This document shows, one piece after another, positions 1-64,000 of a DNA stretch of 64,000 nt (position 1 is the stretch's first letter; each line of letters opens with the position of its first letter). The stretch comes from a virus. Both the position numbers and the translations under genes were made by a program. The notes beneath the pieces were generated by a model. The model was not told the origin of the DNA. It ran no database searches and saw only the letters and a program-made list of their open reading frames with translations. The stretch lies in IMG/VR virus record IMGVR_UViG_3300034105_003474, positions 80,874 to 144,873 of that record. One strand, given 5' to 3'.

Positions 1-1882
1 TGTTGAAAACAAAACCTTGTTTCCTTCTTTCTGATGCTTTCCGTATTTCTGGTCCTAATGCTTCTATCAACTGAATATGACCTTCATATTTTCCAATATC
101 GGATTGCAGTTGAGCAATTTTTTTCATTGTTTCAACACGGTTGAATTCTTTTACTTCTGGAGTATTGCCAAGAGGTGAACGCATAAGTCTGAATTCTGCG
201 CTGAGTTGTGTTTCTAATTCCGCAAGTTTGGTTCGCGCACCTGCAACTCCACCTTGCGGTCTTACATATCCAATATATTTTCTTTTCGCTTCGGTAACTA
301 AAGCCGATACATCAGCATTGGGATTTGCCCTCAGTAAATCTGCAACTCTTGAAAGTTCTTTTTGGAAGTTTCGTACCGCAAGTTGGCGACCTTCATTTTG
401 GTTAAACAGTGCTTGATCGGCTGCTAAGCCAAGTTGTCCCAAAAGTTTTGGATCTCGCATTTGAAGTAATACTTCTTCAATAAGATCTTCATCTTCTTTT
501 TTGAATTTCGCCGCTTCCATCTTGGGGGCAACATGCTTTAGTTCATCTGGCACATCCCTAACATCGCGTCTTGTCGGAGCATTGAAAGGTTCGTCAATTG
601 GGTTTGGCACGCTTGACGGTTTCGGGGCAGGTGTTTCTCTTCTGTCGGAAGGCAGTTTATTGTGTTTCTCTACTTCTTTCCAAGCATTGATAACGTCATT
701 GAGTTCTTCTTTTAATTCACGCACATTCATTTGTTCGTTTGCACCAGAAACAACATCAAGGGGACTCAAATCACCCCTATTCTGTGCTTGCTGTATGCGA
801 TCAAGTTGTGCTTGATGTATCAAAATATTTCTTTTTGCAAGGTTTAGAGCGTTTGACCTTGGGTTCTGATCTGTTTGATTTATATCAGGGAAGTTAATTG
901 GATCGTTTATTATTCTTAAACGTGCGTTCAATACATCTCTGTTGATTCGTTCAACAAAAGTTTCATCATTTAGCACATTATTCAAGTTCATGTGCCTTAT
1001 TTTTTTGGGGCGAGCAGCCTCTGCCCTAACCTCTTCGGAACGAGCGGCATTGTCGCTTTCTCCGCGTGGAGCAGGTCGCGGAACTCGTCTTTGTTCTGAT
1101 TCGGCATCAAGCATCGCACCAATGTCGCCTTCGGGTTTCTTTCTAGGGCGACGAGGTTTAACCACCTTTGGTTCTACAACTGGTTTTTCAACAATGTTTT
1201 GTGCTTGTTGTCTTGGTGCTTTAGGCTTGTTTGTTGCTTCAACAACTGCACGACGACGGCGACGAGCAGGTGCTTCACCAGTACGAGGTGCACCGGGTTG
1301 TTCAATCTCACGATCCATGCGTCGTTGTTCTGATTCTCTAACATTTGGCGCACGCCTTCTCTGTGGTGCACGAGGAGCAGGTGGAGTAGGGGTTAACTCT
1401 CTTGGAGTGGCAGGTGCATCAACGGATGGTTGTCGGGTAACAACAGTTCGCCTACGGGCACCACGAGGACTTGGGGTATCGGAAACTTCTAATCTGTCTG
1501 CAACACCACGCAAACCTCGCTCTAGGCGACCTGCGCCACCGCTTTGAGGATTAAGTCTTGCAAGTATTCGTCGTTCACGACGAGCAATACGACGACCACG
1601 GCGAGCATCATCAACATTCTCTAAGCGTTGACCAATATCTGATATTTGATTAGCGATGCGTCGTGCGACACCCCAACCGCAAGACCGACCAAAGCGATCG
1701 GTTATCTGTCCGCCATACCGTGTCCCCGTTGGACAGCGCCAGCCTCCACGACGGTTGGTGCCGGGTATAGAAAGACTTGGATCCCACATGGCGCGAACAG
1801 CCTTGACTTCATAAGCAATAGTTGACGTGTTCCGTTCGCTAAGAAAAGATTTTGCCTTAAAGTCGGCGATATTCTGAAGCAT
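1..1882 (-). CDS. Large head-operon protein with shared N-terminal RCPxG module; truncated by the left window edge
   Basis: Missing from the ORF track because no stop lies in the window. ATG at 1882 reads MLQNIADFKAKSFLSERNTSTIAYEVKAVRAMWDPSLSIPGTNRRGGWRCPTGTRYGGQITDRFGRSCGWGVARRIANQI, nearly identical to the modules in 2200-5067 and 5492-8164. The same frame is open at the window edge (..EIRKASERRKQGFVFN). Confidence 0.85.
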   Translation of the reverse strand, partial: MLQNIADFKAKSFLSERNTSTIAYEVKAVRAMWDPSLSIPGTNRRGGWRCPTGTRYGGQITDRFGRSCGWGVARRIANQISDIGQRLENVDDARRGRRIARRERRILARLNPQSGGAGRLERGLRGVADRLEVSDTPSPRGARRRTVVTRQPSVDAPATPRELTPTPPAPRAPQRRRAPNVRESEQRRMDREIEQPGAPRTGEAPARRRRRAVVEATNKPKAPRQQAQNIVEKPVVEPKVVKPRRPRKKPEGDIGAMLDAESEQRRVPRPAPRGESDNAARSEEVRAEAARPKKIRHMNLNNVLNDETFVERINRDVLNARLRIINDPINFPDINQTDQNPRSNALNLAKRNILIHQAQLDRIQQAQNRGDLSPLDVVSGANEQMNVRELKEELNDVINAWKEVEKHNKLPSDRRETPAPKPSSVPNPIDEPFNAPTRRDVRDVPDELKHVAPKMEAAKFKKEDEDLIEEVLLQMRDPKLLGQLGLAADQALFNQNEGRQLAVRNFQKELSRVADLLRANPNADVSALVTEAKRKYIGYVRPQGGVAGARTKLAELETQLSAEFRLMRSPLGNTPEVKEFNRVETMKKIAQLQSDIGKYEGHIQLIEALGPEIRKASERRKQGFVFN

Positions 1883-1885
1883 GGT

Positions 1886-2203
1886 TTAAGCCTTAAAACT
1901 TTTTTTATTTGGAAGAGATTTAATTTGATTTTTATACATTTCTTCAGTTACTTGCCCATCAGAACTGTATTGTGCGGACATTGAATTAAGACGGTAAAGA
2001 ATATATTCCATTCCGCTTCCCTCTAAAGGGATCTCGTTTCGTGCCGACGATTCTGAAAGAATTTCAATAAGTTGATCAACAAGTTCTTTATCGGAAGCGT
2101 GTATTTCTACAAGTCCATCAATATTTTTTCCAGCGCAAGACCCATTTACCTTGTTTGTAAATGGATCCATGAATTGACCTATAAAAAACTCTTTCATGAT
2201 CAC
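1886..2203 (-). CDS. Small partner protein (105 aa) downstream of a kinase; candidate immunity/inhibitor
   Basis: ATGA overlap with the stop of 2200-5067; loose similarity to 5190-5486 (DP..., DGLVEIHASDKE vs DKGIIKYYSKDKD). Confidence 0.75.
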   Translation of the reverse strand: MIMKEFFIGQFMDPFTNKVNGSCAGKNIDGLVEIHASDKELVDQLIEILSESSARNEIPLEGSGMEYILYRLNSMSAQYSSDGQVTEEMYKNQIKSLPNKKSFKA

Positions 2204-5067
2204 CTTTGGTTACTTGGAATTATATTGACTATCTCATTTTCGGCGTTGCGAAGGTTTGCAAGACTTCGTACCATGCCATCATAAAGTGCTCCTGCTCGGG
2301 CTTTATTTGAGTCAGTCTTACTTACTTTCTGCAATGCGTCTGTTATGAATTGTTCACGACCGACAGCAAGTGTTTTTTCTGTTTGCACAACAACCTGTCT
2401 GTACACTTCTTGAATTCGCGCATAAGTTTCACGCCTTTGCGCGTCTGACATAGCGGGTAGTGCGGTGCGCATTGTGGCAAGAATGTCCTGATCCATTGAG
2501 AAACCCCGTTGGTAACGATCAAACAGCCCTCCGTGTGCCCTTCCAGCCCAACCCAAGTCCATCGGAACGACATGCGCTAATTTCTTGCCGTCTGGTAATT
2601 CCACTACACGACCCATACCGTTGCCTCCGTGGCGGTCGCTAACACCAAGAATATAGTTGGCTAGAACATTGGACAATCTTTCAGGAAGACCTTTATCTGG
2701 AAGAGCGTTCAGGGCTCCTTTGTTGAAATCGTACCCACCAGCAGCACCGCCGATTACTGCCCCTTCAGGCACGTCGTTGTGTGCCAGAGGGATCATGATG
2801 TAAGGGGTTCCTTTTCGGACTGTTCCAAGAGGCTTTCGTACATCTGCTTCAAGTTTACCGTCTTGAATTGCTCCGTCTTCCAAGATCCCTACAGCAGCCA
2901 AGTAGTTCCATCCAATGAGTTCGCCGACATTGTCGGCAGGTTTTGCAGCCTTGAAAACCCATCCCTGATTAGTCGGATTTCCATTTTCATCACGCAAAAA
3001 GTAAATTTTAGTTACACCTACAGCGCCACCGTTGGGTTGTACTTTTTTGAAACGCTTATTTGTGTCTCGTGGGTCTGATGAAGCGTTTGCCTCTATGGCA
3101 ATGTGCATGAATTTTGCTGGAACTTTTTGTATGTCTCCACCATTTTTTATATGGTCAATTGCTTTTTGTTCCGTATTAATTGTTCGGTCTTCTTCGGAAA
3201 CAAACTTTCCGATAGGGGAGTTCCTTCTGTCTATCTTTAACTTACCATGAGCATTTTTTGATCTTGCAAACTTACGGAATGGTGATTTCTTTTGTCCTTG
3301 AGCCGCTGCTCTTGGTGCAGTAGGTGGTTTAGGTGTCGTTGGTGAATTGTCTTCTGTCGCTGGGAATTCCCCTGAAGGACCGCCAGCAGCAGCATAAATA
3401 AATTCTGCGAAGTTGTTGTAGTCACTTACCGTATGGCGACCGCCATAGCCCTGTTCGTAAGAGTTCCCATCTGGTTCGCGTAGAGTAAATTTTGTTAATT
3501 TTCCATTACCGTCAAACTCTGGAGTAAGCGTGTAACCATTTCGTGTCCACATAGTTTTATCTGTGTTAAGAACCCAATTTGAATTTAAATTCAACTTTTC
3601 CAAATTGTTCAGTGGTTGATTATTAGGTGCTTGTCCCTGTTGTTGAGCAGGACGTGCTGGTCTCACAGGTCGCGCTGGTGCTGGCTCTGGAACATCATCG
3701 GCGGTTGGTTTGCGTGTAGCGCTACGAGCGGCACCTGCTGTTGTTGCCTTCTTGCGACGACCACGATTATTCCGTGGGCGACGAGCCTGTGGTGTTGGCG
3801 GTTCAAAATCTTGTGGTGCACTACGACCGTGAGCATCTTTCCAAGCGTCACGAAGATTAGGTTTGTTGATTGCATACCATTCACGCCGTGTCAGCATTCC
3901 TGCGTTTCCACCACCTGCGCGAATCTCACGAACACGCTTAGCGTATTCATCGTATTTTCTTAATACATACGGGCTGAAACCTTCGGTTGCACTTGCGTCT
4001 GATGCTTCGCGTGCTGTGAGTACATCAACGTTTTCTGCTTGTGGTGCAACGCGTGGGCGTGGCTGTGGTCGTCTTTGTCCTGCTGGCGCTGGTCGGCGTG
4101 CAGGACGAGGTGTTGACGCAGGCGTTGGCGCTGTTTCAGGAATAACATCGCGTCTCCTGTTTTGTGGTCTACGAGCCGATGGTGCACCTGCTTCAGGTAG
4201 TACATCTTCGCTTCTTTCGCGACCACCATTTCCGTTAACAACTCTGTCTAAAACACTTCCGGGTCGCAGGTCATCTGCTATGCGGTTGCCAAGTTCAGCA
4301 AAACCAGGACCGCCTCTTCGCTGTCGCGGTTTAGCACCACCTTCAAGACGATCAGCAATACCGCGCAATCCACCTTCAACGCGACCAGTCTCAGGAACTC
4401 CACCAAGCCGTCTAATCATTCGTGCGTTACGACGGTCAAGGCGACGCTTTCGTTTGTCGTCGTCTCGTTGTTCTAAGCGTTCACCGATGTCGGCGATTTG
4501 GTTGGCGATGCGACGCGCTACGCCCCAACCGCACGAACGACCAAAACGATCGGTGATCTGTCCGCCATATCGTGTCCCTACAGGGCATCGGAAACCACCA
4601 CGACGATTCGTGCCGGGAATAGAAAGACTCGGATCCCAAATTGCTCGCACACCTTTGATTTCAAAGTTGAAAGATGATTGGGTTTGGTCAGAGATAAATG
4701 ATGAAGCCTTGAAACTCAGAACATTTTGGAATTCTTCGTTTGAAAACTCAGAAAGTAAAACCTCAGATATTGAAAGAACAGGAAGGTTTTTGGTTTCTAC
4801 AATTTCCGGTTTAAGGAATGCAAGGTTTGCAACCTTTTTCTCTATCGCTGATCCTGATGGGCTTGGACCTTCAATAATTTTTGATGAGTCCATTGTTTGA
4901 ACTAGTTCAGGTTTTGTTATAGGTGTTTTGCCATATTCTTGACGGAGAAATGTGGCAACTTCTTTAGCGGCTTCGGTCATTGGCTTGAAGGTGGATCCTT
5001 CAGGGGTCGTTGAGACGACCATAAATGGTGTGTTGTCGCGATTTTTGATAATGAAAACTAGGTTCAT
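2200..5067 (-). CDS. RCPxG module + Arg/Pro-rich linker + PI3/PI4-kinase/HipA-like domain (955 aa)
   Basis: Gly loop GGAVGVTKIY, VFK lysine, helix-C Glu (NVGELIG), catalytic SDRHGGN, VPMDLG metal-binding motif. Confidence 0.85.
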   Translation of the reverse strand: MNLVFIIKNRDNTPFMVVSTTPEGSTFKPMTEAAKEVATFLRQEYGKTPITKPELVQTMDSSKIIEGPSPSGSAIEKKVANLAFLKPEIVETKNLPVLSISEVLLSEFSNEEFQNVLSFKASSFISDQTQSSFNFEIKGVRAIWDPSLSIPGTNRRGGFRCPVGTRYGGQITDRFGRSCGWGVARRIANQIADIGERLEQRDDDKRKRRLDRRNARMIRRLGGVPETGRVEGGLRGIADRLEGGAKPRQRRGGPGFAELGNRIADDLRPGSVLDRVVNGNGGRERSEDVLPEAGAPSARRPQNRRRDVIPETAPTPASTPRPARRPAPAGQRRPQPRPRVAPQAENVDVLTAREASDASATEGFSPYVLRKYDEYAKRVREIRAGGGNAGMLTRREWYAINKPNLRDAWKDAHGRSAPQDFEPPTPQARRPRNNRGRRKKATTAGAARSATRKPTADDVPEPAPARPVRPARPAQQQGQAPNNQPLNNLEKLNLNSNWVLNTDKTMWTRNGYTLTPEFDGNGKLTKFTLREPDGNSYEQGYGGRHTVSDYNNFAEFIYAAAGGPSGEFPATEDNSPTTPKPPTAPRAAAQGQKKSPFRKFARSKNAHGKLKIDRRNSPIGKFVSEEDRTINTEQKAIDHIKNGGDIQKVPAKFMHIAIEANASSDPRDTNKRFKKVQPNGGAVGVTKIYFLRDENGNPTNQGWVFKAAKPADNVGELIGWNYLAAVGILEDGAIQDGKLEADVRKPLGTVRKGTPYIMIPLAHNDVPEGAVIGGAAGGYDFNKGALNALPDKGLPERLSNVLANYILGVSDRHGGNGMGRVVELPDGKKLAHVVPMDLGWAGRAHGGLFDRYQRGFSMDQDILATMRTALPAMSDAQRRETYARIQEVYRQVVVQTEKTLAVGREQFITDALQKVSKTDSNKARAGALYDGMVRSLANLRNAENEIVNIIPSNQR

Positions 5068-5189
5068 TGTTTACTTTCCACATTCGTGAAGATATTCAGC
5101 AAGCCATGCAAATCTTGAGGTTGCATTATCGCTACCGTAAAATGGTATCACTAAGTGGGTGATATTAATTTTAGGTTGATGTCAATATA

Positions 5190-5486
5190 TTATTTGTTAT
5201 CTAATTTTTTGTGACCCAAGGCAACTAGGAAATTATTAATTTTATCCTTATTTGAACCCTTGTACTCAAGTATTTCTGCATGACGGTATGAGTACCCATG
5301 CAACATACTCTCAAGGTCAGCCCTATCCGACGAGCCTTTCTTGACCGCCAAAAAGTGTTCATTGTCCTTTTTGTCTGAATCTTTATCCTTTGAGTAATAC
5401 TTAATAATCCCTTTATCGTCCTCAACTATGACGAGTGGATCCACCTGAACTAGTGGGTCTTTGGAGGTGATGATCGCTGCTCTCAT
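5190..5486 (-). CDS. Small partner protein (98 aa) downstream of a kinase; candidate immunity/inhibitor
   Basis: Starts 5 nt after the kinase stop; aligns with 9876-10193 (MR.A..T, P.V..E.D.GI, E....G.SY). Confidence 0.8.
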   Translation of the reverse strand: MRAAIITSKDPLVQVDPLVIVEDDKGIIKYYSKDKDSDKKDNEHFLAVKKGSSDRADLESMLHGYSYRHAEILEYKGSNKDKINNFLVALGHKKLDNK

Positions 5487-5491
5487 GGTTC

Positions 5492-8164
5492 CTATGATCC
5501 TATAATCAAATCAGCAAGTCTGCCGGGGTCAACATCTGTTATATATTTCATTTTTCTTTGCGGTTTTACGCCAACCCTCAAAAGAGCCTGATCCCCACCC
5601 CTAGGGTTAGCGGTTCCATCCCCACCGGCTTTCAGTACATCTTCAACAACATTCATATACGGGTTTTTACGCTCTGCCTCACGGATGGACTTCTGAACCT
5701 CTTCAACGGCTAAGAGTATCTCGCGCCGACTTATTTGCCTATCTTTGAATTGCTGTCTCAATGTTGCAAGCATCTCGTTTCTTCTACCACCAACATCGTT
5801 GCCTAAAAAGCCTCGTAATCCTTCGTCGTTGCCATCATAATTTTCGTGAGCCCGCCCACCCCAGTTGACATCAAACCCAAGAGAAGGATCAATTGGGACG
5901 AACCGCTTCTTACCACTGGAGTCAGTCGCTACAAAGAAGTTCCCTCCATGGCGGTCTCTGTTGACCATGATGTAGTCCAAAAGTGTCGCTCTAACACGAT
6001 CGGCAGGTTTTATTTGCGACACGGCTACTTGATTTCTTCCGTCTGTCAGCACCCCATCAACGTAGTTCCCTGCGTGTTCATAAACAATAGCCCTACCAGC
6101 GCTGTTAGGGGCACCCGGTCCACCTTTTTGTTTCCCATCCATTCGCACACCACCGACAGGCATGCCAAGTCTACCAGCAAGATTATTGCCGATCACTTCA
6201 TGAATGTCTTCGTTTTCTGCATGGGCACCACTTTGGTATTTTAAGAAAAACTTGTTCCCAGTGATGGCGTCGGTAAACATATGCATATTGTTGGGAATGT
6301 TGCCGTTAACACCACCACCAGCATCTGATTTAGAGAATCTTGTTGTTGCACCGTGTAGTGCTTCACCCAATAACTCATCAGGGACATCAGCCAAATCTCC
6401 ACCTTTTTCTAGGTGGTCAATTGCTTGCTCCTTGGTATCCATACCTTTGTTCCCCAATGGAACGCTTTTCACATCAGGCAAACCGTCTTCACCTAATTTG
6501 TTCAGTTTTTCTGGTGCATGACCATCTTTTGCTTTTGGTGGTGAGACATCCCATCCACCTTCTGGTTCTGGTATGTCTGCTGGTCGTTGTGGTGGTTGCG
6601 CTGGTGACTGTACGCGTGGAGCGTTCTGGTCGTTGACATTATTATTTGGTACAACAACTTGATTTCGTTGCCTAAATTCAATAGCAGCATCAATTTCAGC
6701 AAGTCTTAATTCGGCAGCGGAAACTCCGTCTTTTATTTTTTCTTTTTGTCCCCACATTCGCAATAAATTATCTCTGGCTTCGTCTCTTTCTCGTTCGCTA
6801 CCATTCTTTTTACTCTGCCAGTCTTCAAAGGCTCTATCAAATCCTGCTTGAGCCTCTTTGAGAAGTTCTTGATCTCTAATTTTCTTTCCCAAAACTTCTT
6901 CTTTGGACATGTTGCGCAAATTATTGTAAGCGTTCGGCTTGTATCTTTCAATTTCCCCTTCTACTGCTTTGACTAAAGCCTCGTCTCTTTGCTGGTCAAA
7001 CTCCCTGCGAGGGTTTATGTCTCTTGCTGGCAGTGGCGGTGGACCTGCTCGTCGTGCAGGTGCTTCAGGTTCAGGCTGTGGCGCTCCTGCTTGTTGCCCA
7101 AATATTTGTTGGTTAACAAAATTGCCACGAGCATTACGCTTATTGTTGTCATCGTAATACCGACCAAACCTTCTCTCTAGTTCGGCTTTTTCTTCGCCTT
7201 CAGGGAAGTCTGGTTTACGCCAATACGCATCTTCGGGTAATCCGCGAAGATCGCCAAATCGGTTAACAACATTACGGATAGAACGATCGTCCGGTATGCT
7301 CCCTCCCAACTCGTCTGCTGTTGGGTTCCATGCGGGTGGTGGTGGAATTGGTGATGATTGTTCCGCTGGTCGTTCTGGTGGTTTTGGTGCGGGTTTTCTG
7401 CGTGGCACCTTTGTCGGTACAGGTTTTGAACCGTCAACAAAATCTGCTTCAGGTTTTCTTCTAACAGTTCTTTTTGCGCCTTGTTGTGTAGCGTTTCGTC
7501 GGCGTCGTCGTGGAGCATTTGGTGCGGGTGGTTCACCTGTGCGTGGTGCGCCGGGTTGAACTATTTCTCTGTCCATTCTTCGTGCTTCTGATTCACGGAG
7601 ATTTCCTCTTCTCCGAGGTGCCCGTGCTGGTTCTCTTGCTGGTTGTTCAGCATCTCCGCCAACAGGGATTCTTGGACGAGCAGGAGGTTCTATGCGTGCA
7701 GGATTTTGAACAGCGATTCGTGGACGAGCAGGAGCGCGTGGAGTAGTTACTGGTTTTCCAGTTGCTCCACCATCTAACGCGTCTGCCAAACCGCGAGCGC
7801 CACGCTCAAGTAAGCCGGGTTTATCTTGACGAGCCAAAAACCGTTGCACACGCGCATTCCGTTTTGCCAAACGAGCATTTCGTTTACGGTCGTCAACATT
7901 CTCTAGCCGTTCACCAATATCTGCTATCTGGTTTGCGATTCTCCGAGCAACACCCCACCCGCAAGACCGTCCATAACGGTCTGTAATTTGACCGCCGTAT
8001 CTTGTGCCAACAGGGCAACGCCAACCGCCACGACGATTCGTGCCCGGAATAGACAAACTTGGATCCCAAAGCGCACGAGCGCCTTTAACATCATAATTAA
8101 AAGTACTTGCAGTTTGCTCAGCGAGAAACGCGAGCGCCTTGTAATTCACTTCATTCTTGAGCAT
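5492..8164 (-). CDS. RCPxG module + Arg/Pro-rich linker + coiled coil + PI3/PI4-kinase/HipA-like domain (890 aa)
   Basis: GGGVNG loop, FFLKY, DIHEVIG, LLDYIMVNRDRHGGNFFV, VPIDPSLGF. Confidence 0.88.
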   Translation of the reverse strand: MLKNEVNYKALAFLAEQTASTFNYDVKGARALWDPSLSIPGTNRRGGWRCPVGTRYGGQITDRYGRSCGWGVARRIANQIADIGERLENVDDRKRNARLAKRNARVQRFLARQDKPGLLERGARGLADALDGGATGKPVTTPRAPARPRIAVQNPARIEPPARPRIPVGGDAEQPAREPARAPRRRGNLRESEARRMDREIVQPGAPRTGEPPAPNAPRRRRRNATQQGAKRTVRRKPEADFVDGSKPVPTKVPRRKPAPKPPERPAEQSSPIPPPPAWNPTADELGGSIPDDRSIRNVVNRFGDLRGLPEDAYWRKPDFPEGEEKAELERRFGRYYDDNNKRNARGNFVNQQIFGQQAGAPQPEPEAPARRAGPPPLPARDINPRREFDQQRDEALVKAVEGEIERYKPNAYNNLRNMSKEEVLGKKIRDQELLKEAQAGFDRAFEDWQSKKNGSERERDEARDNLLRMWGQKEKIKDGVSAAELRLAEIDAAIEFRQRNQVVVPNNNVNDQNAPRVQSPAQPPQRPADIPEPEGGWDVSPPKAKDGHAPEKLNKLGEDGLPDVKSVPLGNKGMDTKEQAIDHLEKGGDLADVPDELLGEALHGATTRFSKSDAGGGVNGNIPNNMHMFTDAITGNKFFLKYQSGAHAENEDIHEVIGNNLAGRLGMPVGGVRMDGKQKGGPGAPNSAGRAIVYEHAGNYVDGVLTDGRNQVAVSQIKPADRVRATLLDYIMVNRDRHGGNFFVATDSSGKKRFVPIDPSLGFDVNWGGRAHENYDGNDEGLRGFLGNDVGGRRNEMLATLRQQFKDRQISRREILLAVEEVQKSIREAERKNPYMNVVEDVLKAGGDGTANPRGGDQALLRVGVKPQRKMKYITDVDPGRLADLIIGS

Positions 8165-9883
8165 TTATTTTTTCTTCTTTGCGCTGACCAAGTCTGGCTT
8201 AATGAAGGTTTCGTACTGCCAACGAGGTGCTGTTCTTTCAATACCGTCAAGACCTGTGTAAGTAACAAGTTCCAACGGCTTAGGAACATTTCCTGTATCG
8301 GTGATAAACTTAAATGCACCTTCTGAGTTTTTGGCAAAATTCTCAATATTTGAAATAATGTTATCTTTTGTGCTTGATTCTGCAAGAGAGTTAATCATTC
8401 GTGGGAACTTGCGCTTCTCGCCAATCGTAAATGGTCGTGAACGCTCAATACTTACCACTACACCGTTTGGTGCAACAAACGCAATTTTACTCATTGAAGG
8501 ACCACCCAATAGTGCCAGATCATCTGCTCCTATATCAGCAGGTAGTTGAATGGCGCGAACCATTGCGCCGTCAACCATGTCAGGGTTCTCGCTAAAAGAA
8601 CGAAGAACAGATGAAGCAACAACAGGACGCAAAACCACTCCGTCTCTGCGGATCATTCTGCCTTCACCTTTTGGTGCGCCTTTAAGCAAGTTGATTGAAT
8701 CCGATACTGAACGGTTGAATTTATCTTTTTGGAATGCACCTGTTCGTGGTATCTGTGCCATGCGCTGAATTTGAATTGTTCGCGCTGCTGTCGGTGAACC
8801 TTCTAATACTTCGGACAGATTCTCTGCTCGCGCTTGTGGAAGTTTTGGTGATGCTGTCGGGCGCATTGCTCGCCTTATGAGTTCTAGCGGACCTGGTATT
8901 TCAAACAACTGCGCACCACAAGTGGAGAAACGATTGTCCGTGAAACGACCACCAAATTCAAAACCGGCAGGGCATCGTGCTTGACGCCTGCGATTAGGCT
9001 TGAGCCTGCTGAGCGCCCCACCGCCACCGCCGGGAATAAGTGCGCCATAAAGTCTTGAGCGAATAGGTGCGCTGAATGGGGATATGTTGCCCGGTGTTAC
9101 TACAGAACCAACTGCCTGAGCCGCTCTACCAAGTCCACTTGAAGAACCAACAAGACCTGCTTTGATTTCCATGTCTTCAGCGTCATCTTTTTCAACACGG
9201 TATCCACCGCCACGCTTCTTGTATTCGCGAACAAGCCAAGCGTTAGCGTAAGCAGAAGGGTATACATTGAATTTCTTTTTTGCTTCGGCTTTTACTCGCG
9301 CATAAAGTTCTTTGTCCGTTGGGATATTCGCACCTTTTAATGTGGTCTCATCAGATTTGAATGTGGACACATTGATCGGCTTGTTTTCTTCTCGGTTACC
9401 CGCTGTTTCTGCACGACGCTTTCTGCGAACAGCGGAATCAATTTCTTCTGCGGACATTCTCATCGCTGTAGATTTCTTTACACACTTAGGGTATTTACCT
9501 GAATCTGCGTCTCCGCGACCACATGACTCAAATCCGCCACCTTTTTTCGGGCGTGAAATATCAACCCATTCTTCTTCAAACCATTTCCCTAATCCACCGC
9601 GCTTGGATTCATCACCGATAAAGGTTTCTGCACCTAGTTTTGATGTACGAGACTTTAGGTAAAGTTTTGCTTTAAAGTTTAGAAGAGCCCTACTTCCGTC
9701 AAGCGGAGTTTTACGAACATCTGATCCTTTAGTGAAAAGGAATTTTGTTTTTGCATTATCAGGGTTAAAATAAATTTCCTCACCAGAGACAATATTCGTC
9801 CGTTTCATAGCAGTTTTCATACGCATAGACATACGGAGTTTTCTCGCAAAATACTCAAAGTCTTGGTTGAGATAACTACTCAT
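8165..9883 (-). CDS. Multidomain head-operon protein with DUF5872-like modules and an RCPxG module (572 aa)
   Basis: GLGKWFEEEWVDI..CGR..YPKC and PTDKELYARVKAEAKKKFNVYPSAYANAWLVREYKKRGGGY motifs (family name recalled, not searched); RCPAGFEFGGRFTD..C. Confidence 0.7.
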   Translation of the reverse strand: MSSYLNQDFEYFARKLRMSMRMKTAMKRTNIVSGEEIYFNPDNAKTKFLFTKGSDVRKTPLDGSRALLNFKAKLYLKSRTSKLGAETFIGDESKRGGLGKWFEEEWVDISRPKKGGGFESCGRGDADSGKYPKCVKKSTAMRMSAEEIDSAVRRKRRAETAGNREENKPINVSTFKSDETTLKGANIPTDKELYARVKAEAKKKFNVYPSAYANAWLVREYKKRGGGYRVEKDDAEDMEIKAGLVGSSSGLGRAAQAVGSVVTPGNISPFSAPIRSRLYGALIPGGGGGALSRLKPNRRRQARCPAGFEFGGRFTDNRFSTCGAQLFEIPGPLELIRRAMRPTASPKLPQARAENLSEVLEGSPTAARTIQIQRMAQIPRTGAFQKDKFNRSVSDSINLLKGAPKGEGRMIRRDGVVLRPVVASSVLRSFSENPDMVDGAMVRAIQLPADIGADDLALLGGPSMSKIAFVAPNGVVVSIERSRPFTIGEKRKFPRMINSLAESSTKDNIISNIENFAKNSEGAFKFITDTGNVPKPLELVTYTGLDGIERTAPRWQYETFIKPDLVSAKKKK

Positions 9884-10193
9884 TTTTTGCCGATTCTTTC
9901 GGTTCTTCAGGTTCCGCTATTTCTGCGGGCAAGGTTGTCTTCCACTTTTTAGCCAACTGCCTTAAAAGTGTAATATTTTTTTCATCCAGCACATTAGTAC
10001 TAACACTATGATACGACATTCCCGAGGTTGCTTTTTCAATAGTGTCCCTTTGGGACAGAAACAATTCGTTTGTCAAACTTGATGCGAACTTCGGGTCAGG
10101 GGCTACCACACCAAAAATGCCGTAATCCCCCTCAAGAAGAACATATGGGATACCTGAAACATCGGCACTCGGGGTAACTAGGGCGTATCTCAT
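9876..10193 (-). CDS. Small partner protein (105 aa) downstream of a kinase; candidate immunity/inhibitor
   Basis: ATGA overlap with the kinase stop; paralog of 5190-5486. Confidence 0.8.
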   Translation of the reverse strand: MRYALVTPSADVSGIPYVLLEGDYGIFGVVAPDPKFASSLTNELFLSQRDTIEKATSGMSYHSVSTNVLDEKNITLLRQLAKKWKTTLPAEIAEPEEPKESAKNE

Positions 10194-12043
10194 ACAACAC
10201 TCGCGACTATATCTTCCAACGCTGAGTCAGCCTTGAGTTTTGGTGGTTTTACAACAAGGTCTGCCAATTGTTTTGGGGTCATTGCTTGCATCTCTCTTAA
10301 GCGTGACGACGCCTTTCCGATGTCTGCCTGCATCTTTTCCATTTCTTTCAACTTTTCGGGAGACATCGCCCATTCTCCTATCAAATTACGATCTTTCAGC
10401 ATCTCGTCAAGTTGACTCAAGAGACGATTTTCCAATGAATCTGCGTCAATTTTCTTTATATCTTGGAGAACTTTTTCAGCATCCTCAACCAGTTTTGCAT
10501 GCTTCTCAACTGTCCCACCGTGGCGACTATTCAGTTCTTGACCAAGATAACCATATTGAAGACCGCCAGCAAACTTTTCTGCTGTTTCGCTGAAATCAAA
10601 AACGTTGAGAATAAAACTATGGTCAATGGGGACTGCGTCCACACCATCAGAGTTTTCAGCAAAAAGGATGTTTCCGCTATGCCTGTCACCATTAGCCATA
10701 GCAATATCCATGATTTGCATATGGAGTAGTTTGCGACTGTCCACCTTTGCCAATGTTTCAGGGGTGGCAGAGAGTATTTGTCCCTCATATGAGTTGTGAA
10801 CCAAATCGGTTACTACTCCCATGGCTGCCTGTGTCGGGGATGCTTGAACAACTCGCAAAGATGAAGATGGATACCCAAAGTCTTCTGTCATGGAAACAGC
10901 AAGAACTTCGCTCGCTGGCTCATACCATCGGGATGCTCCTCCCTTGGTCAGAGGGGCATTGCTTAACGGGGATTTTTTATCCCAAAGTTGTGTGCGTGAA
11001 GCGTATTTAACGCCCAACATTTGACCTGTAGTTCTATCACGCAAGCGGTTCATTCCAACCACTCCCCCACCAGTGCCAATAAGTTCAAACCTCTTCAGTT
11101 CCGCAATGTTCCCATCCTCGTCGTAAACATCAATATTTTCTAGGATTGCGTCAAGAACCAGAGTGTCGCTGATTTCGTTCAGTTTCCCGCCATTAGCGAT
11201 ATGTTGTGAAGCCTTTTCACCAGTATCAATGTTTTTATCCACGCTAGGTAAATCACGGGCAATGTTCCTACCGTTGGCATCAGCAACACCAATTTGTGGG
11301 TCAAAGTCTTTAGCCTTGGCAATAGCGCTGTTGCCTTTCTTGAACCCGCTAGGGGATTTGACCACGGGTGGATCAGCCTTTGGATCGTCTTTTTTATCTT
11401 TGCGACGCTTTAATGTCGCTAAGAGGAAATTCTTTGCATCAACGGTGGCGTCTCGTTTAATCTTCCCCGCTACTGCTTCCAACTGTTCTTTTTTCTTGTC
11501 AGATATTTTCCCGCGCCTATGAAGCGAGTCAGTAGCAAAGTCCAATAGTTGCGCACCGCCAGACTTCAATAAAACCATACCGAAAAGCGTAGATTGTGTC
11601 ATTGAATCTGAACCATCTGCGTACATGTAATCCATTGTTTGCAGGGCAATCATCGCCGCTGCTTTTGAACCATTTTTTACTTTTTCAGATTTGAAAATTA
11701 CCCGAGCGCCATCAATCAATTTTCCAGCCATGGAAGCCGCCCCGCGTGCTGCTGATTCAGCAGAAGGGGTGAGGCAGTTGGACATCTGCATGTCGGTGAA
11801 CTGATTTGCGTTAGGTGTACCGGGTGGGCATCGCAACTTACCCAAAGAATCAACTATCACCCCCGCAGCACGCGCCGCTCTATGACCAACAGAGGTTAAC
11901 TCTGGTCGGTCTTTTACAGTAGGTCCAAGGAAACCTTTGAACAGCAAAACATTCTCTTGAACAGCAGCAACAGATTTGCGGTATTCTGCAACTCTCTCGT
12001 TTGCGTCAAAAGCGCGAGACGATTTAATCATCGCCTCAACCAA
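10190..12043 (-). CDS. Divergent RCPxG module + PI3/PI4-kinase/HipA-like domain (617 aa)
   Basis: RCPPGTPNANQFTD..C; GTGGGVVG loop, GVKY, PASEVLA, MDIAMANGDRHSGNILF, VPIDHSF. Start codon uncertain (TTG). Confidence 0.85.
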   Translation of the reverse strand: MVEAMIKSSRAFDANERVAEYRKSVAAVQENVLLFKGFLGPTVKDRPELTSVGHRAARAAGVIVDSLGKLRCPPGTPNANQFTDMQMSNCLTPSAESAARGAASMAGKLIDGARVIFKSEKVKNGSKAAAMIALQTMDYMYADGSDSMTQSTLFGMVLLKSGGAQLLDFATDSLHRRGKISDKKKEQLEAVAGKIKRDATVDAKNFLLATLKRRKDKKDDPKADPPVVKSPSGFKKGNSAIAKAKDFDPQIGVADANGRNIARDLPSVDKNIDTGEKASQHIANGGKLNEISDTLVLDAILENIDVYDEDGNIAELKRFELIGTGGGVVGMNRLRDRTTGQMLGVKYASRTQLWDKKSPLSNAPLTKGGASRWYEPASEVLAVSMTEDFGYPSSSLRVVQASPTQAAMGVVTDLVHNSYEGQILSATPETLAKVDSRKLLHMQIMDIAMANGDRHSGNILFAENSDGVDAVPIDHSFILNVFDFSETAEKFAGGLQYGYLGQELNSRHGGTVEKHAKLVEDAEKVLQDIKKIDADSLENRLLSQLDEMLKDRNLIGEWAMSPEKLKEMEKMQADIGKASSRLREMQAMTPKQLADLVVKPPKLKADSALEDIVASVV

Positions 12044-12373
12044 CTATTTGTCGCTAGATTCTGACGCTTTGTTAAAGAAAGAAAGTGGAACAACATCATC
12101 ATCCTCTGCATCTTTTTTCTTAGAAGGCTTTTTCGTTTCCACTTTGGTTTCTTGTGCATCCTCAACAGGTTCATCAACGCTGATCTCTACTGATGCAGGT
12201 GTTTCAACTTCCAACACTGCTTCTTCAACGACAACTACTTCCTCTTTGACTTCAACCTCAACAACAGAAATCTGAACTTCAGGCGTCTCAACTACGGGCA
12301 CTTGTTCTTGTTTTGTGTCAAAAGCAAGACCAGAAGTGTTCACTGAGTCAAAAGGTTGGTTTTCTTTTTTCAT
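12044..12373 (-). CDS. Acidic low-complexity hypothetical protein
   Basis: 109-aa E/V-rich ORF, TAATG-coupled to the upstream gene. Confidence 0.7.
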   Translation of the reverse strand: MKKENQPFDSVNTSGLAFDTKQEQVPVVETPEVQISVVEVEVKEEVVVVEEAVLEVETPASVEISVDEPVEDAQETKVETKKPSKKKDAEDDDVVPLSFFNKASESSDK

Positions 12374-13851
12374 TAAATGTCGCCAAGACCTGTTTCAATT
12401 TCAAGCATTTCAAGTTCCATCAAACTGCTTAGGAACTCTTTCGCTTCGTCATCCAAAAGAGTCTTTTCTTCCGACCATTCGGCAGGAATCATGTCTTCTT
12501 TGTCAAGTTCCATTGCACGCTTCTTGATGTGTGCTTTTGCTTTTTCTTTATCTTTTGCGCGACCGTAAGACATGATTGCGTTCTTCAAGTCTTCTTCGTC
12601 CTTGATTGGGTATGAGCCGTCTGGCAAAGCCATTCCGCCCTTAGCCATTTCGTCACGCTCATCTTCGCTGTACATTGCCTTAAGGGCAACATCGGCTACT
12701 TCTGCATCAATGTCTGCGGCTTCTTCAGGATCGTATTCATCAAATCCGAGGATTTCACCGTCAACACCAACATAAACATCGTATGACTTTCCGTCTACGC
12801 CTTCAATTTCTACAGCGTAAGCGTCGTAACCATCAAACATATCTGCGTCTACAGAAACAACTTCGCCTTCAATTGACTTGGTTGCAATATCTGAAGCCTC
12901 ACTGAACGAGATTACTTTTTGTCCGGGTACGGTTGCTACTTCACCGATCAAATCTTCATTCAAAAGGTGCCAGCCCATGCACTCGCCTGACGAACCGTCA
13001 AAGTAAGCCTCAACTGGCTTTCCATCTTTGCGTTGAACATCAACAACAAAAACATCAACTTCGTCCGCGTAGCCAGAGTCAAGAACTTTTCCTGCGAACA
13101 TGCTCTCTGCCATTCCTTCAATTTCAAGAAGACTTGGCATTGTGTCTTGTTGTTCACATCCACCTGGGCATGATGCACAGATTTCTGAACCACCCGCATA
13201 GACGCGACGCTCAATGGCGCAAACAAAAGCAAGATCGTCGTAGTCAGCAGACTTGACACCCATTGTTTCCATGCGCTTAGCGCGAGCCTTCTTGCGTTGC
13301 TCCATCATCTTTTCAATCTCGCTGTACATCTTCTCTTCTTCATCATCAAGATCTTCAGGCATGTCTTCTTCGTCGTCTTCTTCTTCCATATCCACGACTT
13401 CAGTAGGCTTCTTTTTCTTTTTTGCAGGAGCAGGGGTCATTCCCTCTTCCATCATTGCGAGATCTTCTTCCATCTTTGCTCCCTTTTCGTCTGAAGCGGT
13501 AACCCACTCAGATTTTTCGGTTGCTACTTCTGGTGCTGCGTCAGCAGGTACGGCTTCTTCCGTTTGCGTGACAGCCTTCGCTCCACACTTGCCACAAACT
13601 TTTGCGCCGGGCTTGTAGCCACATTCTGTTAACTCCAAACCTTTGGCGCATTCAATTCCGCCGTCTGCAAGAAGTTTTACTGTTGGTGTTTCGCTAGCCA
13701 TGTTCGTGGACTCCTTGTAGTGCATTGTTTTTGCAATACACTTTGTTGGATTAGAGCAAACAGAGCATGGCGTCAAGCGTTTATCGCCTGACATCAGACA
13801 CTGATATTTTGCTGTTTTTTGTGGTAAACCTGTTATTGAAGTATAACCCAT
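12373..13851 (-). CDS. Acidic protein with Cys4 clusters, two PepSY-like repeats and a C-terminal LPDGSYPI helical module
   Basis: Three CxxC-containing clusters; ISFSEASDIATKSIEGEVVSVD..YAVEIEGVDGKSYDVYVGVDGEIL is PepSY-like; MALPDGSYPI..AKAHIKKRA module of phage head genes. An alternative start at 13701 has an AAGGAG SD. Confidence 0.7.
   Translation of the reverse strand: MGYTSITGLPQKTAKYQCLMSGDKRLTPCSVCSNPTKCIAKTMHYKESTNMASETPTVKLLADGGIECAKGLELTECGYKPGAKVCGKCGAKAVTQTEEAVPADAAPEVATEKSEWVTASDEKGAKMEEDLAMMEEGMTPAPAKKKKKPTEVVDMEEEDDEEDMPEDLDDEEEKMYSEIEKMMEQRKKARAKRMETMGVKSADYDDLAFVCAIERRVYAGGSEICASCPGGCEQQDTMPSLLEIEGMAESMFAGKVLDSGYADEVDVFVVDVQRKDGKPVEAYFDGSSGECMGWHLLNEDLIGEVATVPGQKVISFSEASDIATKSIEGEVVSVDADMFDGYDAYAVEIEGVDGKSYDVYVGVDGEILGFDEYDPEEAADIDAEVADVALKAMYSEDERDEMAKGGMALPDGSYPIKDEEDLKNAIMSYGRAKDKEKAKAHIKKRAMELDKEDMIPAEWSEEKTLLDDEAKEFLSSLMELEMLEIETGLGDI
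13839..13849 (-). promoter_or_regulatory. Candidate promoter element GGGTTATACTT (copy 2)
   Basis: Identical 11-mer at 16075-16085; contains a TATACT -10-like hexamer. Confidence 0.4.
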
Positions 13852-13905
13852 ATTAGTGTTTTGTTTTTGTTACAAATGGAACAGTCTTAAAAACCGTTTT
13901 TTTAT

Positions 13906-16008
13906 TTACATTGAGTCCATGATGTTGAGCAACGCATCAAATGCTTCGTCCTCTACACCATCAATCTCAACCATCACTCCGTCCTCGGTGACTTCTGATT
14001 TGATTTGATAATAATCCAGAATTGGATCCAAAAGTTCTTTGACTTCGTACAGTGATCGTTCAGCAGAAGAAACCATGAGAGTTTCTTTCTCATCCAAGGA
14101 CAATGACTTAGCCTCAATCTCTGAAGCCACACCACCTGAACTCAACACTTCCTTGAGAAGGTTGAAAGCGTTCTGTAGTTTTGTCATATTCCGTGAACTG
14201 ATAACCCGTCCTGCTTTGACTTCAATGTCTTCATCGGCGTCTTTGCCCATGAGTTCAGCAATAGCCGCCATCAGCATGCCCATCATCTGCTTAGGGTCTT
14301 TGCCTCCGCCACCGCAACCACAGTCATCATCGTCGTCAGAGTCTTTGTAGTAAGGCATTTCCATAACTCCGCCGTTATCGTCATCGCCTTCCATGACCCA
14401 GTTTTTCTTATCTGCCATGTAGTTGATGAAGTCAGGCTCATCATTCATGAATTGCTTCAGAGCCTCATAAGCCTTTTCGTTGCCCTCGTCTTCGTTCTCA
14501 AACTCAACATCTTCCATTTTCATGGTTTCTTCTGTTTCATCTGATTCAGCCAAACGGTCAGCCATAGCCTCCATCATTTCGTAACCCTTTTCCTCAGAGT
14601 CAAGGAAGTCAAATATTGACTTGATTTCTTCTTCAGTCATGGTTTCAAGCGATTTGCCGGGCTTGAGTACTCCCCTAAGACGGTTATTGAATTCGTCGTC
14701 GTCCCAGTTCAACTTGCGTAGTTTGCCACGACAGTTCTTCATGCCCGGATGATGGCATCCTTCGTTCGGCCAGAGACCAGTTGTTTCATGGTGAAGCCAA
14801 GCGCAAATATTACTCAACGGGTAAAGTTCAGGGTGGTTGGCGAGAATCACACGGCAACGGCGGAATCCGCCCGGCTTGCGCATGATTGGGCGCCAGTAGC
14901 GGAGCAGTTTTTCAAGGTTTCCACGACGAGGACCGTATCCACGGGTACGGGCAGTAACAATTTCTTGAGGAATGATACCGCCAAGTGGGTCAGCCTTTTC
15001 AGGTGACTTTGGTTTTACGCCTGCTGGTACCTGTGGATCTGCATCAAGGTTGTATCGGTCTTCGTACCTGCGCTCAGCGTCAGAACCGCTTGGCTTGTCT
15101 CCATCAACATTGATGTAAACAACCTGTGGCTTGACCCTTGTGGCTTCGCCGATCATAAATTGTCCATCTTCGTAATGATACGAAACGCGCATCGTGATGA
15201 TGCCTTGACCTTCTACACGGTGGTCAAATATCGCGCTATTTGCATCTGATTCACGAATCCGTACTGCGCCACCAAACTTCTTCGCTAATGCAAGTGGGAG
15301 GTTGGCTTCACGACTGCGGTTTGGCATAGGTGCATCAATTGCGTCATCGTCTTGTTCTGGCTTTGCTTCTACTTGTGGCTTGTTGCGTTGCATATTGCTT
15401 GCCATGAAGCGTGCAAGAAGCGAACGACCCGCTTCAGTAATGTTGCCATTTTCTTCTCGCATGTAACCTTTTTCGTCGTTGCCTTCAAACGACTTGATGG
15501 AAATCGTTCCCGTAAGTTGGTTTGCGCCATGAAGAACAGGGCTTGCTTCGTATAGTTCTACCTTCTTCAATACGTTTGCTTGGCGCTGTGGGTCAAAATC
15601 GGCATCAAGGGTTTTGTAGCCAATTGACCACTCTTGCTCTTCTCCGAAGAAAGCAACATCGGCAAAAGCCTGACGACCGCGTTCTGATTTCAGATTGAAC
15701 TGAACTTTGGCGTATAGACCGCCAATACCAGCGGCACGCATCTTCATTGGAAGTCGTGGATCCGATGGTGGAACTTCGTACATTTCAAGAACTTTGCCAA
15801 TTGGCTCATTCCAGTTGTGACCCCAAACAACACGGGGTTTGCGCCTCTTAAGGCTGTCTGTGAAAGCGCCCGGAACGATGATGTCGCCGACACTGTCCTT
15901 GTTGCCGATTCCTGCAACGAAACATTCAACTACGCCTTGCGCTTCGTCAATGTTGAACTGACCTTGTAGCGCCTTGTATTGCTGTGTTTCGGTCATCGTC
16001 GTAGACAT
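13906..16008 (-). CDS. HK97-family prohead protease with long C-terminal extension (700 aa)
   Basis: GNKDSVGDIIVPGAF, WGHNWNEPIGK (His), WSIGY (Ser), VELYEASPVLHGAN; directly downstream of portal. Confidence 0.92.
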   Translation of the reverse strand: MSTTMTETQQYKALQGQFNIDEAQGVVECFVAGIGNKDSVGDIIVPGAFTDSLKRRKPRVVWGHNWNEPIGKVLEMYEVPPSDPRLPMKMRAAGIGGLYAKVQFNLKSERGRQAFADVAFFGEEQEWSIGYKTLDADFDPQRQANVLKKVELYEASPVLHGANQLTGTISIKSFEGNDEKGYMREENGNITEAGRSLLARFMASNMQRNKPQVEAKPEQDDDAIDAPMPNRSREANLPLALAKKFGGAVRIRESDANSAIFDHRVEGQGIITMRVSYHYEDGQFMIGEATRVKPQVVYINVDGDKPSGSDAERRYEDRYNLDADPQVPAGVKPKSPEKADPLGGIIPQEIVTARTRGYGPRRGNLEKLLRYWRPIMRKPGGFRRCRVILANHPELYPLSNICAWLHHETTGLWPNEGCHHPGMKNCRGKLRKLNWDDDEFNNRLRGVLKPGKSLETMTEEEIKSIFDFLDSEEKGYEMMEAMADRLAESDETEETMKMEDVEFENEDEGNEKAYEALKQFMNDEPDFINYMADKKNWVMEGDDDNGGVMEMPYYKDSDDDDDCGCGGGGKDPKQMMGMLMAAIAELMGKDADEDIEVKAGRVISSRNMTKLQNAFNLLKEVLSSGGVASEIEAKSLSLDEKETLMVSSAERSLYEVKELLDPILDYYQIKSEVTEDGVMVEIDGVEDEAFDALLNIMDSM

Positions 16009-16074
16009 GGTTCTCCAATTAAAAGTTGTTTATTAAACAATAAACTATTTGGAGTCCCAAAACGGGAACACTTT

Positions 16075-16085
16075 AAGTATAACCC
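16075..16085 (-). promoter_or_regulatory. Candidate promoter element GGGTTATACTT upstream of the protease
   Basis: Intergenic, TATACT hexamer, repeated at 13839-13849. Confidence 0.45.
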
Positions 16086-16104
16086 CTGTGTTTTACTGAA
16101 AATA

Positions 16105-18309
16105 CTATTCAGTGAAACCAAAACGCAAACGACAACGACAATTGAAAGTCAATGCAGGCGGAGCAACTGGATCACCGGGAAAGCGCAATGCAAGACCATC
16201 AACGATGAACCCGTCACCAAACTCAACGGTTTTGCCTTCAAGGAATTTATGTGCATTACGCACACGCGAGTCCTTACGGGTGATCCAGGTTTTTGTCATA
16301 CCAACATTGTTTTCTTTGCCAGCCAAGAAGACACCGCCGTTGTATGAAGCCTGAGCCTCATGTTCAGCAATATCCCTGCGACGCTTGGAAATTAGTTTCA
16401 AGAAAATGGCGATCAAAGCCAAGCGCAAAAGCACCGAACGCTCTTCTTCATCTTCTTCCATCAGCGCAATGGCTATCGCTGCTGAAATTTCTTCTGCCGT
16501 TGTGGTGTTTGCCTGTTGCATACGCTCTATTTGTTGCTGAGCAAGTTTCTCAACCTCTTGTGGCTCCATCACTACATTGCTACTAGTGCGTGAAGCGACA
16601 TACTCTTTGGCATCAGTGTAGATAGCCAAAATGATTGGCTCTAGATCTTCTGCTAGTTGCTTGTCCCAAATCTCGCGATCAAAAATCATGTCAACTGTTA
16701 GCACACCGCTAGATATTGACTTGATTCCTCGTTTGCCAAAAGCCTTCTCCAAAACGACTCGCTGTTGGCGTTCAAAGATTCTCTCAAGGGCACGGTCAAG
16801 TATTTCCGTCCATCGCTCTGTGTCTGTGTCGGCTTTTGTTTCTAGTTCTTGCACAAACTTCAGTTGCATTTCATGCTGAATCTTCTCAAATTCAGATAGT
16901 TGCTGATCAGGAGTGAGTGATGCTGTTTCCGTTGCTTGAGCAGGCATGTCAGGCGCTGGAACTGGTGTTGGTGGTGCAGGAACAGGCATCTCCATCGCAC
17001 CTTCTTGTGGAGGTAGACCCGGAGGCGCAGCGTTTGGATCAACACCCGCCATGTCAACTGGCTGTTGTTCTTCGGGCTTAAACGGCTTCTCCGTGTTCGC
17101 AATTGGCGTGAGGTTCGGGTTGGAAAGCAAACTGTCAGCAAGTTCAGAATCAACTTTTTTGCGACCAGTAGCAGTACGGTACTCGTTCAGACTGATTAGA
17201 CCCTGTTGGAACTCGTCCATCACATATCGTTCGCGTTCTTGTTTTGCAAGAATTAGAATTGGAATGTCTTCGGTGTCAAAGTCAACATAGTATTTATCGT
17301 CAAGTTCATCAAGTGCTCGCGCCAATGTGTGAAGGTGTGGAGCCATTGTCTCCATCCAAAAAACACGGAGTTCTTCGGAAGCATTAGAGAAAGTTCTTCC
17401 CGAAGCGTTACCGATTACAGATTCAGGAACACCAAAGGCGGCGAAGATTTCATTTTTCTGAATTTCACGCATCTGTGTGTAAGCCGCATCTCGTGGTGAA
17501 GCAGATGTGTCCACATAGTCAACACCAGCCTCAGAAGCAATCACTGTTGTTGATCCTGTTCGCGAAATGTTGCCACGGAACCTATTCTTCAACTCTTGCT
17601 TGTCATCATCTTCCATGTCGCCTCTAACAACGAGTAGACCGCCCGGGCGTCCGTCGTTGATGAGATAGTTGCGGTTATAAAGTTTTGACAGGTTCTCTAA
17701 TTCAATAGCGATACCAGCGGACTCCATTGGCGTCATTGACAGATATGGATCAAGTGGATGTGGTCTGCGAATCCAACACACGTCTTCAGGCTTTAGAACA
17801 AACTTTGTTCCGTTGCGCATGTCAACTTCAAAACCTTGCACGAACTTCTTTGAATCAGGAATCGGTGCCGTGTACTGTGGCGGGAGAAGTTGTAGGGCGA
17901 TTATTTTTCCGTCTCGCGAACGAACTTTCTCAATGAATACGCCTCTGGTACTCATCAAGAGTTGCGCAGAAATTCGGTACCTGAAAGCAAACGAATTTTC
18001 TCCGTCATTTGATTTAGAGTTAAAAATCTCTAGTAGAGGCTTGTTGTCTTTGGTTTGCTCGCCTCGCTGGTCGTTGCCTTTGCGAAGTATGACGGGGAGT
18101 CGTGCTTGGTTTCCTGCGATTGCATCTATGCATCGGAACACCCAAGTAACTTTTTGCATTCCTTCTCGGTATGCACGATCAATGTCCCAACCATCTTTGT
18201 ATGGTTTCCCAACTCGTCCCATGTCAAAGGCAATAGGCGCACCGGGGTTAGACATTGCCTTTTCGGCGCTGTTTCTGAGATCTTTATTATTTTCGCTATT
18301 CCAAGCCAT
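16105..18309 (-). CDS. HK97-type portal protein fused to a C-terminal MuF (gpF/SPP1 gp7-like) domain
   Basis: WVFRCIDAIA, NDGRPGGLL, IFAAFGVPESVIG portal motifs; C-terminal KTWITRKDSRVRNAH..FPGDP..FNCRC MuF signature. Confidence 0.93.
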   Translation of the reverse strand: MAWNSENNKDLRNSAEKAMSNPGAPIAFDMGRVGKPYKDGWDIDRAYREGMQKVTWVFRCIDAIAGNQARLPVILRKGNDQRGEQTKDNKPLLEIFNSKSNDGENSFAFRYRISAQLLMSTRGVFIEKVRSRDGKIIALQLLPPQYTAPIPDSKKFVQGFEVDMRNGTKFVLKPEDVCWIRRPHPLDPYLSMTPMESAGIAIELENLSKLYNRNYLINDGRPGGLLVVRGDMEDDDKQELKNRFRGNISRTGSTTVIASEAGVDYVDTSASPRDAAYTQMREIQKNEIFAAFGVPESVIGNASGRTFSNASEELRVFWMETMAPHLHTLARALDELDDKYYVDFDTEDIPILILAKQERERYVMDEFQQGLISLNEYRTATGRKKVDSELADSLLSNPNLTPIANTEKPFKPEEQQPVDMAGVDPNAAPPGLPPQEGAMEMPVPAPPTPVPAPDMPAQATETASLTPDQQLSEFEKIQHEMQLKFVQELETKADTDTERWTEILDRALERIFERQQRVVLEKAFGKRGIKSISSGVLTVDMIFDREIWDKQLAEDLEPIILAIYTDAKEYVASRTSSNVVMEPQEVEKLAQQQIERMQQANTTTAEEISAAIAIALMEEDEEERSVLLRLALIAIFLKLISKRRRDIAEHEAQASYNGGVFLAGKENNVGMTKTWITRKDSRVRNAHKFLEGKTVEFGDGFIVDGLALRFPGDPVAPPALTFNCRCRLRFGFTE

Positions 18310-18485
18310 TATTCAGATCCCAACAAGTAACCATAGATTCCGCAGGTTACTCCGAGGGCGATTAAGCCCGCTGGTAGGAAAATGAGACCCGTACCTATTG
18401 AAATTCCTGCGACGAATAAAACCATCAAACAGTTTGCAAGGTTGCGGCGCGTGAGTAAAGAATGTAATTTTCGTAAAATGTTCAT
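18309..18485 (-). CDS. Small membrane protein upstream of portal (58 aa)
   Basis: MNILRKLHSLLTRRNLANCLMVLFVAGISIGTGLIFLPAGLIALGVTCGIYGYLLGSE*; two hydrophobic helices; TAATG coupling to the portal start; below the ORF-track cutoff. Confidence 0.75.
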   Translation of the reverse strand: MNILRKLHSLLTRRNLANCLMVLFVAGISIGTGLIFLPAGLIALGVTCGIYGYLLGSE

Positions 18486-18559
18486 TTAGACCGTCACCTT
18501 AGCAAATGAAAGACCTATGCAATACTACAGTATGTATCTAACTATTTTTACGAGGACTA

Positions 18560-19864
18560 ATGGCTGACTGGAATAAAATCTACGAGTATCTCCAACCGAA
18601 GGAATCTTTGTTCTGTCCTGAAGAGGCTTCTCTGACTCAAAAAGTTTTTTTGCGTAGTTATGCGTTGGAGGGTCTGTTTGGTGGGGCTGCTGGTGGGGGT
18701 AAAAGTAGCGCCTTGCTGATGGCGGCATTGCAATATGTTGATGTTCCGAACTACTCTGCGATTCTTTTCCGTCGTACCTACGCCGACTTGGCTTTGCCGG
18801 GTGCTTTGATGGATCGTTTCCGTAACTGGGTTATGTCCTATGAGGATGTCCATTGGAACGCGAACAGTTATGTGGCTACTTTCCCTTCTGGTGCCCGTGT
18901 TTCCTTCGGTTATCTCAATAATACGAACGATTATTTGAGATATAAGGGTTCGGAGTTTCAGTTCATAGGCATGGATGAGGTCACGGAAATCCGTGAAAGT
19001 GACTACAGGTATATGTTCTCCCGTTTGCGCCGTCCTGCTTCGGGTCCGCTTTCCAAGGTTCCGCTCAGAATGAGATCAGCATCCAACCCAGCCCCTAATT
19101 GGGTTAGGCAACGATTTATTGTTGAGGGTAAAAATGAGCAGAGATTTTTTGTTCCATCATTTTTAACAGATAACCCGGGTATTGACGCTGAGTCATACCG
19201 TCAGGCGCTTTCTGTCCTTGACCCTGTTGAGAGGCGACGCCTTGAGATGGGTGACTGGTGGGCGACCACTCTTGGAACATTGTTTGACAGAACCGACTTC
19301 CCAATAATTGACGGCTCAGATGTCCCCGAAATCACCTCCCAAGCCCGCGCTGTCAGGTATTGGGACTTGGCGGCGACCGAACCACACTCAGGTAATACTG
19401 ACCCCGACTGGACAGTTGGAACCCTTATGTTATTTGACCAAGGGATCTCCTACATCATGGATGTCCGTAAAGTTAGGGCTAAATCAGACAAGGTGGAAAC
19501 ACTGATTTCGCAGACCGCTCAGGAAGACGGGAAAACGGTAGCCATACGAATGGAGCAGGAACCGGGCTCCTCGGGGAAAGCACTAATTGACCAATATGCA
19601 CGATATGTAGTTCCGGGTTGGGACTTGCAAGGAATCCGCTCATCAGGCGACAAGGAGACAAGGGCAAGACCTTTCGCCGCCGCTGTCGCCAACGGCAATG
19701 TCCGTCTCGTAAGAGGGAAGTGGATCACAGACTGGTTGGACGAAATATCGTCTTTCCCAGAGGCTTGCACCCATGATGACCAAGTTGACTCCGCTGTCGG
19801 TGCTTTCACTTTTTTAACTGGTTTGGGGTTGCCTCAACGCAAGAGAGCCAGTATCATTGTGTGA
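18560..19864 (+). CDS. terL: Terminase large subunit
   Basis: Walker A GGAAGGGKS, Walker B FIGMDE, ASNP motif, RNase H-fold WDLAAT and HDDQVDS. Confidence 0.95.
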   Translation: MADWNKIYEYLQPKESLFCPEEASLTQKVFLRSYALEGLFGGAAGGGKSSALLMAALQYVDVPNYSAILFRRTYADLALPGALMDRFRNWVMSYEDVHWNANSYVATFPSGARVSFGYLNNTNDYLRYKGSEFQFIGMDEVTEIRESDYRYMFSRLRRPASGPLSKVPLRMRSASNPAPNWVRQRFIVEGKNEQRFFVPSFLTDNPGIDAESYRQALSVLDPVERRRLEMGDWWATTLGTLFDRTDFPIIDGSDVPEITSQARAVRYWDLAATEPHSGNTDPDWTVGTLMLFDQGISYIMDVRKVRAKSDKVETLISQTAQEDGKTVAIRMEQEPGSSGKALIDQYARYVVPGWDLQGIRSSGDKETRARPFAAAVANGNVRLVRGKWITDWLDEISSFPEACTHDDQVDSAVGAFTFLTGLGLPQRKRASIIV

Positions 19865-19900
19865 AATAAACATATACCACTATCGCCCAAAAGGGGAAAA

Positions 19901-20152
19901 ATGAAAAAGGCTTTTAAATCGCCAACAAAAACACAGTTACGGACTGCTACAAACCAAAGCAGAGAATTACTTTCTGAGTGGATTCGCACAACTAGAACTA
20001 AACAAAACTTAAGCCAAGAAGGATTAGCCGAAATTGCTGGTGTTGACCGCAAAACAATTAACCGAATTGAAAACGGTCATTTCTCACCGAGCATTGAAAC
20101 GCTAGTTCGTATCTCTTTGTCTCTTGACTCAAAAATCCCTTCCCTAGTATGA
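19901..20152 (+). CDS. XRE-family HTH regulator
   Basis: LSQEGLAEIAGVDRKTINRIENGHFSPSIETL. Confidence 0.9.
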   Translation: MKKAFKSPTKTQLRTATNQSRELLSEWIRTTRTKQNLSQEGLAEIAGVDRKTINRIENGHFSPSIETLVRISLSLDSKIPSLV

Positions 20153-20661
20153 CCGAAAACTCTTGGAATAGTTCTGAGCGCTTAGTCGCTCTCACGGAAT
20201 TTCGTAAGTCAATTATTGCCATCAGCGATAAGGCTTTGGAAAACTTGGAGCAAGATGACGAACAACTTTGGTGCGATACATTAGTTTTGCTGCATGCAAT
20301 TAAAGGTGACATTTCGTCAGTGTTTACACAGTATTCCAACCTGTTTTCCGACAAAATTGATGCTTCCGAACACTCCGCTTCAAACGGGCAAGTGATTGAA
20401 AAGAAGTCCGCGTTTGACCGCAAAGGCTGGAAGCATGAAGATATTGCATCAGAAGTGCTACGCAGGCTAGGAGATCTTTCCGTTGACATGGACACGGGTG
20501 AAGTCATTATGACCTCAGAAGAAATAGCATTGAAACTCTTGGAATATGTACAACCTTCATATTGGAGGGTTAAAGAACTATCCAAACTTGGCATTAACGC
20601 AGATCAATATTGCGAAGTTGGAGAACTAAAAACAAGCATCATCGTACGGAAGGAAAAATAA
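20149..20661 (+). CDS. Hypothetical protein
   Basis: 170-aa ORF, ATGA-coupled in the operon. Confidence 0.75.
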   Translation: MTENSWNSSERLVALTEFRKSIIAISDKALENLEQDDEQLWCDTLVLLHAIKGDISSVFTQYSNLFSDKIDASEHSASNGQVIEKKSAFDRKGWKHEDIASEVLRRLGDLSVDMDTGEVIMTSEEIALKLLEYVQPSYWRVKELSKLGINADQYCEVGELKTSIIVRKEK

Positions 20662-20662
20662 C

Positions 20663-21367
20663 ATGAGCGAGATTTACCAACAGTTAGCAGAATCTTTCCC
20701 GCCAGAGATGGTTCGCAGGTTGAACAAAGGTGGCACCAACCTGATTTATATTCCAATCAGTGAAGTAATTACGCGAATGAATAAAATCATTGGTGTTGAA
20801 AACTGGTCGTTCACTGTTAAGTCTTGGCAACAACTTGGGACATCTATCGTTGCTCATGTTTCTGTTCAGGCAACAATTGACGGTAAGACAATTACACGCG
20901 AAGGCGTTGGCGGACAGAAGATCAAGATGTCCAAGCAGGGTGATCCTGTTGACATCGGGGATGAAGTCAAGGGTGCTGTTTCCGATGCCCTCAAAAAGGC
21001 TGTTCAAACATTGGGTATTGGCTTATATCTTGCCCGTAGCGAAGAGGCTATGGAGATTGAGCAGGCTATTGACGCAAGCGTCTCTGCTTCTCCTGCCCCT
21101 CCTGCTCCTGTTGTTTCACCGAAATATGCGCAATTCAAATCATTGCTTGAAGCAAGTGAAGAGAATAAAGCAAAGATCAAAACATTTTGGTCAAACTATG
21201 GTGGCGGTCGTCCTGTTCCTAAGCCTTCAGAATTCACTGATGAGGAACTTGACACACTGATCACAGAATTGGTTTCCTACAGTTTTGCGGGTTCAACTCT
21301 TGTTGAAGCACCAGCAAAGAAAAAGGAAAAGGCTCCTGATATGCCACCGCGCAGAGACATTGACTGA
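20663..21367 (+). CDS. Rad52/Sak-like single-strand annealing protein
   Basis: YIPISEVITRMNKIIGVENWSF and KGAVSDALKKAVQTLGIGLYL motifs. Confidence 0.85.
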   Translation: MSEIYQQLAESFPPEMVRRLNKGGTNLIYIPISEVITRMNKIIGVENWSFTVKSWQQLGTSIVAHVSVQATIDGKTITREGVGGQKIKMSKQGDPVDIGDEVKGAVSDALKKAVQTLGIGLYLARSEEAMEIEQAIDASVSASPAPPAPVVSPKYAQFKSLLEASEENKAKIKTFWSNYGGGRPVPKPSEFTDEELDTLITELVSYSFAGSTLVEAPAKKKEKAPDMPPRRDID

Positions 21368-22133
21368 TGTGCTTAACGCTCCTGAATATCTCTCACCGAG
21401 TTCAATAGGGACTTTTCATCAGTGTCCTTTAAAATACAAGTTCTCTCGTATTGATGGACTGAAAGAACCCCCAACAGAACACACAATATTGGGGAACTAT
21501 GTTCACTCAATTTTGGAAGAGTTTTACCGTTTAGACGCAGGTCAAAGAACATTGCTGAACGCAAGAACTTTGTTTCGTTCAATTTGGGATGACTACGCTG
21601 AAGATGTAACCAAGATTTATCGTAATGATGCTCAAAGCATTAGCGAATTTAGGCTTCGTGCCCGCTACTGCATAGAGAACTTGATGAAGATGGAATCTCC
21701 TGAATTAATAGAGTTTGACGGAATTGAAACCGAACTCAACCATGAGGTCAAAGGTGTAAAGATCAAGGGTTTCATTGACCGTTGGGCTATTGGCGACGGC
21801 AAGATAAACATAGGTGACTATAAAACAGGAAAAGTCCCACAGCCAAGATTCAGGGACGACAAATTTGACCAATTATTAATTTATGCAATAATTTTGTCAG
21901 AAATTGAAGACAAGGAAATCGGAACTTTGGAGTTGCTGTACATTAAGGACAGCGTTAGACTCAAAAAGGATCCGACAAAAGAAGACATTAATAGAATTAC
22001 AGAAATGTTAGTTGAAACAAGAAATGCCATAGATGCAAGATGCGAAACTGAAGTTTTTGAAACCAAGGTTGGCGTGTTGTGTGGATGGTGCCACTTTAAA
22101 CCTATATGTCCTGCATGGAGCAAAAAAAAATAA
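21360..22133 (+). CDS. PD-(D/E)XK RecB/AddB-like exonuclease with 4-Cys (Fe-S) motif
   Basis: LSPSSI..QCP, GFIDR, GDYKTG, QLLIYA, CGWCHFKPIC. Start TTG 21360 or GTG 21369. Confidence 0.88.
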   Translation: MTDVLNAPEYLSPSSIGTFHQCPLKYKFSRIDGLKEPPTEHTILGNYVHSILEEFYRLDAGQRTLLNARTLFRSIWDDYAEDVTKIYRNDAQSISEFRLRARYCIENLMKMESPELIEFDGIETELNHEVKGVKIKGFIDRWAIGDGKINIGDYKTGKVPQPRFRDDKFDQLLIYAIILSEIEDKEIGTLELLYIKDSVRLKKDPTKEDINRITEMLVETRNAIDARCETEVFETKVGVLCGWCHFKPICPAWSKKK

Positions 22134-22652
22134 ATGAACGATGAAGCATTCGCCCGACTTGTCGCCGAAGATGTAAAAAACAAATCTTCTGATGCACAAA
22201 AGAAATATCTAGCACTTCCCGAAAACATCAAAAGATGGAAGAGGGCTTTAGAGTATTTGGCATCAAACCTTGATGATCAGATCACACAGATCAACAAATT
22301 TGAGGAAAGCAAACTCAAAGAATATGAGCAATTAGGTGATGAAGGTACAGCAATAATCGCTGAAACATCAGCAAACTTTGGTGCTCGTAAATCAAAAATT
22401 GAGCGATTCAATTTCTTTGTTCGGGCAAAACTTGATGAAGTAAGCCGTATGGATGCTCTTTCGCCTAACGGTGATATGTCTCAAAACACTGACGATTTCT
22501 ACCGCAGGGCGATACAAAAGTGGTGGTCGCTGATGGAGGAGTTTGAGATGGAGCCAACGAAAATTGATGAGGCTTTGTATGCCTCTTTGGATGGTCGTTG
22601 GGACTTTGAAGGGCTCACTGAAGATAACGCATTTGGCGACTTTGAAGATTAA
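22134..22652 (+). CDS. Hypothetical helical protein
   Basis: 172-aa ORF abutting both neighbours. Confidence 0.75.
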   Translation: MNDEAFARLVAEDVKNKSSDAQKKYLALPENIKRWKRALEYLASNLDDQITQINKFEESKLKEYEQLGDEGTAIIAETSANFGARKSKIERFNFFVRAKLDEVSRMDALSPNGDMSQNTDDFYRRAIQKWWSLMEEFEMEPTKIDEALYASLDGRWDFEGLTEDNAFGDFED

Positions 22653-22661
22653 ACAGCAACA

Positions 22662-23795
22662 GTGACACGGCAACGACTATTTCTTGATACCTCCTGCGTT
22701 GACGCGGCGAGGGAAAGATTGCGCCATGTTTACGACACCTTTGACACAGTCTGCTACCAGTTCTCTGGTGGCAAGGACAGCACTGCCATTATTCATCTTG
22801 CTAAAGAAATACATGAAGAGCGCAATCTTGGCAAAGTGAAAGTTATTTTCCGAGACGAAGAAATGGTGAGCCCAACCGTTATCAAGTTCGTTGAAAAGGT
22901 TCGCAACTATGACTGGGTTGACATGGAGTGGTACTGCCTGCCATCCGGTCAAGAGATTTGGGTTCTTGGCAGGCGCGAATACGTTTTGCTGTGGTCACCG
23001 CAACGGAAAGCAGATGGTCGTCTAGTTCGTGAGATGCCAGAGTGGGCTATTAGGGCTGAGCATTTTGGTTTGGATCCTTCTAAGCCATGTCCGAACCTTG
23101 TTGACTATTACACGATGCAGGGGAAAAAGGGCAGAACGGCGTTTGTTATGGGTGTTCGCGCCAACGAGTCAATGGTCAGATATAGATCATGTGTACAGAA
23201 ACTCCACGAAAATTACATTGTTTCTCCGTTTCTTCTTCAGAAATCTATTCCTCTTAAGTTTGCGAAAGTCATCTATGACTGGACGACTGAAGATGTGATG
23301 AAGTTCATTATTGAAGAACACAAAGCAGAGTATTGTGAATACTATGATTTGGCTGAATTAACTGGAAGTAATAGCCGTGTTGGTATTCCTTTGCACTCTG
23401 TTGCGATAAGAAGGATCGGCGATGTTGTTGCTACTGAGCCAGAGTTCTACGATCAGTTGGTTCGCTGTTTCCCGCAAATTGATGCACAGCGTCGGTATTG
23501 GGCTGATTTTGATATTGAGAACCTAATACTTAGTTATGCTTCTTTGGGTTGGGATGGTGTTTCTGATTGCATTGACGATCACATGCTTACTCCCGGTATG
23601 CGCTTGGATGCATTGAAGTTTGCTTCGGCTTTCCGCAAAAAGAGGGTTGTTGATCCTCACGGGTTTCCACTTGAGTATTTGATTAGAACTTTGCTTCTCA
23701 ACGAATTCCACCAGTCAACGCCTACACCTGTCGGACCAAAAACTAGGGCTCATACCATGAGGTTGAAGGCTATTGAGGCTGGCGAGGATTATTAA
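22662..23795 (+). CDS. PAPS-reductase-family protein (IbrA-like)
   Basis: PP-loop FSGGKDS, FRDEE, GVRANESMVR, IYDWTTEDV; followed by a ParB-like gene. Confidence 0.85.
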   Translation: MTRQRLFLDTSCVDAARERLRHVYDTFDTVCYQFSGGKDSTAIIHLAKEIHEERNLGKVKVIFRDEEMVSPTVIKFVEKVRNYDWVDMEWYCLPSGQEIWVLGRREYVLLWSPQRKADGRLVREMPEWAIRAEHFGLDPSKPCPNLVDYYTMQGKKGRTAFVMGVRANESMVRYRSCVQKLHENYIVSPFLLQKSIPLKFAKVIYDWTTEDVMKFIIEEHKAEYCEYYDLAELTGSNSRVGIPLHSVAIRRIGDVVATEPEFYDQLVRCFPQIDAQRRYWADFDIENLILSYASLGWDGVSDCIDDHMLTPGMRLDALKFASAFRKKRVVDPHGFPLEYLIRTLLLNEFHQSTPTPVGPKTRAHTMRLKAIEAGEDY

Positions 23796-23850
23796 ATAAT
23801 ATTTTTATTATCAGTATTTTTATTGAATAAAGAAAAGGCGGTTGGTGGGA

Positions 23851-24399
23851 ATGAAAATCACAAATGTGCAGAACAAGATTCTTACGATTCCCAAATGGGG
23901 CTCTACAAGCATTCTTAGACCAGAAAAAATGTTGCTTAAACTTTCCATGCTTGAACATGGGTGGATGCAACCGTTGGTCGTTCGGCTGTCAGACAACATG
24001 ATAATTGACGGCTATCAACGGTACATGATTTCTTTAGACGACGAAAAGTTCATAAAGAAACATGGGAGCATGATACCTGTCATCTTTCATGATGTTGACG
24101 AGATTGAAGCAATGGTTTTGCATATTCGTCTCAACAGGGCTCGTGGTTCAGTTAATTCTTATGGTTTGAGCAAATTGGTTAAACGGGTAGTCGCCTCCAA
24201 AAGATATGAGGAAAATGATTTATCTAATCTGTTTTTGATGCACGATGACGAAATTGATCTACTCATGTCGGATGGTCTGTTGAAGAAGAAAAATTGGAGC
24301 AAATACGAGTATTCTCGTGCTTGGGTTCCAATTGAGGTAGCAAAACCAGTTGCCGAAGGATCAGTAGTCATTGAGCGACCACCAAACGCAGATCGCTAG
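23851..24399 (+). CDS. ParB/Srx-like protein (IbrB-like)
   Basis: SMLEHGWMQPLVV, IIDGYQR, RLNRARG, C-terminal YSRAW. Confidence 0.85.
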   Translation: MKITNVQNKILTIPKWGSTSILRPEKMLLKLSMLEHGWMQPLVVRLSDNMIIDGYQRYMISLDDEKFIKKHGSMIPVIFHDVDEIEAMVLHIRLNRARGSVNSYGLSKLVKRVVASKRYEENDLSNLFLMHDDEIDLLMSDGLLKKKNWSKYEYSRAWVPIEVAKPVAEGSVVIERPPNADR

Positions 24400-24418
24400 A
24401 TATTGCCCCTTGTAGATA

Positions 24419-24429
24419 TGTGGTAAAAT
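24419..24429 (+). promoter_or_regulatory. Extended -10 promoter candidate (TG-G-TAAAAT) for the neck/tail operon
   Basis: Intergenic TGTGGTAAAAT, then AGGAG SD before 24459. Confidence 0.5.
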
Positions 24430-24458
24430 CCGAGTAGCCCTTTTTAGGAGATACTCTC

Positions 24459-24863
24459 ATGCCACGACCAAGAATGACGGAAGATGTTGAATTCCGTACA
24501 GATGTAGACACTGCTGGTGATGTTGTTCGTCGTGCGCGTTTTGTTAGGCGTCGTCGCCGACAAGGCGGTCGCAATGTGCCGGGGAACGCTCGCTATTATC
24601 GCCGTCGTCAGGCACAACTAAACGCCGCTCGCCGTCAACGACGTGGTGCAGTAGCGGGCGCAGGGAATGCGGCTCGCCGTGGTCGCGCCGCTGAGCGTAC
24701 TGCGAGGGGAGCAGGTCGCGCAGGTCGTAATGCAGGAAACTCAAGAGTAGTTACCCCTCGTTCAGCAACCCGTCGTGGTGGAATCCGTGGAGCATTGGCG
24801 CGAGTAGCAAGAGCAGCCGCTAACAGGCTTGAAAGACGCCGTACTCGTCGTCAACAACGATAA
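24459..24863 (+). CDS. Arg-rich protamine-like protein
   Basis: About 41 Arg in 134 aa, no Lys; good SD. Confidence 0.75.
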   Translation: MPRPRMTEDVEFRTDVDTAGDVVRRARFVRRRRRQGGRNVPGNARYYRRRQAQLNAARRQRRGAVAGAGNAARRGRAAERTARGAGRAGRNAGNSRVVTPRSATRRGGIRGALARVARAAANRLERRRTRRQQR

Positions 24864-24876
24864 TCGGAGGTGACCG

Positions 24877-25752
24877 ATGGCTTTAGTGACGGTTTCTGAT
24901 CTAAAGACTTATATGGATATAAGTTTTTCTAATAGGCAAGAAGATGCTGCACAATTTGTGATTGATGGTTTGCAGAGCGAACTTGAAACATATCTTCGCC
25001 GACCGATAGAGGTTGCGTCATTTACTGAGGATTATGTCCTTGAATCAGACCATGTTGGTCTTCCTATGGGTTCAACTATTTTTAATGATTTTTATCAGGC
25101 TTCAGATGTTGATCCTGTTGGGCTTATAACTTACGGAACTCCTCCACCAACGGTTTATTTTAATAATTCTCCTGTGGTTTCTGTGCAGAGAGTAACTCTC
25201 ACAAACATGTCTGAAAACAATCGTGTTCTTGGCGAAGCGATCAAAAGGTCTGCTTCTATTACTTCTGTGACGGTGGCTGGAACAACCGTCACTTACACGG
25301 CTTCCAACCATGGTTTTACTGTTGGGCAAAACATTGCGGTGTCTGGTTTGAGCACTTCTGCTTTGAACCTTGTATCAAATATTATTACATCCGTTGCTAC
25401 TAATACATTCACGGTTACTCAGAGCGGTCTGACTGCGGGAACATTCAACCAAACTGGCACTGTTGTCGCATCGGGTTTTGATTACACGGTAAGAAAATTC
25501 GGAATTGATTTCTATCTTGGTTTTGCAAATGACAAGATAACCGTCACCTACACTGCTGGTCTTACTGGCGGTGATACCCCAATGTTCAAACTTATGATAC
25601 TCCGAGCCGCTGCTCGTGAAGTCCAAAACATGCATGATGATGTTGTCGGTATCAAAGATTTGGGTGCTCGTGAAGTTGCATTAATGGAAACAGGATTCTT
25701 GGAAAAAGAATTGAATGCTGTTAAGCGTTGGCGCAGAAATAGGATCTCTTAA
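24877..25752 (+). CDS. Head-tail adaptor with an inserted beta module
   Basis: MALVTVSDLKTYMDI..LETYLRR and VTYTAG motifs typical of gp6/gp15-type adaptors; insert at ~25250-25470. Confidence 0.75.
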   Translation: MALVTVSDLKTYMDISFSNRQEDAAQFVIDGLQSELETYLRRPIEVASFTEDYVLESDHVGLPMGSTIFNDFYQASDVDPVGLITYGTPPPTVYFNNSPVVSVQRVTLTNMSENNRVLGEAIKRSASITSVTVAGTTVTYTASNHGFTVGQNIAVSGLSTSALNLVSNIITSVATNTFTVTQSGLTAGTFNQTGTVVASGFDYTVRKFGIDFYLGFANDKITVTYTAGLTGGDTPMFKLMILRAAAREVQNMHDDVVGIKDLGAREVALMETGFLEKELNAVKRWRRNRIS

Positions 25753-25755
25753 CCC

Positions 25756-26247
25756 ATGGCGTCTGATCTGAAAATCAAAATCACAATTGATGCCAGAGCA
25801 GCAATCAAGAGAATGAAAGACATGGAAAAACGTTCCACGGATTTCAAGCCAGTGTTTAGGTGGGCTAAAAGAGAACTTGGTTTAATGAATGGTCAAAACT
25901 TTGCTCAAAACGGTTTGCCTGTTGGAGGATGGTCACCTTTGAGTCCTAAGTATGCCGCGTGGAAAGCAACGAATTTTCCCGGTAGACCAGACATGGTGAG
26001 AAGCGGAAAACTTTTTAATTCTTTGCGCAATCTTAATGGTGGTGTGAATTCTATTGGTTTGAAGAAGGCAACTTTTGGTACTGATGTTGAATATGCCAAG
26101 TTTCATCAATATGGGACAACGAAGATGCCTAAACGAAAACTTGTTTATGAGCCTGCTGGTTTTGCTGAGCGTGTTGCTTTGCTTGCGGCAAGGCATGTTG
26201 CTGATGGCAAGTTGGGTGTTGGGGCTGGCGATTTGGCGTTTGAGTAA
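25756..26247 (+). CDS. Virion morphogenesis/neck protein (Mu gpG / P2 S-like)
   Basis: GWSPLSPKY, SGKLFNSL, FGTDVEYAKFHQYGTTKMPKR. Confidence 0.82.
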   Translation: MASDLKIKITIDARAAIKRMKDMEKRSTDFKPVFRWAKRELGLMNGQNFAQNGLPVGGWSPLSPKYAAWKATNFPGRPDMVRSGKLFNSLRNLNGGVNSIGLKKATFGTDVEYAKFHQYGTTKMPKRKLVYEPAGFAERVALLAARHVADGKLGVGAGDLAFE

Positions 26248-26256
26248 GGTGGACTT

Positions 26257-26868
26257 ATGACCGTACCTGTTACTGATTTGATGCATGGCGCACAATGGGC
26301 TAAGTACTATGTGAATAGATATTTGACTGCTGATCTTCCAAGCAGGATTAATCGTTACCGTTCTGGCTGGAACTTGGATTCCAACGAGTTGCCTACTCCT
26401 GAGTTCTTTTTAACTTATGAGCCGATTGCTTTGGATCACTGGCCGACAATTATCACGGTTTGTATATCTACTTCGCCTTTTGAGAGGATGATGCAGGGCA
26501 GTCAGGGTGACCCTCTTTATCGTGTTACATACAGTATGCGAACCTATATTTGGGCTAAAACTGAAGGTTCAGAGGCTGTTACATTGTTGCGAGATAGGTT
26601 GACAACGGTTCTGCGGTCAGCCCTCATGGACAGACCATGTCTCACACAGTACGACAGCGACACCGAAGCCGACATTTATATTGACGAATCCTCGCTCAGG
26701 GAAGAATTCTCTGACCTAACCCTCATAAAAGGTGACCGTGTATTAGCGGGAGCATATTTAGGGTATGATTTAGTACTTAACGAAGTTATTTACCGTGATC
26801 AAATTGCGGCAATAACTGGATACGACATTGAAAATTACAACATGCGCAGTACAACGGAGACTTTTTAA
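26257..26868 (+). CDS. Probable tail terminator/completion protein
   Basis: Position between neck and sheath genes; size. Confidence 0.55.
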   Translation: MTVPVTDLMHGAQWAKYYVNRYLTADLPSRINRYRSGWNLDSNELPTPEFFLTYEPIALDHWPTIITVCISTSPFERMMQGSQGDPLYRVTYSMRTYIWAKTEGSEAVTLLRDRLTTVLRSALMDRPCLTQYDSDTEADIYIDESSLREEFSDLTLIKGDRVLAGAYLGYDLVLNEVIYRDQIAAITGYDIENYNMRSTTETF

Positions 26869-26871
26869 TCT

Positions 26872-27231
26872 ATGGAACCAATTTACGACATCCAAGGCAA
26901 AGCAGGTCTTCTGCGGGTTTGGAATGCAACTAAAGGTTACCTTGAAGTAACCGAAGAAGGCTACCTGCTTCAGGGAGAAACAAGTGCATGGATTGAGGAA
27001 ACAGACGCAGTAGTTGACTTGATCAAAGAAGGACTTCTCGTCGTCGTTGGAGGACAAGAAAGCCCAAGCGTTCAAGAGGCTAGCGAAAATCCAAAAAAAA
27101 AGAAGTCATCCACCATCAGCCAATCGCCTACAGAAGTAGAAGATCTTCCTGCTGTGGATGAGCCAGAAAATAAAAAAGAAGCAGAAGAACCAACCAGTCC
27201 AAATAATGATGTTTCTGTTGAGACAGTTTAA
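26872..27231 (+). CDS. Small hypothetical protein before the sheath
   Basis: 119-aa ORF with acidic tail. Confidence 0.7.
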   Translation: MEPIYDIQGKAGLLRVWNATKGYLEVTEEGYLLQGETSAWIEETDAVVDLIKEGLLVVVGGQESPSVQEASENPKKKKSSTISQSPTEVEDLPAVDEPENKKEAEEPTSPNNDVSVETV

Positions 27232-27284
27232 TTAATGTATACTCGTTTTACGGAAATTTCTTCAACTCAAATGGAGGGTGCTAG

Positions 27285-28751
27285 ATGCCCGGCGTAACAA
27301 TTACAACCGCAGTTCGTACAGGTGCAACCAATCTTGGAACCGCTCCAGCAGCGAAATTCTTTCTTGTTGGAACATCCGAAAGAGGAGTGAGCACAGCAGC
27401 ACGAGAAATCACCTCTTTGGCTGATTTTGAAACCAAGTTTGGTGGTCATGTTTCGGGTTCGTACTCTTGGTACTCAATGAAAACCTTCTTTGAAGAAGGT
27501 GGAGTTAGCGCATATTTCGCTCGCGTAACAGCCTCCGCTGGTGTTGTAGGAACAAAAGCACTTACCACTTCAACCTCAAGCGGTCCTGGAATCACATTCA
27601 CCGCTAGTGGTAAGGGTGCTTGGGCTAACAGCCTTGCTTTTGTCGCAACGAACAACACAACGACTTTTGATCTACTTGTTGCCTACAACGGAAACACTAT
27701 TTTCTCAGGAACTGGTTACACAAGCCTGACGGAGTGCATCACAGCAGTAAACGCAGATGCCACAGCAACACTTTATATGACAGCCTCGCTAACAGCGTCA
27801 GCAGTTGCTTCACAACTGTTGGCAACCGCTGCTGCTACATCGCCGTCAAACGGTGCTGATGGAACTGTTGCAAAGAGTGATGCAATTGCTGCTTTGGACT
27901 TCTTCATTGATGACTTCGGATCGGGTGCTGTAGCGGCACCGGGTTTCGCCACTGGTTCAAGCGACACAGCACTTTACGATGCGCTTCGCACGCATGCTGC
28001 GACATACAACCGTATCGCTCTTTGTGGTTTCGCATCCACCGCAACGCTTGCTCAAGCCCGTTCGGCGTCAACTGGTTACACAGGTCTAAGTTTGCATGAA
28101 TCCATGGCTTTCTACCACCCGTGGGTACAGATCCCTGTTGATTCAGCAACCGTTGATATTCCAGCAGAGGCTTATGTAGCCGCTGTTCGTTCAAAGACAC
28201 ACAACGCTGTTGGTGCTTGGAAGGCTTATGCAGGTGTTGCTTCTGAAGCAACGTTCGTTACAGGTCTTGCACTTCCAGTGAGTCGCGCAGAAGCAGATCT
28301 GATGGACGCTTCGTATGTGAACCCATTGCGTTTGATTAACGGTCGTGTCCGCATCTACGGTGCACGCTCGCACTCTACAAACACCACACAGTGGCGTTTC
28401 ATTACCGCACGAGACACAATCAACTACATCGTTACGCAAGCAAACAACCGTCTTGAGGATCTTGTATTCTCAACCATTGACGGTCGTAGCACGCTTTTCG
28501 CAAACATCATCAACTCAATCCAATCAGTTGTTGAACCAATCCGCATCAACGGTGGCTTCTATGAAGGTTTCGCAACAGACGGTCGCCGTATTGACTACGG
28601 TTACACGATCAAGTGCGATGCTTCCATCAACCCGTTGACTGCTCTTGAAAACGGAACAGTTTCAGCACGACTGGGTGTTCGCGTCTCAAGTATCGGTGAC
28701 AAGATTGAAGTAGATCTCATCAAGTCAAATCTAACAACTGCTTTGGCATAA
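27285..28751 (+). CDS. Contractile tail sheath
   Basis: MPGVTI start, ITSLADFETKFGG, FFEEGG, GAWAN, YHPWV, VNPLR..RIYGARS. Confidence 0.93.
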   Translation: MPGVTITTAVRTGATNLGTAPAAKFFLVGTSERGVSTAAREITSLADFETKFGGHVSGSYSWYSMKTFFEEGGVSAYFARVTASAGVVGTKALTTSTSSGPGITFTASGKGAWANSLAFVATNNTTTFDLLVAYNGNTIFSGTGYTSLTECITAVNADATATLYMTASLTASAVASQLLATAAATSPSNGADGTVAKSDAIAALDFFIDDFGSGAVAAPGFATGSSDTALYDALRTHAATYNRIALCGFASTATLAQARSASTGYTGLSLHESMAFYHPWVQIPVDSATVDIPAEAYVAAVRSKTHNAVGAWKAYAGVASEATFVTGLALPVSRAEADLMDASYVNPLRLINGRVRIYGARSHSTNTTQWRFITARDTINYIVTQANNRLEDLVFSTIDGRSTLFANIINSIQSVVEPIRINGGFYEGFATDGRRIDYGYTIKCDASINPLTALENGTVSARLGVRVSSIGDKIEVDLIKSNLTTALA

Positions 28752-28762
28752 CGGAGGAATAA

Positions 28763-29242
28763 ATGGCTCGTCCAACATTGTTTAAGAATCTCGCTACACA
28801 GCGCCAAATCGTTGGCAAGATCACGCCATCGGAAGGTACTGTTGGTCTGCCGACTTTCCCTGACTACTTCACACAGATTGCTGGCGGAGAAATCACCGCT
28901 TCTGTAGAGAAGGTTTACCACGGTGGCGACTTGTTCTCCGAGACCCTTTGTGCACCAATGGAAATTGGCGACATCACCCTCACTGGCTATGTGTCAACTG
29001 ATCAGGCTTTCATGTCAAAGATTCAGCAATTGCGCCAAGTTGTTGGTCGCGTTCGCTACGACATTGATGTCCATGTTTTTGACTGCGATATTGCTGTACC
29101 GGGCTCTGACCGCCAGTACACGAAGGCTTTGCTTGTAGGTTTGACTGAGCCAGACGGCGATGCAACCTCGGGTACACCAGCGACATTCACACTGACTTTC
29201 AGTGTTGCTACTGTCTCTGTTGGTAACGCACCAGTCGCCTGA
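28763..29242 (+). CDS. Tail tube protein
   Basis: 159 aa directly after the sheath; GDITLT and PDGDATS..FTLTF motifs. Confidence 0.8.
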   Translation: MARPTLFKNLATQRQIVGKITPSEGTVGLPTFPDYFTQIAGGEITASVEKVYHGGDLFSETLCAPMEIGDITLTGYVSTDQAFMSKIQQLRQVVGRVRYDIDVHVFDCDIAVPGSDRQYTKALLVGLTEPDGDATSGTPATFTLTFSVATVSVGNAPVA

Positions 29243-29282
29243 TACTCCTGATTTAGGGGTTGCATTTTTGGGGCTTTAGGCA

Positions 29283-29291
29283 TGTTAGTGT
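29283..29291 (+). promoter_or_regulatory. Extended -10 (TG-T-TAGTGT) 7 nt before ATG 29299; candidate leaderless transcript
   Basis: No SD before 29299; spacing fits transcription starting at the ATG. Confidence 0.4.
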
Positions 29292-29298
29292 TTCGCCT

Positions 29299-29841
29299 AT
29301 GACCAACATTCAATTCAGTTCAGACGACTCTTACCGAGATAATTCAACGGTATCTGCTCGTAGTACAACAGACGACCCAAAGAGCGAAGGCAATGTTTTG
29401 GAGAGTTTGAAAAAACTCGTTCAAGATAAAGTTCGCCGTGGAGATGTCCACATTGCCATTCCGGAGCGACCGGGTGTGATGATTCGTGTTTCACCAAACA
29501 TCTCACAAAACCAACTCAAGTCGTGGCGCAGGAACGCTGGCGAAGAGCGCAAGGGTGGCATGGACACTATGCGTTTCTCAACAAACCTAATCGCCGCTAC
29601 TACCACGGGTATTTTGGTTAACGATGAAATCGTTACTGATGACAATGGTATTGAACTTACGTTTGCTTCACCAGAAATTATGGCTATGACAAACACGAAT
29701 CGCCCACACCCTGATTGTGTTTTGGCTTTCTTTGGTCTTGAACCACATGTTGAATCAGCCGCCGTGGCAATCATTGAAGCAGCAGGATATGGAGACAATG
29801 TGGATGCATTGGACCCTACGAAGAGGTCTTCCGAGAGTTAA
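29299..29841 (+). CDS. Tail assembly chaperone (G-type)
   Basis: Between tube and tape measure; ends ..DALDPTKRSSES. Confidence 0.75.
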   Translation: MTNIQFSSDDSYRDNSTVSARSTTDDPKSEGNVLESLKKLVQDKVRRGDVHIAIPERPGVMIRVSPNISQNQLKSWRRNAGEERKGGMDTMRFSTNLIAATTTGILVNDEIVTDDNGIELTFASPEIMAMTNTNRPHPDCVLAFFGLEPHVESAAVAIIEAAGYGDNVDALDPTKRSSES

Positions 29842-30014
29842 CGGACGATTACCGCATAACTTTAGCGGCAAGGCTTGGAGACCTCTTTAAAACAGATCCG
29901 ATTGAACTACTTGATAGCAGCACAGAAGAATGGATCATACGCCTAGCGTGTGCTAAAGTTATACAGACGGATAGAGAAAAACAGGAAGCAGAACAGCGGA
30001 GACAATCCCGCTAA
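29811..30014 (+). CDS. Tail chaperone -1 frameshift extension (T-type)
   Basis: Start-less ORF in the -1 frame (GPYEEVFRELTDDYRITLAARLGDLFKTDPIELLD..RQSR*) overlapping the chaperone end and filling the gap to the TMP. Confidence 0.7.
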   Translation, partial: GPYEEVFRELTDDYRITLAARLGDLFKTDPIELLDSSTEEWIIRLACAKVIQTDREKQEAEQRRQSR

Positions 30015-30060
30015 TTTGCTGGAGCGCTCATATTCATAACCCTAATACGGAGATGGATGT

Positions 30061-33000
30061 ATGCCAGCCGAACGCGTAGTAATTGATATAGAGGTCAACT
30101 CTGACATTGCTACCATTGAGGCTACCCGTGAAGCACTTGACAGATTAACCAACGCACAGAGACGGTATAACCGTGAGCGTGATCGCGGCGGTTCGGGTGG
30201 TGGTGGCGGTGGTTCGGGCGGTGGTTCAGGAGGTGGCGGTGACGACGGAGGTCGCGGAGGTCGTCGCGGTGGCGGAAGTAGTAGACCGAGAAAAGGTCGT
30301 TACGACGGTTTTGGTGGTCAAGTTTTTGACTTCCGTGGAGACATGGGTAAAGGAATCGCCGCTTACGGGAAATTGTTGGGCTTAGTTAATAAGTTGTCTG
30401 CTATTGCTCTTCCCGCCATGATGGCTGCTTTAGGTGGAATTGCTTTGGCTTTCAAAGCAGGAACCTATTTCATAAACATGTACAAAGCGGCAATGGCGTC
30501 ATTGGCGTCAGCGGTAGCCGTCGGGTTTGTTGCCTTAACAACGTTCTTGGCTGCGCAAAAAGAATATGCCGCCGTACAGAACTCTGCTGCATATTTTGAA
30601 GGAAACGGTAGTACTAGCGACAGGATGATTGCCGCTGGCGAGGCAATGTCAATGTTCACTGATAACACAAAACTCGCTGTTGTTGGTGCGAAGGGCTTGC
30701 AGAGCGCTTTTTCAACCTTGAGCAAAGTTAAACCTGTTACTGGTGAAACAACAGCGGCGTTTGAAGGATTGATGAATATCGTTGTGGGTAGCGGTGGAGA
30801 TATTGAAAAAGGATCTGGCAAACTTGCCGAGTTCTTGGCAGCAGTGCAGAAGAAAGGTTCTCTTGCTGGAGGTGCTTCAATAGCCAAAGAACTAGGTCCT
30901 GATTTTGAAAAGATTGTCAAAGAGGCTGGTGCACTTGGCATTAAAACTAGCGACGAGTTTATGAAGGCAGCCGCAGAAGGAAACCTTGGTGAAACTTTTG
31001 CTACTAAATATGCCGGAATGTTGGATGCCATTAACAATACGGTTATGGGTCGTTTCAAGGGTGCTGTTAGTTCAATTAAGAGTTTGTTGACTGACCTTGG
31101 TGGACAGTATTTGGGAGAAACTGGTACAACGATAACTCGTCTACAAGGAATTATTGAAACTTTTATTGTTCGTCTTGGTTATGTGATGAAAAGTTTTGAT
31201 ACGGAAGGGAAAATGGGTGGGTTCCTTGACAAAGTAGAAAAAGGAACAAACCAGTTAATTGTTTTGATGACGAAATATCTTGGTGCTACACCAAATATTT
31301 TTCAGTTCTTCAATAAAACCATCACAAGCATAAGAGATGTTTTTGATGGGATGCAGGATTGGATGAGGCAGTTTCGTGAGGCTGGCGAGTTAATCAACGA
31401 ATATTTCTTCAAACCTATGTTTTCTGCGTTGGGGCAAAACTTTACAAGAAGCATGACAGATCTTGCTGAAGTGATTGAATCAAACAAAGACAGCATTACT
31501 AGTTTTGCAATACAGATCTCTAAAACGCTTACCGCTATGGGTAAATATGGTGATACTGTCCGCAGGTTGTTTATGGGCGCGATGCCAGTTTTCCAACTGA
31601 TTTTCAAAATGGTTGAATTATTCTTTAGGGGTTTAACTGCTTTTGGTAATGCGGCTTTAAAAATTAGTGGTGCATTTCAGAAGTTAGGTCCTTTGGGCAA
31701 GTTGGCTGGAGCGCTCGTTAACGTCGCCGCTCTGTATTCATTGTTTACTCTTGCAACAAGGTTTTTCAAAGTTTTTGGTACCATGTTTGGCAAAAATATG
31801 GATAAAAACCGAACAATAAACATGCAGGCTGGCGTGGTTAATGTGAACGGTGGAATGGGCACAGGTGGAAGACCGCCGTTGTACCCAACTCCTACTGGCG
31901 GACCAATAAGACAGCAGGGGCGATTCGCTAGAGCGGGTCAGGCTATAAGCGGTCACATGGGCGGCGCAGGTGCGATGCTCACTACTGCTGGATTGATGAT
32001 GGGTGGAAGTTACCTGTCATCAAAGGGTGATTATGACTCTGCTGGTGGAACTGGGCTTAAAGCCATAGGGAATGCTGCACAGATTGGCGGAGCCGGGTAC
32101 ATGATGTTGGGGCAGGATGGTTTGGCGAAACTTGGCAGTAAGTCAACGACCATGGGTGCTTCAACTGCTGGTGCGGCAACCCTTGCAGGCGTCGCTGCTA
32201 TTGCTGCTGGTTCGTATGCTGCGGGTTCCTATATCGGTGGAAAGTTCAATGACGATTCCGTTAAATCAAGAGGAACATCGGCTTTGGCTGGGGCTGCTTC
32301 TGGTGCGGCAATAGGCGCGGTAATTGGAAACTTTATTCCAATTCCACTCATTGGTGCGGGTATTGGCGCGGCACTAGGAGCGGCTATTGGCGGTGTTACT
32401 GGATATATGAAGGCAGGAAAGCAACGCAAAGAAACTAGAAAAGCGGCGAAAGAACTCACTGAAGGTTATGCGTCAACTGTTGCTGAGGCTATGGAAGGCG
32501 GAAACGTTGACGACCTGTTAAAAGCCCGAGATAAAGCACTTGCTGACAGAAATAAACTCGTCGCCACCAACGCCGACCCAGCCTACGCTGCTAAGGCTGT
32601 AGCAAAATATGATAAAGAGTTTGAAGCATTAAACACAAAAATTAATAACTACACAGGTAACGCCGCTCTTGCACAGAAAGCGTTTGGTGTAGGAGCAGAA
32701 CAACTAAACGCAGCGGCAAAAGCAAAAGGCATCAACATAGAAGACGAGTTGCTGACTTTGCGTGACACCGTCAAGATCTTGGGCGCAGATACGGCAGAGC
32801 AAGCAAGGTTGATGAAAGCCGCTTGGGCAAACATTGGCGCTAGTGCTGTTGGGGCGTCAAGAGACTTTTTCACTCAACAAGAAACCGCCGCTGAAACCTC
32901 AAAATTGGTTGACTCTAGCCTGAACAAACTTATTACTGGCGGTGCGAATACAGACAATATGAACGCCTACCTGAAGAATCTGCGCGACTTTAGCGTTGCA

Positions 33001-33639
33001 TCATATGGCGATATTGAAGGGTTGACGAGTGCTGGAAGGCAAATTGAATTTGACCTGACGGAAGGTGAATTGAAAGGTCTTACTGATAGCCAGAAACAAT
33101 TCATGCGAGATCAGGCATCGGGTGCAGGTTTTGGTGGCGTGAATATGTTGAAAAACATTGACATGGATCAAGTGGCTTCACAACTGTCAGGTTATGACGC
33201 GCTCTTGAACGCTGGAGGTGGGCTTGGTAAAACAGGAAAAGGCGAGGATCCAACCCAACTTGATCCTATAAAACTTAGGAAATATCTCGCTAGTCAACTT
33301 GAGGATAATCCTGATTTCTTGAGCAACTTGATAAATGCTTCACAGGAAACGAATGATGTTTTTGCTCAAAATAAAGTTTCACAAGTTATAAACACTGGTA
33401 CTAGCACTGGGGCGATGAATCCCGTACTTGACGCTGAAGCCCGCCGATGGGCTGGTGCTTATGGCGGAACTGCAGCAGTCGTCCCACCAGCAACGCAACC
33501 TATCACCAACAATAACGAGATCACTACGAACATTTCTGGTGTTTTGACCGATCAGAAAACAGTTGATCAAATTGAGCGTATTATTGCTAAGGCTGTTCGC
33601 GAACAACAAGAGCGTGGTCCTGTGACGGTGAACTCGTAA
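30061..33639 (+). CDS. Tape measure protein
   Basis: 1192 aa, Ala/Gly-rich helical with hydrophobic segments, canonical position. Confidence 0.92.
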   Translation: MPAERVVIDIEVNSDIATIEATREALDRLTNAQRRYNRERDRGGSGGGGGGSGGGSGGGGDDGGRGGRRGGGSSRPRKGRYDGFGGQVFDFRGDMGKGIAAYGKLLGLVNKLSAIALPAMMAALGGIALAFKAGTYFINMYKAAMASLASAVAVGFVALTTFLAAQKEYAAVQNSAAYFEGNGSTSDRMIAAGEAMSMFTDNTKLAVVGAKGLQSAFSTLSKVKPVTGETTAAFEGLMNIVVGSGGDIEKGSGKLAEFLAAVQKKGSLAGGASIAKELGPDFEKIVKEAGALGIKTSDEFMKAAAEGNLGETFATKYAGMLDAINNTVMGRFKGAVSSIKSLLTDLGGQYLGETGTTITRLQGIIETFIVRLGYVMKSFDTEGKMGGFLDKVEKGTNQLIVLMTKYLGATPNIFQFFNKTITSIRDVFDGMQDWMRQFREAGELINEYFFKPMFSALGQNFTRSMTDLAEVIESNKDSITSFAIQISKTLTAMGKYGDTVRRLFMGAMPVFQLIFKMVELFFRGLTAFGNAALKISGAFQKLGPLGKLAGALVNVAALYSLFTLATRFFKVFGTMFGKNMDKNRTINMQAGVVNVNGGMGTGGRPPLYPTPTGGPIRQQGRFARAGQAISGHMGGAGAMLTTAGLMMGGSYLSSKGDYDSAGGTGLKAIGNAAQIGGAGYMMLGQDGLAKLGSKSTTMGASTAGAATLAGVAAIAAGSYAAGSYIGGKFNDDSVKSRGTSALAGAASGAAIGAVIGNFIPIPLIGAGIGAALGAAIGGVTGYMKAGKQRKETRKAAKELTEGYASTVAEAMEGGNVDDLLKARDKALADRNKLVATNADPAYAAKAVAKYDKEFEALNTKINNYTGNAALAQKAFGVGAEQLNAAAKAKGINIEDELLTLRDTVKILGADTAEQARLMKAAWANIGASAVGASRDFFTQQETAAETSKLVDSSLNKLITGGANTDNMNAYLKNLRDFSVASYGDIEGLTSAGRQIEFDLTEGELKGLTDSQKQFMRDQASGAGFGGVNMLKNIDMDQVASQLSGYDALLNAGGGLGKTGKGEDPTQLDPIKLRKYLASQLEDNPDFLSNLINASQETNDVFAQNKVSQVINTGTSTGAMNPVLDAEARRWAGAYGGTAAVVPPATQPITNNNEITTNISGVLTDQKTVDQIERIIAKAVREQQERGPVTVNS

Positions 33640-34457
33640 TGGCTACCTCGGTGACAGTTTGGGTGCGTCTCAAAGACCCCACACCAGAAGCAGACAGGAT
33701 GCAATCTGCGATCCCCGGCGCATTGCCACTTATCTTGAGGATGCGTTCTTCAGATAGCACAACTGAAGAGGATTTTGTTTTCCCTTATAGTCCAAGAGAA
33801 GTGAACATTGGGAAATTATCTGACGAGATGGTTCAGATCGCTAGACCCGGAACTACGCCGATTGTTGCTTTCAAATCTCATTCTTTGATGACGGTAGATT
33901 TTACTGCCCTAATTGCCCACCCGGGGGACGGTCTGATTCAGAGTATAGATAATGAACTTTTTGCTTTGAGGAGAATGGGTTCAAGTAGTGACAAAGTTTT
34001 CCAGTTACTTAACTACGATATTTTTACAAATTCTCCTTTCAGTTTCAGGAATATGAGTACAGAAAAGTTGCAAGGATTGTTTTTCTCAATCACGGAGATG
34101 AGTGTTGAGGTTACACGGCGTAATAAAGACAACAAAATTACTATGGCTAATGTGAAAATTAGTTTGGTGGAAAACAGAAACCCTAATATTAATCTGACCC
34201 TGATTCCCCCGCTTGGCTTTACCCGTCCCAAAAAAACATGCAAAGATAAGATTTACCGCGATAATCATAAAAAAGAATGCAAAAAAGACAAGACCACCGG
34301 AACATGGATATCGGCATCACAAACCTCGCTTAGATTTGCGAAAGAAAACATAGACGCACAGAAAAACAATATATTCATATGTTGGTCTAAAAGCCAAGGG
34401 AAACTTCAATATTATTTAAAGCAGGACAGACCCAACCCTTGCAAGCAAACTGGTTAA
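33639..34457 (+). CDS. Baseplate/tube-initiator-like protein
   Basis: Follows TMP; FVFPYSPREV..IARPG motif. Confidence 0.6.
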   Translation: MATSVTVWVRLKDPTPEADRMQSAIPGALPLILRMRSSDSTTEEDFVFPYSPREVNIGKLSDEMVQIARPGTTPIVAFKSHSLMTVDFTALIAHPGDGLIQSIDNELFALRRMGSSSDKVFQLLNYDIFTNSPFSFRNMSTEKLQGLFFSITEMSVEVTRRNKDNKITMANVKISLVENRNPNINLTLIPPLGFTRPKKTCKDKIYRDNHKKECKKDKTTGTWISASQTSLRFAKENIDAQKNNIFICWSKSQGKLQYYLKQDRPNPCKQTG

Positions 34458-34466
34458 CAACAAAAT

Positions 34467-35495
34467 ATGATTTCTGATAAAACGATAGTAATTATTGGCA
34501 ATGACCAAGCATCTGTTAGGGCTCAGATTGCCCAAAGCGTCACCAACATTGGTGTTAGTTATACGGTAGATGGTGCTTCTCAGGTTACCGTTGAACTTGT
34601 TGACGAAAAATTGGCTATGTGGAATAACAACTATTTTGCTGTTGGCAACCTTGTTGATTTCTTTGATGGGACAATGACGGAGCGTTACATGATTGCTAGT
34701 CATGAAATATCTAACGGCGAAGGTGAGCATTTTAAAATTAAATTGGAATTAAGGACTGAAGCGATTCAGCGGATGAAATTGGACAAAAAACCGCAGGCGC
34801 TCAAATCTACAACTGCTTACGAATTTGCGCAAAAAGTTGCAAAAAAGTTTGGTCTAGGGTTCATGGGTCAGCAACCGACGGGTATTAAAACGACAACAAT
34901 TAAAGTGAAAACAGAAAAAAACAAGGAATCCGTTTACGATGTTTTGGTTCGTTCTGCTAAGGACATTCAGTATCTGTGCTTCGTAATGTATGCCATACCC
35001 GAGGGTGGAAAAACTGCTGTACCTACACTGTATTACGGTTCTCCTAATTGGCTCATTGGTCGTTGGGGTGTTGAGAAAACCGAGGCGTATACTTTCAAGA
35101 CCGCTAGTGGTAAAGATGAAGTTCGCCCACTTTATTACATACCGTTGAAATATCCAAACGACGAAAAAATGAATTTCTTTCTGACCGAAGTTCCTGAAAT
35201 GCGTAGGTCAATGGATAGCCCCAAGGAGTCTGAAGGTTCGGCGAGTATTTGGGTGGGGGACAAATATGAGCAAAATGTTGGTAGCGCCTACAATATTAGA
35301 GCAGGTATGACGGTGGTCGTCTATGGGATTAAAGGTTTTGATACAACTGCCTATCTGATTACTTCTGTTGCGTATCAGTATGGCGTACCTGAACCAGTGA
35401 AGATATCTTTTGCTACTCTGGATAAGATTTCTCCCGAGGACAAAAAGAAGATTGACCAAAAGGTATCTGAGACGACAGTGATTGGTGGAGGCTAA
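34467..35495 (+). CDS. Baseplate hub protein (P2 D / Mu gp44-like)
   Basis: Position; ESVYDVL, IRAGMTVVVYGIKGFD..YLITSV motifs. Confidence 0.7.
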   Translation: MISDKTIVIIGNDQASVRAQIAQSVTNIGVSYTVDGASQVTVELVDEKLAMWNNNYFAVGNLVDFFDGTMTERYMIASHEISNGEGEHFKIKLELRTEAIQRMKLDKKPQALKSTTAYEFAQKVAKKFGLGFMGQQPTGIKTTTIKVKTEKNKESVYDVLVRSAKDIQYLCFVMYAIPEGGKTAVPTLYYGSPNWLIGRWGVEKTEAYTFKTASGKDEVRPLYYIPLKYPNDEKMNFFLTEVPEMRRSMDSPKESEGSASIWVGDKYEQNVGSAYNIRAGMTVVVYGIKGFDTTAYLITSVAYQYGVPEPVKISFATLDKISPEDKKKIDQKVSETTVIGGG

Positions 35496-35499
35496 AAGC

Positions 35500-35919
35500 A
35501 TGAACATGAGAATTGGCGGCGATTCCATAGATGGAATGGACAGGGTGGATTCAGCAGCAGGAGTCAACGCTTCTTTTTCTTCAATACATTTAGGTGTCCT
35601 TACAGCAAAAAACGATTCTACGCGGACTGGGTTTGTCAAAATAGCGGCATTGAATTCTGATGCCCAACTTGGTCCGTACAAGTTTATGGCTTCATTCACT
35701 TTCCCTGTGGCGACACCAGTGAAGCAAACCTTGACTGTTTCAAATGGGACAGCAGATCCCGGGGTTTCGGTCGTAACAGGTGTTTCCCTGTCTGCCACAA
35801 CAACAGACATCTCTGGTGTTTACAGCCAGACACTCACCTTGCCCGCGATTGGGACACGCGTTCTTGTTGTACTATTGAATGATTCGCTTGATGAAGGTGT
35901 GATTGTGGGCTCATTATGA
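35500..35919 (+). CDS. Baseplate spike-like protein (gpV OB-fold)
   Basis: LPAIGTRVLVV..GVIVGSL; GGAGG SD before ATG 35500. Confidence 0.6.
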   Translation: MNMRIGGDSIDGMDRVDSAAGVNASFSSIHLGVLTAKNDSTRTGFVKIAALNSDAQLGPYKFMASFTFPVATPVKQTLTVSNGTADPGVSVVTGVSLSATTTDISGVYSQTLTLPAIGTRVLVVLLNDSLDEGVIVGSL

Positions 35920-36221
35920 ACACTATTCGTTTGCCGTTGCGGTTTTCACAAACCTCTTTTCAAATGGAAACCATTGAAGATGGGTCGGACGAATATTATG
36001 CAACGCTAATTGGGTACGCAATACAGATTGAGCCAAATTCCCTACCAATATCAACCTTCTATGGGACGAATGACCCAACTTTTGATCTAAGGCAAACAGG
36101 AAAAGTTGGTCAAGAAATTGGTAAATTAATTCCAGAAATATTAGTAACCGATGTAAATGTTGTTACGGATAATAACGGAACATCTAATTTATCAATCAAA
36201 TTTGAACGGACAAACAGATAA
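35916..36221 (+). CDS. gp25/W-like baseplate wedge protein
   Basis: LPLRF, PISTFYGTNDPTF; precedes the J-like gene. Confidence 0.65.
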   Translation: MNTIRLPLRFSQTSFQMETIEDGSDEYYATLIGYAIQIEPNSLPISTFYGTNDPTFDLRQTGKVGQEIGKLIPEILVTDVNVVTDNNGTSNLSIKFERTNR

Positions 36222-37630
36222 TGGCTTCACCAAACTTTGCTGAATATATTGATCTAACAATCAACAATAAAACAACGGAGACCGTATATAACGACGCCGT
36301 TGAATATGCGCAGATTTCCCTACCAGAGTTCTCCCCACGGGTGGGAACTATTGAAAACGCTTTGCTTGAAGCAATGTCTCACTCAACGGCAAGTTTGATA
36401 ACCATGATCAATGCTCTTCCTGATGGTCTTATGGAGGGGTTGCTGAATCTGATGGGTTTCACGAGGATAGAGGCAACCGCGTCAACGGCGACTGTTTTGA
36501 TTGAACTTTCAATTAACACAGGTGCGACTATTGCGTCAGGGACAATCTTTTCTTACGATGTTTACGACTCCAATAATGTTTTGACACAGTACCTGTACGA
36601 GACTGTAAACGATTTAACAATTGCCTCTGGCGCTACTACTGGTTCAGTTTCGGTGATCGCCTCTGACCCCTCGGTGTATCCGGACATACCAGTTCCGTCA
36701 AATCTCACTGTTGTTTCTAGCACTCCATATATTTTGGATGTGACACTCACGGTTTTGGCAACCGTTGGAACAGACACAGAAACAGACACAGAGTATTTCA
36801 ATCGCGCCGTAACCTACCTTGGTTCGCTGAGTAGCGCCATCACCACGGCATCACAATTGACGAATTATATTGCAGTGAATTACCCGACGGTAAGCAGATA
36901 CAAGGTTTACGACCTTACACAGGCAAAAGAAAATGACATCGTAAATGCTGTCTTGGCATCAAATGTTGTGACACTAACAACTCGCTACGCGCATGACCTC
37001 TCTGTCGGGAACAGTGTCATAGTTTCTGGTATGGCGACTGCAGCCTATAACGGAACTTACACGATTACTGCCGTTCCAACAACGACTACCTTCAGTTACG
37101 CAAAGACAAACAGCAACATAGCCACGGCAGTAACTACGGTTGGTGCTGTGGTTTTGGCTAGCGGAATGCTTTTAGCAACATCTAATGTTGGTGGCGCTGT
37201 GACAATTTCTTTGTGTGACTCCACTGGAGCGGCTATTAGCGTGGCACAAAAACTTGCAATCAGGACAGATATCCAAAACCGTGTTGTTGCTGGTCTTAAC
37301 GTTTATATGCACGACATGAATACTTTTAATGTGGCTGTTTCATGCACGGTTGTGGTTGAACCAAACTATTCAACAACTAGTGTCGGAACTGCCGTTTCTG
37401 AAGCAATTGAAGCCTATTTGTCCGTCAGCGGATGGGATTTCTCTTCAAGTATCAATAATCTTTATCTAACCACAATTGCTTCAAAGGTGATTGGTGTTAA
37501 ATATGTTTCGGCTTTGGATGTTGACATTTCTGGTAGTACAACATTTGCCACAAATAATGGATTGAGCGTTACGGTTCTAGAAAAAGGCGCTATTCCTATT
37601 GGCGCTTGCACGACTGTGGCGACAGTTTAA
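36221..37630 (+). CDS. Baseplate J-like protein with an inserted beta module
   Basis: GTDTETDTEYFNR motif; insert at ~36930-37150. Confidence 0.85.
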   Translation: MASPNFAEYIDLTINNKTTETVYNDAVEYAQISLPEFSPRVGTIENALLEAMSHSTASLITMINALPDGLMEGLLNLMGFTRIEATASTATVLIELSINTGATIASGTIFSYDVYDSNNVLTQYLYETVNDLTIASGATTGSVSVIASDPSVYPDIPVPSNLTVVSSTPYILDVTLTVLATVGTDTETDTEYFNRAVTYLGSLSSAITTASQLTNYIAVNYPTVSRYKVYDLTQAKENDIVNAVLASNVVTLTTRYAHDLSVGNSVIVSGMATAAYNGTYTITAVPTTTTFSYAKTNSNIATAVTTVGAVVLASGMLLATSNVGGAVTISLCDSTGAAISVAQKLAIRTDIQNRVVAGLNVYMHDMNTFNVAVSCTVVVEPNYSTTSVGTAVSEAIEAYLSVSGWDFSSSINNLYLTTIASKVIGVKYVSALDVDISGSTTFATNNGLSVTVLEKGAIPIGACTTVATV

Positions 37631-37633
37631 ATC

Positions 37634-38944
37634 ATGGGTACAACCTATAACTTCATTGATGAATCCGAAAGGCTCTTCTTAGAACAAAGCACTTTTGTCG
37701 CAACAAATCTTGAAGATTTGTGGACAAGCAACGGTACTGTTGCAACCGATGCTGCGACGTATCTTGACTCCGATTTTGGTTCCCTTAAACTAACGCCATC
37801 AAGCGCTGAGAACTATGTTCGTTTTAATTATCATTCGTCTACCGCTTCGGTTCCATCTCAGTACGCCATCACCACCGATGTTGATGGGAACGATTATGTT
37901 GAAGCGTTTATGTGGGTTAGACCAACAAAAAATTGCACTATATATCTACAAACAGTATTGACTGAAGTCTCATTTGCTTCAAACACATCTTCATATAGTT
38001 TTGTTGATCCTTTTGTCCGTCATACAGGGAATGAAGGTTCGCACACTTTGTTTATTGGCGGAACGGATACGCCTACATGGCATCTGGTACGCGCTGTCCC
38101 TATTGCTGTACCAGCAACGGGAAGATGGTCAATAGGTATAAACTTCCGTGTGGTTTTTGCGACATTGACTGATGCACATCTGAATATTGCACGACCAACC
38201 CTGCATACATCGCAACGATTCCTATTGGGTGATTTTTTTACGAGTGTTATAGGAAATATTCCTGAAATTTTTTTAGAGTCCGATTTTGCGAACTACTCAA
38301 CTAACAATCCAACTTATCCTCTTTCAAGATTTGTGGATGTGATTACAACTACGGCGGGTGACATTTATGATCAGACAATCTCGTTTGAGTATTTAGATTC
38401 TTCCGAGGGTGGTAGCGCAAGCAACTTGTTCACCTTGAGCAGATTGGTTGATCCTAGGGTTTGTGACAGTGCTTACCTTTCTTGGCTGTCACAGTTTAGA
38501 GGTAGACCTGTCCTTATTACATATCAGCCTTCAACCGAAGGTATTGGTTGGAGTGTTTTTACACTCAATTCATCGCTACTAAGTGGTCTTGACCCGATTA
38601 CTAATTTACCTGTTGGTATTGACGTTCTTGGGGGCGATGCAACAAACCTTGGTGGCTTGCCAGCGGGTATTGAGGCTTTTGCCAGATGGCAAGTTGAAAC
38701 AGGGTATTACGGGCATAATGCTGGAACTGTCTCGGCGATGGTGAATGCTATTCAACGAAACCTGACTGGCGACCAAACAGTCAACTATACGCTGTCAACA
38801 AATACTATAGCGTTCACTACAAAGCAGTCTGAAACTTTTGGTTCTGTAGTCGGCGATATTGGTGTATCTAACTCTGTTATTTTGAATTTGATTGAGCCAG
38901 CACGACCACTAGGGATGCTTGTCACCCACACAATGACTGCGTGA
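37634..38944 (+). CDS. Baseplate wedge / P2 I-like protein
   Basis: LVDPRVCDSAYLSWLSQFRG motif; follows J. Confidence 0.65.
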   Translation: MGTTYNFIDESERLFLEQSTFVATNLEDLWTSNGTVATDAATYLDSDFGSLKLTPSSAENYVRFNYHSSTASVPSQYAITTDVDGNDYVEAFMWVRPTKNCTIYLQTVLTEVSFASNTSSYSFVDPFVRHTGNEGSHTLFIGGTDTPTWHLVRAVPIAVPATGRWSIGINFRVVFATLTDAHLNIARPTLHTSQRFLLGDFFTSVIGNIPEIFLESDFANYSTNNPTYPLSRFVDVITTTAGDIYDQTISFEYLDSSEGGSASNLFTLSRLVDPRVCDSAYLSWLSQFRGRPVLITYQPSTEGIGWSVFTLNSSLLSGLDPITNLPVGIDVLGGDATNLGGLPAGIEAFARWQVETGYYGHNAGTVSAMVNAIQRNLTGDQTVNYTLSTNTIAFTTKQSETFGSVVGDIGVSNSVILNLIEPARPLGMLVTHTMTA

Positions 38945-38979
38945 TGTAGAATAGTTACACAACTTTAAATGGAGGCTCC

Positions 38980-39240
38980 ATGGAAGAGGAAAATTCTCAA
39001 AGTTCTGTGGATAAAGAAATTGAGGATCTCCTTCGGGATTCTTTACCTCAAGGTCTTGTAACCAATTTTGTTGTTATTGCAGAAGTGGCTTCCAACTCTC
39101 AACAAGAACTCGTACTGTCCATATCGGACTCCATGACGCCATGGCTTGCACATGGTATGTTGGAGTTTGCCATGGACATGATGCGTTCAGGAGAATATCA
39201 ATTCCCTATCACGGAGGAAAACAATGGACAAGAATATTAA
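38980..39240 (+). CDS. Hypothetical protein
   Basis: GGAGG SD; TAGAAT -10-like element upstream. Confidence 0.7.
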   Translation: MEEENSQSSVDKEIEDLLRDSLPQGLVTNFVVIAEVASNSQQELVLSISDSMTPWLAHGMLEFAMDMMRSGEYQFPITEENNGQEY

Positions 39241-39466
39241 AGCAAACGTCAGTGACCAAGCAGTAAAAGGTGCGCTTTTGGGCGCTATCGGATATGCTGC
39301 CAACAAGTACGGTGTATCAGCAGAAATCGTTGCTGTAATCATGCCGATCGCTTTGACCGCGCTGGCTTGGGTATCTACAAAAATTGGCGACAAGGGCACA
39401 ACCGCACTTTTCTCGGTAGTGACTGCTGTTGTTGAAGCACAGTCAAAAAGCAAGAAAAAGGCATAA
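39224..39466 (+). CDS. Small membrane protein, possible holin
   Basis: 80 aa, hydrophobic helices, basic C-terminus (KSKKKA). Confidence 0.5.
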   Translation: MDKNIKANVSDQAVKGALLGAIGYAANKYGVSAEIVAVIMPIALTALAWVSTKIGDKGTTALFSVVTAVVEAQSKSKKKA

Positions 39467-39546
39467 CTCTTCAAATCCTAAAGATACAAGTGTTGTATTC
39501 TTGTAAGGGTAGAGGCTTTTGCGTGCCCCAATTGGAGTGAGGATTA

Positions 39547-39897
39547 ATGCTTGCAGGTAAATACAACATGGTGTGTGACCAAGGGTCAACCTTTCAGCGC
39601 ATCATAGAAATCAAGGATGCCGATGGGGTGGTTTTCCCGTTGACTGGGTATACGGCTCGCATGCAAATCAGGCGAGATATTGATGCCACGTCCACACTTA
39701 TGGAGTTGACCAACGCGAATGGTCGCATAACAATCAATGGGGCTCTTGGGGCGATAACCATGACGCTGACCCCTGACCTGACGGTTGGGTTGACAAAAAG
39801 TGGTGTGTACGACTTGGAAATAGTGAAAACTTCTACTGGCGAGGTTCACAAAGTTTTGCGTGGGGATTTCCGTCTTGAGAAAGAAGTTACCAGATGA
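39547..39897 (+). CDS. Tail-fibre-associated beta-sandwich protein
   Basis: DQGSTF, LTGYTARMQIR, VYDLEI motifs common at the start of fibre clusters. Confidence 0.7.
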   Translation: MLAGKYNMVCDQGSTFQRIIEIKDADGVVFPLTGYTARMQIRRDIDATSTLMELTNANGRITINGALGAITMTLTPDLTVGLTKSGVYDLEIVKTSTGEVHKVLRGDFRLEKEVTR

Positions 39898-40127
39898 CAA
39901 ACGGTAACTACAACACCGTAGTTGAGGATCAACGGAATATTGTCCAAGTAATCCACGAGGAACCCAACTATGTGGTCGTAACTGAGGGTCAGCAGAGCAT
40001 TGTGGAAATCGTTGACGAGCGATCAAACACTGTGGTAGTCACCGTTCCGGGCGTATCTAGTCTGTCCGCAAGAACAAATGTGACTTACGGTGAAGGTGCT
40101 CCTTGGACTATTACGGTGACAGTTTAA
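39894..40127 (+). CDS. Small Val-rich tail-associated protein with short repeats
   Basis: N(T/Y/I)VVV repeats; ATGA coupling. Confidence 0.6.
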   Translation: MTNGNYNTVVEDQRNIVQVIHEEPNYVVVTEGQQSIVEIVDERSNTVVVTVPGVSSLSARTNVTYGEGAPWTITVTV

Positions 40128-40475
40128 ATGCCGATACAACCATCCGAATACGGAAATACTGGTGACATATATATTGACACCGTTACGGGTGATTTCTATG
40201 GTCCGAAAACACTAGAGGGCTGGCCGGATACACCGTTTTTTACTGCCTTAACTTCCTCCACGGTAGATATCGCCGTACTCAACGATCGCACTATTTTCAC
40301 GCAGGGGTCTGCTTCAAGCACTTGGAACATCACTCATGCTTTAGGGGGGCGACCTTCAGTGACTGTCGTAGATAGCGCGGGTACAGTCGTTTATGGTGAA
40401 GTGCGATATAATAGCAACACAAGTATTACCGTTACTTTTTCATCACCCTTTTCTGGTTTTGCTTATTTGACATAA
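40128..40475 (+). CDS. Small tail-fibre-associated protein
   Basis: GDIYIDT..YGPK and WNITHALGGRPSVTVVD..FSGFAYL motifs. Confidence 0.7.
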   Translation: MPIQPSEYGNTGDIYIDTVTGDFYGPKTLEGWPDTPFFTALTSSTVDIAVLNDRTIFTQGSASSTWNITHALGGRPSVTVVDSAGTVVYGEVRYNSNTSITVTFSSPFSGFAYLT

Positions 40476-40486
40476 GGATTTAAAAC

Positions 40487-41794
40487 ATGGCACAAAAATT
40501 TCTAACTAATGTTGACCTTAACCAGAACCAATTAATTAACGCCTCGTTTGAGGTTGTGGGCACAGACCCATCAAGCGGCAACTTTGAAGGTCGCTTAATT
40601 TACCAGTCCACGACTGACACAATCAAGGTTTATGCAAACGGTGCTTGGCGTTCACTACCACACACCATTGTTTCGGGTGGTGGCGCAGGTATTGCTGAAG
40701 CCCTTACGGTCTCTGAGTCCAACGGCACAGTAACTCTTACTCTTAATGTTGCTGACACGGACAGCGCTGGTTTGTTGCCAGCCACATTTTGGCAGATGCT
40801 CAATGATGCGACCGATGCCGCAACTGCAAGCAAACTTGTCAAGCGAGACGCCTCGGGTAACGCAAAAGTTGCTACCCCAACAGATGCCGCACATATTGCC
40901 ACCAAGGGATATGTTGACTCAGCACGACAAGGTCTTGATGTCAAAGCATCAGTAAGGGTTGCTACTACCGCCCCAATCAACCTTGCCACAGATCTTGAGG
41001 CTGGCGATGTAATTGACGGTGTAACACTTGTTGCTGGTGATCGCGTTCTTGTCAAGAATCAGAGCACTGCTTCTGAAAACGGTATTTATGTTGCTGTTGC
41101 TTCTGGTGCAGCCTCCCGTTCTTCGGACGCAAACGGAACAGCCGACACAGGTGAACTAACGAGTGGAACATTCACATTCGTTGAAGCAGGAACTGTCAAC
41201 TTTGATTCTGGTTTTGTTATTTCTACAGACGGAACAATCACTGTTGGTACAACAGGAATTACTTGGACACAGTTTTCGGGTGCTGGTTCTTTTGAAGCAG
41301 GAGATGGACTTTCAAAGAGCGGTACGCAAGTCAATGTTAATGTCACTGCGAACCGTACTGCAATCACGGCTGACGCGATTGACATTTCAGCCAACTATGT
41401 TGGTCAGTCCTCAATCACAACACTTGGTACGATCACAACAGGTATTTGGAACGGTACAGATGTTGCTGTTGCAGACGGTGGTACTGGTGCAAGCGATGCG
41501 GCAAGTGCCAGAACGAACCTTGGTATCAAAACAACGGCTGGTGCAGTCACAACAACCACCTCAAAACTTGCCCGCGTAGCAAGTCAAGGATGCACGGCTA
41601 ACGCCTCTGGAACCTCTACGACAACAGTAACCCACAACTTTGACACGCTTGATGTGAGCGTACAGATTGTTGAAGTCGCTGGCGGAGCAACAGTGTTTGG
41701 TGATGTCGTCCGCAACAATGCTGACACAGTTACAGTAACGCTTCTTGGCGCAAGTATTCAAGCAAACGATTACAGAATCATAGTAACTGGTTAA
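40487..41794 (+). CDS. Tail fibre protein
   Basis: ATKGYVD, VRVATTAPI..GDRVLVKNQ..NGIY, DGGTGAS motifs. Confidence 0.8.
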   Translation: MAQKFLTNVDLNQNQLINASFEVVGTDPSSGNFEGRLIYQSTTDTIKVYANGAWRSLPHTIVSGGGAGIAEALTVSESNGTVTLTLNVADTDSAGLLPATFWQMLNDATDAATASKLVKRDASGNAKVATPTDAAHIATKGYVDSARQGLDVKASVRVATTAPINLATDLEAGDVIDGVTLVAGDRVLVKNQSTASENGIYVAVASGAASRSSDANGTADTGELTSGTFTFVEAGTVNFDSGFVISTDGTITVGTTGITWTQFSGAGSFEAGDGLSKSGTQVNVNVTANRTAITADAIDISANYVGQSSITTLGTITTGIWNGTDVAVADGGTGASDAASARTNLGIKTTAGAVTTTTSKLARVASQGCTANASGTSTTTVTHNFDTLDVSVQIVEVAGGATVFGDVVRNNADTVTVTLLGASIQANDYRIIVTG

Positions 41795-41800
41795 TACACA

Positions 41801-41853
41801 TAGTTAGCCTTGAGGGGTTGACGAACTACACAAAATAGCGATTGAGGTCGCAA
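41801..41853 (+). promoter_or_regulatory. Two tandem RNA hairpins with identical UGAG loops; the second overlaps the SD of 41854
   Basis: TTAGCCT-TGAG-GGGTTGA (41804-41821) and GCGAT-TGAG-GTCGC (41838-41851); GTG start at 41854. Confidence 0.45.
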
Positions 41854-42405
41854 GTGGCACAAAAATTTGTAACTCCTATTACCATCAAACAGTTGGCGTC
41901 TGCTGGCTCAGATGCGCTCACCGTATTTCTTGACGGCGAAACCTACGGTCGTGTAAAACTTGAAGCAGGCGGTCGCCTTTCTTGGAGTAATGGTGCCGGA
42001 TCTTACGACACAAATCTTTATCGTGATTCCGCAAATGTTCTTGCTACCGACGATGTCCTGAAGGCAATTTCTGGTGTGGTCACACTTGCCGTTAATGGTG
42101 TCCCCACTGCAGCCCTTCCTGATGGCGCTATTGCTGTTGACACTTTAAACAATGCTTTCTATTTCCGTTCCAACTCAACATGGACACAGGTCAGTGGCGG
42201 TGGTGCTTCGTTAACCGTTGCTGAAACTGCGCCAGCGTCACCCGATCTTGGTGACTTGTGGTTTGAGTCTGACTCTGGTAGAACTTTTGTTTACTATGAT
42301 TCGCAGTGGGTTGAAATTGGTGGAGGCGGAGGCGGTGGTGGTGGTAGCACAACCGACGAAGGATCTATCGCTATGGTCGCATCTTGGATGGTTGGGAGTA
42401 ACTAA
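41854..42405 (+). CDS. Tail fibre-like protein
   Basis: GTG start gives MAQKFV, like MAQKFL of the upstream gene; GDLWFESDSGRTFVYYDSQWVE module. Confidence 0.7.
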   Translation: MAQKFVTPITIKQLASAGSDALTVFLDGETYGRVKLEAGGRLSWSNGAGSYDTNLYRDSANVLATDDVLKAISGVVTLAVNGVPTAALPDGAIAVDTLNNAFYFRSNSTWTQVSGGGASLTVAETAPASPDLGDLWFESDSGRTFVYYDSQWVEIGGGGGGGGGSTTDEGSIAMVASWMVGSN

Positions 42406-42728
42406 TGGGTGTTGAATATTTTAATAACAAAACCCCGGCTGCGGGTGTCGCGTTCAACCTGATCGCGGTATCTGCCTCTTATGACTATCTGACTTCAGTT
42501 GTTTGCACAAACAAAGGAATGGGCGACGCAAAAGTGACCATATACGCCATGACCTCTGGTGGGGCTGAAGCGGACACGATGTACTTTGCTAAAGAACAAG
42601 TAGTTCCGGGTAACTCTACATTTGAAACAAAAAAACTAACGATTACTGGCACCAAAGCACTGTGGGCACTTTCAGACAACGGAAACGTGTCCTTTGCTTC
42701 GGTAGGGCTAAGAACGAGTAGGGTATAA
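42405..42728 (+). CDS. Small tail-associated protein (~110-aa family)
   Basis: VVCTN.. pattern shared with 53710, 58003 and 63164. Confidence 0.65.
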   Translation: MGVEYFNNKTPAAGVAFNLIAVSASYDYLTSVVCTNKGMGDAKVTIYAMTSGGAEADTMYFAKEQVVPGNSTFETKKLTITGTKALWALSDNGNVSFASVGLRTSRV

Positions 42729-43003
42729 TGGCATCCATGGGATCATCTGATGTTATAATTTTTCAACCTGAAACGGTGTCTGATTTGTATGGGCGCGTTT
42801 TCTATGGCTTAAAATATGACCCATCAACTGGTTTGGCGGAGATTGAACAAATAGAATCCGGCGAAGTTATCTCTATCCCCACACTGTCGCCCGGTATCAC
42901 TTATGAAACTAGCGATTATGCGACGTGGCTTTCATCTACCAAGTATTTGGACTTTACTTGGGAGTCCACTTTATCATCTAATCTTATTATGGAGGTTGCG
43001 TAA
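42728..43003 (+). CDS. Small tail-associated protein
   Basis: TAATG-coupled ORF before the long fibre. Confidence 0.65.
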   Translation: MASMGSSDVIIFQPETVSDLYGRVFYGLKYDPSTGLAEIEQIESGEVISIPTLSPGITYETSDYATWLSSTKYLDFTWESTLSSNLIMEVA

Positions 43004-46000
43004 TGCCACAATTAATTGACTTAGGTCGTATTCGTTTTTCATTCTTGGGCGACTACAGTTCAGGAACTACCTACAAAGTCAACGACGTTGTGCGTTATGG
43101 CGCAAATTTGTATGTTTACATTAATGCAAGTGGCACAGCGGGCAATGTTCCGACCAATGCAACATACTGGTCATCTATTCTCAGCGGTTTTGAACACAAG
43201 GGAGTTTACAGCAGCGGAACTACCTACAAAATAGCGGAAACAGTTACATACAGTGGTTCCATCTACCAAGTAATAACTTCCACCACTGTAGGAAATCTCC
43301 CGACAAACGCAACCTATTGGAAATTGATTCTTGAAGGCGCTTTCCCCACACAAACAGGTCTAGCAAATAGCATCCTTGAGACAAACGGAACAGTCACTAA
43401 CTGGACGGCAACCCCAAATCTTGAAGGTTTGACAGTTTTGGCTGATACGGAACTCAAGGGTGATCTCGTTTCCTCATACAGGCAAGTAAGTGTCACAAAC
43501 ATAGGTAAGTCTGGGAATACGGTCACAGCCACAACGAGTACACCTCACCTGTTTGACGTAGGCGACACTGTTGTGATCGCTGGTATTTCAGGAGACTTTA
43601 ACACCTCGTCAACCGTGGCGACTGTGCCAAGTAGTACAACATTTACGTACAGCATGAGCATGTCGGGAACTATCGCTTCTGCCTCTGTTAGTGGCACTGC
43701 TACCGTCTACGGAAACATTTCAACATCGGGAACAATTACATCAACTGGCAATGTCGTCCTCACTGGTGGATCACTATCTGTTGTCGGCGGGAATACCAGC
43801 ATGACAGGAACCCTCCTCGTTTCTGGTGCAACAACCATAAGCAACGATGCGGTTGTCAAGCAAGCGCTAGATGTAGAAGGAGCATTTGAAGTTACTGGTC
43901 GTACCCGCGACATTACCCATAGGGCTTTGTCTGGAACAACAGTTACATTCACAACCAACACACCGCATGCGCTTATTGTTGGGGATGTAGTAACAACATC
44001 AGGACTTGTAAACACCGACTACAACTTTACAAAAACAGTAACAGCCATCCCAACGACCACAACCTTTACAGTTACCGCAACAATTTCTGGTGGAAACGTC
44101 GCAACAACCGCCGCATCTGGAACTGTTGTGGCAAAGAGTTTGGCTACCTTTAGTAGTGCTGACATTACAGAAAACCTAGATGTTGCAGGAAGGGCTATTG
44201 TTTCTACTGAGTTCCGCTCAGAAGGAATCACCCTTGTAGGTAGTTCTGCCCGTGACCAGTACGACACAAACGGACTAGTCACAAAAACCATTACGACATC
44301 GGCACTCACGAGCAACGTTGTTACGATAACAACCTCGGCTGCGCACGGTTTCTCACCGTATCAGTTTGTAGAAGTCACCAGCAGTAGAGCCTCTATTAAC
44401 GGAACTTTTGAGATTGTTGCAGTACCAACCTCAACCACTTTCACTTATGCCCTGACTTTGGGCAACCTCGCATCAGCAGCAACAACTGGAACCGTTGAAA
44501 CGATACCCGGTTTCACAAACCTGATGGCGTTGTTCACTTCAGACGCAAATGATGACTATTCGCAAGTTGCTGTACAAAACACGGCTGGTGGTGCCAACGT
44601 GTCAAGCGACTTCATCGCCTACCCAGATAATGGAACTGACTTTTCTGGCTACATTGACATGGGTATTACATCAAGTACTTTTTCCGATCCAGAGTTCACA
44701 ATTACGGGAGCGAACGACGGCTACATATTCATGACAGCCCCAGTGGGCAGCGCTGGAAACGGAAACCTGGTATTAGCGACAGGCGATACAGGGGCAGAAA
44801 ATAAGATTGTTTTTGCCGCTGGTGGTTTGAGCACAAACAATACACAAATGGTGATAACACCAGACGAAAACATACATATTGAAATTCCCACGCCGTCAAC
44901 CTCTTCGTCTACTGGCGCGTTAACGGTTGTCGGTGGTGTTGGAATTACGGGAGATATGAACATTCAAGGTGATGTTGCCATTCAGGGAACAATCACATTT
45001 GGTGGTGGCGGCACAACCGTAGAAACATCAAACCTTGCGGTCACTGACCCGATTGTTTTTGTTGGTACCAATAACCAAGCAGACACTGTAGATCTTTCGT
45101 TTCTTGGGGAGTACCAGAAATCAGCAAGCGCAATAGTAAAAACTATTAGCAATAAAGCACTTACATCAAATGTCGCCACGCTCACAACCTCAACAACTCA
45201 CGGATATGAGGCTGGTGCGGTTGTGGTCGTCACTGATGTGGACGCAACATTTAATGGTACCTTCAATATTATTGCGGTTCCGACTACGACAACGTTTACT
45301 TATGCAAAAACTGCTACAAACGTTGCTTCTGTGGCGGCTTCTGGTACGGCTACCGTTTCTTCTACTAGGAAGTACTCGGGTTTAAGCAGAGATGCTTCTG
45401 ATGGCGTATTCAAGTTATTCCATGATGCCCCAACAAAGCCGACTACGACCGTTGACTTTGCAGGGTCTGGCTTAACATATAGTCCGCTACTCGCAGGCAA
45501 CATACAGGCAGTCGGAAACATCGTAGCCAGTGGAACGAGCACCCTTAACGGACTTGTAACCGCGGACAGTTTGACAGTTACAGGAGCAACACAGTTAAAC
45601 GGAACACTTACTACAAGTCAGAACGTAAGTATTTCAGGACGCCTTGATGTGCAAGAAATTAGAGAAGACGTACTTGATGGGACAATCACATCTAACGTAC
45701 TTACCTGTGATTATTCCACAGGAAACATTTTCTATATTGCCACTGCACCATCTGCAAACTTTACGGTAAACGTAACGAATGCTCCCACCGATAACGGTAA
45801 GTCAATTTCGGTAACTGTAGTTGTTACGGAAGGTGCTACTGGGTACATCCCATCCGCATTGCAGGTAGCGGGTGTTGCTCAAACACTCAAATGGGCGAAC
45901 GGAACTGCTCCAGTCGCAACAAATGGCGCTGGCAAGTTTGACATCTTCAACTTCACATTGATTAGAAGGTCTAGTGCTTGGTTGGTGCTTGGTTCTGCTG

Positions 46001-46014
46001 TTCAAAACTTCTAA
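43003..46014 (+). CDS. Long tail fibre/structural protein with CBM5/12-like N-terminal repeats and four beta modules
   Basis: IDLGRIRF start, two YSSGTTYK..PTNATYW repeats, four 'TxTTxxxHxxxxG' modules. Confidence 0.8.
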   Translation: MPQLIDLGRIRFSFLGDYSSGTTYKVNDVVRYGANLYVYINASGTAGNVPTNATYWSSILSGFEHKGVYSSGTTYKIAETVTYSGSIYQVITSTTVGNLPTNATYWKLILEGAFPTQTGLANSILETNGTVTNWTATPNLEGLTVLADTELKGDLVSSYRQVSVTNIGKSGNTVTATTSTPHLFDVGDTVVIAGISGDFNTSSTVATVPSSTTFTYSMSMSGTIASASVSGTATVYGNISTSGTITSTGNVVLTGGSLSVVGGNTSMTGTLLVSGATTISNDAVVKQALDVEGAFEVTGRTRDITHRALSGTTVTFTTNTPHALIVGDVVTTSGLVNTDYNFTKTVTAIPTTTTFTVTATISGGNVATTAASGTVVAKSLATFSSADITENLDVAGRAIVSTEFRSEGITLVGSSARDQYDTNGLVTKTITTSALTSNVVTITTSAAHGFSPYQFVEVTSSRASINGTFEIVAVPTSTTFTYALTLGNLASAATTGTVETIPGFTNLMALFTSDANDDYSQVAVQNTAGGANVSSDFIAYPDNGTDFSGYIDMGITSSTFSDPEFTITGANDGYIFMTAPVGSAGNGNLVLATGDTGAENKIVFAAGGLSTNNTQMVITPDENIHIEIPTPSTSSSTGALTVVGGVGITGDMNIQGDVAIQGTITFGGGGTTVETSNLAVTDPIVFVGTNNQADTVDLSFLGEYQKSASAIVKTISNKALTSNVATLTTSTTHGYEAGAVVVVTDVDATFNGTFNIIAVPTTTTFTYAKTATNVASVAASGTATVSSTRKYSGLSRDASDGVFKLFHDAPTKPTTTVDFAGSGLTYSPLLAGNIQAVGNIVASGTSTLNGLVTADSLTVTGATQLNGTLTTSQNVSISGRLDVQEIREDVLDGTITSNVLTCDYSTGNIFYIATAPSANFTVNVTNAPTDNGKSISVTVVVTEGATGYIPSALQVAGVAQTLKWANGTAPVATNGAGKFDIFNFTLIRRSSAWLVLGSAVQNF

Positions 46015-46023
46015 GGAGAACTA

Positions 46024-46974
46024 ATGCCATTTTTTAGTTCAAGACCAACTGCTATTTTTAATGTTAGGGGTTCTGGTCTCAAACCTTGGCTTTACCGTCA
46101 GATTTTAACGAAGGGCTACACGGGGTGCGGCTATAAAGATAGTGTTCCTTGGAGAAATGTTAACTCTCTTAACATGGCTACAGATACGTGCACTAATCTC
46201 GGAGACCTTTTTACCGAGACCGCAAACTATTGTGCTGGCGGACAAAGCAGAAATGTGGCATTTATGTTCGGCACTGGCGGTGTTGGAGCATTTACTTCTA
46301 CCAGCGTTTTTAATATGCGTAACGACACAACCCATGTGAAAACTTCCGCAATGAATACTGCCTACACTTGCAACGACTCTGGAACAATACAATCACACGA
46401 CCTAAATGGTTCTGGGCAAACGTGCTACATCAATGGAAATATTGGCGGTGCTTTCTACCAAAAATTTAACCTGCAAACAGAACAATACATATCTGCCGTT
46501 GCAACAACTTTTGACCAAGGTGGTACTGGTGCTTCTGGTCATTACGGCGAAAGACACGGATACCTGTGGAACGACTCACAGACAAGAAAGTTTGTTTTCA
46601 GTACAGAAACAGAAACAGTTGCCGGTGCAGCAGGCTTCCACGGTCAGCAAAAAGGTTTTAACTCCAAAGTTGAGACTGGATACGCTGGCAATGAGGGAAG
46701 TTACAACGGGGGATACAACTTCCGTAAGTGGAACTATGCGACAGAATCAAATGTTGGAACAATGGCAAAACCAATTGGAAATTGCGGAGAAGAGAATTTT
46801 AGTAACGGGCAAGCCGCTAGTTGGATGCTAGGGATGTATGACACAGGACAGAACAACAGGGCTTGGAAATTTACTTTTGCTACCGATACCGGCTTTGAAG
46901 GTGGCGCATCTATGCAACCCACTGGCGCTGGTATTGCGGGTAGGTCATCTGGGTTTGGTTATGCACGCGACTAG
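46024..46974 (+). CDS. Gly/aromatic-rich beta-repeat (propeller-like) protein, copy 1
   Basis: Repeating GY.G..KFxxxTE blades; paralog of the next gene. Confidence 0.7.
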   Translation: MPFFSSRPTAIFNVRGSGLKPWLYRQILTKGYTGCGYKDSVPWRNVNSLNMATDTCTNLGDLFTETANYCAGGQSRNVAFMFGTGGVGAFTSTSVFNMRNDTTHVKTSAMNTAYTCNDSGTIQSHDLNGSGQTCYINGNIGGAFYQKFNLQTEQYISAVATTFDQGGTGASGHYGERHGYLWNDSQTRKFVFSTETETVAGAAGFHGQQKGFNSKVETGYAGNEGSYNGGYNFRKWNYATESNVGTMAKPIGNCGEENFSNGQAASWMLGMYDTGQNNRAWKFTFATDTGFEGGASMQPTGAGIAGRSSGFGYARD

Positions 46975-46983
46975 GGGAAACTG

Positions 46984-47943
46984 ATGCCGTTTTTTAGTTC
47001 AAGACCAACAGCAATTTTCAATGTCAGAGGTTCTGGTTTGAAGCCTTGGCTTTACCGTCAAATAGTAACAAAGGGCTACACGGGGTGCGGGTATAAAGAT
47101 AATGTTCCTTGGAGGAACGTTAACTCACTCAACATGGCTACAGACACATGTACCAACCTTGGCGACCTTTTTACAGAAACCGCAAACTACTGTGCTGGTG
47201 GACAGAGCAGAAATGTGGCGTTTATGTTTGGCACTGGTGGTGTGGGGGTATTTACCTCAACCAGTGTTTTCAATATGCGCAACGACACCGCACACACTAA
47301 AACGTCAGCCATGAATACTGCGTACACCTGCGGTGACACTGGAACAATACAATCACACGATTTGAATGGCTCTGGACAGATGTGTTATATAAACGGAGCC
47401 GTTGGTGGCGCTTTCATACAGAAGTTCAATTTACAATTAGAGCAATACATATCGGCTATTGCAACAACTTTTGACCAAAGTGGAATTGGTGCTTCAGGTC
47501 ATTTTGGCGAACGGCAAGGGTACTGGTGGAATGACACACCACAAAACAGGAAGTTTGTTTTTAGCACCGAAACAGAGACTGCCCTAACCAACAATACGCT
47601 GGGTTGGCACAGTCAGCAAAAAGGTTTCAACTCCAAACTAGAGACAGGGTTTGCCGGTGGTCAAGGAGGGTACAACGGTGGTTACACCTTGCGTAAGTGG
47701 AACTATGTCACCGAGACCGTCGTTTCCAACCCCAACAAACCCATTGGGAACTCTGGAGAAGAAAACTTTAGTAACGGGCAAACTGCCAACTGGATGTTAG
47801 GCATGTACGACGACGTGCAAAACAATAAGGCTTGGCGATACAATTTCGCCACTGACACAGGCTTTGAGGGTGGTGCGTCCATGCAACCAACAGGTGCAGG
47901 AATCGCTGGTAGGTCATCAGGATTCGGTTACGCACGCGACTAG
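46984..47943 (+). CDS. Beta-repeat (propeller-like) protein, copy 2
   Basis: Near-identical N- and C-termini to copy 1. Confidence 0.7.
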   Translation: MPFFSSRPTAIFNVRGSGLKPWLYRQIVTKGYTGCGYKDNVPWRNVNSLNMATDTCTNLGDLFTETANYCAGGQSRNVAFMFGTGGVGVFTSTSVFNMRNDTAHTKTSAMNTAYTCGDTGTIQSHDLNGSGQMCYINGAVGGAFIQKFNLQLEQYISAIATTFDQSGIGASGHFGERQGYWWNDTPQNRKFVFSTETETALTNNTLGWHSQQKGFNSKLETGFAGGQGGYNGGYTLRKWNYVTETVVSNPNKPIGNSGEENFSNGQTANWMLGMYDDVQNNKAWRYNFATDTGFEGGASMQPTGAGIAGRSSGFGYARD

Positions 47944-48050
47944 TATGGCTCGTTTTCTGAGGGCAATACAATTTTTCTGTTATCAGGACGGCGAAATACC
48001 ATATTGGTATTTTGATTTAGGCTAGACTCCATGGAAGACTGGAGGAAAAA

Positions 48051-48788
48051 ATGAATATTGAAACAGGGAAAAAAGACCTTTCTACAAGAGGGCAAGAATT
48101 GCTGGAGTTTGCCTTAAAAGCAGACCACGGTTCACCAGCGTACAAAATACGACACTTTGTTGGCGACGCCCAAATTACCAAATACGCAAAATATAGACAA
48201 TTCGTGTTGGAACTACGTGCAAGAGAAGACTCTTTAGAAACAGCGCTTATTTCCATAGAGTTACAAAAAGCAAAAATTGCCAAACTCAAAAAGTTGCATG
48301 AAATCGCCCCACCCATAGACAAAGACGTTTTGCATTGGGAAACCGTTGAAGCAGAAGTTCAACTAGAAAGAATCACCCAACGGATAGGTCTCGCCTATTC
48401 GGAAAGACAGCGATATATTGACGCCTTAGAAGAGATGTATGAGAGCGGAGATGCCTACTTAGAAGACGGAACCGACATCAGGGAAACGTTCACTAATCCA
48501 GAACTGCAAGAAAAGATGGAAGCCGAACATTGGATGTATCGTCTAGGGAAACAGGCTGCTTTGGATTTAATAACCTACGGGCATGTAGGGACAGGTAATC
48601 TGGAAGCCATCTCCATGATGGGTCAAGACGATGCTATTAAAACGTTGAGACTGGCGCTCACATACTGCCATGGTGTCAAGTCTGCTCTAGGCACACTTGA
48701 ACAATCAGTATTGAAGGAAATACAGAACGGACTTTCACCAACCCTAAGCATTGAGGACACCAAGATTAGTAGGGAACTTGATGCATGA
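48051..48788 (+). CDS. Coiled-coil hypothetical protein
   Basis: GGAGG SD; heptad-rich; EHWMYRLGKQAALD..GHVGTGNL motif. Confidence 0.75.
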   Translation: MNIETGKKDLSTRGQELLEFALKADHGSPAYKIRHFVGDAQITKYAKYRQFVLELRAREDSLETALISIELQKAKIAKLKKLHEIAPPIDKDVLHWETVEAEVQLERITQRIGLAYSERQRYIDALEEMYESGDAYLEDGTDIRETFTNPELQEKMEAEHWMYRLGKQAALDLITYGHVGTGNLEAISMMGQDDAIKTLRLALTYCHGVKSALGTLEQSVLKEIQNGLSPTLSIEDTKISRELDA

Positions 48789-49348
48789 TTTATTTCGCCG
48801 TATACCTTGAGGATCAAAAACACTTTTCCAATTTTGAATGTATCGGCTCATATCTAAACTACGATGTCTACAAAGTAGAGCATCATGTATTTGTTCGTTT
48901 AGAATTTGCGAACAGGCGAGTTGTTTTTATTCACAACGAGGACGTCGCCATCTCTAGTAGGGTCGCTGGCGCTCGCCGAGACTTCGTAAGAGTCTCTGGT
49001 GATTTAGAGCGGATCAAGCAAAGATTTCCAGAAGAACTCTTGGTTCCGCACAAACCCCTCAAGTGGAACTATTACCTGACGGATGAGGACAAGAAAAATA
49101 CAGTTATTTTTATGAAAATCATCATAAGGGATACGATATTCAAGCATTTTGAGAACATGTATTTAGCGCACAAGACCCACACATCGCTGCTTCACAACTT
49201 GCTCGCATCGGAAGAAGTAGAACCCAACAAACTTTTGTTGGACAGCGTATCGCAGATAGATGATCTTGTTGATGAACTAAATCTAGTTGAAGACATTGCG
49301 GGGTGCAATGATTTCGTAGAGAAGTTTCAACGGAGCATTGGCTTATAA
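48785..49348 (+). CDS. Hypothetical protein
   Basis: ATGA-coupled 187-aa ORF. Confidence 0.7.
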   Translation: MIYFAVYLEDQKHFSNFECIGSYLNYDVYKVEHHVFVRLEFANRRVVFIHNEDVAISSRVAGARRDFVRVSGDLERIKQRFPEELLVPHKPLKWNYYLTDEDKKNTVIFMKIIIRDTIFKHFENMYLAHKTHTSLLHNLLASEEVEPNKLLLDSVSQIDDLVDELNLVEDIAGCNDFVEKFQRSIGL

Positions 49349-49351
49349 ATT

Positions 49352-51025
49352 ATGTTTAGTGTCCCCTTGAACCCCAAACTATCGGAAACAGAATTTTATG
49401 AGTTTGTTGATTTTTTAACCGAGCAAAAGTCGGTCATATATGACTTTTATTTCACTTCGCGCATTCCGCCGTTTTTGCAAGATGCGATGGGAGATGTTTT
49501 CTTGGGGGGCAGGGATGACCATCAATGGCTCCTAGAGTCGGCTTTACATATACAAGAGGTGACAGGCATTAAGGCGTCTGCGACTTTTAATAACATCAAC
49601 GTTCCACCCACTCAACGCAATCTTGAGTTGTTCATCAGAGAGTTTGCTCCCCTGTATGAGGCGGGGATACATTCGGCGACTATACCTCACACGCACTGGG
49701 TTGCTACCAAACAAATACAAAAAGCGTTTCCGGATCTGCTTATCAAAAATACTATTTTGAGAAATGTAAGCGACCCGCGAGATGTAGAGGGTCTTGCCAA
49801 GGCGGGCTTTCATTACATAAATCTAGACCGTGATTTGATGAGAGACCACGAAAAACTGTTGAGGTTTAAAAAAGCCAAAGAAATGTTTGGGGTAAAACTT
49901 TCAATTTTGGCAAACGAAGGATGTCTTGGTGGTTGCATCATGATGGACGAACATTACGAGTTCAATAACTCGCGAAGTGTGGAAAACCCACAGTATTTCA
50001 CCGACCCAATCAGCAGGGTGTCTTGCCCTAAATGGGATTTTGAAGATTTGGCTGTCCCTCTAAAAACCGCCAATCTTCCACCGTGGAGAGAAGATTGGGA
50101 GGAAATGTTTTCAACATTAGGCATTGATGTAATCAAAATGCACGGTCGTGAGTCCATCTCTCGTCTGAAGGAAACGATGGCGATTGTTCGGAACTATTCT
50201 GACAAAAAAGAGATTCTGTTTGAGCACTTCTCAAGTTACATAGAAGAAGTCAACGTCGTTGATAGACCAATAGACGTGTGGAGGAAAAAGATTAAGACCT
50301 GCAAGTTTGATTGTTGGGATTGCCATTATTGTGACAAAATCATACAAAACAAATATGGTGACAACAGGAGCAGGTCTGTTCTTAATGTTACGAATGCTTT
50401 GGTTGAGTCGGTCGGAGTGGATTTGCAAATCAACATTCCTGGCTTAACAAGCACAAAAGTGCAGTCGCTTCTCAATGGGCTTGCAAAGAATTGCAATTCC
50501 TATTTGGAGGTTGGCTCCTTCTTGGGGGCGACGGCAGCGGCTGTTCTTAAAAACAATAAATTGAATGCATATTTTGTTGACAATTGGGAGCAAAACATTC
50601 AGCCCGCCGAGGCTGACATCACAATGCCAGACAGCAATAAAAATGATTTCTTAATGAATATAAAACAATATATCGGTGCAAATAATGTTATGGTTTTAGA
50701 CCAATCATTATTGTCAGTAGATGTTGAAAAAATTGAGCCAATAGACCTGTTCTTCTACGATGGACCCCATAATGCTAATGAGGTTGTGCAAGCAGTTCGT
50801 CATTTCTCCAAGGTATTCAACGAAGAATGCATCCTTGTTTTTGATGACGCTAATTGGTCAGACACCAAAATTGGGGTGGATGAAGCATTGGACGGGCTAG
50901 ATTTTAATGTTATATATTCCAAACAGATATTGAACTCAATAGAGTCTAAAACGGACTGGTGGAACGGTCTATATATACTCGTAGTTAAAAGGAAACCAAG
51001 AAGAACGGATAAGGAGCAATCATAA
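49352..51025 (+). CDS. Peptidase-U32-family (Fe-S) protein fused to a class I SAM methyltransferase
   Basis: INLDRDL, ANEGCLGGC, SC, IKMHGRE, CKFDCWDCHYC; C-terminal YLEVGSFLG, FFYDGPH, VFDD. Confidence 0.8.
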   Translation: MFSVPLNPKLSETEFYEFVDFLTEQKSVIYDFYFTSRIPPFLQDAMGDVFLGGRDDHQWLLESALHIQEVTGIKASATFNNINVPPTQRNLELFIREFAPLYEAGIHSATIPHTHWVATKQIQKAFPDLLIKNTILRNVSDPRDVEGLAKAGFHYINLDRDLMRDHEKLLRFKKAKEMFGVKLSILANEGCLGGCIMMDEHYEFNNSRSVENPQYFTDPISRVSCPKWDFEDLAVPLKTANLPPWREDWEEMFSTLGIDVIKMHGRESISRLKETMAIVRNYSDKKEILFEHFSSYIEEVNVVDRPIDVWRKKIKTCKFDCWDCHYCDKIIQNKYGDNRSRSVLNVTNALVESVGVDLQINIPGLTSTKVQSLLNGLAKNCNSYLEVGSFLGATAAAVLKNNKLNAYFVDNWEQNIQPAEADITMPDSNKNDFLMNIKQYIGANNVMVLDQSLLSVDVEKIEPIDLFFYDGPHNANEVVQAVRHFSKVFNEECILVFDDANWSDTKIGVDEALDGLDFNVIYSKQILNSIESKTDWWNGLYILVVKRKPRRTDKEQS

Positions 51026-51951
51026 ATTACAGTTTTGAAATTTTTACTAAAGGTCAGCAATACTTACTACTGCTCGCACTCATCATGGGTCTTTCTTTTT
51101 CCGCAAAAAAGACCCAAGTTTTCACACCCGTATACCGTTTCGTAGCAAAACGAATCAAATCAAAAAGAGTTGTTGTTGCGGTTCTTTCCACATTGTCTGG
51201 TGTGTTGCCAATAAATGGTAGGTGTTCGGTTTCTGCTGGCGCTTTAGACACTTTGGCTCCTCATGGAGATGACAACAAAAAGAAGAGAGCCAACTACGGT
51301 GTCATAGATTACCTGTCTACACACCATTACTATTTTTGGTCACCATTAGAAGCCACCGTTTTGGTCCCTATGGCGACTTTGGGGATTACTTACAGACAGT
51401 TCATGGGTCGCATCTGGCCGCTTCTTGTGACGGCAGTATTTGTGATTCTTTACTACATTTTCCGTGTGCTCAAAGAGGAAGATATTGAAATATCTTTTAG
51501 CGATGAGAAACAAACTGTTTCTTGGCAACAAGACAAGAAACAAATAATGTCATACGCCCGTACTCTTGTGTTTGTTTTTGCAGTAATCGTGCTCGGCAAC
51601 TTCGCCAAAGCCAACGCTGACACATTCAACTCTTTGGTTACTTTTGCCCATGAGAGAAACCTGCTTGTGTTGACAGCCATCGGAGGATTTTTGGCTAGTT
51701 TCGCTCTGGGTAGTAGTTCAAAGTTTGCAGGAATAACCGCGCTATCAACCAGCATTTTTGGGATCCAATACTTACCGTTGTTTTTTGCGATTGACTATGC
51801 CGGGTATATGTTGAGCCCTAGCCATAAGTGTTTAACTATCACGAAAAGTTACTTTGGGACACCATCAAAAGACCACTATCGCGCAGTATTGGCGTTGGTT
51901 GTCCCTGTGATGTGTGTTGGAATTCTTGCATATCTCACAGCGGGCGGGTAA
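51022..51951 (+). CDS. Polytopic membrane protein (ion-transporter/DUF401-like), probable ATA start
   Basis: Multiple TM helices, SGVLPINGR and GYMLSPSHKCL motifs; AAGGAG SD 5 nt before an in-frame ATA at 51022 (first ATG at 51085). Confidence 0.7.
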   Translation: MNYSFEIFTKGQQYLLLLALIMGLSFSAKKTQVFTPVYRFVAKRIKSKRVVVAVLSTLSGVLPINGRCSVSAGALDTLAPHGDDNKKKRANYGVIDYLSTHHYYFWSPLEATVLVPMATLGITYRQFMGRIWPLLVTAVFVILYYIFRVLKEEDIEISFSDEKQTVSWQQDKKQIMSYARTLVFVFAVIVLGNFAKANADTFNSLVTFAHERNLLVLTAIGGFLASFALGSSSKFAGITALSTSIFGIQYLPLFFAIDYAGYMLSPSHKCLTITKSYFGTPSKDHYRAVLALVVPVMCVGILAYLTAGG

Positions 51952-52653
51952 GTGAACAAGAAAACCATAAGGTTCACACCTGCCACAAAACAAATTGACA
52001 TGTGTTTGGATGCACCGAAACCGGCATCAGAACATGTTCCCGAATGGTATCGTCATTCGCAGAGATTCACGAACGACAAAATGGCATCCTCTCCCGGAGG
52101 GCTCAATAAAGACATCAAGTTATGTGTTCCGTTTTTAGATGCCATGATTTCTGGTTATTGCATTGAGTTGGCTTCGGATATTTTTATTGAACGAAACAAC
52201 AATGGTGTAGGGTTTTTATCACAAGGAGAAATAGAAGTGTTCAAGATGCGTCCCAAGGACACTGCCAGCCTTCTCCCCCGCCCGTCAGGTACAGACTTTG
52301 ACATGTATGCATGGACGGGAATCTGGGGGACAGAAACCCCCAAGGGTTATAGTTCTTTGTTTGTTCACCCATTGAACCGTTTTGACTTACCTTTTATAAC
52401 GACTTCGGGGATAATTGACAGTGATAAACACACCACGACTGGTGAAATACCTTTCTTTTTGAAGCAAGGTTTTGAAGGCATCATCCCTGCCGGAACTCCC
52501 ATAGTGCAGATAATCCCGTTCAAACGAGACGAGTGGGTATCCCAAAAAGACCCATACGATGAGGCTGTTGCTGAAAGAAAAAGTTTTGAGATCAACAAAC
52601 ATCTAGTTGGGGCTTACCGCAAACTGTCGTGGCAAAGAAAGAGTTATAAATAA
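51952..52653 (+). CDS. Hypothetical protein, possible dUTPase-like beta fold
   Basis: PEWY, CVPFLDAM, TPKGYS, HPLNR, SGIIDSD, GTPIVQIIPFKR motifs. Confidence 0.65.
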   Translation: MNKKTIRFTPATKQIDMCLDAPKPASEHVPEWYRHSQRFTNDKMASSPGGLNKDIKLCVPFLDAMISGYCIELASDIFIERNNNGVGFLSQGEIEVFKMRPKDTASLLPRPSGTDFDMYAWTGIWGTETPKGYSSLFVHPLNRFDLPFITTSGIIDSDKHTTTGEIPFFLKQGFEGIIPAGTPIVQIIPFKRDEWVSQKDPYDEAVAERKSFEINKHLVGAYRKLSWQRKSYK

Positions 52654-52689
52654 CGCAAATCCGTACAATCTCGTGAGATACAATGGTTT

Positions 52690-53697
52690 ATGCCTTATTC
52701 CATACCACTCAACCAGAGGGTTCAACTAAGAAGGGACACCTCTGCTAATTGGACATCGGGCAACCCGGTGTTGAAATCTGGGGAAATTGGGTACGAAACA
52801 GATACCAAACAACTCAAAATAGGTGACAGCGCCACCTATTGGACAGATCTCGCCTACTTTGCAAGCAGCGAAGTTGATGACCTTCCTGACCTCGGAGATG
52901 TCACCATTACCAATGTTTCAAATGGTGACTATTTGCGTTGGAACGGCACAGCGTGGGTTAACGACCCTATCAATCTTGGCTCGGATACTACTGGCTCATA
53001 TGTTTCGTCTATCGTGGCAGGTACCGGCATTACGCTCACGAACAACTCTGGTGAAGGAGCAACACCAACCGTTGCTGTAGACGTTTCCACTATTCAAGCA
53101 AAAGTATCTGGTGTAACAGACACAGAGATTGGCTACCTAGATGGTGTCACTTCAGCAATTCAAACACAGTTAGACACAATTGTTGATTACTACATCACAA
53201 ACTCTGGGAGCGGTGCATATTCAGTCAATGGTGTTTCCAACGGAATGATTCATTTTAAAAAAGGCAAAAAGTACAAAGTTAGTATCAATGCATCGGGTCA
53301 TCCATTTTGGATACAAACAGTTTCAGGTGCATACTCATCAGGCAATGTTTATAGCACGGGCATCACAAATGGTGGAACGCAAAGCGGCATGATTTTTGTG
53401 GAACTTCCACAAAACGCCCCCGACACTCTTTATTATGCTTGCCAATATCACAGTTCCATGGCTGGTTCTATATCAACGCTCAGTATTGAGCCAGACGTTA
53501 AAACACAATTAGATACGAAAGCACCGCTTGCCGACCCTTCCCTCACAGGGAACCCGCTTGCCCCTACGCAATCCGCAGGGAATAACACGACTAGAATTGC
53601 TACGACTGCTTTTGTAACCAACGCAGTTGCTACCGGCGTTGCTTCGGTTGATGCTTTCAGTGACCAATTCTTTATAGGTACACAAATATGGTCTTGA
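52690..53697 (+). CDS. Tail fibre protein with Mtd-like N-terminus and a cupredoxin-like module
   Basis: VQLRRDTSANW..NPVL..GEIGYETDT..KIGD; GHPFWIQT..LYYACQYHSSMAG. TACAAT 5 nt before the ATG (possibly leaderless). Confidence 0.8.
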   Translation: MPYSIPLNQRVQLRRDTSANWTSGNPVLKSGEIGYETDTKQLKIGDSATYWTDLAYFASSEVDDLPDLGDVTITNVSNGDYLRWNGTAWVNDPINLGSDTTGSYVSSIVAGTGITLTNNSGEGATPTVAVDVSTIQAKVSGVTDTEIGYLDGVTSAIQTQLDTIVDYYITNSGSGAYSVNGVSNGMIHFKKGKKYKVSINASGHPFWIQTVSGAYSSGNVYSTGITNGGTQSGMIFVELPQNAPDTLYYACQYHSSMAGSISTLSIEPDVKTQLDTKAPLADPSLTGNPLAPTQSAGNNTTRIATTAFVTNAVATGVASVDAFSDQFFIGTQIWS

Positions 53698-53709
53698 CAG
53701 GAGGCGATT

Positions 53710-54081
53710 ATGGCAACTTTAAGTAAATTAGCGTTACAACCAGCAGGGACAACAGGTGATGGTTTAGGTATTTTGGTTGCCGCTACCGCTACGGCTGGTA
53801 CAGCAATTCATACTGCTTCATCTACCGCTACAACAGTTGACGAGGTTTGGTTGTATGCGTATAATAATCATTCGGCATCTATTTTGCTGACAATTGAGTT
53901 TGGTGGTGTGACTGCACCTAAAGATGTAATCAAACAAACCCTTACTGCTCAGAATGGTTTAGTTCTTGTAGTCGCTGGTCTTTTGGTTCAAGGTAACGCC
54001 ACAGCCAAAGTTATTCGCGCTTTCGCTGCTACGGCTAACCAAATTTCAATCTTTGGGTACGTCAACCGTATAACGGCGTAG
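53710..54081 (+). CDS. Small tail-associated protein
   Basis: DEVWLYAYN..GYVNRI; GGAGG SD. Confidence 0.7.
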   Translation: MATLSKLALQPAGTTGDGLGILVAATATAGTAIHTASSTATTVDEVWLYAYNNHSASILLTIEFGGVTAPKDVIKQTLTAQNGLVLVVAGLLVQGNATAKVIRAFAATANQISIFGYVNRITA

Positions 54082-54087
54082 GTTCAT

Positions 54088-55053
54088 ATGCGTCGCTCGT
54101 ACGATTTGCGCTCGCTAAATAACACGAGGGTTGGTTCTTGGTTGAACCCTTCTTTTGGTGGTTTGGGTACAACATTATTTTCCCCACCTACAGTTGAATA
54201 TCTTGTTATTGCTGGTGGCGGCGGTGGTGGCGGTGGAGCAGGTTCAGCAGGTGGCGGTGGCGGTGGCGCTGGTGGCTATCGCACAAGCGTAGTGGGAGCA
54301 ACTTCTGGTGGCGGTAGCGCTGCAGAATCCGTACTGAGTGTTACGGCAGGAACCGTCTACACAGTTACCGTTGGTGCTGGAGGAACCGGGCGTGTTGCAT
54401 CTGCGTCATGGACTAATGGATTTGACTCTGTTCTGGGTTCTATCACCTCTACAGGTGGAGGCAAAGGAGGTATGCAACAAAACTACGCTGGTTCAACTGG
54501 TGGATCTGGCGGAGGCGGCGGAGGCGGTGATGGTAGTGGTGTTCAACCAAATACTGCTGGTGCTGGGACACCCAATCAAGGCTATGCGGGTGGTCGTGGT
54601 GGACACACTGGTGGCGTGGCACTCGGTGGTGGAGGTGGTGGTGGAGCAGGAGCCATTGGAGTGGACTGGAACACAACCGTTGGTGGTAATGGTGGAGCGG
54701 GATTATCTTCATCTATCACGGGCTCGGCTGTAACGAGAGGTGGTGGAGGTGGAGGGTCACAGAACACCAACACAGGAGCAAGAACTCCGGGTTCTGGTGG
54801 TGCTGGAGGTGGAGGGCAAGGTGGTTATTCACCAGCAGAAGGTGGTGCGGGAAGTGCCAATACTGGAGGTGGTGGTGGTGGTGGTGCTCATAGTGCTGAT
54901 GCGTCGGGCGGTAATGGTGGGTCTGGTGTTGTAATTTTGCGTTACCCAGATGCATACCTCGCCGCAACATCTACTACTGGTTCACCAACAATTACAAACC
55001 CAACCGGCTACAGGGTCTATACTTTTACGGCTTCGGGAAGCATAACTTTCTGA
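54088..55053 (+). CDS. Glycine-rich adhesin-like protein
   Basis: EYLVIAGGG start, polyglycine runs, GGSGVVILRY..YRVYTFTASGSITF end. Confidence 0.8.
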   Translation: MRRSYDLRSLNNTRVGSWLNPSFGGLGTTLFSPPTVEYLVIAGGGGGGGGAGSAGGGGGGAGGYRTSVVGATSGGGSAAESVLSVTAGTVYTVTVGAGGTGRVASASWTNGFDSVLGSITSTGGGKGGMQQNYAGSTGGSGGGGGGGDGSGVQPNTAGAGTPNQGYAGGRGGHTGGVALGGGGGGGAGAIGVDWNTTVGGNGGAGLSSSITGSAVTRGGGGGGSQNTNTGARTPGSGGAGGGGQGGYSPAEGGAGSANTGGGGGGGAHSADASGGNGGSGVVILRYPDAYLAATSTTGSPTITNPTGYRVYTFTASGSITF

Positions 55054-55152
55054 TGGGTAATCCCTATACACGCAACCGTATTGTCACAAGGATTAATCGG
55101 TTTGCCATTGTTATTGTATAATTGTAAAAGAATTTACCCTAGGAGATAAGAA

Positions 55153-55269
55153 ATGGCACATTACACGTTTACAGATACGGACGATGTTGCGACGCAAACA
55201 GTTACGGGTATTAGCGAACAGACATCAACATGGATGGAACTACCACTACATTCAGATGATTTTGAATAG
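55153..55269 (+). pseudogene. Truncated remnant of an MAHF/Y-type tail-associated gene (38 aa)
   Basis: AGGAG SD; MAHYTFTDTDDVATQTVTGISEQ.. resembles the start of 59773-60141 and occupies the equivalent position after a Gly-rich gene. Confidence 0.5.
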
Positions 55270-55284
55270 GTAAAGGCACAACAA

Positions 55285-57999
55285 ATGGCTGCCATGAATT
55301 TCCCCGACTCGCCAACGGGTGGAGACACGTTTACGGTCGGTGATAAAACTTGGGTTTATTCTGGCGGGAAATGGATCACACAAGTACAAGCAGGAGGAGT
55401 CGTAGGGGACATCGCCCTTGGTTCCGGCACTTCAGGTGCCTACGTATTGGCGCTTGTTGCTGGCACAGGAATAACTCTTGCGAACAACTCTGGGGAAAGT
55501 GCCACCCCTACCGTTTCTGTTAACACAAGCACAATTCAGGCAAGAGTAGCAAACGTAACGGACACAGAAATCGGTTACTTGGATGGGGTAACTAGCGCAA
55601 TCCAAACACAGTTTGATGCTAAGGCACCTTTGGCTTCGCCGACTTTCACAGGAACAGTAACGATCCCTGATAACACCGTTGCTCTTGGAACTAAGACAAC
55701 TGGAGATTATGTTTCCTCGCTTGTCGCAGGCACAGGCGTCACTCTTTCCAACAACTCGGGCGAAACAGCAACACCGACTATTGCTATTGGTCAAGAAGTT
55801 GCCACAAACAGTAACGTAACTTTCAACGACTTGACAGTCGCTGGCAACTTAACTGTTTCTGGTACAACAACAACCATAAATAGCACTGCTGTAAATGTTC
55901 AAAATCAAGTGGTTTTTGAAGGAACAACTGCCGACAATTTTGAGACAATACTCACAGTTGTTGACCCAACCGCTGACAGAACCATCACGATCCCTGACGC
56001 AACCACAACCATGGTTGGAACCGACACAACACAAACACTAACAAATAAAACACTCACATCACCAGTTATTAATACTCCCACAGGGATCGTTAAGGGGGAT
56101 GTTGGGCTTGGCTTGGTAGATAATACGGCAGATACCGCTAAACCAGTTTCCACTGCACAACAAACTGCTCTTGACCTAAAAGCGAACCTTGCAAGTCCTA
56201 CCTTTACAGGAACGGTAACACTTCCTACGGGCACCGTTGCCACAACGCAAACGGCTGCTGATAGCACAACAAAAGTTGCTACCACAGCATTTGTCACTAC
56301 CGCAGACGCATTAAAAGCAGATTTGGCTTCACCAACATTTACGGGCACAGTAACAACAAACAACCTTACAGTCTCAGGAAACCTTGTGGTTTCAGGGACA
56401 TCAACTTCAATCAACACAGAAACACTGACCGTTGACGACAACATTATTATTCTCAACAACAATGTTACGGGTTCACCTACAGAAAACGCGGGAATAGAAG
56501 TTGAACGCGGAACAAGCGCCAATGTTCTACTCCGTTGGAATGAATCAGCAGATAAATGGGAATTCACAAATGACGGCACAATATATAGAGACATCGGTTC
56601 TGGTGGTGCGGCAATTTCTGCGACATCGCCAACGTCGCCGTTACAAGGACAAATTTGGTTTAATTCTTCAACATTAGAAACATATGTCTATTACGGAACA
56701 CAATGGTTGCAGGTAACTGGCGAACAAGACCTTGTAGAAGATTTAACTGACCTTTCCGATGTTTTATTCACCAACCCGGTAAACGGTCAATTCCTGAAAT
56801 TTGATGGAACTCGCTGGGTTAACGGAACTATTCCAACTATCAACACCTTGGATGACATTGGTGACGTAACAATTACTTCGGTAAGTAGTGGTCAAGTTCT
56901 CAAATGGAACGGAACCGCTTGGGCTAATGCCGCCGATAACACTGGTACAACAATTAGTTCCATTGATGACATTAATGATGTAACAATTACCTCGGTTCAA
57001 AACGGCGATTTGCTTAAATGGAACGGAACTGCTTGGGTGAATGCGGCGGGTTATGCGCTACTCGCTTCACCAACTTTTACTGGCACGGTAACAATTCCTT
57101 CTGGCGCATCAATATCTGGTTTCGCCCCACTTGCTTCACCGACCTTCACTGGAACGGCAACAGCAAACGACCTTACAGTCTCGGGGAATCTAACAGTCTC
57201 GGGAACAACGACATCAATCAACACGGAAACATTAACCGTTGATGACAACATCATTATTCTCAACAACAATGTCACATCAACTCCTACAGAAAATGCTGGC
57301 ATAGAAGTTGAGCGTGGTACGTCTGCGAATGTTCTTATTCGCTGGAACGAAACCAACGATAAATGGGAATTCACCAACGACGGATCTGTTTATAGCAACC
57401 TAGGCGCTGGTGGTGCAACAATTTCTGACACCGCGCCCGCATCACCTACTGCTGGTCAAATCTGGTTCCAATCAACTAACGGAAAAACATTTGTTTACTA
57501 TGACTCATCTTGGATTGAAGTCGGCGGTATCGGTACGGGCGCACGAATGGTGTCCAGTTCTTCCGCACCAGCGTCACCTCTTGAAGGAAGTATGTGGTTT
57601 GATACCGATACTGCACAAACCTTCGTTTATTACGATTCTTCGTGGATTGAAATCGGTGCATCAGGTGTAACCGCGAGCGTGCAAGATACCGCCCCAGCCT
57701 CCCCTGTTTCTGGGCAGATATGGTTCAACTCGCTCACGGGTGGAACATATGTCTATTACGGAACAAACTGGATTGAAGTAGGAGCATCCCCATTTAGCGC
57801 ACTAGTAAACACCATTAACGCTAAAGGTGACCTTCTTGTAGGAACTGCCGATAACACACTTGGCGGGCTTACAGCAGGTTCAGCCAACCAAGTTCTTACA
57901 GTAGATTCGTCTACAGCAACTGGTCTAAAATGGAGTACTCCCACGGAGTATGCATCAACAGGCAAGGCAATTGCTATGGCAATTGTCTTCGGAGGATAA
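55285..57999 (+). CDS. Long mosaic tail fibre with internal duplications
   Basis: LASPTFTGT x5, duplicated DNIIILN..AGIEVERG..WNE block, repeated GQIWF..YVYY..W modules. Confidence 0.82.
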   Translation: MAAMNFPDSPTGGDTFTVGDKTWVYSGGKWITQVQAGGVVGDIALGSGTSGAYVLALVAGTGITLANNSGESATPTVSVNTSTIQARVANVTDTEIGYLDGVTSAIQTQFDAKAPLASPTFTGTVTIPDNTVALGTKTTGDYVSSLVAGTGVTLSNNSGETATPTIAIGQEVATNSNVTFNDLTVAGNLTVSGTTTTINSTAVNVQNQVVFEGTTADNFETILTVVDPTADRTITIPDATTTMVGTDTTQTLTNKTLTSPVINTPTGIVKGDVGLGLVDNTADTAKPVSTAQQTALDLKANLASPTFTGTVTLPTGTVATTQTAADSTTKVATTAFVTTADALKADLASPTFTGTVTTNNLTVSGNLVVSGTSTSINTETLTVDDNIIILNNNVTGSPTENAGIEVERGTSANVLLRWNESADKWEFTNDGTIYRDIGSGGAAISATSPTSPLQGQIWFNSSTLETYVYYGTQWLQVTGEQDLVEDLTDLSDVLFTNPVNGQFLKFDGTRWVNGTIPTINTLDDIGDVTITSVSSGQVLKWNGTAWANAADNTGTTISSIDDINDVTITSVQNGDLLKWNGTAWVNAAGYALLASPTFTGTVTIPSGASISGFAPLASPTFTGTATANDLTVSGNLTVSGTTTSINTETLTVDDNIIILNNNVTSTPTENAGIEVERGTSANVLIRWNETNDKWEFTNDGSVYSNLGAGGATISDTAPASPTAGQIWFQSTNGKTFVYYDSSWIEVGGIGTGARMVSSSSAPASPLEGSMWFDTDTAQTFVYYDSSWIEIGASGVTASVQDTAPASPVSGQIWFNSLTGGTYVYYGTNWIEVGASPFSALVNTINAKGDLLVGTADNTLGGLTAGSANQVLTVDSSTATGLKWSTPTEYASTGKAIAMAIVFGG

Positions 58000-58002
58000 A
58001 TC

Positions 58003-58680
58003 ATGTCAGCACCAAATATCGTAGGCGTAACGACCATTAAGGGTAAAACAGCAGTTCTTGCTGTCACGACTACGGCTACACCTATCGTCAAAAACGAGGG
58101 TAGTAGCGCAGGAACAACAACTGTTGTTACAGCAAGCGGATCATCTGCATATGTTGTCGGCGGTTCAAATAACGCAACTCTTGCTTTTGTTCGTGGCGCA
58201 ACTTACACTATTCAAGTAAGCGCAGTTGGTCACCCGTTCTGGATTCAAACATCATCGGGCGCGTATAACGCAGCCAATGTTGTCACTTCTGGCATTACAA
58301 ACAACGGTACCGAACTCGGCTATATCACCTATCAGGTTCCTGCTGATGCTCCAAGCACTCTTTACTATGCTTGCCAACACCATTCCGCTATGGCTGGAAC
58401 GATCAATATCACTGGTACGGCAAGCAACTCAGGCAAGGTGCTTAAAATCAATGCCTTGTATGTAGCGAACGTAGACGGTGCCACCGCCGCAGATATTTCA
58501 GTTGCTTTGTATCGTTCGGGTGTTGCTTATGAACTTGCCCACACTGTCTCTGTCCCAGCAGACGCAACACTAGATGTCATTAGTAAATCTATTTATCTAG
58601 AAGAAGGCGATGATTTGCGCCTTACCGCATCTGCCAACTCTGACCTTGAAGCAGTATGTAGTTATGAGGAGATTAGTTAA
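58003..58680 (+). CDS. Small tail-associated protein with an inserted cupredoxin-like module
   Basis: GHPFWIQT..LYYACQHHSAMAG sits inside a ~120-aa APNIV..KINALYVANVDG..SYEEIS protein. Confidence 0.75.
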   Translation: MSAPNIVGVTTIKGKTAVLAVTTTATPIVKNEGSSAGTTTVVTASGSSAYVVGGSNNATLAFVRGATYTIQVSAVGHPFWIQTSSGAYNAANVVTSGITNNGTELGYITYQVPADAPSTLYYACQHHSAMAGTINITGTASNSGKVLKINALYVANVDGATAADISVALYRSGVAYELAHTVSVPADATLDVISKSIYLEEGDDLRLTASANSDLEAVCSYEEIS

Positions 58681-59708
58681 TGGCTAGAGGACCGGGTGGT
58701 TCTATTGGGCCGAAGAGAAGTAGCAAAAGCGGCATACTGAGCCTTACTGCTATTCAACAACAGTTGCTACCGGGTGCCCCATCAGGTGTTGAATATCTTG
58801 TTGTTGCTGGCGGTGGTGGTGGCGGTTCTCATGTTGGCGGTGGTGGTGGTGCTGGCGGATTCAGAACAAGCGTTTCTGGTGCTACATCAGGTGGTGGTTC
58901 TTCGGCTGAATCCGTTCTTGCTGTCAGCCCAGGGGTTTCATACACAGTAACTATTGGTGGAGGTGGTGCTGGTGGTGCCTCAGATGCCCGAGGGGCAGTC
59001 GGTCAAAATTCTGTTTTTGGTTCAATTACATCACTCGGTGGTGGTGGTGGTGGGACATGGCAAGGTAGTGGAACGATAACAGGAATTGCTGGCGGTTCGG
59101 GAGGCGGTGCTGGTGGAGATAACTCTGCTGGCTCAGGTGCGGGTGGCGCTGGAACAACAGGACAAGGTTATGCAGGTGGTTCCGTTGGTGCACGAGCAGG
59201 TCAAACCAATGCGTCAGGCGCTGGTGGAGGTGGCGCGGGGGCTGCGGCATTAAATCGTGCCTTATCTTATGATGATACACGCCGAGATGGCGGTGTAGGA
59301 CAGCAAAGTTCCATAACAGGTACTTCATATTACTACGCAGGTGGTGGTGGGTCTGGCACATACAATGCAGTTTTGGGAGGCTTTGGAGGATCTGGAGGAG
59401 GAGGAGGAGGAGCCTCAACCGCATCAACAGCAGGAACTGGCGGAACTGGAGGAACGGCGAATGGAGGCAATGGCGCTTCTGGGGCAGGTCAACTAGGCGG
59501 TGCTGGAGGAAACAACACAGGTGGAGGCGGTGGCGGTGGTGCTGGTGGTGCAACGGGAACTGGTGGCAACGGTGGTTCGGGCGTTGTTATTTTGCGTTAC
59601 TCAGATACCAATACACTCGCGACAGCAACTACTGGTTCGCCAACCGTAACAACAGCAGGTGGCTACAGAATATATACTTTTACCGCCTCGGGAAGCATAA
59701 CCTTTTAG
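58680..59708 (+). CDS. Glycine-rich adhesin-like protein
   Basis: Paralog of 54088-55053. Confidence 0.8.
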   Translation: MARGPGGSIGPKRSSKSGILSLTAIQQQLLPGAPSGVEYLVVAGGGGGGSHVGGGGGAGGFRTSVSGATSGGGSSAESVLAVSPGVSYTVTIGGGGAGGASDARGAVGQNSVFGSITSLGGGGGGTWQGSGTITGIAGGSGGGAGGDNSAGSGAGGAGTTGQGYAGGSVGARAGQTNASGAGGGGAGAAALNRALSYDDTRRDGGVGQQSSITGTSYYYAGGGGSGTYNAVLGGFGGSGGGGGGASTASTAGTGGTGGTANGGNGASGAGQLGGAGGNNTGGGGGGGAGGATGTGGNGGSGVVILRYSDTNTLATATTGSPTVTTAGGYRIYTFTASGSITF

Positions 59709-59772
59709 GCATTCAAAAAAATCAACAACACAAAACAGTGTAAAATATACACAACAACAGGAGCAAAGAAAT

Positions 59773-60141
59773 ATGGCACATTTTGCAGAAATCGGTGAAG
59801 ACAACATCGTATTGCGAGTCATCGTGGTATCTAACGATGATTGCAAAGACGCAGAGGGCAACGAATCAGAGGCTGTAGGCGCTGAATTCTGTCGCAACCT
59901 TTTGGGTGGAACGTGGAAGCAGACCTCGTACAACGGCAACATGCGTGCCCGCTACGCAGGTATCGGCTACAAGTATGATTCCGCCCTAAATGCGTACATC
60001 GCCCCTAAGCCTTACCCTTCTTGGACTCTTGATACAGAAACCACCGAATGGGAAGCACCAGTTGCCCGCCCAGCAGAGGGCATGTACAGTTGGGACGAAG
60101 AAGAGCAAGAGTGGGTAGAAATCGTTATTCCGTCGGAATAA
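59773..60141 (+). CDS. MAHFA-type small tail-fibre partner protein
   Basis: MAHFAEI, WKQTSYN, YAGIGY, PKPYPSW motifs; AGGAG SD. Confidence 0.75.
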   Translation: MAHFAEIGEDNIVLRVIVVSNDDCKDAEGNESEAVGAEFCRNLLGGTWKQTSYNGNMRARYAGIGYKYDSALNAYIAPKPYPSWTLDTETTEWEAPVARPAEGMYSWDEEEQEWVEIVIPSE

Positions 60142-60144
60142 TAG

Positions 60145-61377
60145 ATGTCCCTTACTTTTCCCGCCTCTCCAAGCGTTGGTGATACCTACACGGTAGGTGC
60201 GCGTACTTGGTCATGGTCAGGAACGATTTGGGAAATTACAGGCACTGTTGCGGCGGCTGGTTCTATCGGCACAACTGAACTAGCCGATAGTGCTATAACT
60301 AGTGCAAAGATTGCTGCTGGAGCCGTTGTAGAGGCAGATATTGCCGCCAACGCTGTTACGCAAGCGAAACTTCACACAACTTTGAGTGGCATTACCATTT
60401 GCACATCGTCAACAAAACCTGCATCGCCTTTTATAGGTCAAACGATTTTTGAGACTGATACAAATAGAATTAAAGTGTATTTGTCGGCTGGTTGGAGCGT
60501 TGGTACTTCGCACTCTATTGCACTGACTTTAGAATACCTAGTCATTGCAGGTGGTGGCTCAGGAGGTACTTCATATGCTGCTGGCGGTGGTGCTGGTGGA
60601 TACCGAACGAATGTAAATAGCGCCACATCTGGTGGTGGTGCTTCCGCTGAGGCATCAATGACGGTTGTCCCCGGAACCTACACGGTTACGGTTGGTGCGG
60701 GTGGCGCAGCACCAACAATAGATAGCGGCGTAACTGGAGTCAGTGGCTCGTCTTCTGCTTTTTCAACCATCACTTCAACTGGGGGTGGTGGAGGTGGTTC
60801 TTATAATGCAGGCTCTGTCACGGCAGGATTAGTTGGTGGTTCTGGCGGTGGCGGTGGCGGTGAAACTGCCGCTGGTGGTGCTGGCACCGCAAATCAAGGT
60901 TACGCAGGGGGGTCAGGGTCCAGTACTGGGTCAGCGTATTGCGGTGGAGGAGGTGGTGGTGCTGGTGCTGCTGGTGTGGCTGGTAGCACTGCTGGAGGGA
61001 GTGGAGGCACTGGTGTTTCTTCCACAATCACTGGTACAGCAACAACTCGTGCTGGCGGTGGTGGAGGAGGTGCCTACAACGCATCGGCTGGGACTGCTGG
61101 CTCAGGAGGAACTGGCGGTGGTGGTGCGGGTATTAAAGGTTCTGGAACAGCCACTTCAGGCACGGAGAATACTGGCGGTGGTGGCGGTGGCGCTGGTGGT
61201 ATTGGTTCTGGTAATGGTGGTGGACTAAGGGGTGGTGCTGGTGGTTCTGGTGTTGTAATCGTGCGCTATACAACCACAGAGGCTTCAGGTTTAACCATCA
61301 CTGGTGGCACCCCAACGACTTATGGTACTTATACAGTTCGTACTTTCACATCTTCGGGAAGTTTGGTTATCACATAA
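60145..61377 (+). CDS. Glycine-rich adhesin-like protein with fibre N-terminus
   Basis: FPASP start, VTxAKI repeats, Gly-rich domain. Confidence 0.8.
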   Translation: MSLTFPASPSVGDTYTVGARTWSWSGTIWEITGTVAAAGSIGTTELADSAITSAKIAAGAVVEADIAANAVTQAKLHTTLSGITICTSSTKPASPFIGQTIFETDTNRIKVYLSAGWSVGTSHSIALTLEYLVIAGGGSGGTSYAAGGGAGGYRTNVNSATSGGGASAEASMTVVPGTYTVTVGAGGAAPTIDSGVTGVSGSSSAFSTITSTGGGGGGSYNAGSVTAGLVGGSGGGGGGETAAGGAGTANQGYAGGSGSSTGSAYCGGGGGGAGAAGVAGSTAGGSGGTGVSSTITGTATTRAGGGGGGAYNASAGTAGSGGTGGGGAGIKGSGTATSGTENTGGGGGGAGGIGSGNGGGLRGGAGGSGVVIVRYTTTEASGLTITGGTPTTYGTYTVRTFTSSGSLVIT

Positions 61378-62849
61378 TGCCTATTAACTTTCCCGACTCC
61401 CCAGCCACAAATGATTCTTTCACGTCAGGTGGAAAGAAGTGGATCTTTAACGGCACCACTTGGAACCTAATCACTGCTAACTCTTATACTATTCCTACAA
61501 GTGAAGTAACAGCGGCAAAGATTGCTTCTAATGCTGTCACTGAAGCCAAGATTAATGATGGCGCAGTAACCCAAGCCAAACTCGCTTCTGGGCTTTCGGG
61601 TATTACAGTCACTACTACGGCTAACCGTTCTGCTGTTATTCCTTCACCTTTTACTGGTCAATTCATTTTTCTTACTGACACAAGCCAACTACAGCGATGG
61701 GATGGTAGTGCTTGGGTTGTTGCAATTACAACAGTGCCGACAGGTGCCCCTACTTCCGTAGCAGTCTCAGGTTCTCCTACCTCTAGTTCAGTCACACTTA
61801 CGTTCTCCGCTGGTGGTGATGGTGGTTCGGCAATTACAAACTACCAATATGCTCTTTCCACTAACGGTGGTACAACATACGGTTCCTACACAGCACTTTC
61901 ACCAGCGGATGGCACAAGTCCAATCACTATTACTGGTCTTGCTGTTGGTACTGCTTACAATGTAAAACTTAAAGCGGTAAACGCTTTGGGTGCTGGCTCA
62001 TCAGAATCCTCTGCCGTTTCATTTACTACAGCAAGCCTTTCAATTGAATACCTCGTCATTGCTGGTGGTGCTGGCGGTGGTGGGGAGGCTTCAGGCGGTG
62101 GTGGTGCTGGTGGTTATCGGACAAATGTAAGTGGGGCTACATCGGGTGGTGGTGCCTCTGCCGAAGCGTCTTTTTCTATCACCCCAGCAACCTATACAGT
62201 CACAGTTGGTGCTGGTGGTGCTGGGTCCACTTCTCAACTTGTAAATGGTACCAACGGCGCTTCATCTGTCTTTTCAACTATCACTTCAACAGGCGGTGGT
62301 GGCGGTGGCGGACTTAGCGCTAATGGTTCTTCTGGCGGTTCGGGTGGTGGTGCCTCATACAACGTTGGTGCTGGTGGTGCAGGAACCTCTAGCCAAGGTT
62401 ACGCAGGAGGTGCAGGAAACAACACACCCACCAACGAAGGATACAGAGGTGGAGGTGGTGGCGGTGCTGGTGCTGTTGGAACAACTTCTGGTGGAAATGG
62501 CGTTAGTTCGTCCATAACTGGTACCGCTGTAACTCGTGGAGGCGGCGGTGGTGGTGCTTGCGGCAACAGTATTTCTGTTGGCGCTGGTGGTTCTGGCGGA
62601 GGCGGTAATGGCGCGAAACGAACAACCAGCCTTTCGGTCGCTGGCACGGCAAACACGGGCGGTGGCGGAGGTGGAGGCGATTTGTTTTCTAGTTACAGCA
62701 ATGGTGCCGCTGGTGGTTCAGGTGTAGTTATAGTTCGTTATCTGACAGCAGACGCTTCAGGTTCCACTATTACAGGTGGTACTGAAACAACCTCTGGCTC
62801 TTACACCGTTAGAACATTCTTAGCATCAGGAAGTTTGGTGGTCGCATAA
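61377..62849 (+). CDS. FN3 + glycine-rich adhesin-like protein
   Basis: PTGAPT..DGGSAITNYQY..ITGL..YNVKLKAVN FN3 motif, then Gly-rich domain. Confidence 0.82.
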   Translation: MPINFPDSPATNDSFTSGGKKWIFNGTTWNLITANSYTIPTSEVTAAKIASNAVTEAKINDGAVTQAKLASGLSGITVTTTANRSAVIPSPFTGQFIFLTDTSQLQRWDGSAWVVAITTVPTGAPTSVAVSGSPTSSSVTLTFSAGGDGGSAITNYQYALSTNGGTTYGSYTALSPADGTSPITITGLAVGTAYNVKLKAVNALGAGSSESSAVSFTTASLSIEYLVIAGGAGGGGEASGGGGAGGYRTNVSGATSGGGASAEASFSITPATYTVTVGAGGAGSTSQLVNGTNGASSVFSTITSTGGGGGGGLSANGSSGGSGGGASYNVGAGGAGTSSQGYAGGAGNNTPTNEGYRGGGGGGAGAVGTTSGGNGVSSSITGTAVTRGGGGGGACGNSISVGAGGSGGGGNGAKRTTSLSVAGTANTGGGGGGGDLFSSYSNGAAGGSGVVIVRYLTADASGSTITGGTETTSGSYTVRTFLASGSLVVA

Positions 62850-63163
62850 TGGCTATAGATTTTCCTAACTCACCATCTAACAACGACCAATTCACTGTTG
62901 GATCAACAACATGGATGTACAACGGCACAGCATGGGTTATCGTCTTAGGCGAATCCTCAATCGCTACGGGTGCAGTAACTACTGATAAAATTGCTACTAA
63001 CGCTATAACAGCGGCAAAATTGGCAACAAGTGCAACAAACGACTATGTACTGATGGCGGATTCATCCACTGCTGCTGGTGTAAAATGGGCAGACATACCA
63101 CCCTCGGGAGGCTTGTCCACTACAACCGAAGGCGCAATTATGACAATGACCATAGGAGCATAA
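62849..63163 (+). CDS. Small tail fibre-like protein
   Basis: IDFPNSP start; VTTDKIA repeats. Confidence 0.7.
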   Translation: MAIDFPNSPSNNDQFTVGSTTWMYNGTAWVIVLGESSIATGAVTTDKIATNAITAAKLATSATNDYVLMADSSTAAGVKWADIPPSGGLSTTTEGAIMTMTIGA

Positions 63164-63502
63164 ATGGCTATCGGCGACAGAAACGAAGCACGACTAGGTG
63201 GACCAGTACAGTTAGGCACCACAACCACAGTTATTGCCACAGCCGCTACAGGGTACGCTGACATCATTAAACAGGTTGTTATTTGCAACACGGATACCGT
63301 TGACCGCACGGTCACTTTGGCTATTGGTTCTGCGGCTACTGCCGCAAACCGTCTAATGTCATCCCTCCCTATTGGCGCTAATGACGTGATGATTTGGGAT
63401 ACCGCCATTGTTCTAGCGGCTGGTGAGACATTACAAGGATTATCAGATACCGCCGCCAAAGTTACGGTAACGGCTGTTGGCTGGGAAAAACAAACGGCTT
63501 AA
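63164..63502 (+). CDS. Small tail-associated protein (~110-aa family)
   Basis: IIKQVVICNTD..VLAAGETL. Confidence 0.7.
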   Translation: MAIGDRNEARLGGPVQLGTTTTVIATAATGYADIIKQVVICNTDTVDRTVTLAIGSAATAANRLMSSLPIGANDVMIWDTAIVLAAGETLQGLSDTAAKVTVTAVGWEKQTA

Positions 63503-64000
63503 ATGGGACTTGACTCTGGCTACGGTATTGGCTCATTGAAGCCAGGTGTGTGTACTAGTTCCACACGCCCTGCTGCGCCTTATGTCGGACAAACAATATT
63601 TGAGACAGACACAAACTTGATGAAAGTTTATTTGTCAAATGGTTGGAGTAATGGCACACAACATCTGCGAGATATCCCTGTGGAATATTTAGTTATTGCT
63701 GGTGGTGGTGCTGGTGGTGCTGCAAACACGGGTTCGGGTGCTTCTGGTGGTGGCGGTGGAGCAGGTGGTTACAGGTCGTCCGTTTTAGGGGAAACTAGCG
63801 GTGGCGGTGCGTCCATAGAATCACGATTGTCTTTAGGCGAGGGAACATACACGGTTACTGTCGGAGCGGGTGGAACTGGTGTTACTGATAGGGCTGGTGG
63901 TTCAGGAACTAATTCAACTTTCAGCACGATTACTTCTACGGGTGGTGGCGGTGGTGGTTGCGGAAGCGACTATGCACCTGCAACTGGCGGTTCTGGCGGT
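63503..64000 (+). CDS. Glycine-rich adhesin-like protein, truncated by the right window edge
   Basis: ATG 63503: MGLDSGYGIGSLKPGVCTSSTRPAAPYVGQTIFETDTN..VEYLVIAGGG; open to the end. Confidence 0.8.
   Translation, partial: MGLDSGYGIGSLKPGVCTSSTRPAAPYVGQTIFETDTNLMKVYLSNGWSNGTQHLRDIPVEYLVIAGGGAGGAANTGSGASGGGGGAGGYRSSVLGETSGGGASIESRLSLGEGTYTVTVGAGGTGVTDRAGGSGTNSTFSTITSTGGGGGGCGSDYAPATGGSGG

Follow-up and report, generated by a model that had tools for sequence, protein, structure and literature searches.

MuF toxins of temperate phages combine a head-linked N-terminal part with a variable C-terminal domain and a small cognate gene downstream (PMC5576092; the word 'kinase' occurs 0 times in that paper). 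Polyvalent proteins of phages and conjugative elements are large, are encoded beside virion genes, have at least two effector domains, are proposed to be packaged and injected early, and show kinase payloads and cassette-like variation (PMC5512222). Kinases of the clade treated in that paper, which makes no mention of HipA, are without any C-terminal subdomain and lie nearer to the classical Ser/Thr/Tyr kinases. Internal proteins and Alt of phage T4 as well as DarA/DarB of phage P1 are basic proteins packaged in the head and ejected together with the DNA, and their action precedes transcription of the phage genome (PMC5512222). CtkA (Helicobacter pylori JHP0940) and HipA/HipT are stand-alone proteins of ~320-440 aa, and HipA has an upstream HTH antitoxin, HipB.

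Here, we describe an array of large proteins, three of them predicted kinases, in the head operon of a freshwater actinophage, a large myovirus of 145 kb. The window, i.e. the whole stretch of DNA that was analysed (64,000 nucleotides), belongs to the genome of an uncultured phage from freshwater (144,873 bp); no cultured relatives of this phage were found in our searches. The genome holds two whiB genes and its major capsid protein (MCP) is nearest to those of actinophages, which points to an actinobacterial host. The host is thus very probably of the kind on which the first-pass annotation of this DNA had made its lipid-substrate idea conditional.

The window covers most of the array, and the array genes and head-gene neighbours inside it lie on the - strand (Table 1). 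The portal-MuF gene opens the operon and is followed by the S78 prohead protease, whose C-terminal part is long, acidic and scaffold-like (net charge -41), and by two acidic proteins, the first of which keeps its position in all related loci. Genes of the array abut or overlap one another, and promoter- or terminator-like sites show no excess in the array. The array had been thought to stand in place of a capsid gene. This proved wrong, since the MCP gene is present downstream, 5 kb outside the window, and the array is therefore flanked by the genes for S78 protease and MCP. In 17 related loci or contigs the genes follow one another in the same way, namely portal-MuF, S78 protease, array and MCP. 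Moreover, in two distant lineages (L023, L025) S78 protease and MCP enclose a gene for a giant kinase protein along with a small gene, so that the proposed synteny check confirmed linkage to head genes in close and distant relatives. The array is hence encoded among virion or packaging genes. Position in a head operon, a late operon, tells the time of expression only.

Table 1. Coordinates of the array, its motifs and its neighbours (window positions unless marked as genome)
Feature	Position	Strand	Length (aa)	Basis or remark
Portal-MuF	16105..18309	-	734	PF04860 1e-49, PF04233 7.3e-8
S78 prohead protease	13906..16008	-	700	PF04586 6.4e-11
Acidic protein, PepSY-like stretch	12373..13851	-	492	PF03413 2.2e-5; net charge -59
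Acidic protein, position conserved	12044..12373	-	109	Synteny, charge
K617	10190..12043	-	617	PF00454 29.3 bits; model pLDDT 84; orthologues 67-92% identical
K617 RCPPG..TD..C motif	11774-11833	-		
K617 kinase domain	10229-11236	-		C-terminal
K617 catalytic loop	10670-10687	-		DRHSGN
K617 P-x-D motif	10622-10633	-		VPID
Partner of K617	9876..10193	-	105	4-nt overlap with K617 stop
D572	8165..9883	-	572	DUF5872 N-part, PF19197 4.8e-14
D572 RCPAG..TD..C motif	8918-8977	-		
K890	5492..8164	-	890	Family HMM 6.9e-100; PF00454 17.7 bits
K890 RCPVG motif	7961-8020	-		
K890 kinase domain	5498-6472	-		
K890 catalytic loop	5939-5956	-		DRHGGN
K890 P-x-D motif	5888-5899	-		VPID
Partner of K890	5190..5486	-	98	5 nt past K890
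K955	2200..5067	-	955	Family HMM 2.2e-97
K955 RCPVG motif	4531-4590	-		
K955 kinase domain	2206-3216	-		
K955 catalytic loop	2620-2637	-		DRHGGN
K955 P-x-D motif	2557-2568	-		VPMD
Partner of K955	1886..2203	-	105	4-nt overlap with K955 stop
X931	genome 79960-82755; window 1..1882	-	931	First 627 aa in window
X931 RCPTG motif	1679-1738	-		
Gene following X931	outside window		86	
Two DUF3721-motif proteins	between the 86-aa gene and MCP, outside window		431 and 424	
Major capsid protein	genome 75681-77006			PF05065 7.7e-48; downstream of array

The three large open reading frames of the first-pass annotation (K617, K890, K955) exist as noted, and the RCPxG module and small downstream gene reported for each were found. 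Their C-terminal ~330 aa form the kinase part, the one recognisable enzyme domain of each protein by Pfam and family HMM. K617, whose real start is probably an ATG four codons inward, giving 613 aa as in its orthologues, carries a divergent form of the N-terminal motif. In K890 the N-module is followed by a basic linker and the kinase domain, and in K955 the same arrangement is preceded by a 112-aa leader. D572 has a net charge of +36 and ends in ~230 aa without assignment; Pfam and the family HMM found no kinase domain in it. X931 had been taken for a fourth paralog, which holds for its N-module and basic linker; despite the shared N-module, no kinase match was obtained in profile searches, and its C-terminal domain of ~280 aa, which has no assignment, lies outside the window.

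The core of the N-module has the strongly conserved consensus RCPxGTRYGGQITDRFGRxCG. When all 144,873 bp of the genome were translated in six frames, exactly five copies of RCPxG..TD..C were found, all of them inside the array. Among K890, K955 and X931 the core is 86-88% identical in protein and just 57-64% in DNA, which indicates purifying selection on the N-module. The kinase domains of K617, K890 and K955 share only ~25-26% identity, so that the claimed discrepancy between diverged kinases and near-identical N-modules is real. The RCPxG motif occurs in 58 of the 119 kinase-family cluster representatives of at least 500 aa. No known fold or function was matched by the N-module in our searches. 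Between it and the C-terminal domain lies a long, disordered, very basic linker rich in Arg, Pro and Ala, and the large array proteins have net charges of +23 to +48. By Pfam, the array proteins contain neither MuF (PF04233) nor another domain known to anchor proteins in the head, and 32 large family members gave no MuF match either; MuF is found on the portal instead. The RCPxG module is a carrier not described before, and its dominant payload is a kinase.

The array shares with MuF toxins the head-module setting, the variable C-terminus and the small gene directly downstream, but differs in its carrier, in having 4-6 carriers in tandem, and in residing in a large myovirus that has so far shown no sign of a temperate lifestyle. 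Like polyvalent proteins, the array proteins are large and encoded beside virion genes, yet each has a single recognisable enzyme domain, and their kinases are PI3/4K-HipA-CtkA-like with a full helical C-lobe. With T4 internal proteins, Alt and DarA/DarB they have head-gene linkage in common, but they are unrelated to them in sequence, and no equivalent of the T4 capsid-targeting sequence, or of its removal by the prohead protease, has been demonstrated for the array.

The intact kinase motifs and the pre-kinase segment of the earlier annotation were verified by their coordinates and by an alignment of 19 family sequences. K617, K890 and K955 have the GGxxG loop, the beta3 Lys and the helix-C Glu in place, and each contains the pre-kinase segment DTxE[KQ]A..H...GG, which the family as a whole conserves. 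All aligned sequences have the Glu, the P-x-D motif and, in the catalytic loop, D, R and N, and D[RKQ]HxxN is retained in 165 of 182 collected relatives. In the three proteins the activation loop opens with P-x-D and not with a DFG motif. As they keep the catalytic residues, the three domains are predicted to be catalytically competent.

Matches to PF00454 (gathering cut-off 27.1 bits) cover ~40 positions around the catalytic loop only, and K955 gave none. With PI4-kinases the array kinases share the DRHxxN loop; they have no helical, C2 or other accessory domain. Against PDB sequences, the family profile matched CtkA best (6.4e-5), followed by PI4KB (4e-4), with HipT and HipA_C at only 0.2; CtkA is the closest solved relative by profile, and CtkA and HipA are among the closest by fold. 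The alignment with CtkA extends to the A/V-P-I stretch immediately before the metal-binding Asp, and CtkA/HipA-type kinases have an N-x-DRHxGN loop in common with the array kinases. An AlphaFold2 kinase model built from the 19 sequences (pLDDT 84, pTM 0.84) has a complete helical C-lobe. Foldseek, a check that had been suggested for the kinase assignment, matched the model to PI4KIIα at 8.5e-6. VIA-align placed it closest to CotH (Z 13.6), PI4KIIα (13.3), CtkA (12.1), PI4KIIIβ (11.3) and HipA (11.1); the Legionella lipid kinase MavQ scored Z 10.6, and ATM and actin-fragmin kinase also fell within Z 10-13.6. Nearly all of the 50 VIA-align matches listed are kinases or phosphotransferases. Model and motifs together describe a two-lobed, atypical protein-kinase-like fold with G-loop, Lys, Glu, Asp/Asn and metal-binding Asp. 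The C-termini of K617, K890 and K955 are accordingly assigned to the PI3/4K-CtkA-HipA-CotH fold group, a branch of atypical kinases. Unlike CtkA and HipA/HipT, they form the ends of 600-950-aa head-operon proteins.

Injected array kinases might act, at least one of them, on a lipid, either host phosphatidylinositol and its mannosides or, in a 'Trojan horse' manner, the phosphoinositides of protist grazers. K617 exceeds the PF00454 cut-off, and PI4KIIα, PI4KIIIβ and MavQ are among the fold matches. The host is probably an actinobacterium, and several actinobacterial groups produce phosphatidylinositol. PI kinases read the head group in the segment after the metal-binding motif, and it is this segment, after P-x-D, that is the most variable part of the array kinase domain. 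However, the top profile match is a protein kinase, CtkA, the closest shapes in the Atlas belong to HipA_2 families, the Mg-binding motif is P-I/M-D in place of D-F-G, and no membrane-binding element was found. To our knowledge, those bacterial members of the fold group that have been characterised and act on bacterial targets, HipA and CotH among them, phosphorylate proteins. The lipid-kinase idea is without specific support for the array kinases, and we regard it as improbable.

Each large gene is tightly coupled, at the level of translation, to a partner gene of 86-105 aa that follows it. The partners of K617 and K890 belong to one family, that of K955 is of a different sequence type, and the partner proteins have no HTH and no Pfam or PDB match. 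Comparison of related loci indicates that the C-terminal domain and the small gene are swapped together as a cassette. At the K617 position, one locus (L016) has a DUF3626 (SopF-type) domain with a different 66-aa gene, and another (L019) a further C-terminal domain with a 79-aa gene. In L018, an insertion of ~440 aa splits the kinase; what remains is a fragment of 253 aa whose catalytic loop has decayed. L019 also encodes a 1336-aa protein that joins the N-terminal part of K955 to an X931-type C-terminal domain, followed by an X931-type small gene. Kinase-domain identity at the K890 position has a median of 64% among relatives with the same small-gene type versus 29% among those with another type, and at the K955 position the values are 54% versus 25%. 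Relative to the other-type loci, similarity ends just past DRHGGN/VPxD, whereas N-terminal parts and protease are 80-98% identical. Variable C-terminal domains on a conserved N-terminal part with a small gene downstream are a feature of MuF polymorphic toxins. The array therefore has, as judged from these comparisons, a polymorphic effector architecture on a new carrier module, in line with the polymorphic system claimed before.

Such cassettes could also be HipA-like toxin-antitoxin modules or exclusion morons that serve superinfection exclusion or addiction and not delivery; the kinase would then be a toxin that arrests growth and the small protein its antitoxin. The fold group takes in HipA, distant homologues (P0028-P0032) carry PF20613 (HipA_2), HipA_2 clusters come nearest in shape in the Atlas (TM 0.54/0.66), and a coupled small gene stands beside every kinase. 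An immunity- or antitoxin-like partner would also suit this reading. Still, the partner lies downstream and is without HTH or Pfam domain, unlike HipB; the kinases end proteins of 600-4500 aa, in which N-module and linker would be superfluous for such a toxin; and the protease-MCP position is fixed in distant lineages, unlike that of mobile morons. This makes a toxin-antitoxin or exclusion role doubtful at best.

CotH is a kinase for spore-coat proteins and works in the producing cell. That the best structural match is by analogy an assembly kinase inside the producing cell is evidence against packaging. The array kinases may accordingly be late, unpackaged enzymes that phosphorylate head, scaffold or packaging components of the phage, or host proteins, during assembly, with the small genes as regulators; the late head operon and its acidic, scaffold-like neighbours (-41 to -59) could supply the substrates. 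Such a role predicts stable one-to-one orthologues, but C-terminal domains are swapped for unrelated ones, such as a SopF-type DUF3626, and decayed fragments remain. Three or four diverged copies per genome with cognate small genes rather resemble conflict-driven diversification, and it is not obvious what an assembly kinase would gain from long, basic and disordered linkers. We consider an assembly role rather unlikely.

On balance, we favour with modest confidence that the array is cargo inserted in the head operon and encodes head-packaged, injected kinase effectors with cognate small proteins. Gene position, composition and analogy suggest that packaging in the head and injection are most likely. 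The N-module would take the large proteins into the prohead, where the basic linker would sit alongside the packed DNA, and at infection the proteins would exit together with that DNA. Host molecules, proteins more probably than lipids, could then be phosphorylated by the kinases ahead of all phage gene expression, for takeover or anti-defence. In the producing cell, the small proteins may bind the cognate enzyme as inhibitor or chaperone.

In certain relatives of the kinase family the kinase domain is duplicated, or a NUDIX or 2H phosphoesterase domain is present as well. One orthologue is named 'Phosphatidylinositol 3-/4-kinase, catalytic domain containing protein' by NCBI. A precedent for fusion to head proteins comes from BFVD, where viral proteins annotated as portal, head morphogenesis (MuF) or ADP-ribosyltransferase contain this kinase fold; the matches include Mycobacterium and Gordonia phage proteins.

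The locus between the prohead protease and the major capsid protein (MCP) encodes polymorphic head-associated effectors with a candidate new carrier module, the main payload being a kinase of the PI3/4K-HipA-CtkA-like kind. Three large proteins end in such a kinase (K617, K890 and K955), and two further proteins carry the N-terminal RCPxG module and no kinase (D572 and X931). The interval from protease to capsid comprises about 17 kb of extra genes, and the genes of the array abut or overlap by 4-8 nt. Promoter- and terminator-like sites are rarer there than in shuffled sequence, according to a sigma-70 scan that may not suit this host. The array would fit one transcription unit. The first-pass annotation had placed the array where a capsid gene would normally sit. 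The capsid gene is not replaced, since a separate MCP gene is present beyond X931 and two proteins of 424 and 431 aa with DUF3721-type motifs. The separate gene also rules out a capsid domain inside the 700-aa protease protein. The Cys motif LGCxG...W(L/M)PC is found in both DUF3721-type proteins, with Pfam support for DUF3721 in the 431-aa protein only, the C-terminal part of which had no PDB match by phmmer. At this position relatives encode variants of 380-880 aa, those in place of the 431-aa protein measuring 400-880 aa; one variant (L017) matches an Arr-type ADP-ribosyltransferase at the cut-off.

Features of the array and of its genomic setting (window coordinates unless marked otherwise)
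Feature	Position	Strand	Remarks
Tail sheath	27285-28751		
Large terminase	18560-19864		
Portal-MuF	16105-18309	-	
S78 prohead protease	13906-16008	-	long acidic tail
Acidic 492-aa protein, then acidic 109-aa protein	after protease	-	
K617	10190-12043	-	followed by 105-aa gene
D572	8165-9883	-	
K890	5492-8164	-	followed by 98-aa gene
K955	2200-5067	-	followed by 105-aa gene
X931 (931 aa)	starts in window, after the 105-aa gene of K955	-	86-aa gene next, outside window
424- and 431-aa proteins	L002 2631-5197; genome 77131-79697	-	DUF3721-type motif; between X931 and MCP
Major capsid gene	genome 75681-77006		PF05065, 7.7e-48
whiB-family genes (L026, L027)	genome G000:C1:26501-26692 and 62430-62630		Pfam, 53 and 50 bits

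The order from portal to capsid is identical in 17 related loci from NCBI, ENA and IMG/VR, and two distant lineages preserve its general scheme. Homologues of the array are thus linked to head genes, contrary to the refuting outcome named in the first-pass annotation. In the first lineage (L025), portal-MuF and S78 protease are followed by a 393-aa protein, a 1954-aa protein with the kinase at its C-terminal end, a gene of 101 aa, a DUF5872/DUF3721 protein and the MCP. In the second (L023), S78 protease precedes a kinase protein of 692 aa, an RCPxG protein of 1606 aa, an 88-aa gene and the MCP. Its 1606-aa protein (8501-13321, + strand) combines the RCPxG motif with two complete kinase domains, at residues 899-1228 and 1291-1601.

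K617, K890 and K955 each contain a GGxxG loop, the beta3 Lys, the helix-C Glu, DRH(S/G)GN and VP(I/M)D, all at checked coordinates; PF00454 exceeds the Pfam cut-off in K617 only. Phmmer of a single kinase domain against the PDB gave no match. A 19-member profile searched against solved structures detected CtkA (6.4e-5) and PI4KB (4e-4), the CtkA alignment starting at the G-loop, spanning the catalytic loop and stopping immediately ahead of the metal-binding Asp. Run on a single sequence, AlphaFold2 reached a pLDDT of 42 for the kinase domain of K617, and the model made with an alignment of 19 sequences (pLDDT 84, pTM 0.84) was used instead. VIA-align against 48,161 chains ranked CotH (Z 13.6), PI4KIIα (13.3), CtkA (12.1), PI4KIIIβ (11.3) and HipA (11.1) at the top; almost all of the 50 matches listed are kinases or phosphotransferases, and Foldseek agreed. 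HipA_2 families were the closest ESM Atlas clusters in a comparison of shape. Motifs, profile matches, model and fold matches together identify the three domains as real, catalytically equipped atypical kinases. The predicted fold alone cannot separate a protein from a lipid substrate. We lean towards protein kinases on three grounds: P-x-D occupies the place of DFG, the profile matched CtkA, and the shape search matched HipA_2 families. Injection of a lipid kinase appears improbable.

A six-frame translation of the whole genome contains [RK]CPxG..TD..C five times, in K617, D572, K890, K955 and X931. The approximately 65 residues around the motif in K890, K955 and X931 are 86-88% identical as protein versus 57-64% as DNA. 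Because DNA identity is this low, the likeness of the modules points to selection on the protein; recent duplication or gene conversion as its source is ruled out on the same ground. N-terminal to the kinase, the motif recurs nearly letter for letter in 58 of the 119 family representatives of at least 500 aa, and it is visible in the consensus of 32 giants that are otherwise about 20% identical. Its 20 residues are almost constant while the remaining protein drops below 25% identity. Searching with the N-module alone retrieved 419 proteins; among the best 120 of these, 95 end in a kinase and 25 in an X931-type domain. Pfam, PHROGs and the Atlas gave no match to the module, which is followed by an Arg/Pro/Ala-rich linker. 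The net charge of the large proteins is +23 to +48, that of neighbouring scaffold-like proteins -41 to -59. We regard the RCPxG module as a candidate new carrier for injected proteins.

The C-terminal domains are exchanged together with the small genes that follow them. At the K617 position of relatives, the first approximately 210 residues are 75-78% identical and the remainder differs. In L016 the domain DUF3626 (39 bits against a cut-off of 27), known from the Salmonella effector SopF (PMC6682159), is followed by a different 66-aa gene, and in L019 another unassigned domain by a 79-aa gene. In L018 an insertion of about 440 aa splits the kinase, whose C-lobe forms a separate 253-aa ORF with decayed catalytic loop (NGERDVSN), the usual small gene still coming next. 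Phmmer of the L018 and L019 replacement domains against the PDB gave no match; guesses at motif level are ParB-like (DGHHR) and metallopeptidase-like (HELSH). Just before its K617-type gene, L018 has an extra 140-aa gene (4444-4866, + strand), which by eye looks like a 2OG-Fe(II) oxygenase. At the K955 position of L019, the K955 N-terminal part is joined to an X931-type C-domain with an X931-type small gene behind it. The small genes of kinase-bearing proteins belong to several unrelated sequence types, and the kinases vary with them: at the K890 position median kinase-domain identity is 64% within a small-gene type versus 29% between types, and at the K955 position the two values are 54% and 25%. 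The protease of the same phages is 80-91% identical, the N-module of relatives 83-100%. Compared to relatives with another small-gene type, similarity stops just after DRHGGN in K890 (residue 744) and at VPMD in K955 (residue 833). The unit of exchange is therefore the C-lobe of the kinase together with the small gene.

The 105-aa partner of K617 and the 98-aa partner of K890 are distant homologues with nine invariant positions; the K955 partner is of a different sequence type. The small genes had no match in Pfam or PHROGs, nor did a small-protein profile in the PDB (phmmer). When the kinase domain of K617 was modelled in complex with the 105-aa protein, the prediction scored 0.22 (mark 0.32), which speaks neither for nor against binding. 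Paired with such small genes, the array might also be read as a toxin-antitoxin or exclusion system, which we consider improbable. X931 and six orthologues had no match in Pfam or PHROGs, and its C-domain none in the PDB by phmmer. An Atlas feature search linked this C-domain (score 0.90) to a cluster with PF00583 in 20% of its members; this is a weak lead towards an acetyltransferase, and we do not claim a GNAT.

The window forms the terminal 64 kb of one virus contig of 144,873 bp with 46% G+C. By gene content (tail sheath, baseplate wedge, fibres, large terminase) this is a contractile-tail phage. No tRNA genes were found within the 64-kb window. Two whiB-family genes, both outside the window, lie above the Pfam cut-off and mark a probable actinophage; whiB has been used as a marker for calling freshwater actinophages (PMC6802176). 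The closest MCPs are those of Brevibacterium and Gordonia myoviruses (47-48% identity). Based on these MCPs and the two whiB genes, the host is likely an actinobacterium.

An exhaustive profile search for the kinase yielded 407 clusters (50% identity) at E <=1e-3, 207 of them at E <=1e-10, with the kinase nearly always forming the C-terminal part of a protein 500-4500 aa long. Most clusters come from uncultured phages, some probably infecting dominant freshwater actinobacteria. NCBI names one K617 orthologue 'Phosphatidylinositol 3-/4-kinase, catalytic domain containing protein [uncultured Caudovirales phage]'; we found no paper discussing it, and the publication behind such freshwater phage genomes contains no mention of a kinase (PMC6802176). 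Four tblastn queries (K617, the kinase domain of K890, the N-module and one distant member of the family) gave no match among 50,697 phage records, nor did megablast of 25 kb. In BFVD the same fold occurs within viral proteins annotated as portal, head-morphogenesis (MuF) or ADP-ribosyltransferase, for example in Mycobacterium phage Onyinye and Gordonia phages; by these fusions the kinase class is repeatedly tied to head components. The cultured actinophage myovirus ChisanaKitsune of Gordonia (MZ820089.1), whose MCP is 47% identical to the present one, has extra genes between portal and protease (2641-7606), annotated as RNA ligase, VIP2-like ADP-ribosyltransferase toxin and, at 970 aa, 'HNH endonuclease'; the kinase profile matched none of these genes.

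Conserved N-terminal part, variable C-terminal enzyme, cognate small gene and displaced fragments are the hallmark of polymorphic toxin/effector systems (PMC5576092), and the array has these features in common with them. Kinase-bearing proteins encoded with virion genes have been proposed as injected early effectors (PMC5512222). Given the polymorphic architecture, the kinase-head fusions, the position between protease and capsid and a linker whose charge would counter that of DNA, packaging into the head and ejection is, on balance, the most likely reading. The main rival, a late-acting kinase that serves assembly or takeover and stays unpackaged, appears rather unlikely. The observation itself is confirmed, and the initial proposal of an injected kinase array is supported in part: it holds for the intact kinase motifs, the polymorphism and the linkage to head genes.

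In its fullest form, the packaging reading would make RCPxG a hitherto unrecognised signal for head loading and ejection, by which a large group of abundant freshwater actinophages would deliver interchangeable enzymes. At least one delivered PI4K-like kinase would, where the phage enters, phosphorylate phosphatidylinositol lipids in the membrane of the actinobacterium, and each small partner would act as a dedicated inhibitor, holding its enzyme inactive up to packaging. That all of this applies jointly is very unlikely; a new loading signal with injected protein kinases and cognate inhibitors, leaving the lipid claim aside, falls just short of an even call. The lipid version, if true, would mark the first case of a phage driving phosphoinositide chemistry in bacteria. 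Proteins injected by phages act before phage genes are read and therefore decide the first minutes of infection. To our knowledge, few carrier systems for them have been described: the T4 capsid-targeting sequence, MuF and P1 Dar. If packaging holds, RCPxG could serve as a tag by which injected effectors are recognised in phage genomes from metagenomes, the natural kinase/partner pairs would lend themselves to specificity studies, and foreign proteins might be loaded into capsids in the same way. Even without packaging, the array shows cassette exchange within a structural operon with unusual clarity.

Elsewhere in the window, a PAPS-reductase-like gene (22662-23795, + strand; phrog_2302, 4.9e-77) lies between Rad52/PD-(D/E)XK recombination genes and head-tail connector genes. 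The tail-fibre region contains two adjacent paralogs (46024-46974 and 46984-47943, + strand) of the unknown-function family phrog_1417 (about 1e-40 each). At least four tandem paralogs of the fibre-like family phrog_2295 lie at 54088-55053, 58680-59708, 60145-61377 and 61377-62849, and behind them an ORF (63503-64000) runs off the window. The two ends of the contig, 521 bp each, share 87% identity; therefore the assembly probably broke, or closes, inside the repeated phrog_2295 family.

Follow-up and report, generated by a model that had tools for sequence, protein, structure and literature searches.

Results

A kinase array lies in the head-assembly operon of a large phage

The window analysed here is a stretch of 64,000 nt from the 144,873-bp (144.9-kb) IMG/VR genome of an uncultured myovirus, rated 100% complete, in which sheath, baseplate and large terminase genes were also found. 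This 145-kb myovirus is probably lytic. Three genes for large proteins with a kinase domain, each with a small gene directly downstream, form part of an array transcribed entirely from the minus strand (Table 1). The array has the prohead protease on one side and the capsid gene on the other, within a minus-strand head-assembly operon; a MuF domain is present at residues 641–728 of the portal fusion (Pfam).

Table 1. Genes of the array, exchanged cassettes and neighbouring head genes (positions in the window).
Feature	Position	Strand	Evidence or remark
Fourth carrier protein, N-terminal 627 aa (931 aa in genome)	2–1882	−	RCPxG module and non-kinase C-terminus
Exchanged cassette 1: kinase 3 C-terminal ~485 aa and partner C	1883–3655	−	blastn, own locus against L014
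Partner type C, 103 aa from ATG at 2197, pI 4.9	1886–2197	−	Starts 2 nt after kinase 3 stop
Kinase 3, 955 aa	2200–5067	−	Own-genome profile E 2.2e-92; no Pfam match alone
Exchanged cassette 2: kinase 2 C-terminal ~500 aa and partner B	5155–6664	−	blastn, own locus against L027
Partner type B, 98 aa, pI 7.9	5190–5486	−	Own-genome profile E 1e-40
Kinase 2, 890 aa	5492–8164	−	Sub-threshold PF00454; own-genome profile E 2e-107
Non-kinase head-operon protein, 572 aa	8165–9883	−	Pfam DUF5872 E 4.8e-14; RCPxG...C motif copy
Partner type A, 105 aa, pI 5.0	9876–10193	−	ATGA overlap with kinase 1 stop
Kinase 1, 617 aa as listed from TTG	10190–12043	−	Pfam PF00454 E 1e-6, 29.3 bits; own-genome profile E 1.8e-97
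Portal–MuF fusion and S78 prohead protease	13906–18309	−	Open operon shared with kinase array
S78 prohead protease	13906–16008	−	Pfam Peptidase_S78 E 6e-11
Portal–MuF fusion	16105–18309	−	Pfam Phage_portal E 1e-49, Phage_Mu_F E 7e-8
HK97-type major capsid gene	Outside window, on upstream side	−	Operon end; Pfam Phage_capsid E 8e-48

The large proteins share a common N-terminal module with an RCPxG...C motif, followed by an Arg/Pro-rich disordered linker and a variable C-terminus. The N-terminal modules are 56–68% identical within the genome and 42–100% identical across 49 viral loci; in contrast, the C-termini fall into unrelated clusters. Three of the C-termini are PI3/PI4-kinase-like (HipA-like) domains in which all catalytic residues are intact, and a profile search of the genome found three kinase domains. 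The catalytic Lys, the helix-C Glu, the DRHxxN loop and the metal-binding Asp are invariant in 12 diverse sequences that represent six kinase subtypes. A kinase-domain profile matched PI3K-alpha (E 2e-5) and CtkA (E 1e-3) in the PDB, and the matches to PI3K, CtkA, mTOR and ATM span the catalytic loop. Against PF00454 (PI3_PI4_kinase), kinase 1 exceeds the gathering score of 27.1, kinase 2 stays below it and kinase 3 has no match; the three are nevertheless related to one another (BLASTP, E 1e-12 to 7e-6).

Relatives of kinase 1 begin at the Met at 12031. Its N-terminal part contains a weak RCPxG-type motif, and its kinase domain spans about residues 255–617 (GDRHSGN, IDHS). In kinase 2, the RCPxG module occupies residues 1–135 and an Arg/Pro-rich linker leads to the kinase domain (~545–890; NRDRHGGN, IDPS). 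Kinase 3 begins with a conserved 112-aa extension, followed by the RCPxG module (113–250), the linker and the kinase domain (~600–955; SDRHGGN, MDLG). The non-kinase protein encoded between partner A and kinase 2 is conserved rather than polymorphic, with 80–95% identity in relatives.

A fourth large protein, overlooked by the initial annotation, starts at 1882 and extends past the window edge. Its gene is followed, just beyond the window, by an 87-aa ORF (type G) that belongs to an unrelated helical family.

Each kinase gene is coupled to a small partner gene

The initial annotation described each kinase gene as followed by a coupled gene for a partner of ~100 aa, and this holds: the partner ORFs encode 98–105 aa and start at −4, +5 and +2 nt relative to the kinase stops. 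The ATGA overlap described for partner A is present at the stop of kinase 1, and partner B does start 5 nt past the TAG of kinase 2, with an AGGA that spans that stop. The non-kinase gene has no partner, as also claimed; the stop of partner A overlaps its start by 8 nt and the ATG of kinase 2 comes directly after it. The ATGA overlap reported for the third partner has to be corrected. The start listed for it (1886–2203) is a GTG within a GTGA overlap, and all type C homologues in the alignment start at a Met two codons in; the true type C gene is therefore 1886–2197, which begins 2 nt past the TGA of kinase 3 and is preceded by a Shine–Dalgarno-like site, AAAGGTGA.

Partners A and B are homologous, whereas sequence comparison does not show a relationship of partner C to them. 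The by-eye alignment of A with B in the initial annotation was confirmed by profile comparison with intermediates (hhalign 97.3%, E 1.8e-11, 87 columns), even though pairwise BLASTP gave no match between the two. Partner C scored 14% against types A/B, falling to 4% with richer profiles, and was not found at E ≤ 1 when the genome was searched with the A/B profile. The proposal of a single divergent family is thus right for A and B and has no sequence support for C. AlphaFold2 models of partner A (pLDDT 83) and partner C (pLDDT 84) share the order β-β-β-α-α-β-α, with one further terminal β in partner C (β-β-β-α-α-β-α-β). The partners are confidently predicted to form a small α/β domain, and the likeness of C to A is one of predicted secondary-structure order only.

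The conserved GxSY noted in the initial annotation has a similar scope. Within the A/B family, the motif G-[F/M/Y]-S-Y is nearly invariant; the GMEY of partner C aligns with a short helix that precedes GxSY and is not positionally equivalent to it. Partners A and C are acidic (pI about 5) and partner B is not. Searches of Pfam, NCBIfam, PHROG and PADLOC returned no family match for the partners (in Pfam, none at E ≤ 0.01 for any of them), they show no catalytic motif, and their models have no clear relative among PDB folds, the best Z scores, 3.5 and 3.9, being to unrelated chains.

Partners occur strictly together with kinases

Across ~60 related viral loci, a small ORF follows every complete kinase gene that has downstream sequence. 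In a count that includes overlapping loci, 83 of 95 complete kinase ORFs had an ORF of 50–150 aa within 60 nt; ten of the remaining 12 lie at a locus end, and the other two had a partner that was missed by ORF picking. The partner ORFs are conserved at 63–99% identity in relatives. With this conservation and their presence after every such kinase, they are more than chance ORFs.

The association extends to distant relatives. When the A/B profile was searched exhaustively with HMMER against 1.84 billion representative proteins, 49 clusters only were recovered. All are stand-alone proteins of 81–175 aa except two long repeat-type matches (767 and 3137 aa), of which the shorter proved on inspection to be a repeat artefact. 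Among distant metagenomic A/B relatives, a kinase lies directly upstream in all seven informative contexts (HMM E 7e-12 to 5e-61, or Pfam PI3_PI4_kinase). A profile search of the phage's own genome, made for the A/B family, found no orphan partner copy. The initial annotation had named common occurrence of homologues away from kinases as grounds for giving up the pairing; they were sought in the ~60 loci, the seven distant contexts and, for the A/B family, the genome itself and none was found, so those grounds are absent.

Kinase C-termini and partners are exchanged together

When the C-terminal 350 aa of the kinases were clustered, partner type and kinase subtype mapped one to one, regardless of the array slot occupied. 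Two cassette replacements were seen. One phage (L014), collinear and 92% identical elsewhere, has in place of cassette 1 a kinase of an unrelated subtype together with a partner of type E, and similarity returns exactly at the ATG of the next gene (1882). In L027, a collinear relative with about 80% identity, a type F pair stands in place of cassette 2. In both, one breakpoint lies in the mid-gene linker and the other where the partner gene ends; therefore, specificity resides in the variable C-terminus and not in the common N-terminal module. Co-exchange of a kinase C-terminus with its partner is the signature of polymorphic toxin–immunity cassettes. Whatever the mechanism, comparative genomics firmly establishes the strict linkage and the clean boundaries of recombination for this clade of uncultured phages.

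These data bear on the simplest account of the small ORFs, namely that they are unrelated head-operon genes that are linked physically to the kinases and have no direct interaction with them. Partner families A/B/F, C, D and E show no demonstrable mutual homology, as such an account would allow. It is nevertheless very improbable in view of the 100% association in the viral loci and in the distant contexts, the breakpoint exactly at the partner gene end in two independent swaps, the lack of orphan A/B-family copies in the genome and the one-to-one mapping in any array slot.

Discussion

We put at about one half the probability that the partners are cognate neutralizing, immunity-like binders of capsid-delivered kinases. 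We give the same even odds to the wider view of the region, in which this probably lytic myovirus has polymorphic effector cassettes arrayed within its head-morphogenesis operon. The array combines two of the features by which polymorphic toxin–immunity systems are recognized: a conserved carrier N-terminus with variable C-termini, and joint exchange of cassettes. The kinase domains themselves may be toxins, as suggested by their intact catalytic residues and by analogy with the toxin role of the HipA family (PMC10627512).

In such a scheme, the N-terminal module would direct the large proteins into the prohead, a route suggested by gene position, and the kinases would then enter the next host together with the DNA. 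During bulk synthesis late in infection, each small partner would bind its cognate kinase domain and hold it inactive, which would spare targets still required by the phage from phosphorylation. The partner might be left behind at packaging, or be stripped off while the kinase threads through the tail. The same partner may also neutralize the matching kinase subtype when it is injected by a superinfecting relative. For the A/B family, the likeliest contact surface would be the nearly invariant stretch G-[F/M/Y]-S-Y-Y...E-x-G-E-Y-x-G; that it acts as a pseudosubstrate is speculation. We assume a common mechanism across families A/B/F, C, D and E.

Given the setting of the genes in a head-assembly operon, the protected 'producing cell' of the initial annotation would be neither a bacterial producer nor a lysogen. 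It would be a cell late in infection, or one that a related phage superinfects. The phage looks lytic, and when 185,579 species genomes of bacteria and archaea were scanned by pattern, with limited sensitivity for the carrier module, neither that module nor the partner motif was found; thus, there is probably no lysogen in need of protection. What self-protection would bring to a cell soon to lyse must then be argued, and genes of a late operon fit superinfection immunity poorly. Partner B, being non-acidic, also counts against neutralization, as does the fact that dedicated chaperones or obligate activators predict identical linkage and co-variation.

Partners acting as dedicated assembly chaperones or packaging adaptors would keep the kinase soluble or partly unfolded for prohead loading and tail passage, like type III secretion chaperones, and would impose no catalytic block. 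The genes do lie inside the head-assembly operon, in the interval from protease to capsid; translational coupling suits stoichiometric co-production; the partners are small and mostly acidic; and effector–chaperone pairs likewise show strict one-to-one linkage with the cargo domain. Set beside type III class I chaperones, small acidic proteins bound to the effector N-terminus, two of the three window partners have the low pI, co-variation is with the C-terminal domain and not the N-terminus, and the fold searches point neither way. We regard this role as unlikely, since partner type tracks the variable C-terminus rather than the common N-terminal module, which is the natural handle for loading, and since a generic packaging need makes no obvious call for six or more unrelated partner families.

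A partner might instead regulate its kinase positively as a subunit, or be delivered along with it as a substrate or adaptor, and so be needed for kinase activity or target choice in the new host. Some injected bacterial kinases require a bound partner for activity. Linkage and co-variation suit such a role equally, and the Ser/Tyr-rich G-x-S-Y-Y loop of the A/B family could be a phospho-acceptor. Both N- and C-lobes of the kinase domains are complete, though, with all catalytic residues present, so nothing is visibly missing, and a co-delivered subunit would require its own route into the capsid, whereas the partners have no carrier module. Together, these points make an activating or substrate role quite improbable.

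Two groups of polymorphic toxins are among the nearest counterparts of the array. MuF toxins of temperate phages, which have downstream immunity ORFs, likewise join a conserved head-assembly N-terminus to a variable C-terminal toxin-type domain, and their delivery with DNA has been proposed (Jamet et al., 2017; PMC5576092), as here. They differ from the present array in their carrier, which here is the RCPxG...C module; no large protein contains MuF (PF04233), and the MuF domain is on the portal fusion. The payloads here are PI3/PI4/HipA-like kinases, whereas the word 'kinase' is absent from the main text of that report. Furthermore, three to four tandem cassettes are present per genome, and the phage is a myovirus of 145 kb for which the same limited-sensitivity scan found no prophage copies. 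In CdiA-CT/CdiI and Rhs-CT/RhsI (Zhang et al., 2012; PMC3482391), a conserved trafficking N-terminus is likewise combined with a C-terminal domain that is swapped as a cassette with the small gene downstream, and every C-terminal type is matched by a separate partner family, as here. In contrast to those systems, the kinases are phage-encoded and would be delivered by the virion rather than by a secretion system, and no orphan cassette arrays were seen.

The comparison with HipBST made in the initial annotation holds in part. HipS, of ~100 aa, neutralizes the HipT kinase via a residue inserted at the active site (PMC10627512), a precedent for the mechanism proposed here; in both systems a protein of about this size is paired with a HipA/PI3K-like kinase. 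HipS is a detached HipA N-subdomain 1, and its gene precedes hipT, as does that of the HTH protein HipB (PMC10627512). The order hipB-hipS-hipT was considered for the cassettes and rejected; the partner lies 3′ of the kinase, and the array has neither HipB nor any HTH gene. The kinase domains here look complete, unlike HipT, which lacks N-subdomain 1, and the partners match no HipA N-terminal family in Pfam and have no clear structural counterpart in the PDB. The immunity-gene logic is supported by the genetics (linkage, one-to-one typing and joint exchange), while the HipS-type gene order is the opposite of that observed.

Effector enzymes among late or head genes have been described before. 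In the proposed 'Gratiaviridae', the portal and capsid genes flank the gene of a HipA-family kinase, for which a role in the cell envelope or superinfection, not packaging, was proposed (Benler et al., 2021; PMC8008677). Phages and conjugative elements also encode polyvalent proteins, some of which contain kinase domains, and these have been proposed to be packaged and injected (Iyer et al., 2017; PMC5512222). Recombinational variability has also been suggested, as seen here. The kinases of polyvalent proteins belong to a truncated Ser/Thr/Tyr-kinase clade and are not PI3/PI4-like, and the passages on these kinases in the two reports describe no cognate partner.

If the partners do neutralize their kinases, toxin–immunity logic, known from secretion systems and from the MuF proteins of temperate phages, would also apply to kinase cassettes set in tandem in the head operon of a large and apparently lytic phage. 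The partners would then make up several new families of small proteins with specific control over PI3K/HipA-like kinases, and the array would be a concrete case of enzymes that are silenced in the producing cell and active after injection. A bolder form of this proposal, which we offer tentatively and hold to be doubtful, is that lytic phages possess a virion-delivered arsenal of polymorphic kinase toxins, with the partners as new kinase-inhibitor families, A and B acting via a G-x-S-Y-Y pseudosubstrate loop and the partners doubling as immunity against same-subtype kinases of competing relatives. Cassette exchange would in that case be driven both by host takeover and by conflict between phages. 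Natural cognate and non-cognate sets exist, since there are at least six kinase subtypes with a partner of their own, and because the cassettes are short and modular, specificity is directly testable with synthetic genes.

Position of the kinase–partner array

The source virus record (144,873 bp, rated 100% complete; the window is its bases 80,874-144,873) carries tail sheath, baseplate, large terminase and fibre genes on the plus strand from ~18.5 kb and is therefore that of a myovirus. The array lies in a minus-strand operon divergent from the terminase gene. Because the genes for a portal–MuF fusion and an S78 prohead protease precede it in the order of transcription, and those for a DUF3721 protein and an HK97-type capsid protein follow, the array is part of the head-morphogenesis module. 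Promoter and terminator scans were uninformative, since sites were rarer than in shuffled sequence.

Features of the array and its neighbours, in order of transcription
Feature	Position in window	Strand	Length	Remarks
Portal–MuF fusion	16105-18309	-	734 aa	single protein, first transcribed; Phage_Mu_F domain at residues 641-728
S78 prohead protease	13906-16008	-	700 aa	second transcribed; S78 domain confined to residues 26-169
492-aa protein		-	492 aa	after the S78 protease
Acidic protein	12044-12373	-	109 aa	after the 492-aa protein, just upstream of kinase 1; Val/Glu-rich
Kinase 1	10190-12043	-
Partner type A	9876-10193	-	105 aa	ATGA overlap with kinase stop
Non-kinase protein	8165-9883	-	572 aa	no partner downstream
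Kinase 2	5492-8164	-
Partner type B	5190-5486	-	98 aa	starts 5 nt after kinase stop
Kinase 3	2200-5067	-
Partner type C	1886-2197	-	103 aa	starts 2 nt after kinase stop
Fourth carrier protein	starts at 1882			non-kinase; extends beyond window
Type G ORF	-1176 to -913 (genome 79697-79960)		87 aa	helical; of another family
DUF3721 protein, then HK97-type major capsid protein	upstream of window	-		after the array

The initial annotation had placed the type A and type B partners correctly with respect to the kinase stops and had rightly noted that the non-kinase gene has no partner. Its ATGA overlap for the third partner, as 1886-2203, did not survive; most probably that gene begins at the ATG at 2197, as do all homologues. 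The long C-terminal part of the S78 protease protein may be a scaffold. The acidic 109-aa protein has conserved ends and a middle that is strongly variable among close relatives.

Kinase domains on a common carrier

A ~135-aa N-terminal module is common to kinase 2, kinase 3 (from residue 113 on) and the fourth carrier protein, with 56-68% identity, while only its core motif, R-C-P-x-G...T-D...C, is present in kinase 1 and the 572-aa non-kinase protein. Long Arg/Pro-rich segments come after this carrier module. The C-termini of kinases 1, 2 and 3 are kinase domains, at about residues 255-617, 545-890 and 600-955 respectively, and are mutually related by BLASTP (E 1e-12 to 7e-6); Pfam PI3_PI4_kinase scores 29.3 bits for kinase 1 (threshold 27.1) and 17.7 bits for kinase 2, and the kinase profile matches the PDB catalytic loop of PI3K-alpha (E 2e-5), CtkA, PI4K, mTOR and ATM. 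Twelve aligned domains representing six subtypes show no variation in the ATP-binding Lys, the helix-C Glu, DRHxxN or the metal-binding Asp, and, judged from sequence, the kinases look active. A Pfam search of the non-kinase C-termini gave no match.

Among known systems, those most similar are the MuF toxins, the polymorphic toxin systems of bacteria and the polyvalent proteins of phages (PMC5512222). In the proposed 'Gratiaviridae', a kinase of the HipA family is located between portal and capsid genes, the excerpted text of that report mentioning no partner (PMC8008677). New elements here are the carrier module, the PI3K/HipA-like kinases as tandem payloads, the partner families and the setting in a large, apparently lytic phage.

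Between carrier module and C-terminal domain, the large proteins (window 2-8164, minus strand) have linkers of 200-400 aa with an extreme content of Arg, Pro and Ala, and it is in these linkers that the recombination breakpoints are located. Residues 1-112 of kinase 3 (window 4732-5067, minus strand) form a conserved extension before the RCPxG module, shared with numerous carriers of related loci, its consensus being M..VF.I.NR...P[FY]..V....G..F.P....K.....EY...PITK.EL; in kinase 3 its strand/helix pattern resembles that of the partners, but none of the partner types is matched significantly by profile. The 572-aa protein is non-polymorphic and contains DUF5872 (residues 188-228), one RCPxG...C copy (residues 295-323) and a phrog_23735 segment; it may have a structural part in the loading system to which the carriers belong. 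In more distant phages (L062:5572-11865 and the L033 and L052 loci) carrier proteins reach 1,600-2,100 aa, some with the kinase domain far from the C-terminus, an architecture more varied than in this genome.

Relationships among the partners

Pairwise BLASTP among the three partners gave no match. With profiles built from the partners of 60 related IMG/VR loci, types A and B proved homologous (hhalign 97.3%, E 1.8e-11, 87 columns), a relationship visible only with profiles, which bears out their earlier alignment by eye. The consensus of this A/B family is M-[RK]-Y...P-[ILV]-V...E-x-x-G...L-E...G-[FMY]-S-Y-Y...E-x-G-E-Y-x-G...K-x-[KR]-[IV]-D. Type F, from related viral loci, is weakly linked to this family via a subgroup (74% to A/B, 87% between F subgroups). 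Types C, D and E could not be joined to it, with hhalign probabilities of only 1-22%; for type C these were 14% and 4%, and the A/B profile run on its own genome did not detect it. The proposal of one divergent family for all three partners is thus upheld for A and B but not for C.

No partner was matched in Pfam, PHROGs, NCBIfam or PADLOC. No relative was found among GenBank phages, either with the locus by megablast or with partner A, partner B and kinase 2 by tblastn, the sole match being at chance level (a mycobacteriophage RHH protein, E 0.4); a word-based search with partner A returned only relatives of at least 70% identity, and an ESM Atlas feature search with partner B gave no usable match.

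AF2 models of partners A (pLDDT 83, pTM 0.71) and C (pLDDT 84, pTM 0.78) are confident and have the same order of elements, namely three strands, long helix, short helix, strand and helix, with one extra final strand in type C. A common fold for the two is plausible on these models. The GxSY motif pointed out previously is part of the A/B consensus, but the "GMEY" of type C falls, in the shared order, in the short helix preceding the GxSY loop of type A, not in the loop itself. Foldseek of both models against PDB found nothing at E<=1e-3; best VIA-align Z values were 3.5 and 3.9, the two models having weak rows of RWD/UBC-like and Mediator Med18/20 proteins in common, and BFVD returned only an 83%-identical orthologue from an uncultured phage. 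As modelled, neither partner has a clear relative in PDB or BFVD.

Coupling of partner to kinase

Across the related viral loci, 83 of 95 complete kinase ORFs (a count that includes overlapping loci) have a 50-150-aa ORF within 60 nt downstream. Of the other 12, ten run up to the end of the locus; the last two, in L053 and L054, only seemed to lack a partner, which is present but had been dropped in ORF selection. When 1.84 billion representative proteins were searched exhaustively by HMMER with the A/B profile, only 49 clusters emerged, all standalone proteins of 81-175 aa except for two long repeat-type matches, one of 767 aa, a repeat protein rejected as spurious, and one of 3137 aa with 25 matched stretches. 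The encoding contigs of eight distant A/B-family members were inspected; seven were informative, and in each of these the partner is immediately preceded by a gene that is recognised by the kinase profile (E 7e-12 to 5e-61) or by Pfam PI3_PI4_kinase. On contigs of sufficient length, DUF3721 and capsid genes come next. In the genome itself, profile searches found three kinase domains and no orphan A/B-family partner. Homologues commonly occurring without kinases, which would have spoken against the immunity role first proposed, were therefore not encountered. It is very improbable that the partner is merely linked to the kinase gene.

Exchange of kinase domain and partner as a unit

When the last 350 aa of the large proteins were clustered by single linkage, each cluster carried exactly one partner type, whatever slot of the array the protein occupied; clustering the partners by BLAST agreed with this, apart from a merging of A and B with part of F. 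In a relative that is collinear over 8.5 kb at 92% DNA identity, all similarity disappears at window 3655 and returns at the ATG of the next gene; the stretch without any, exactly 3655 to 1883, covers the C-terminal ~485 aa of kinase 3 together with its partner. There the relative has a different kinase subtype, paired with a type E partner. In a second relative, window 6664-5155 (the C-terminus of kinase 2 and partner B) is replaced by a type F pair. From the breakpoints of both swaps and the subtype clustering it follows that kinase domain and partner are the unit of exchange and that the determinant of specificity lies in the variable C-terminus.

Function of the partners

Active-looking kinases are strictly coupled to subtype-specific partners and recombine jointly with them. 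We favour, with a probability of roughly 0.5, neutralising, immunity-like partners, because the cassette genetics match those of polymorphic toxin–immunity systems and there are precedents among HipA-family kinases, toxins that small antitoxin proteins are known to restrain (PMC10627512), and phage MuF toxins, which are accompanied by small downstream ORFs (PMC5576092). The carrier module would load the large proteins into the prohead, and the partner would bind and silence its cognate kinase domain in the producing cell. Against neutralisation stands that the phage is apparently lytic, no copy of the carrier module or of the partner motif having been found in 185,579 bacterial and archaeal species genomes. 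The same coupling and joint exchange could belong to a dedicated chaperone, which we regard as rather unlikely, or to an activator or substrate of the kinase, which we regard as less likely still.

The type G family is found after eight of eight non-kinase carriers such as the fourth carrier protein, and one distant phage (L065:6001-6528) has a 175-aa protein in which a type G sequence is joined to the C-terminus of an A/B-type kinase partner (HMM E 2e-8). The type G ORF may thus be a marker of the array's end, not a component of a single effector.
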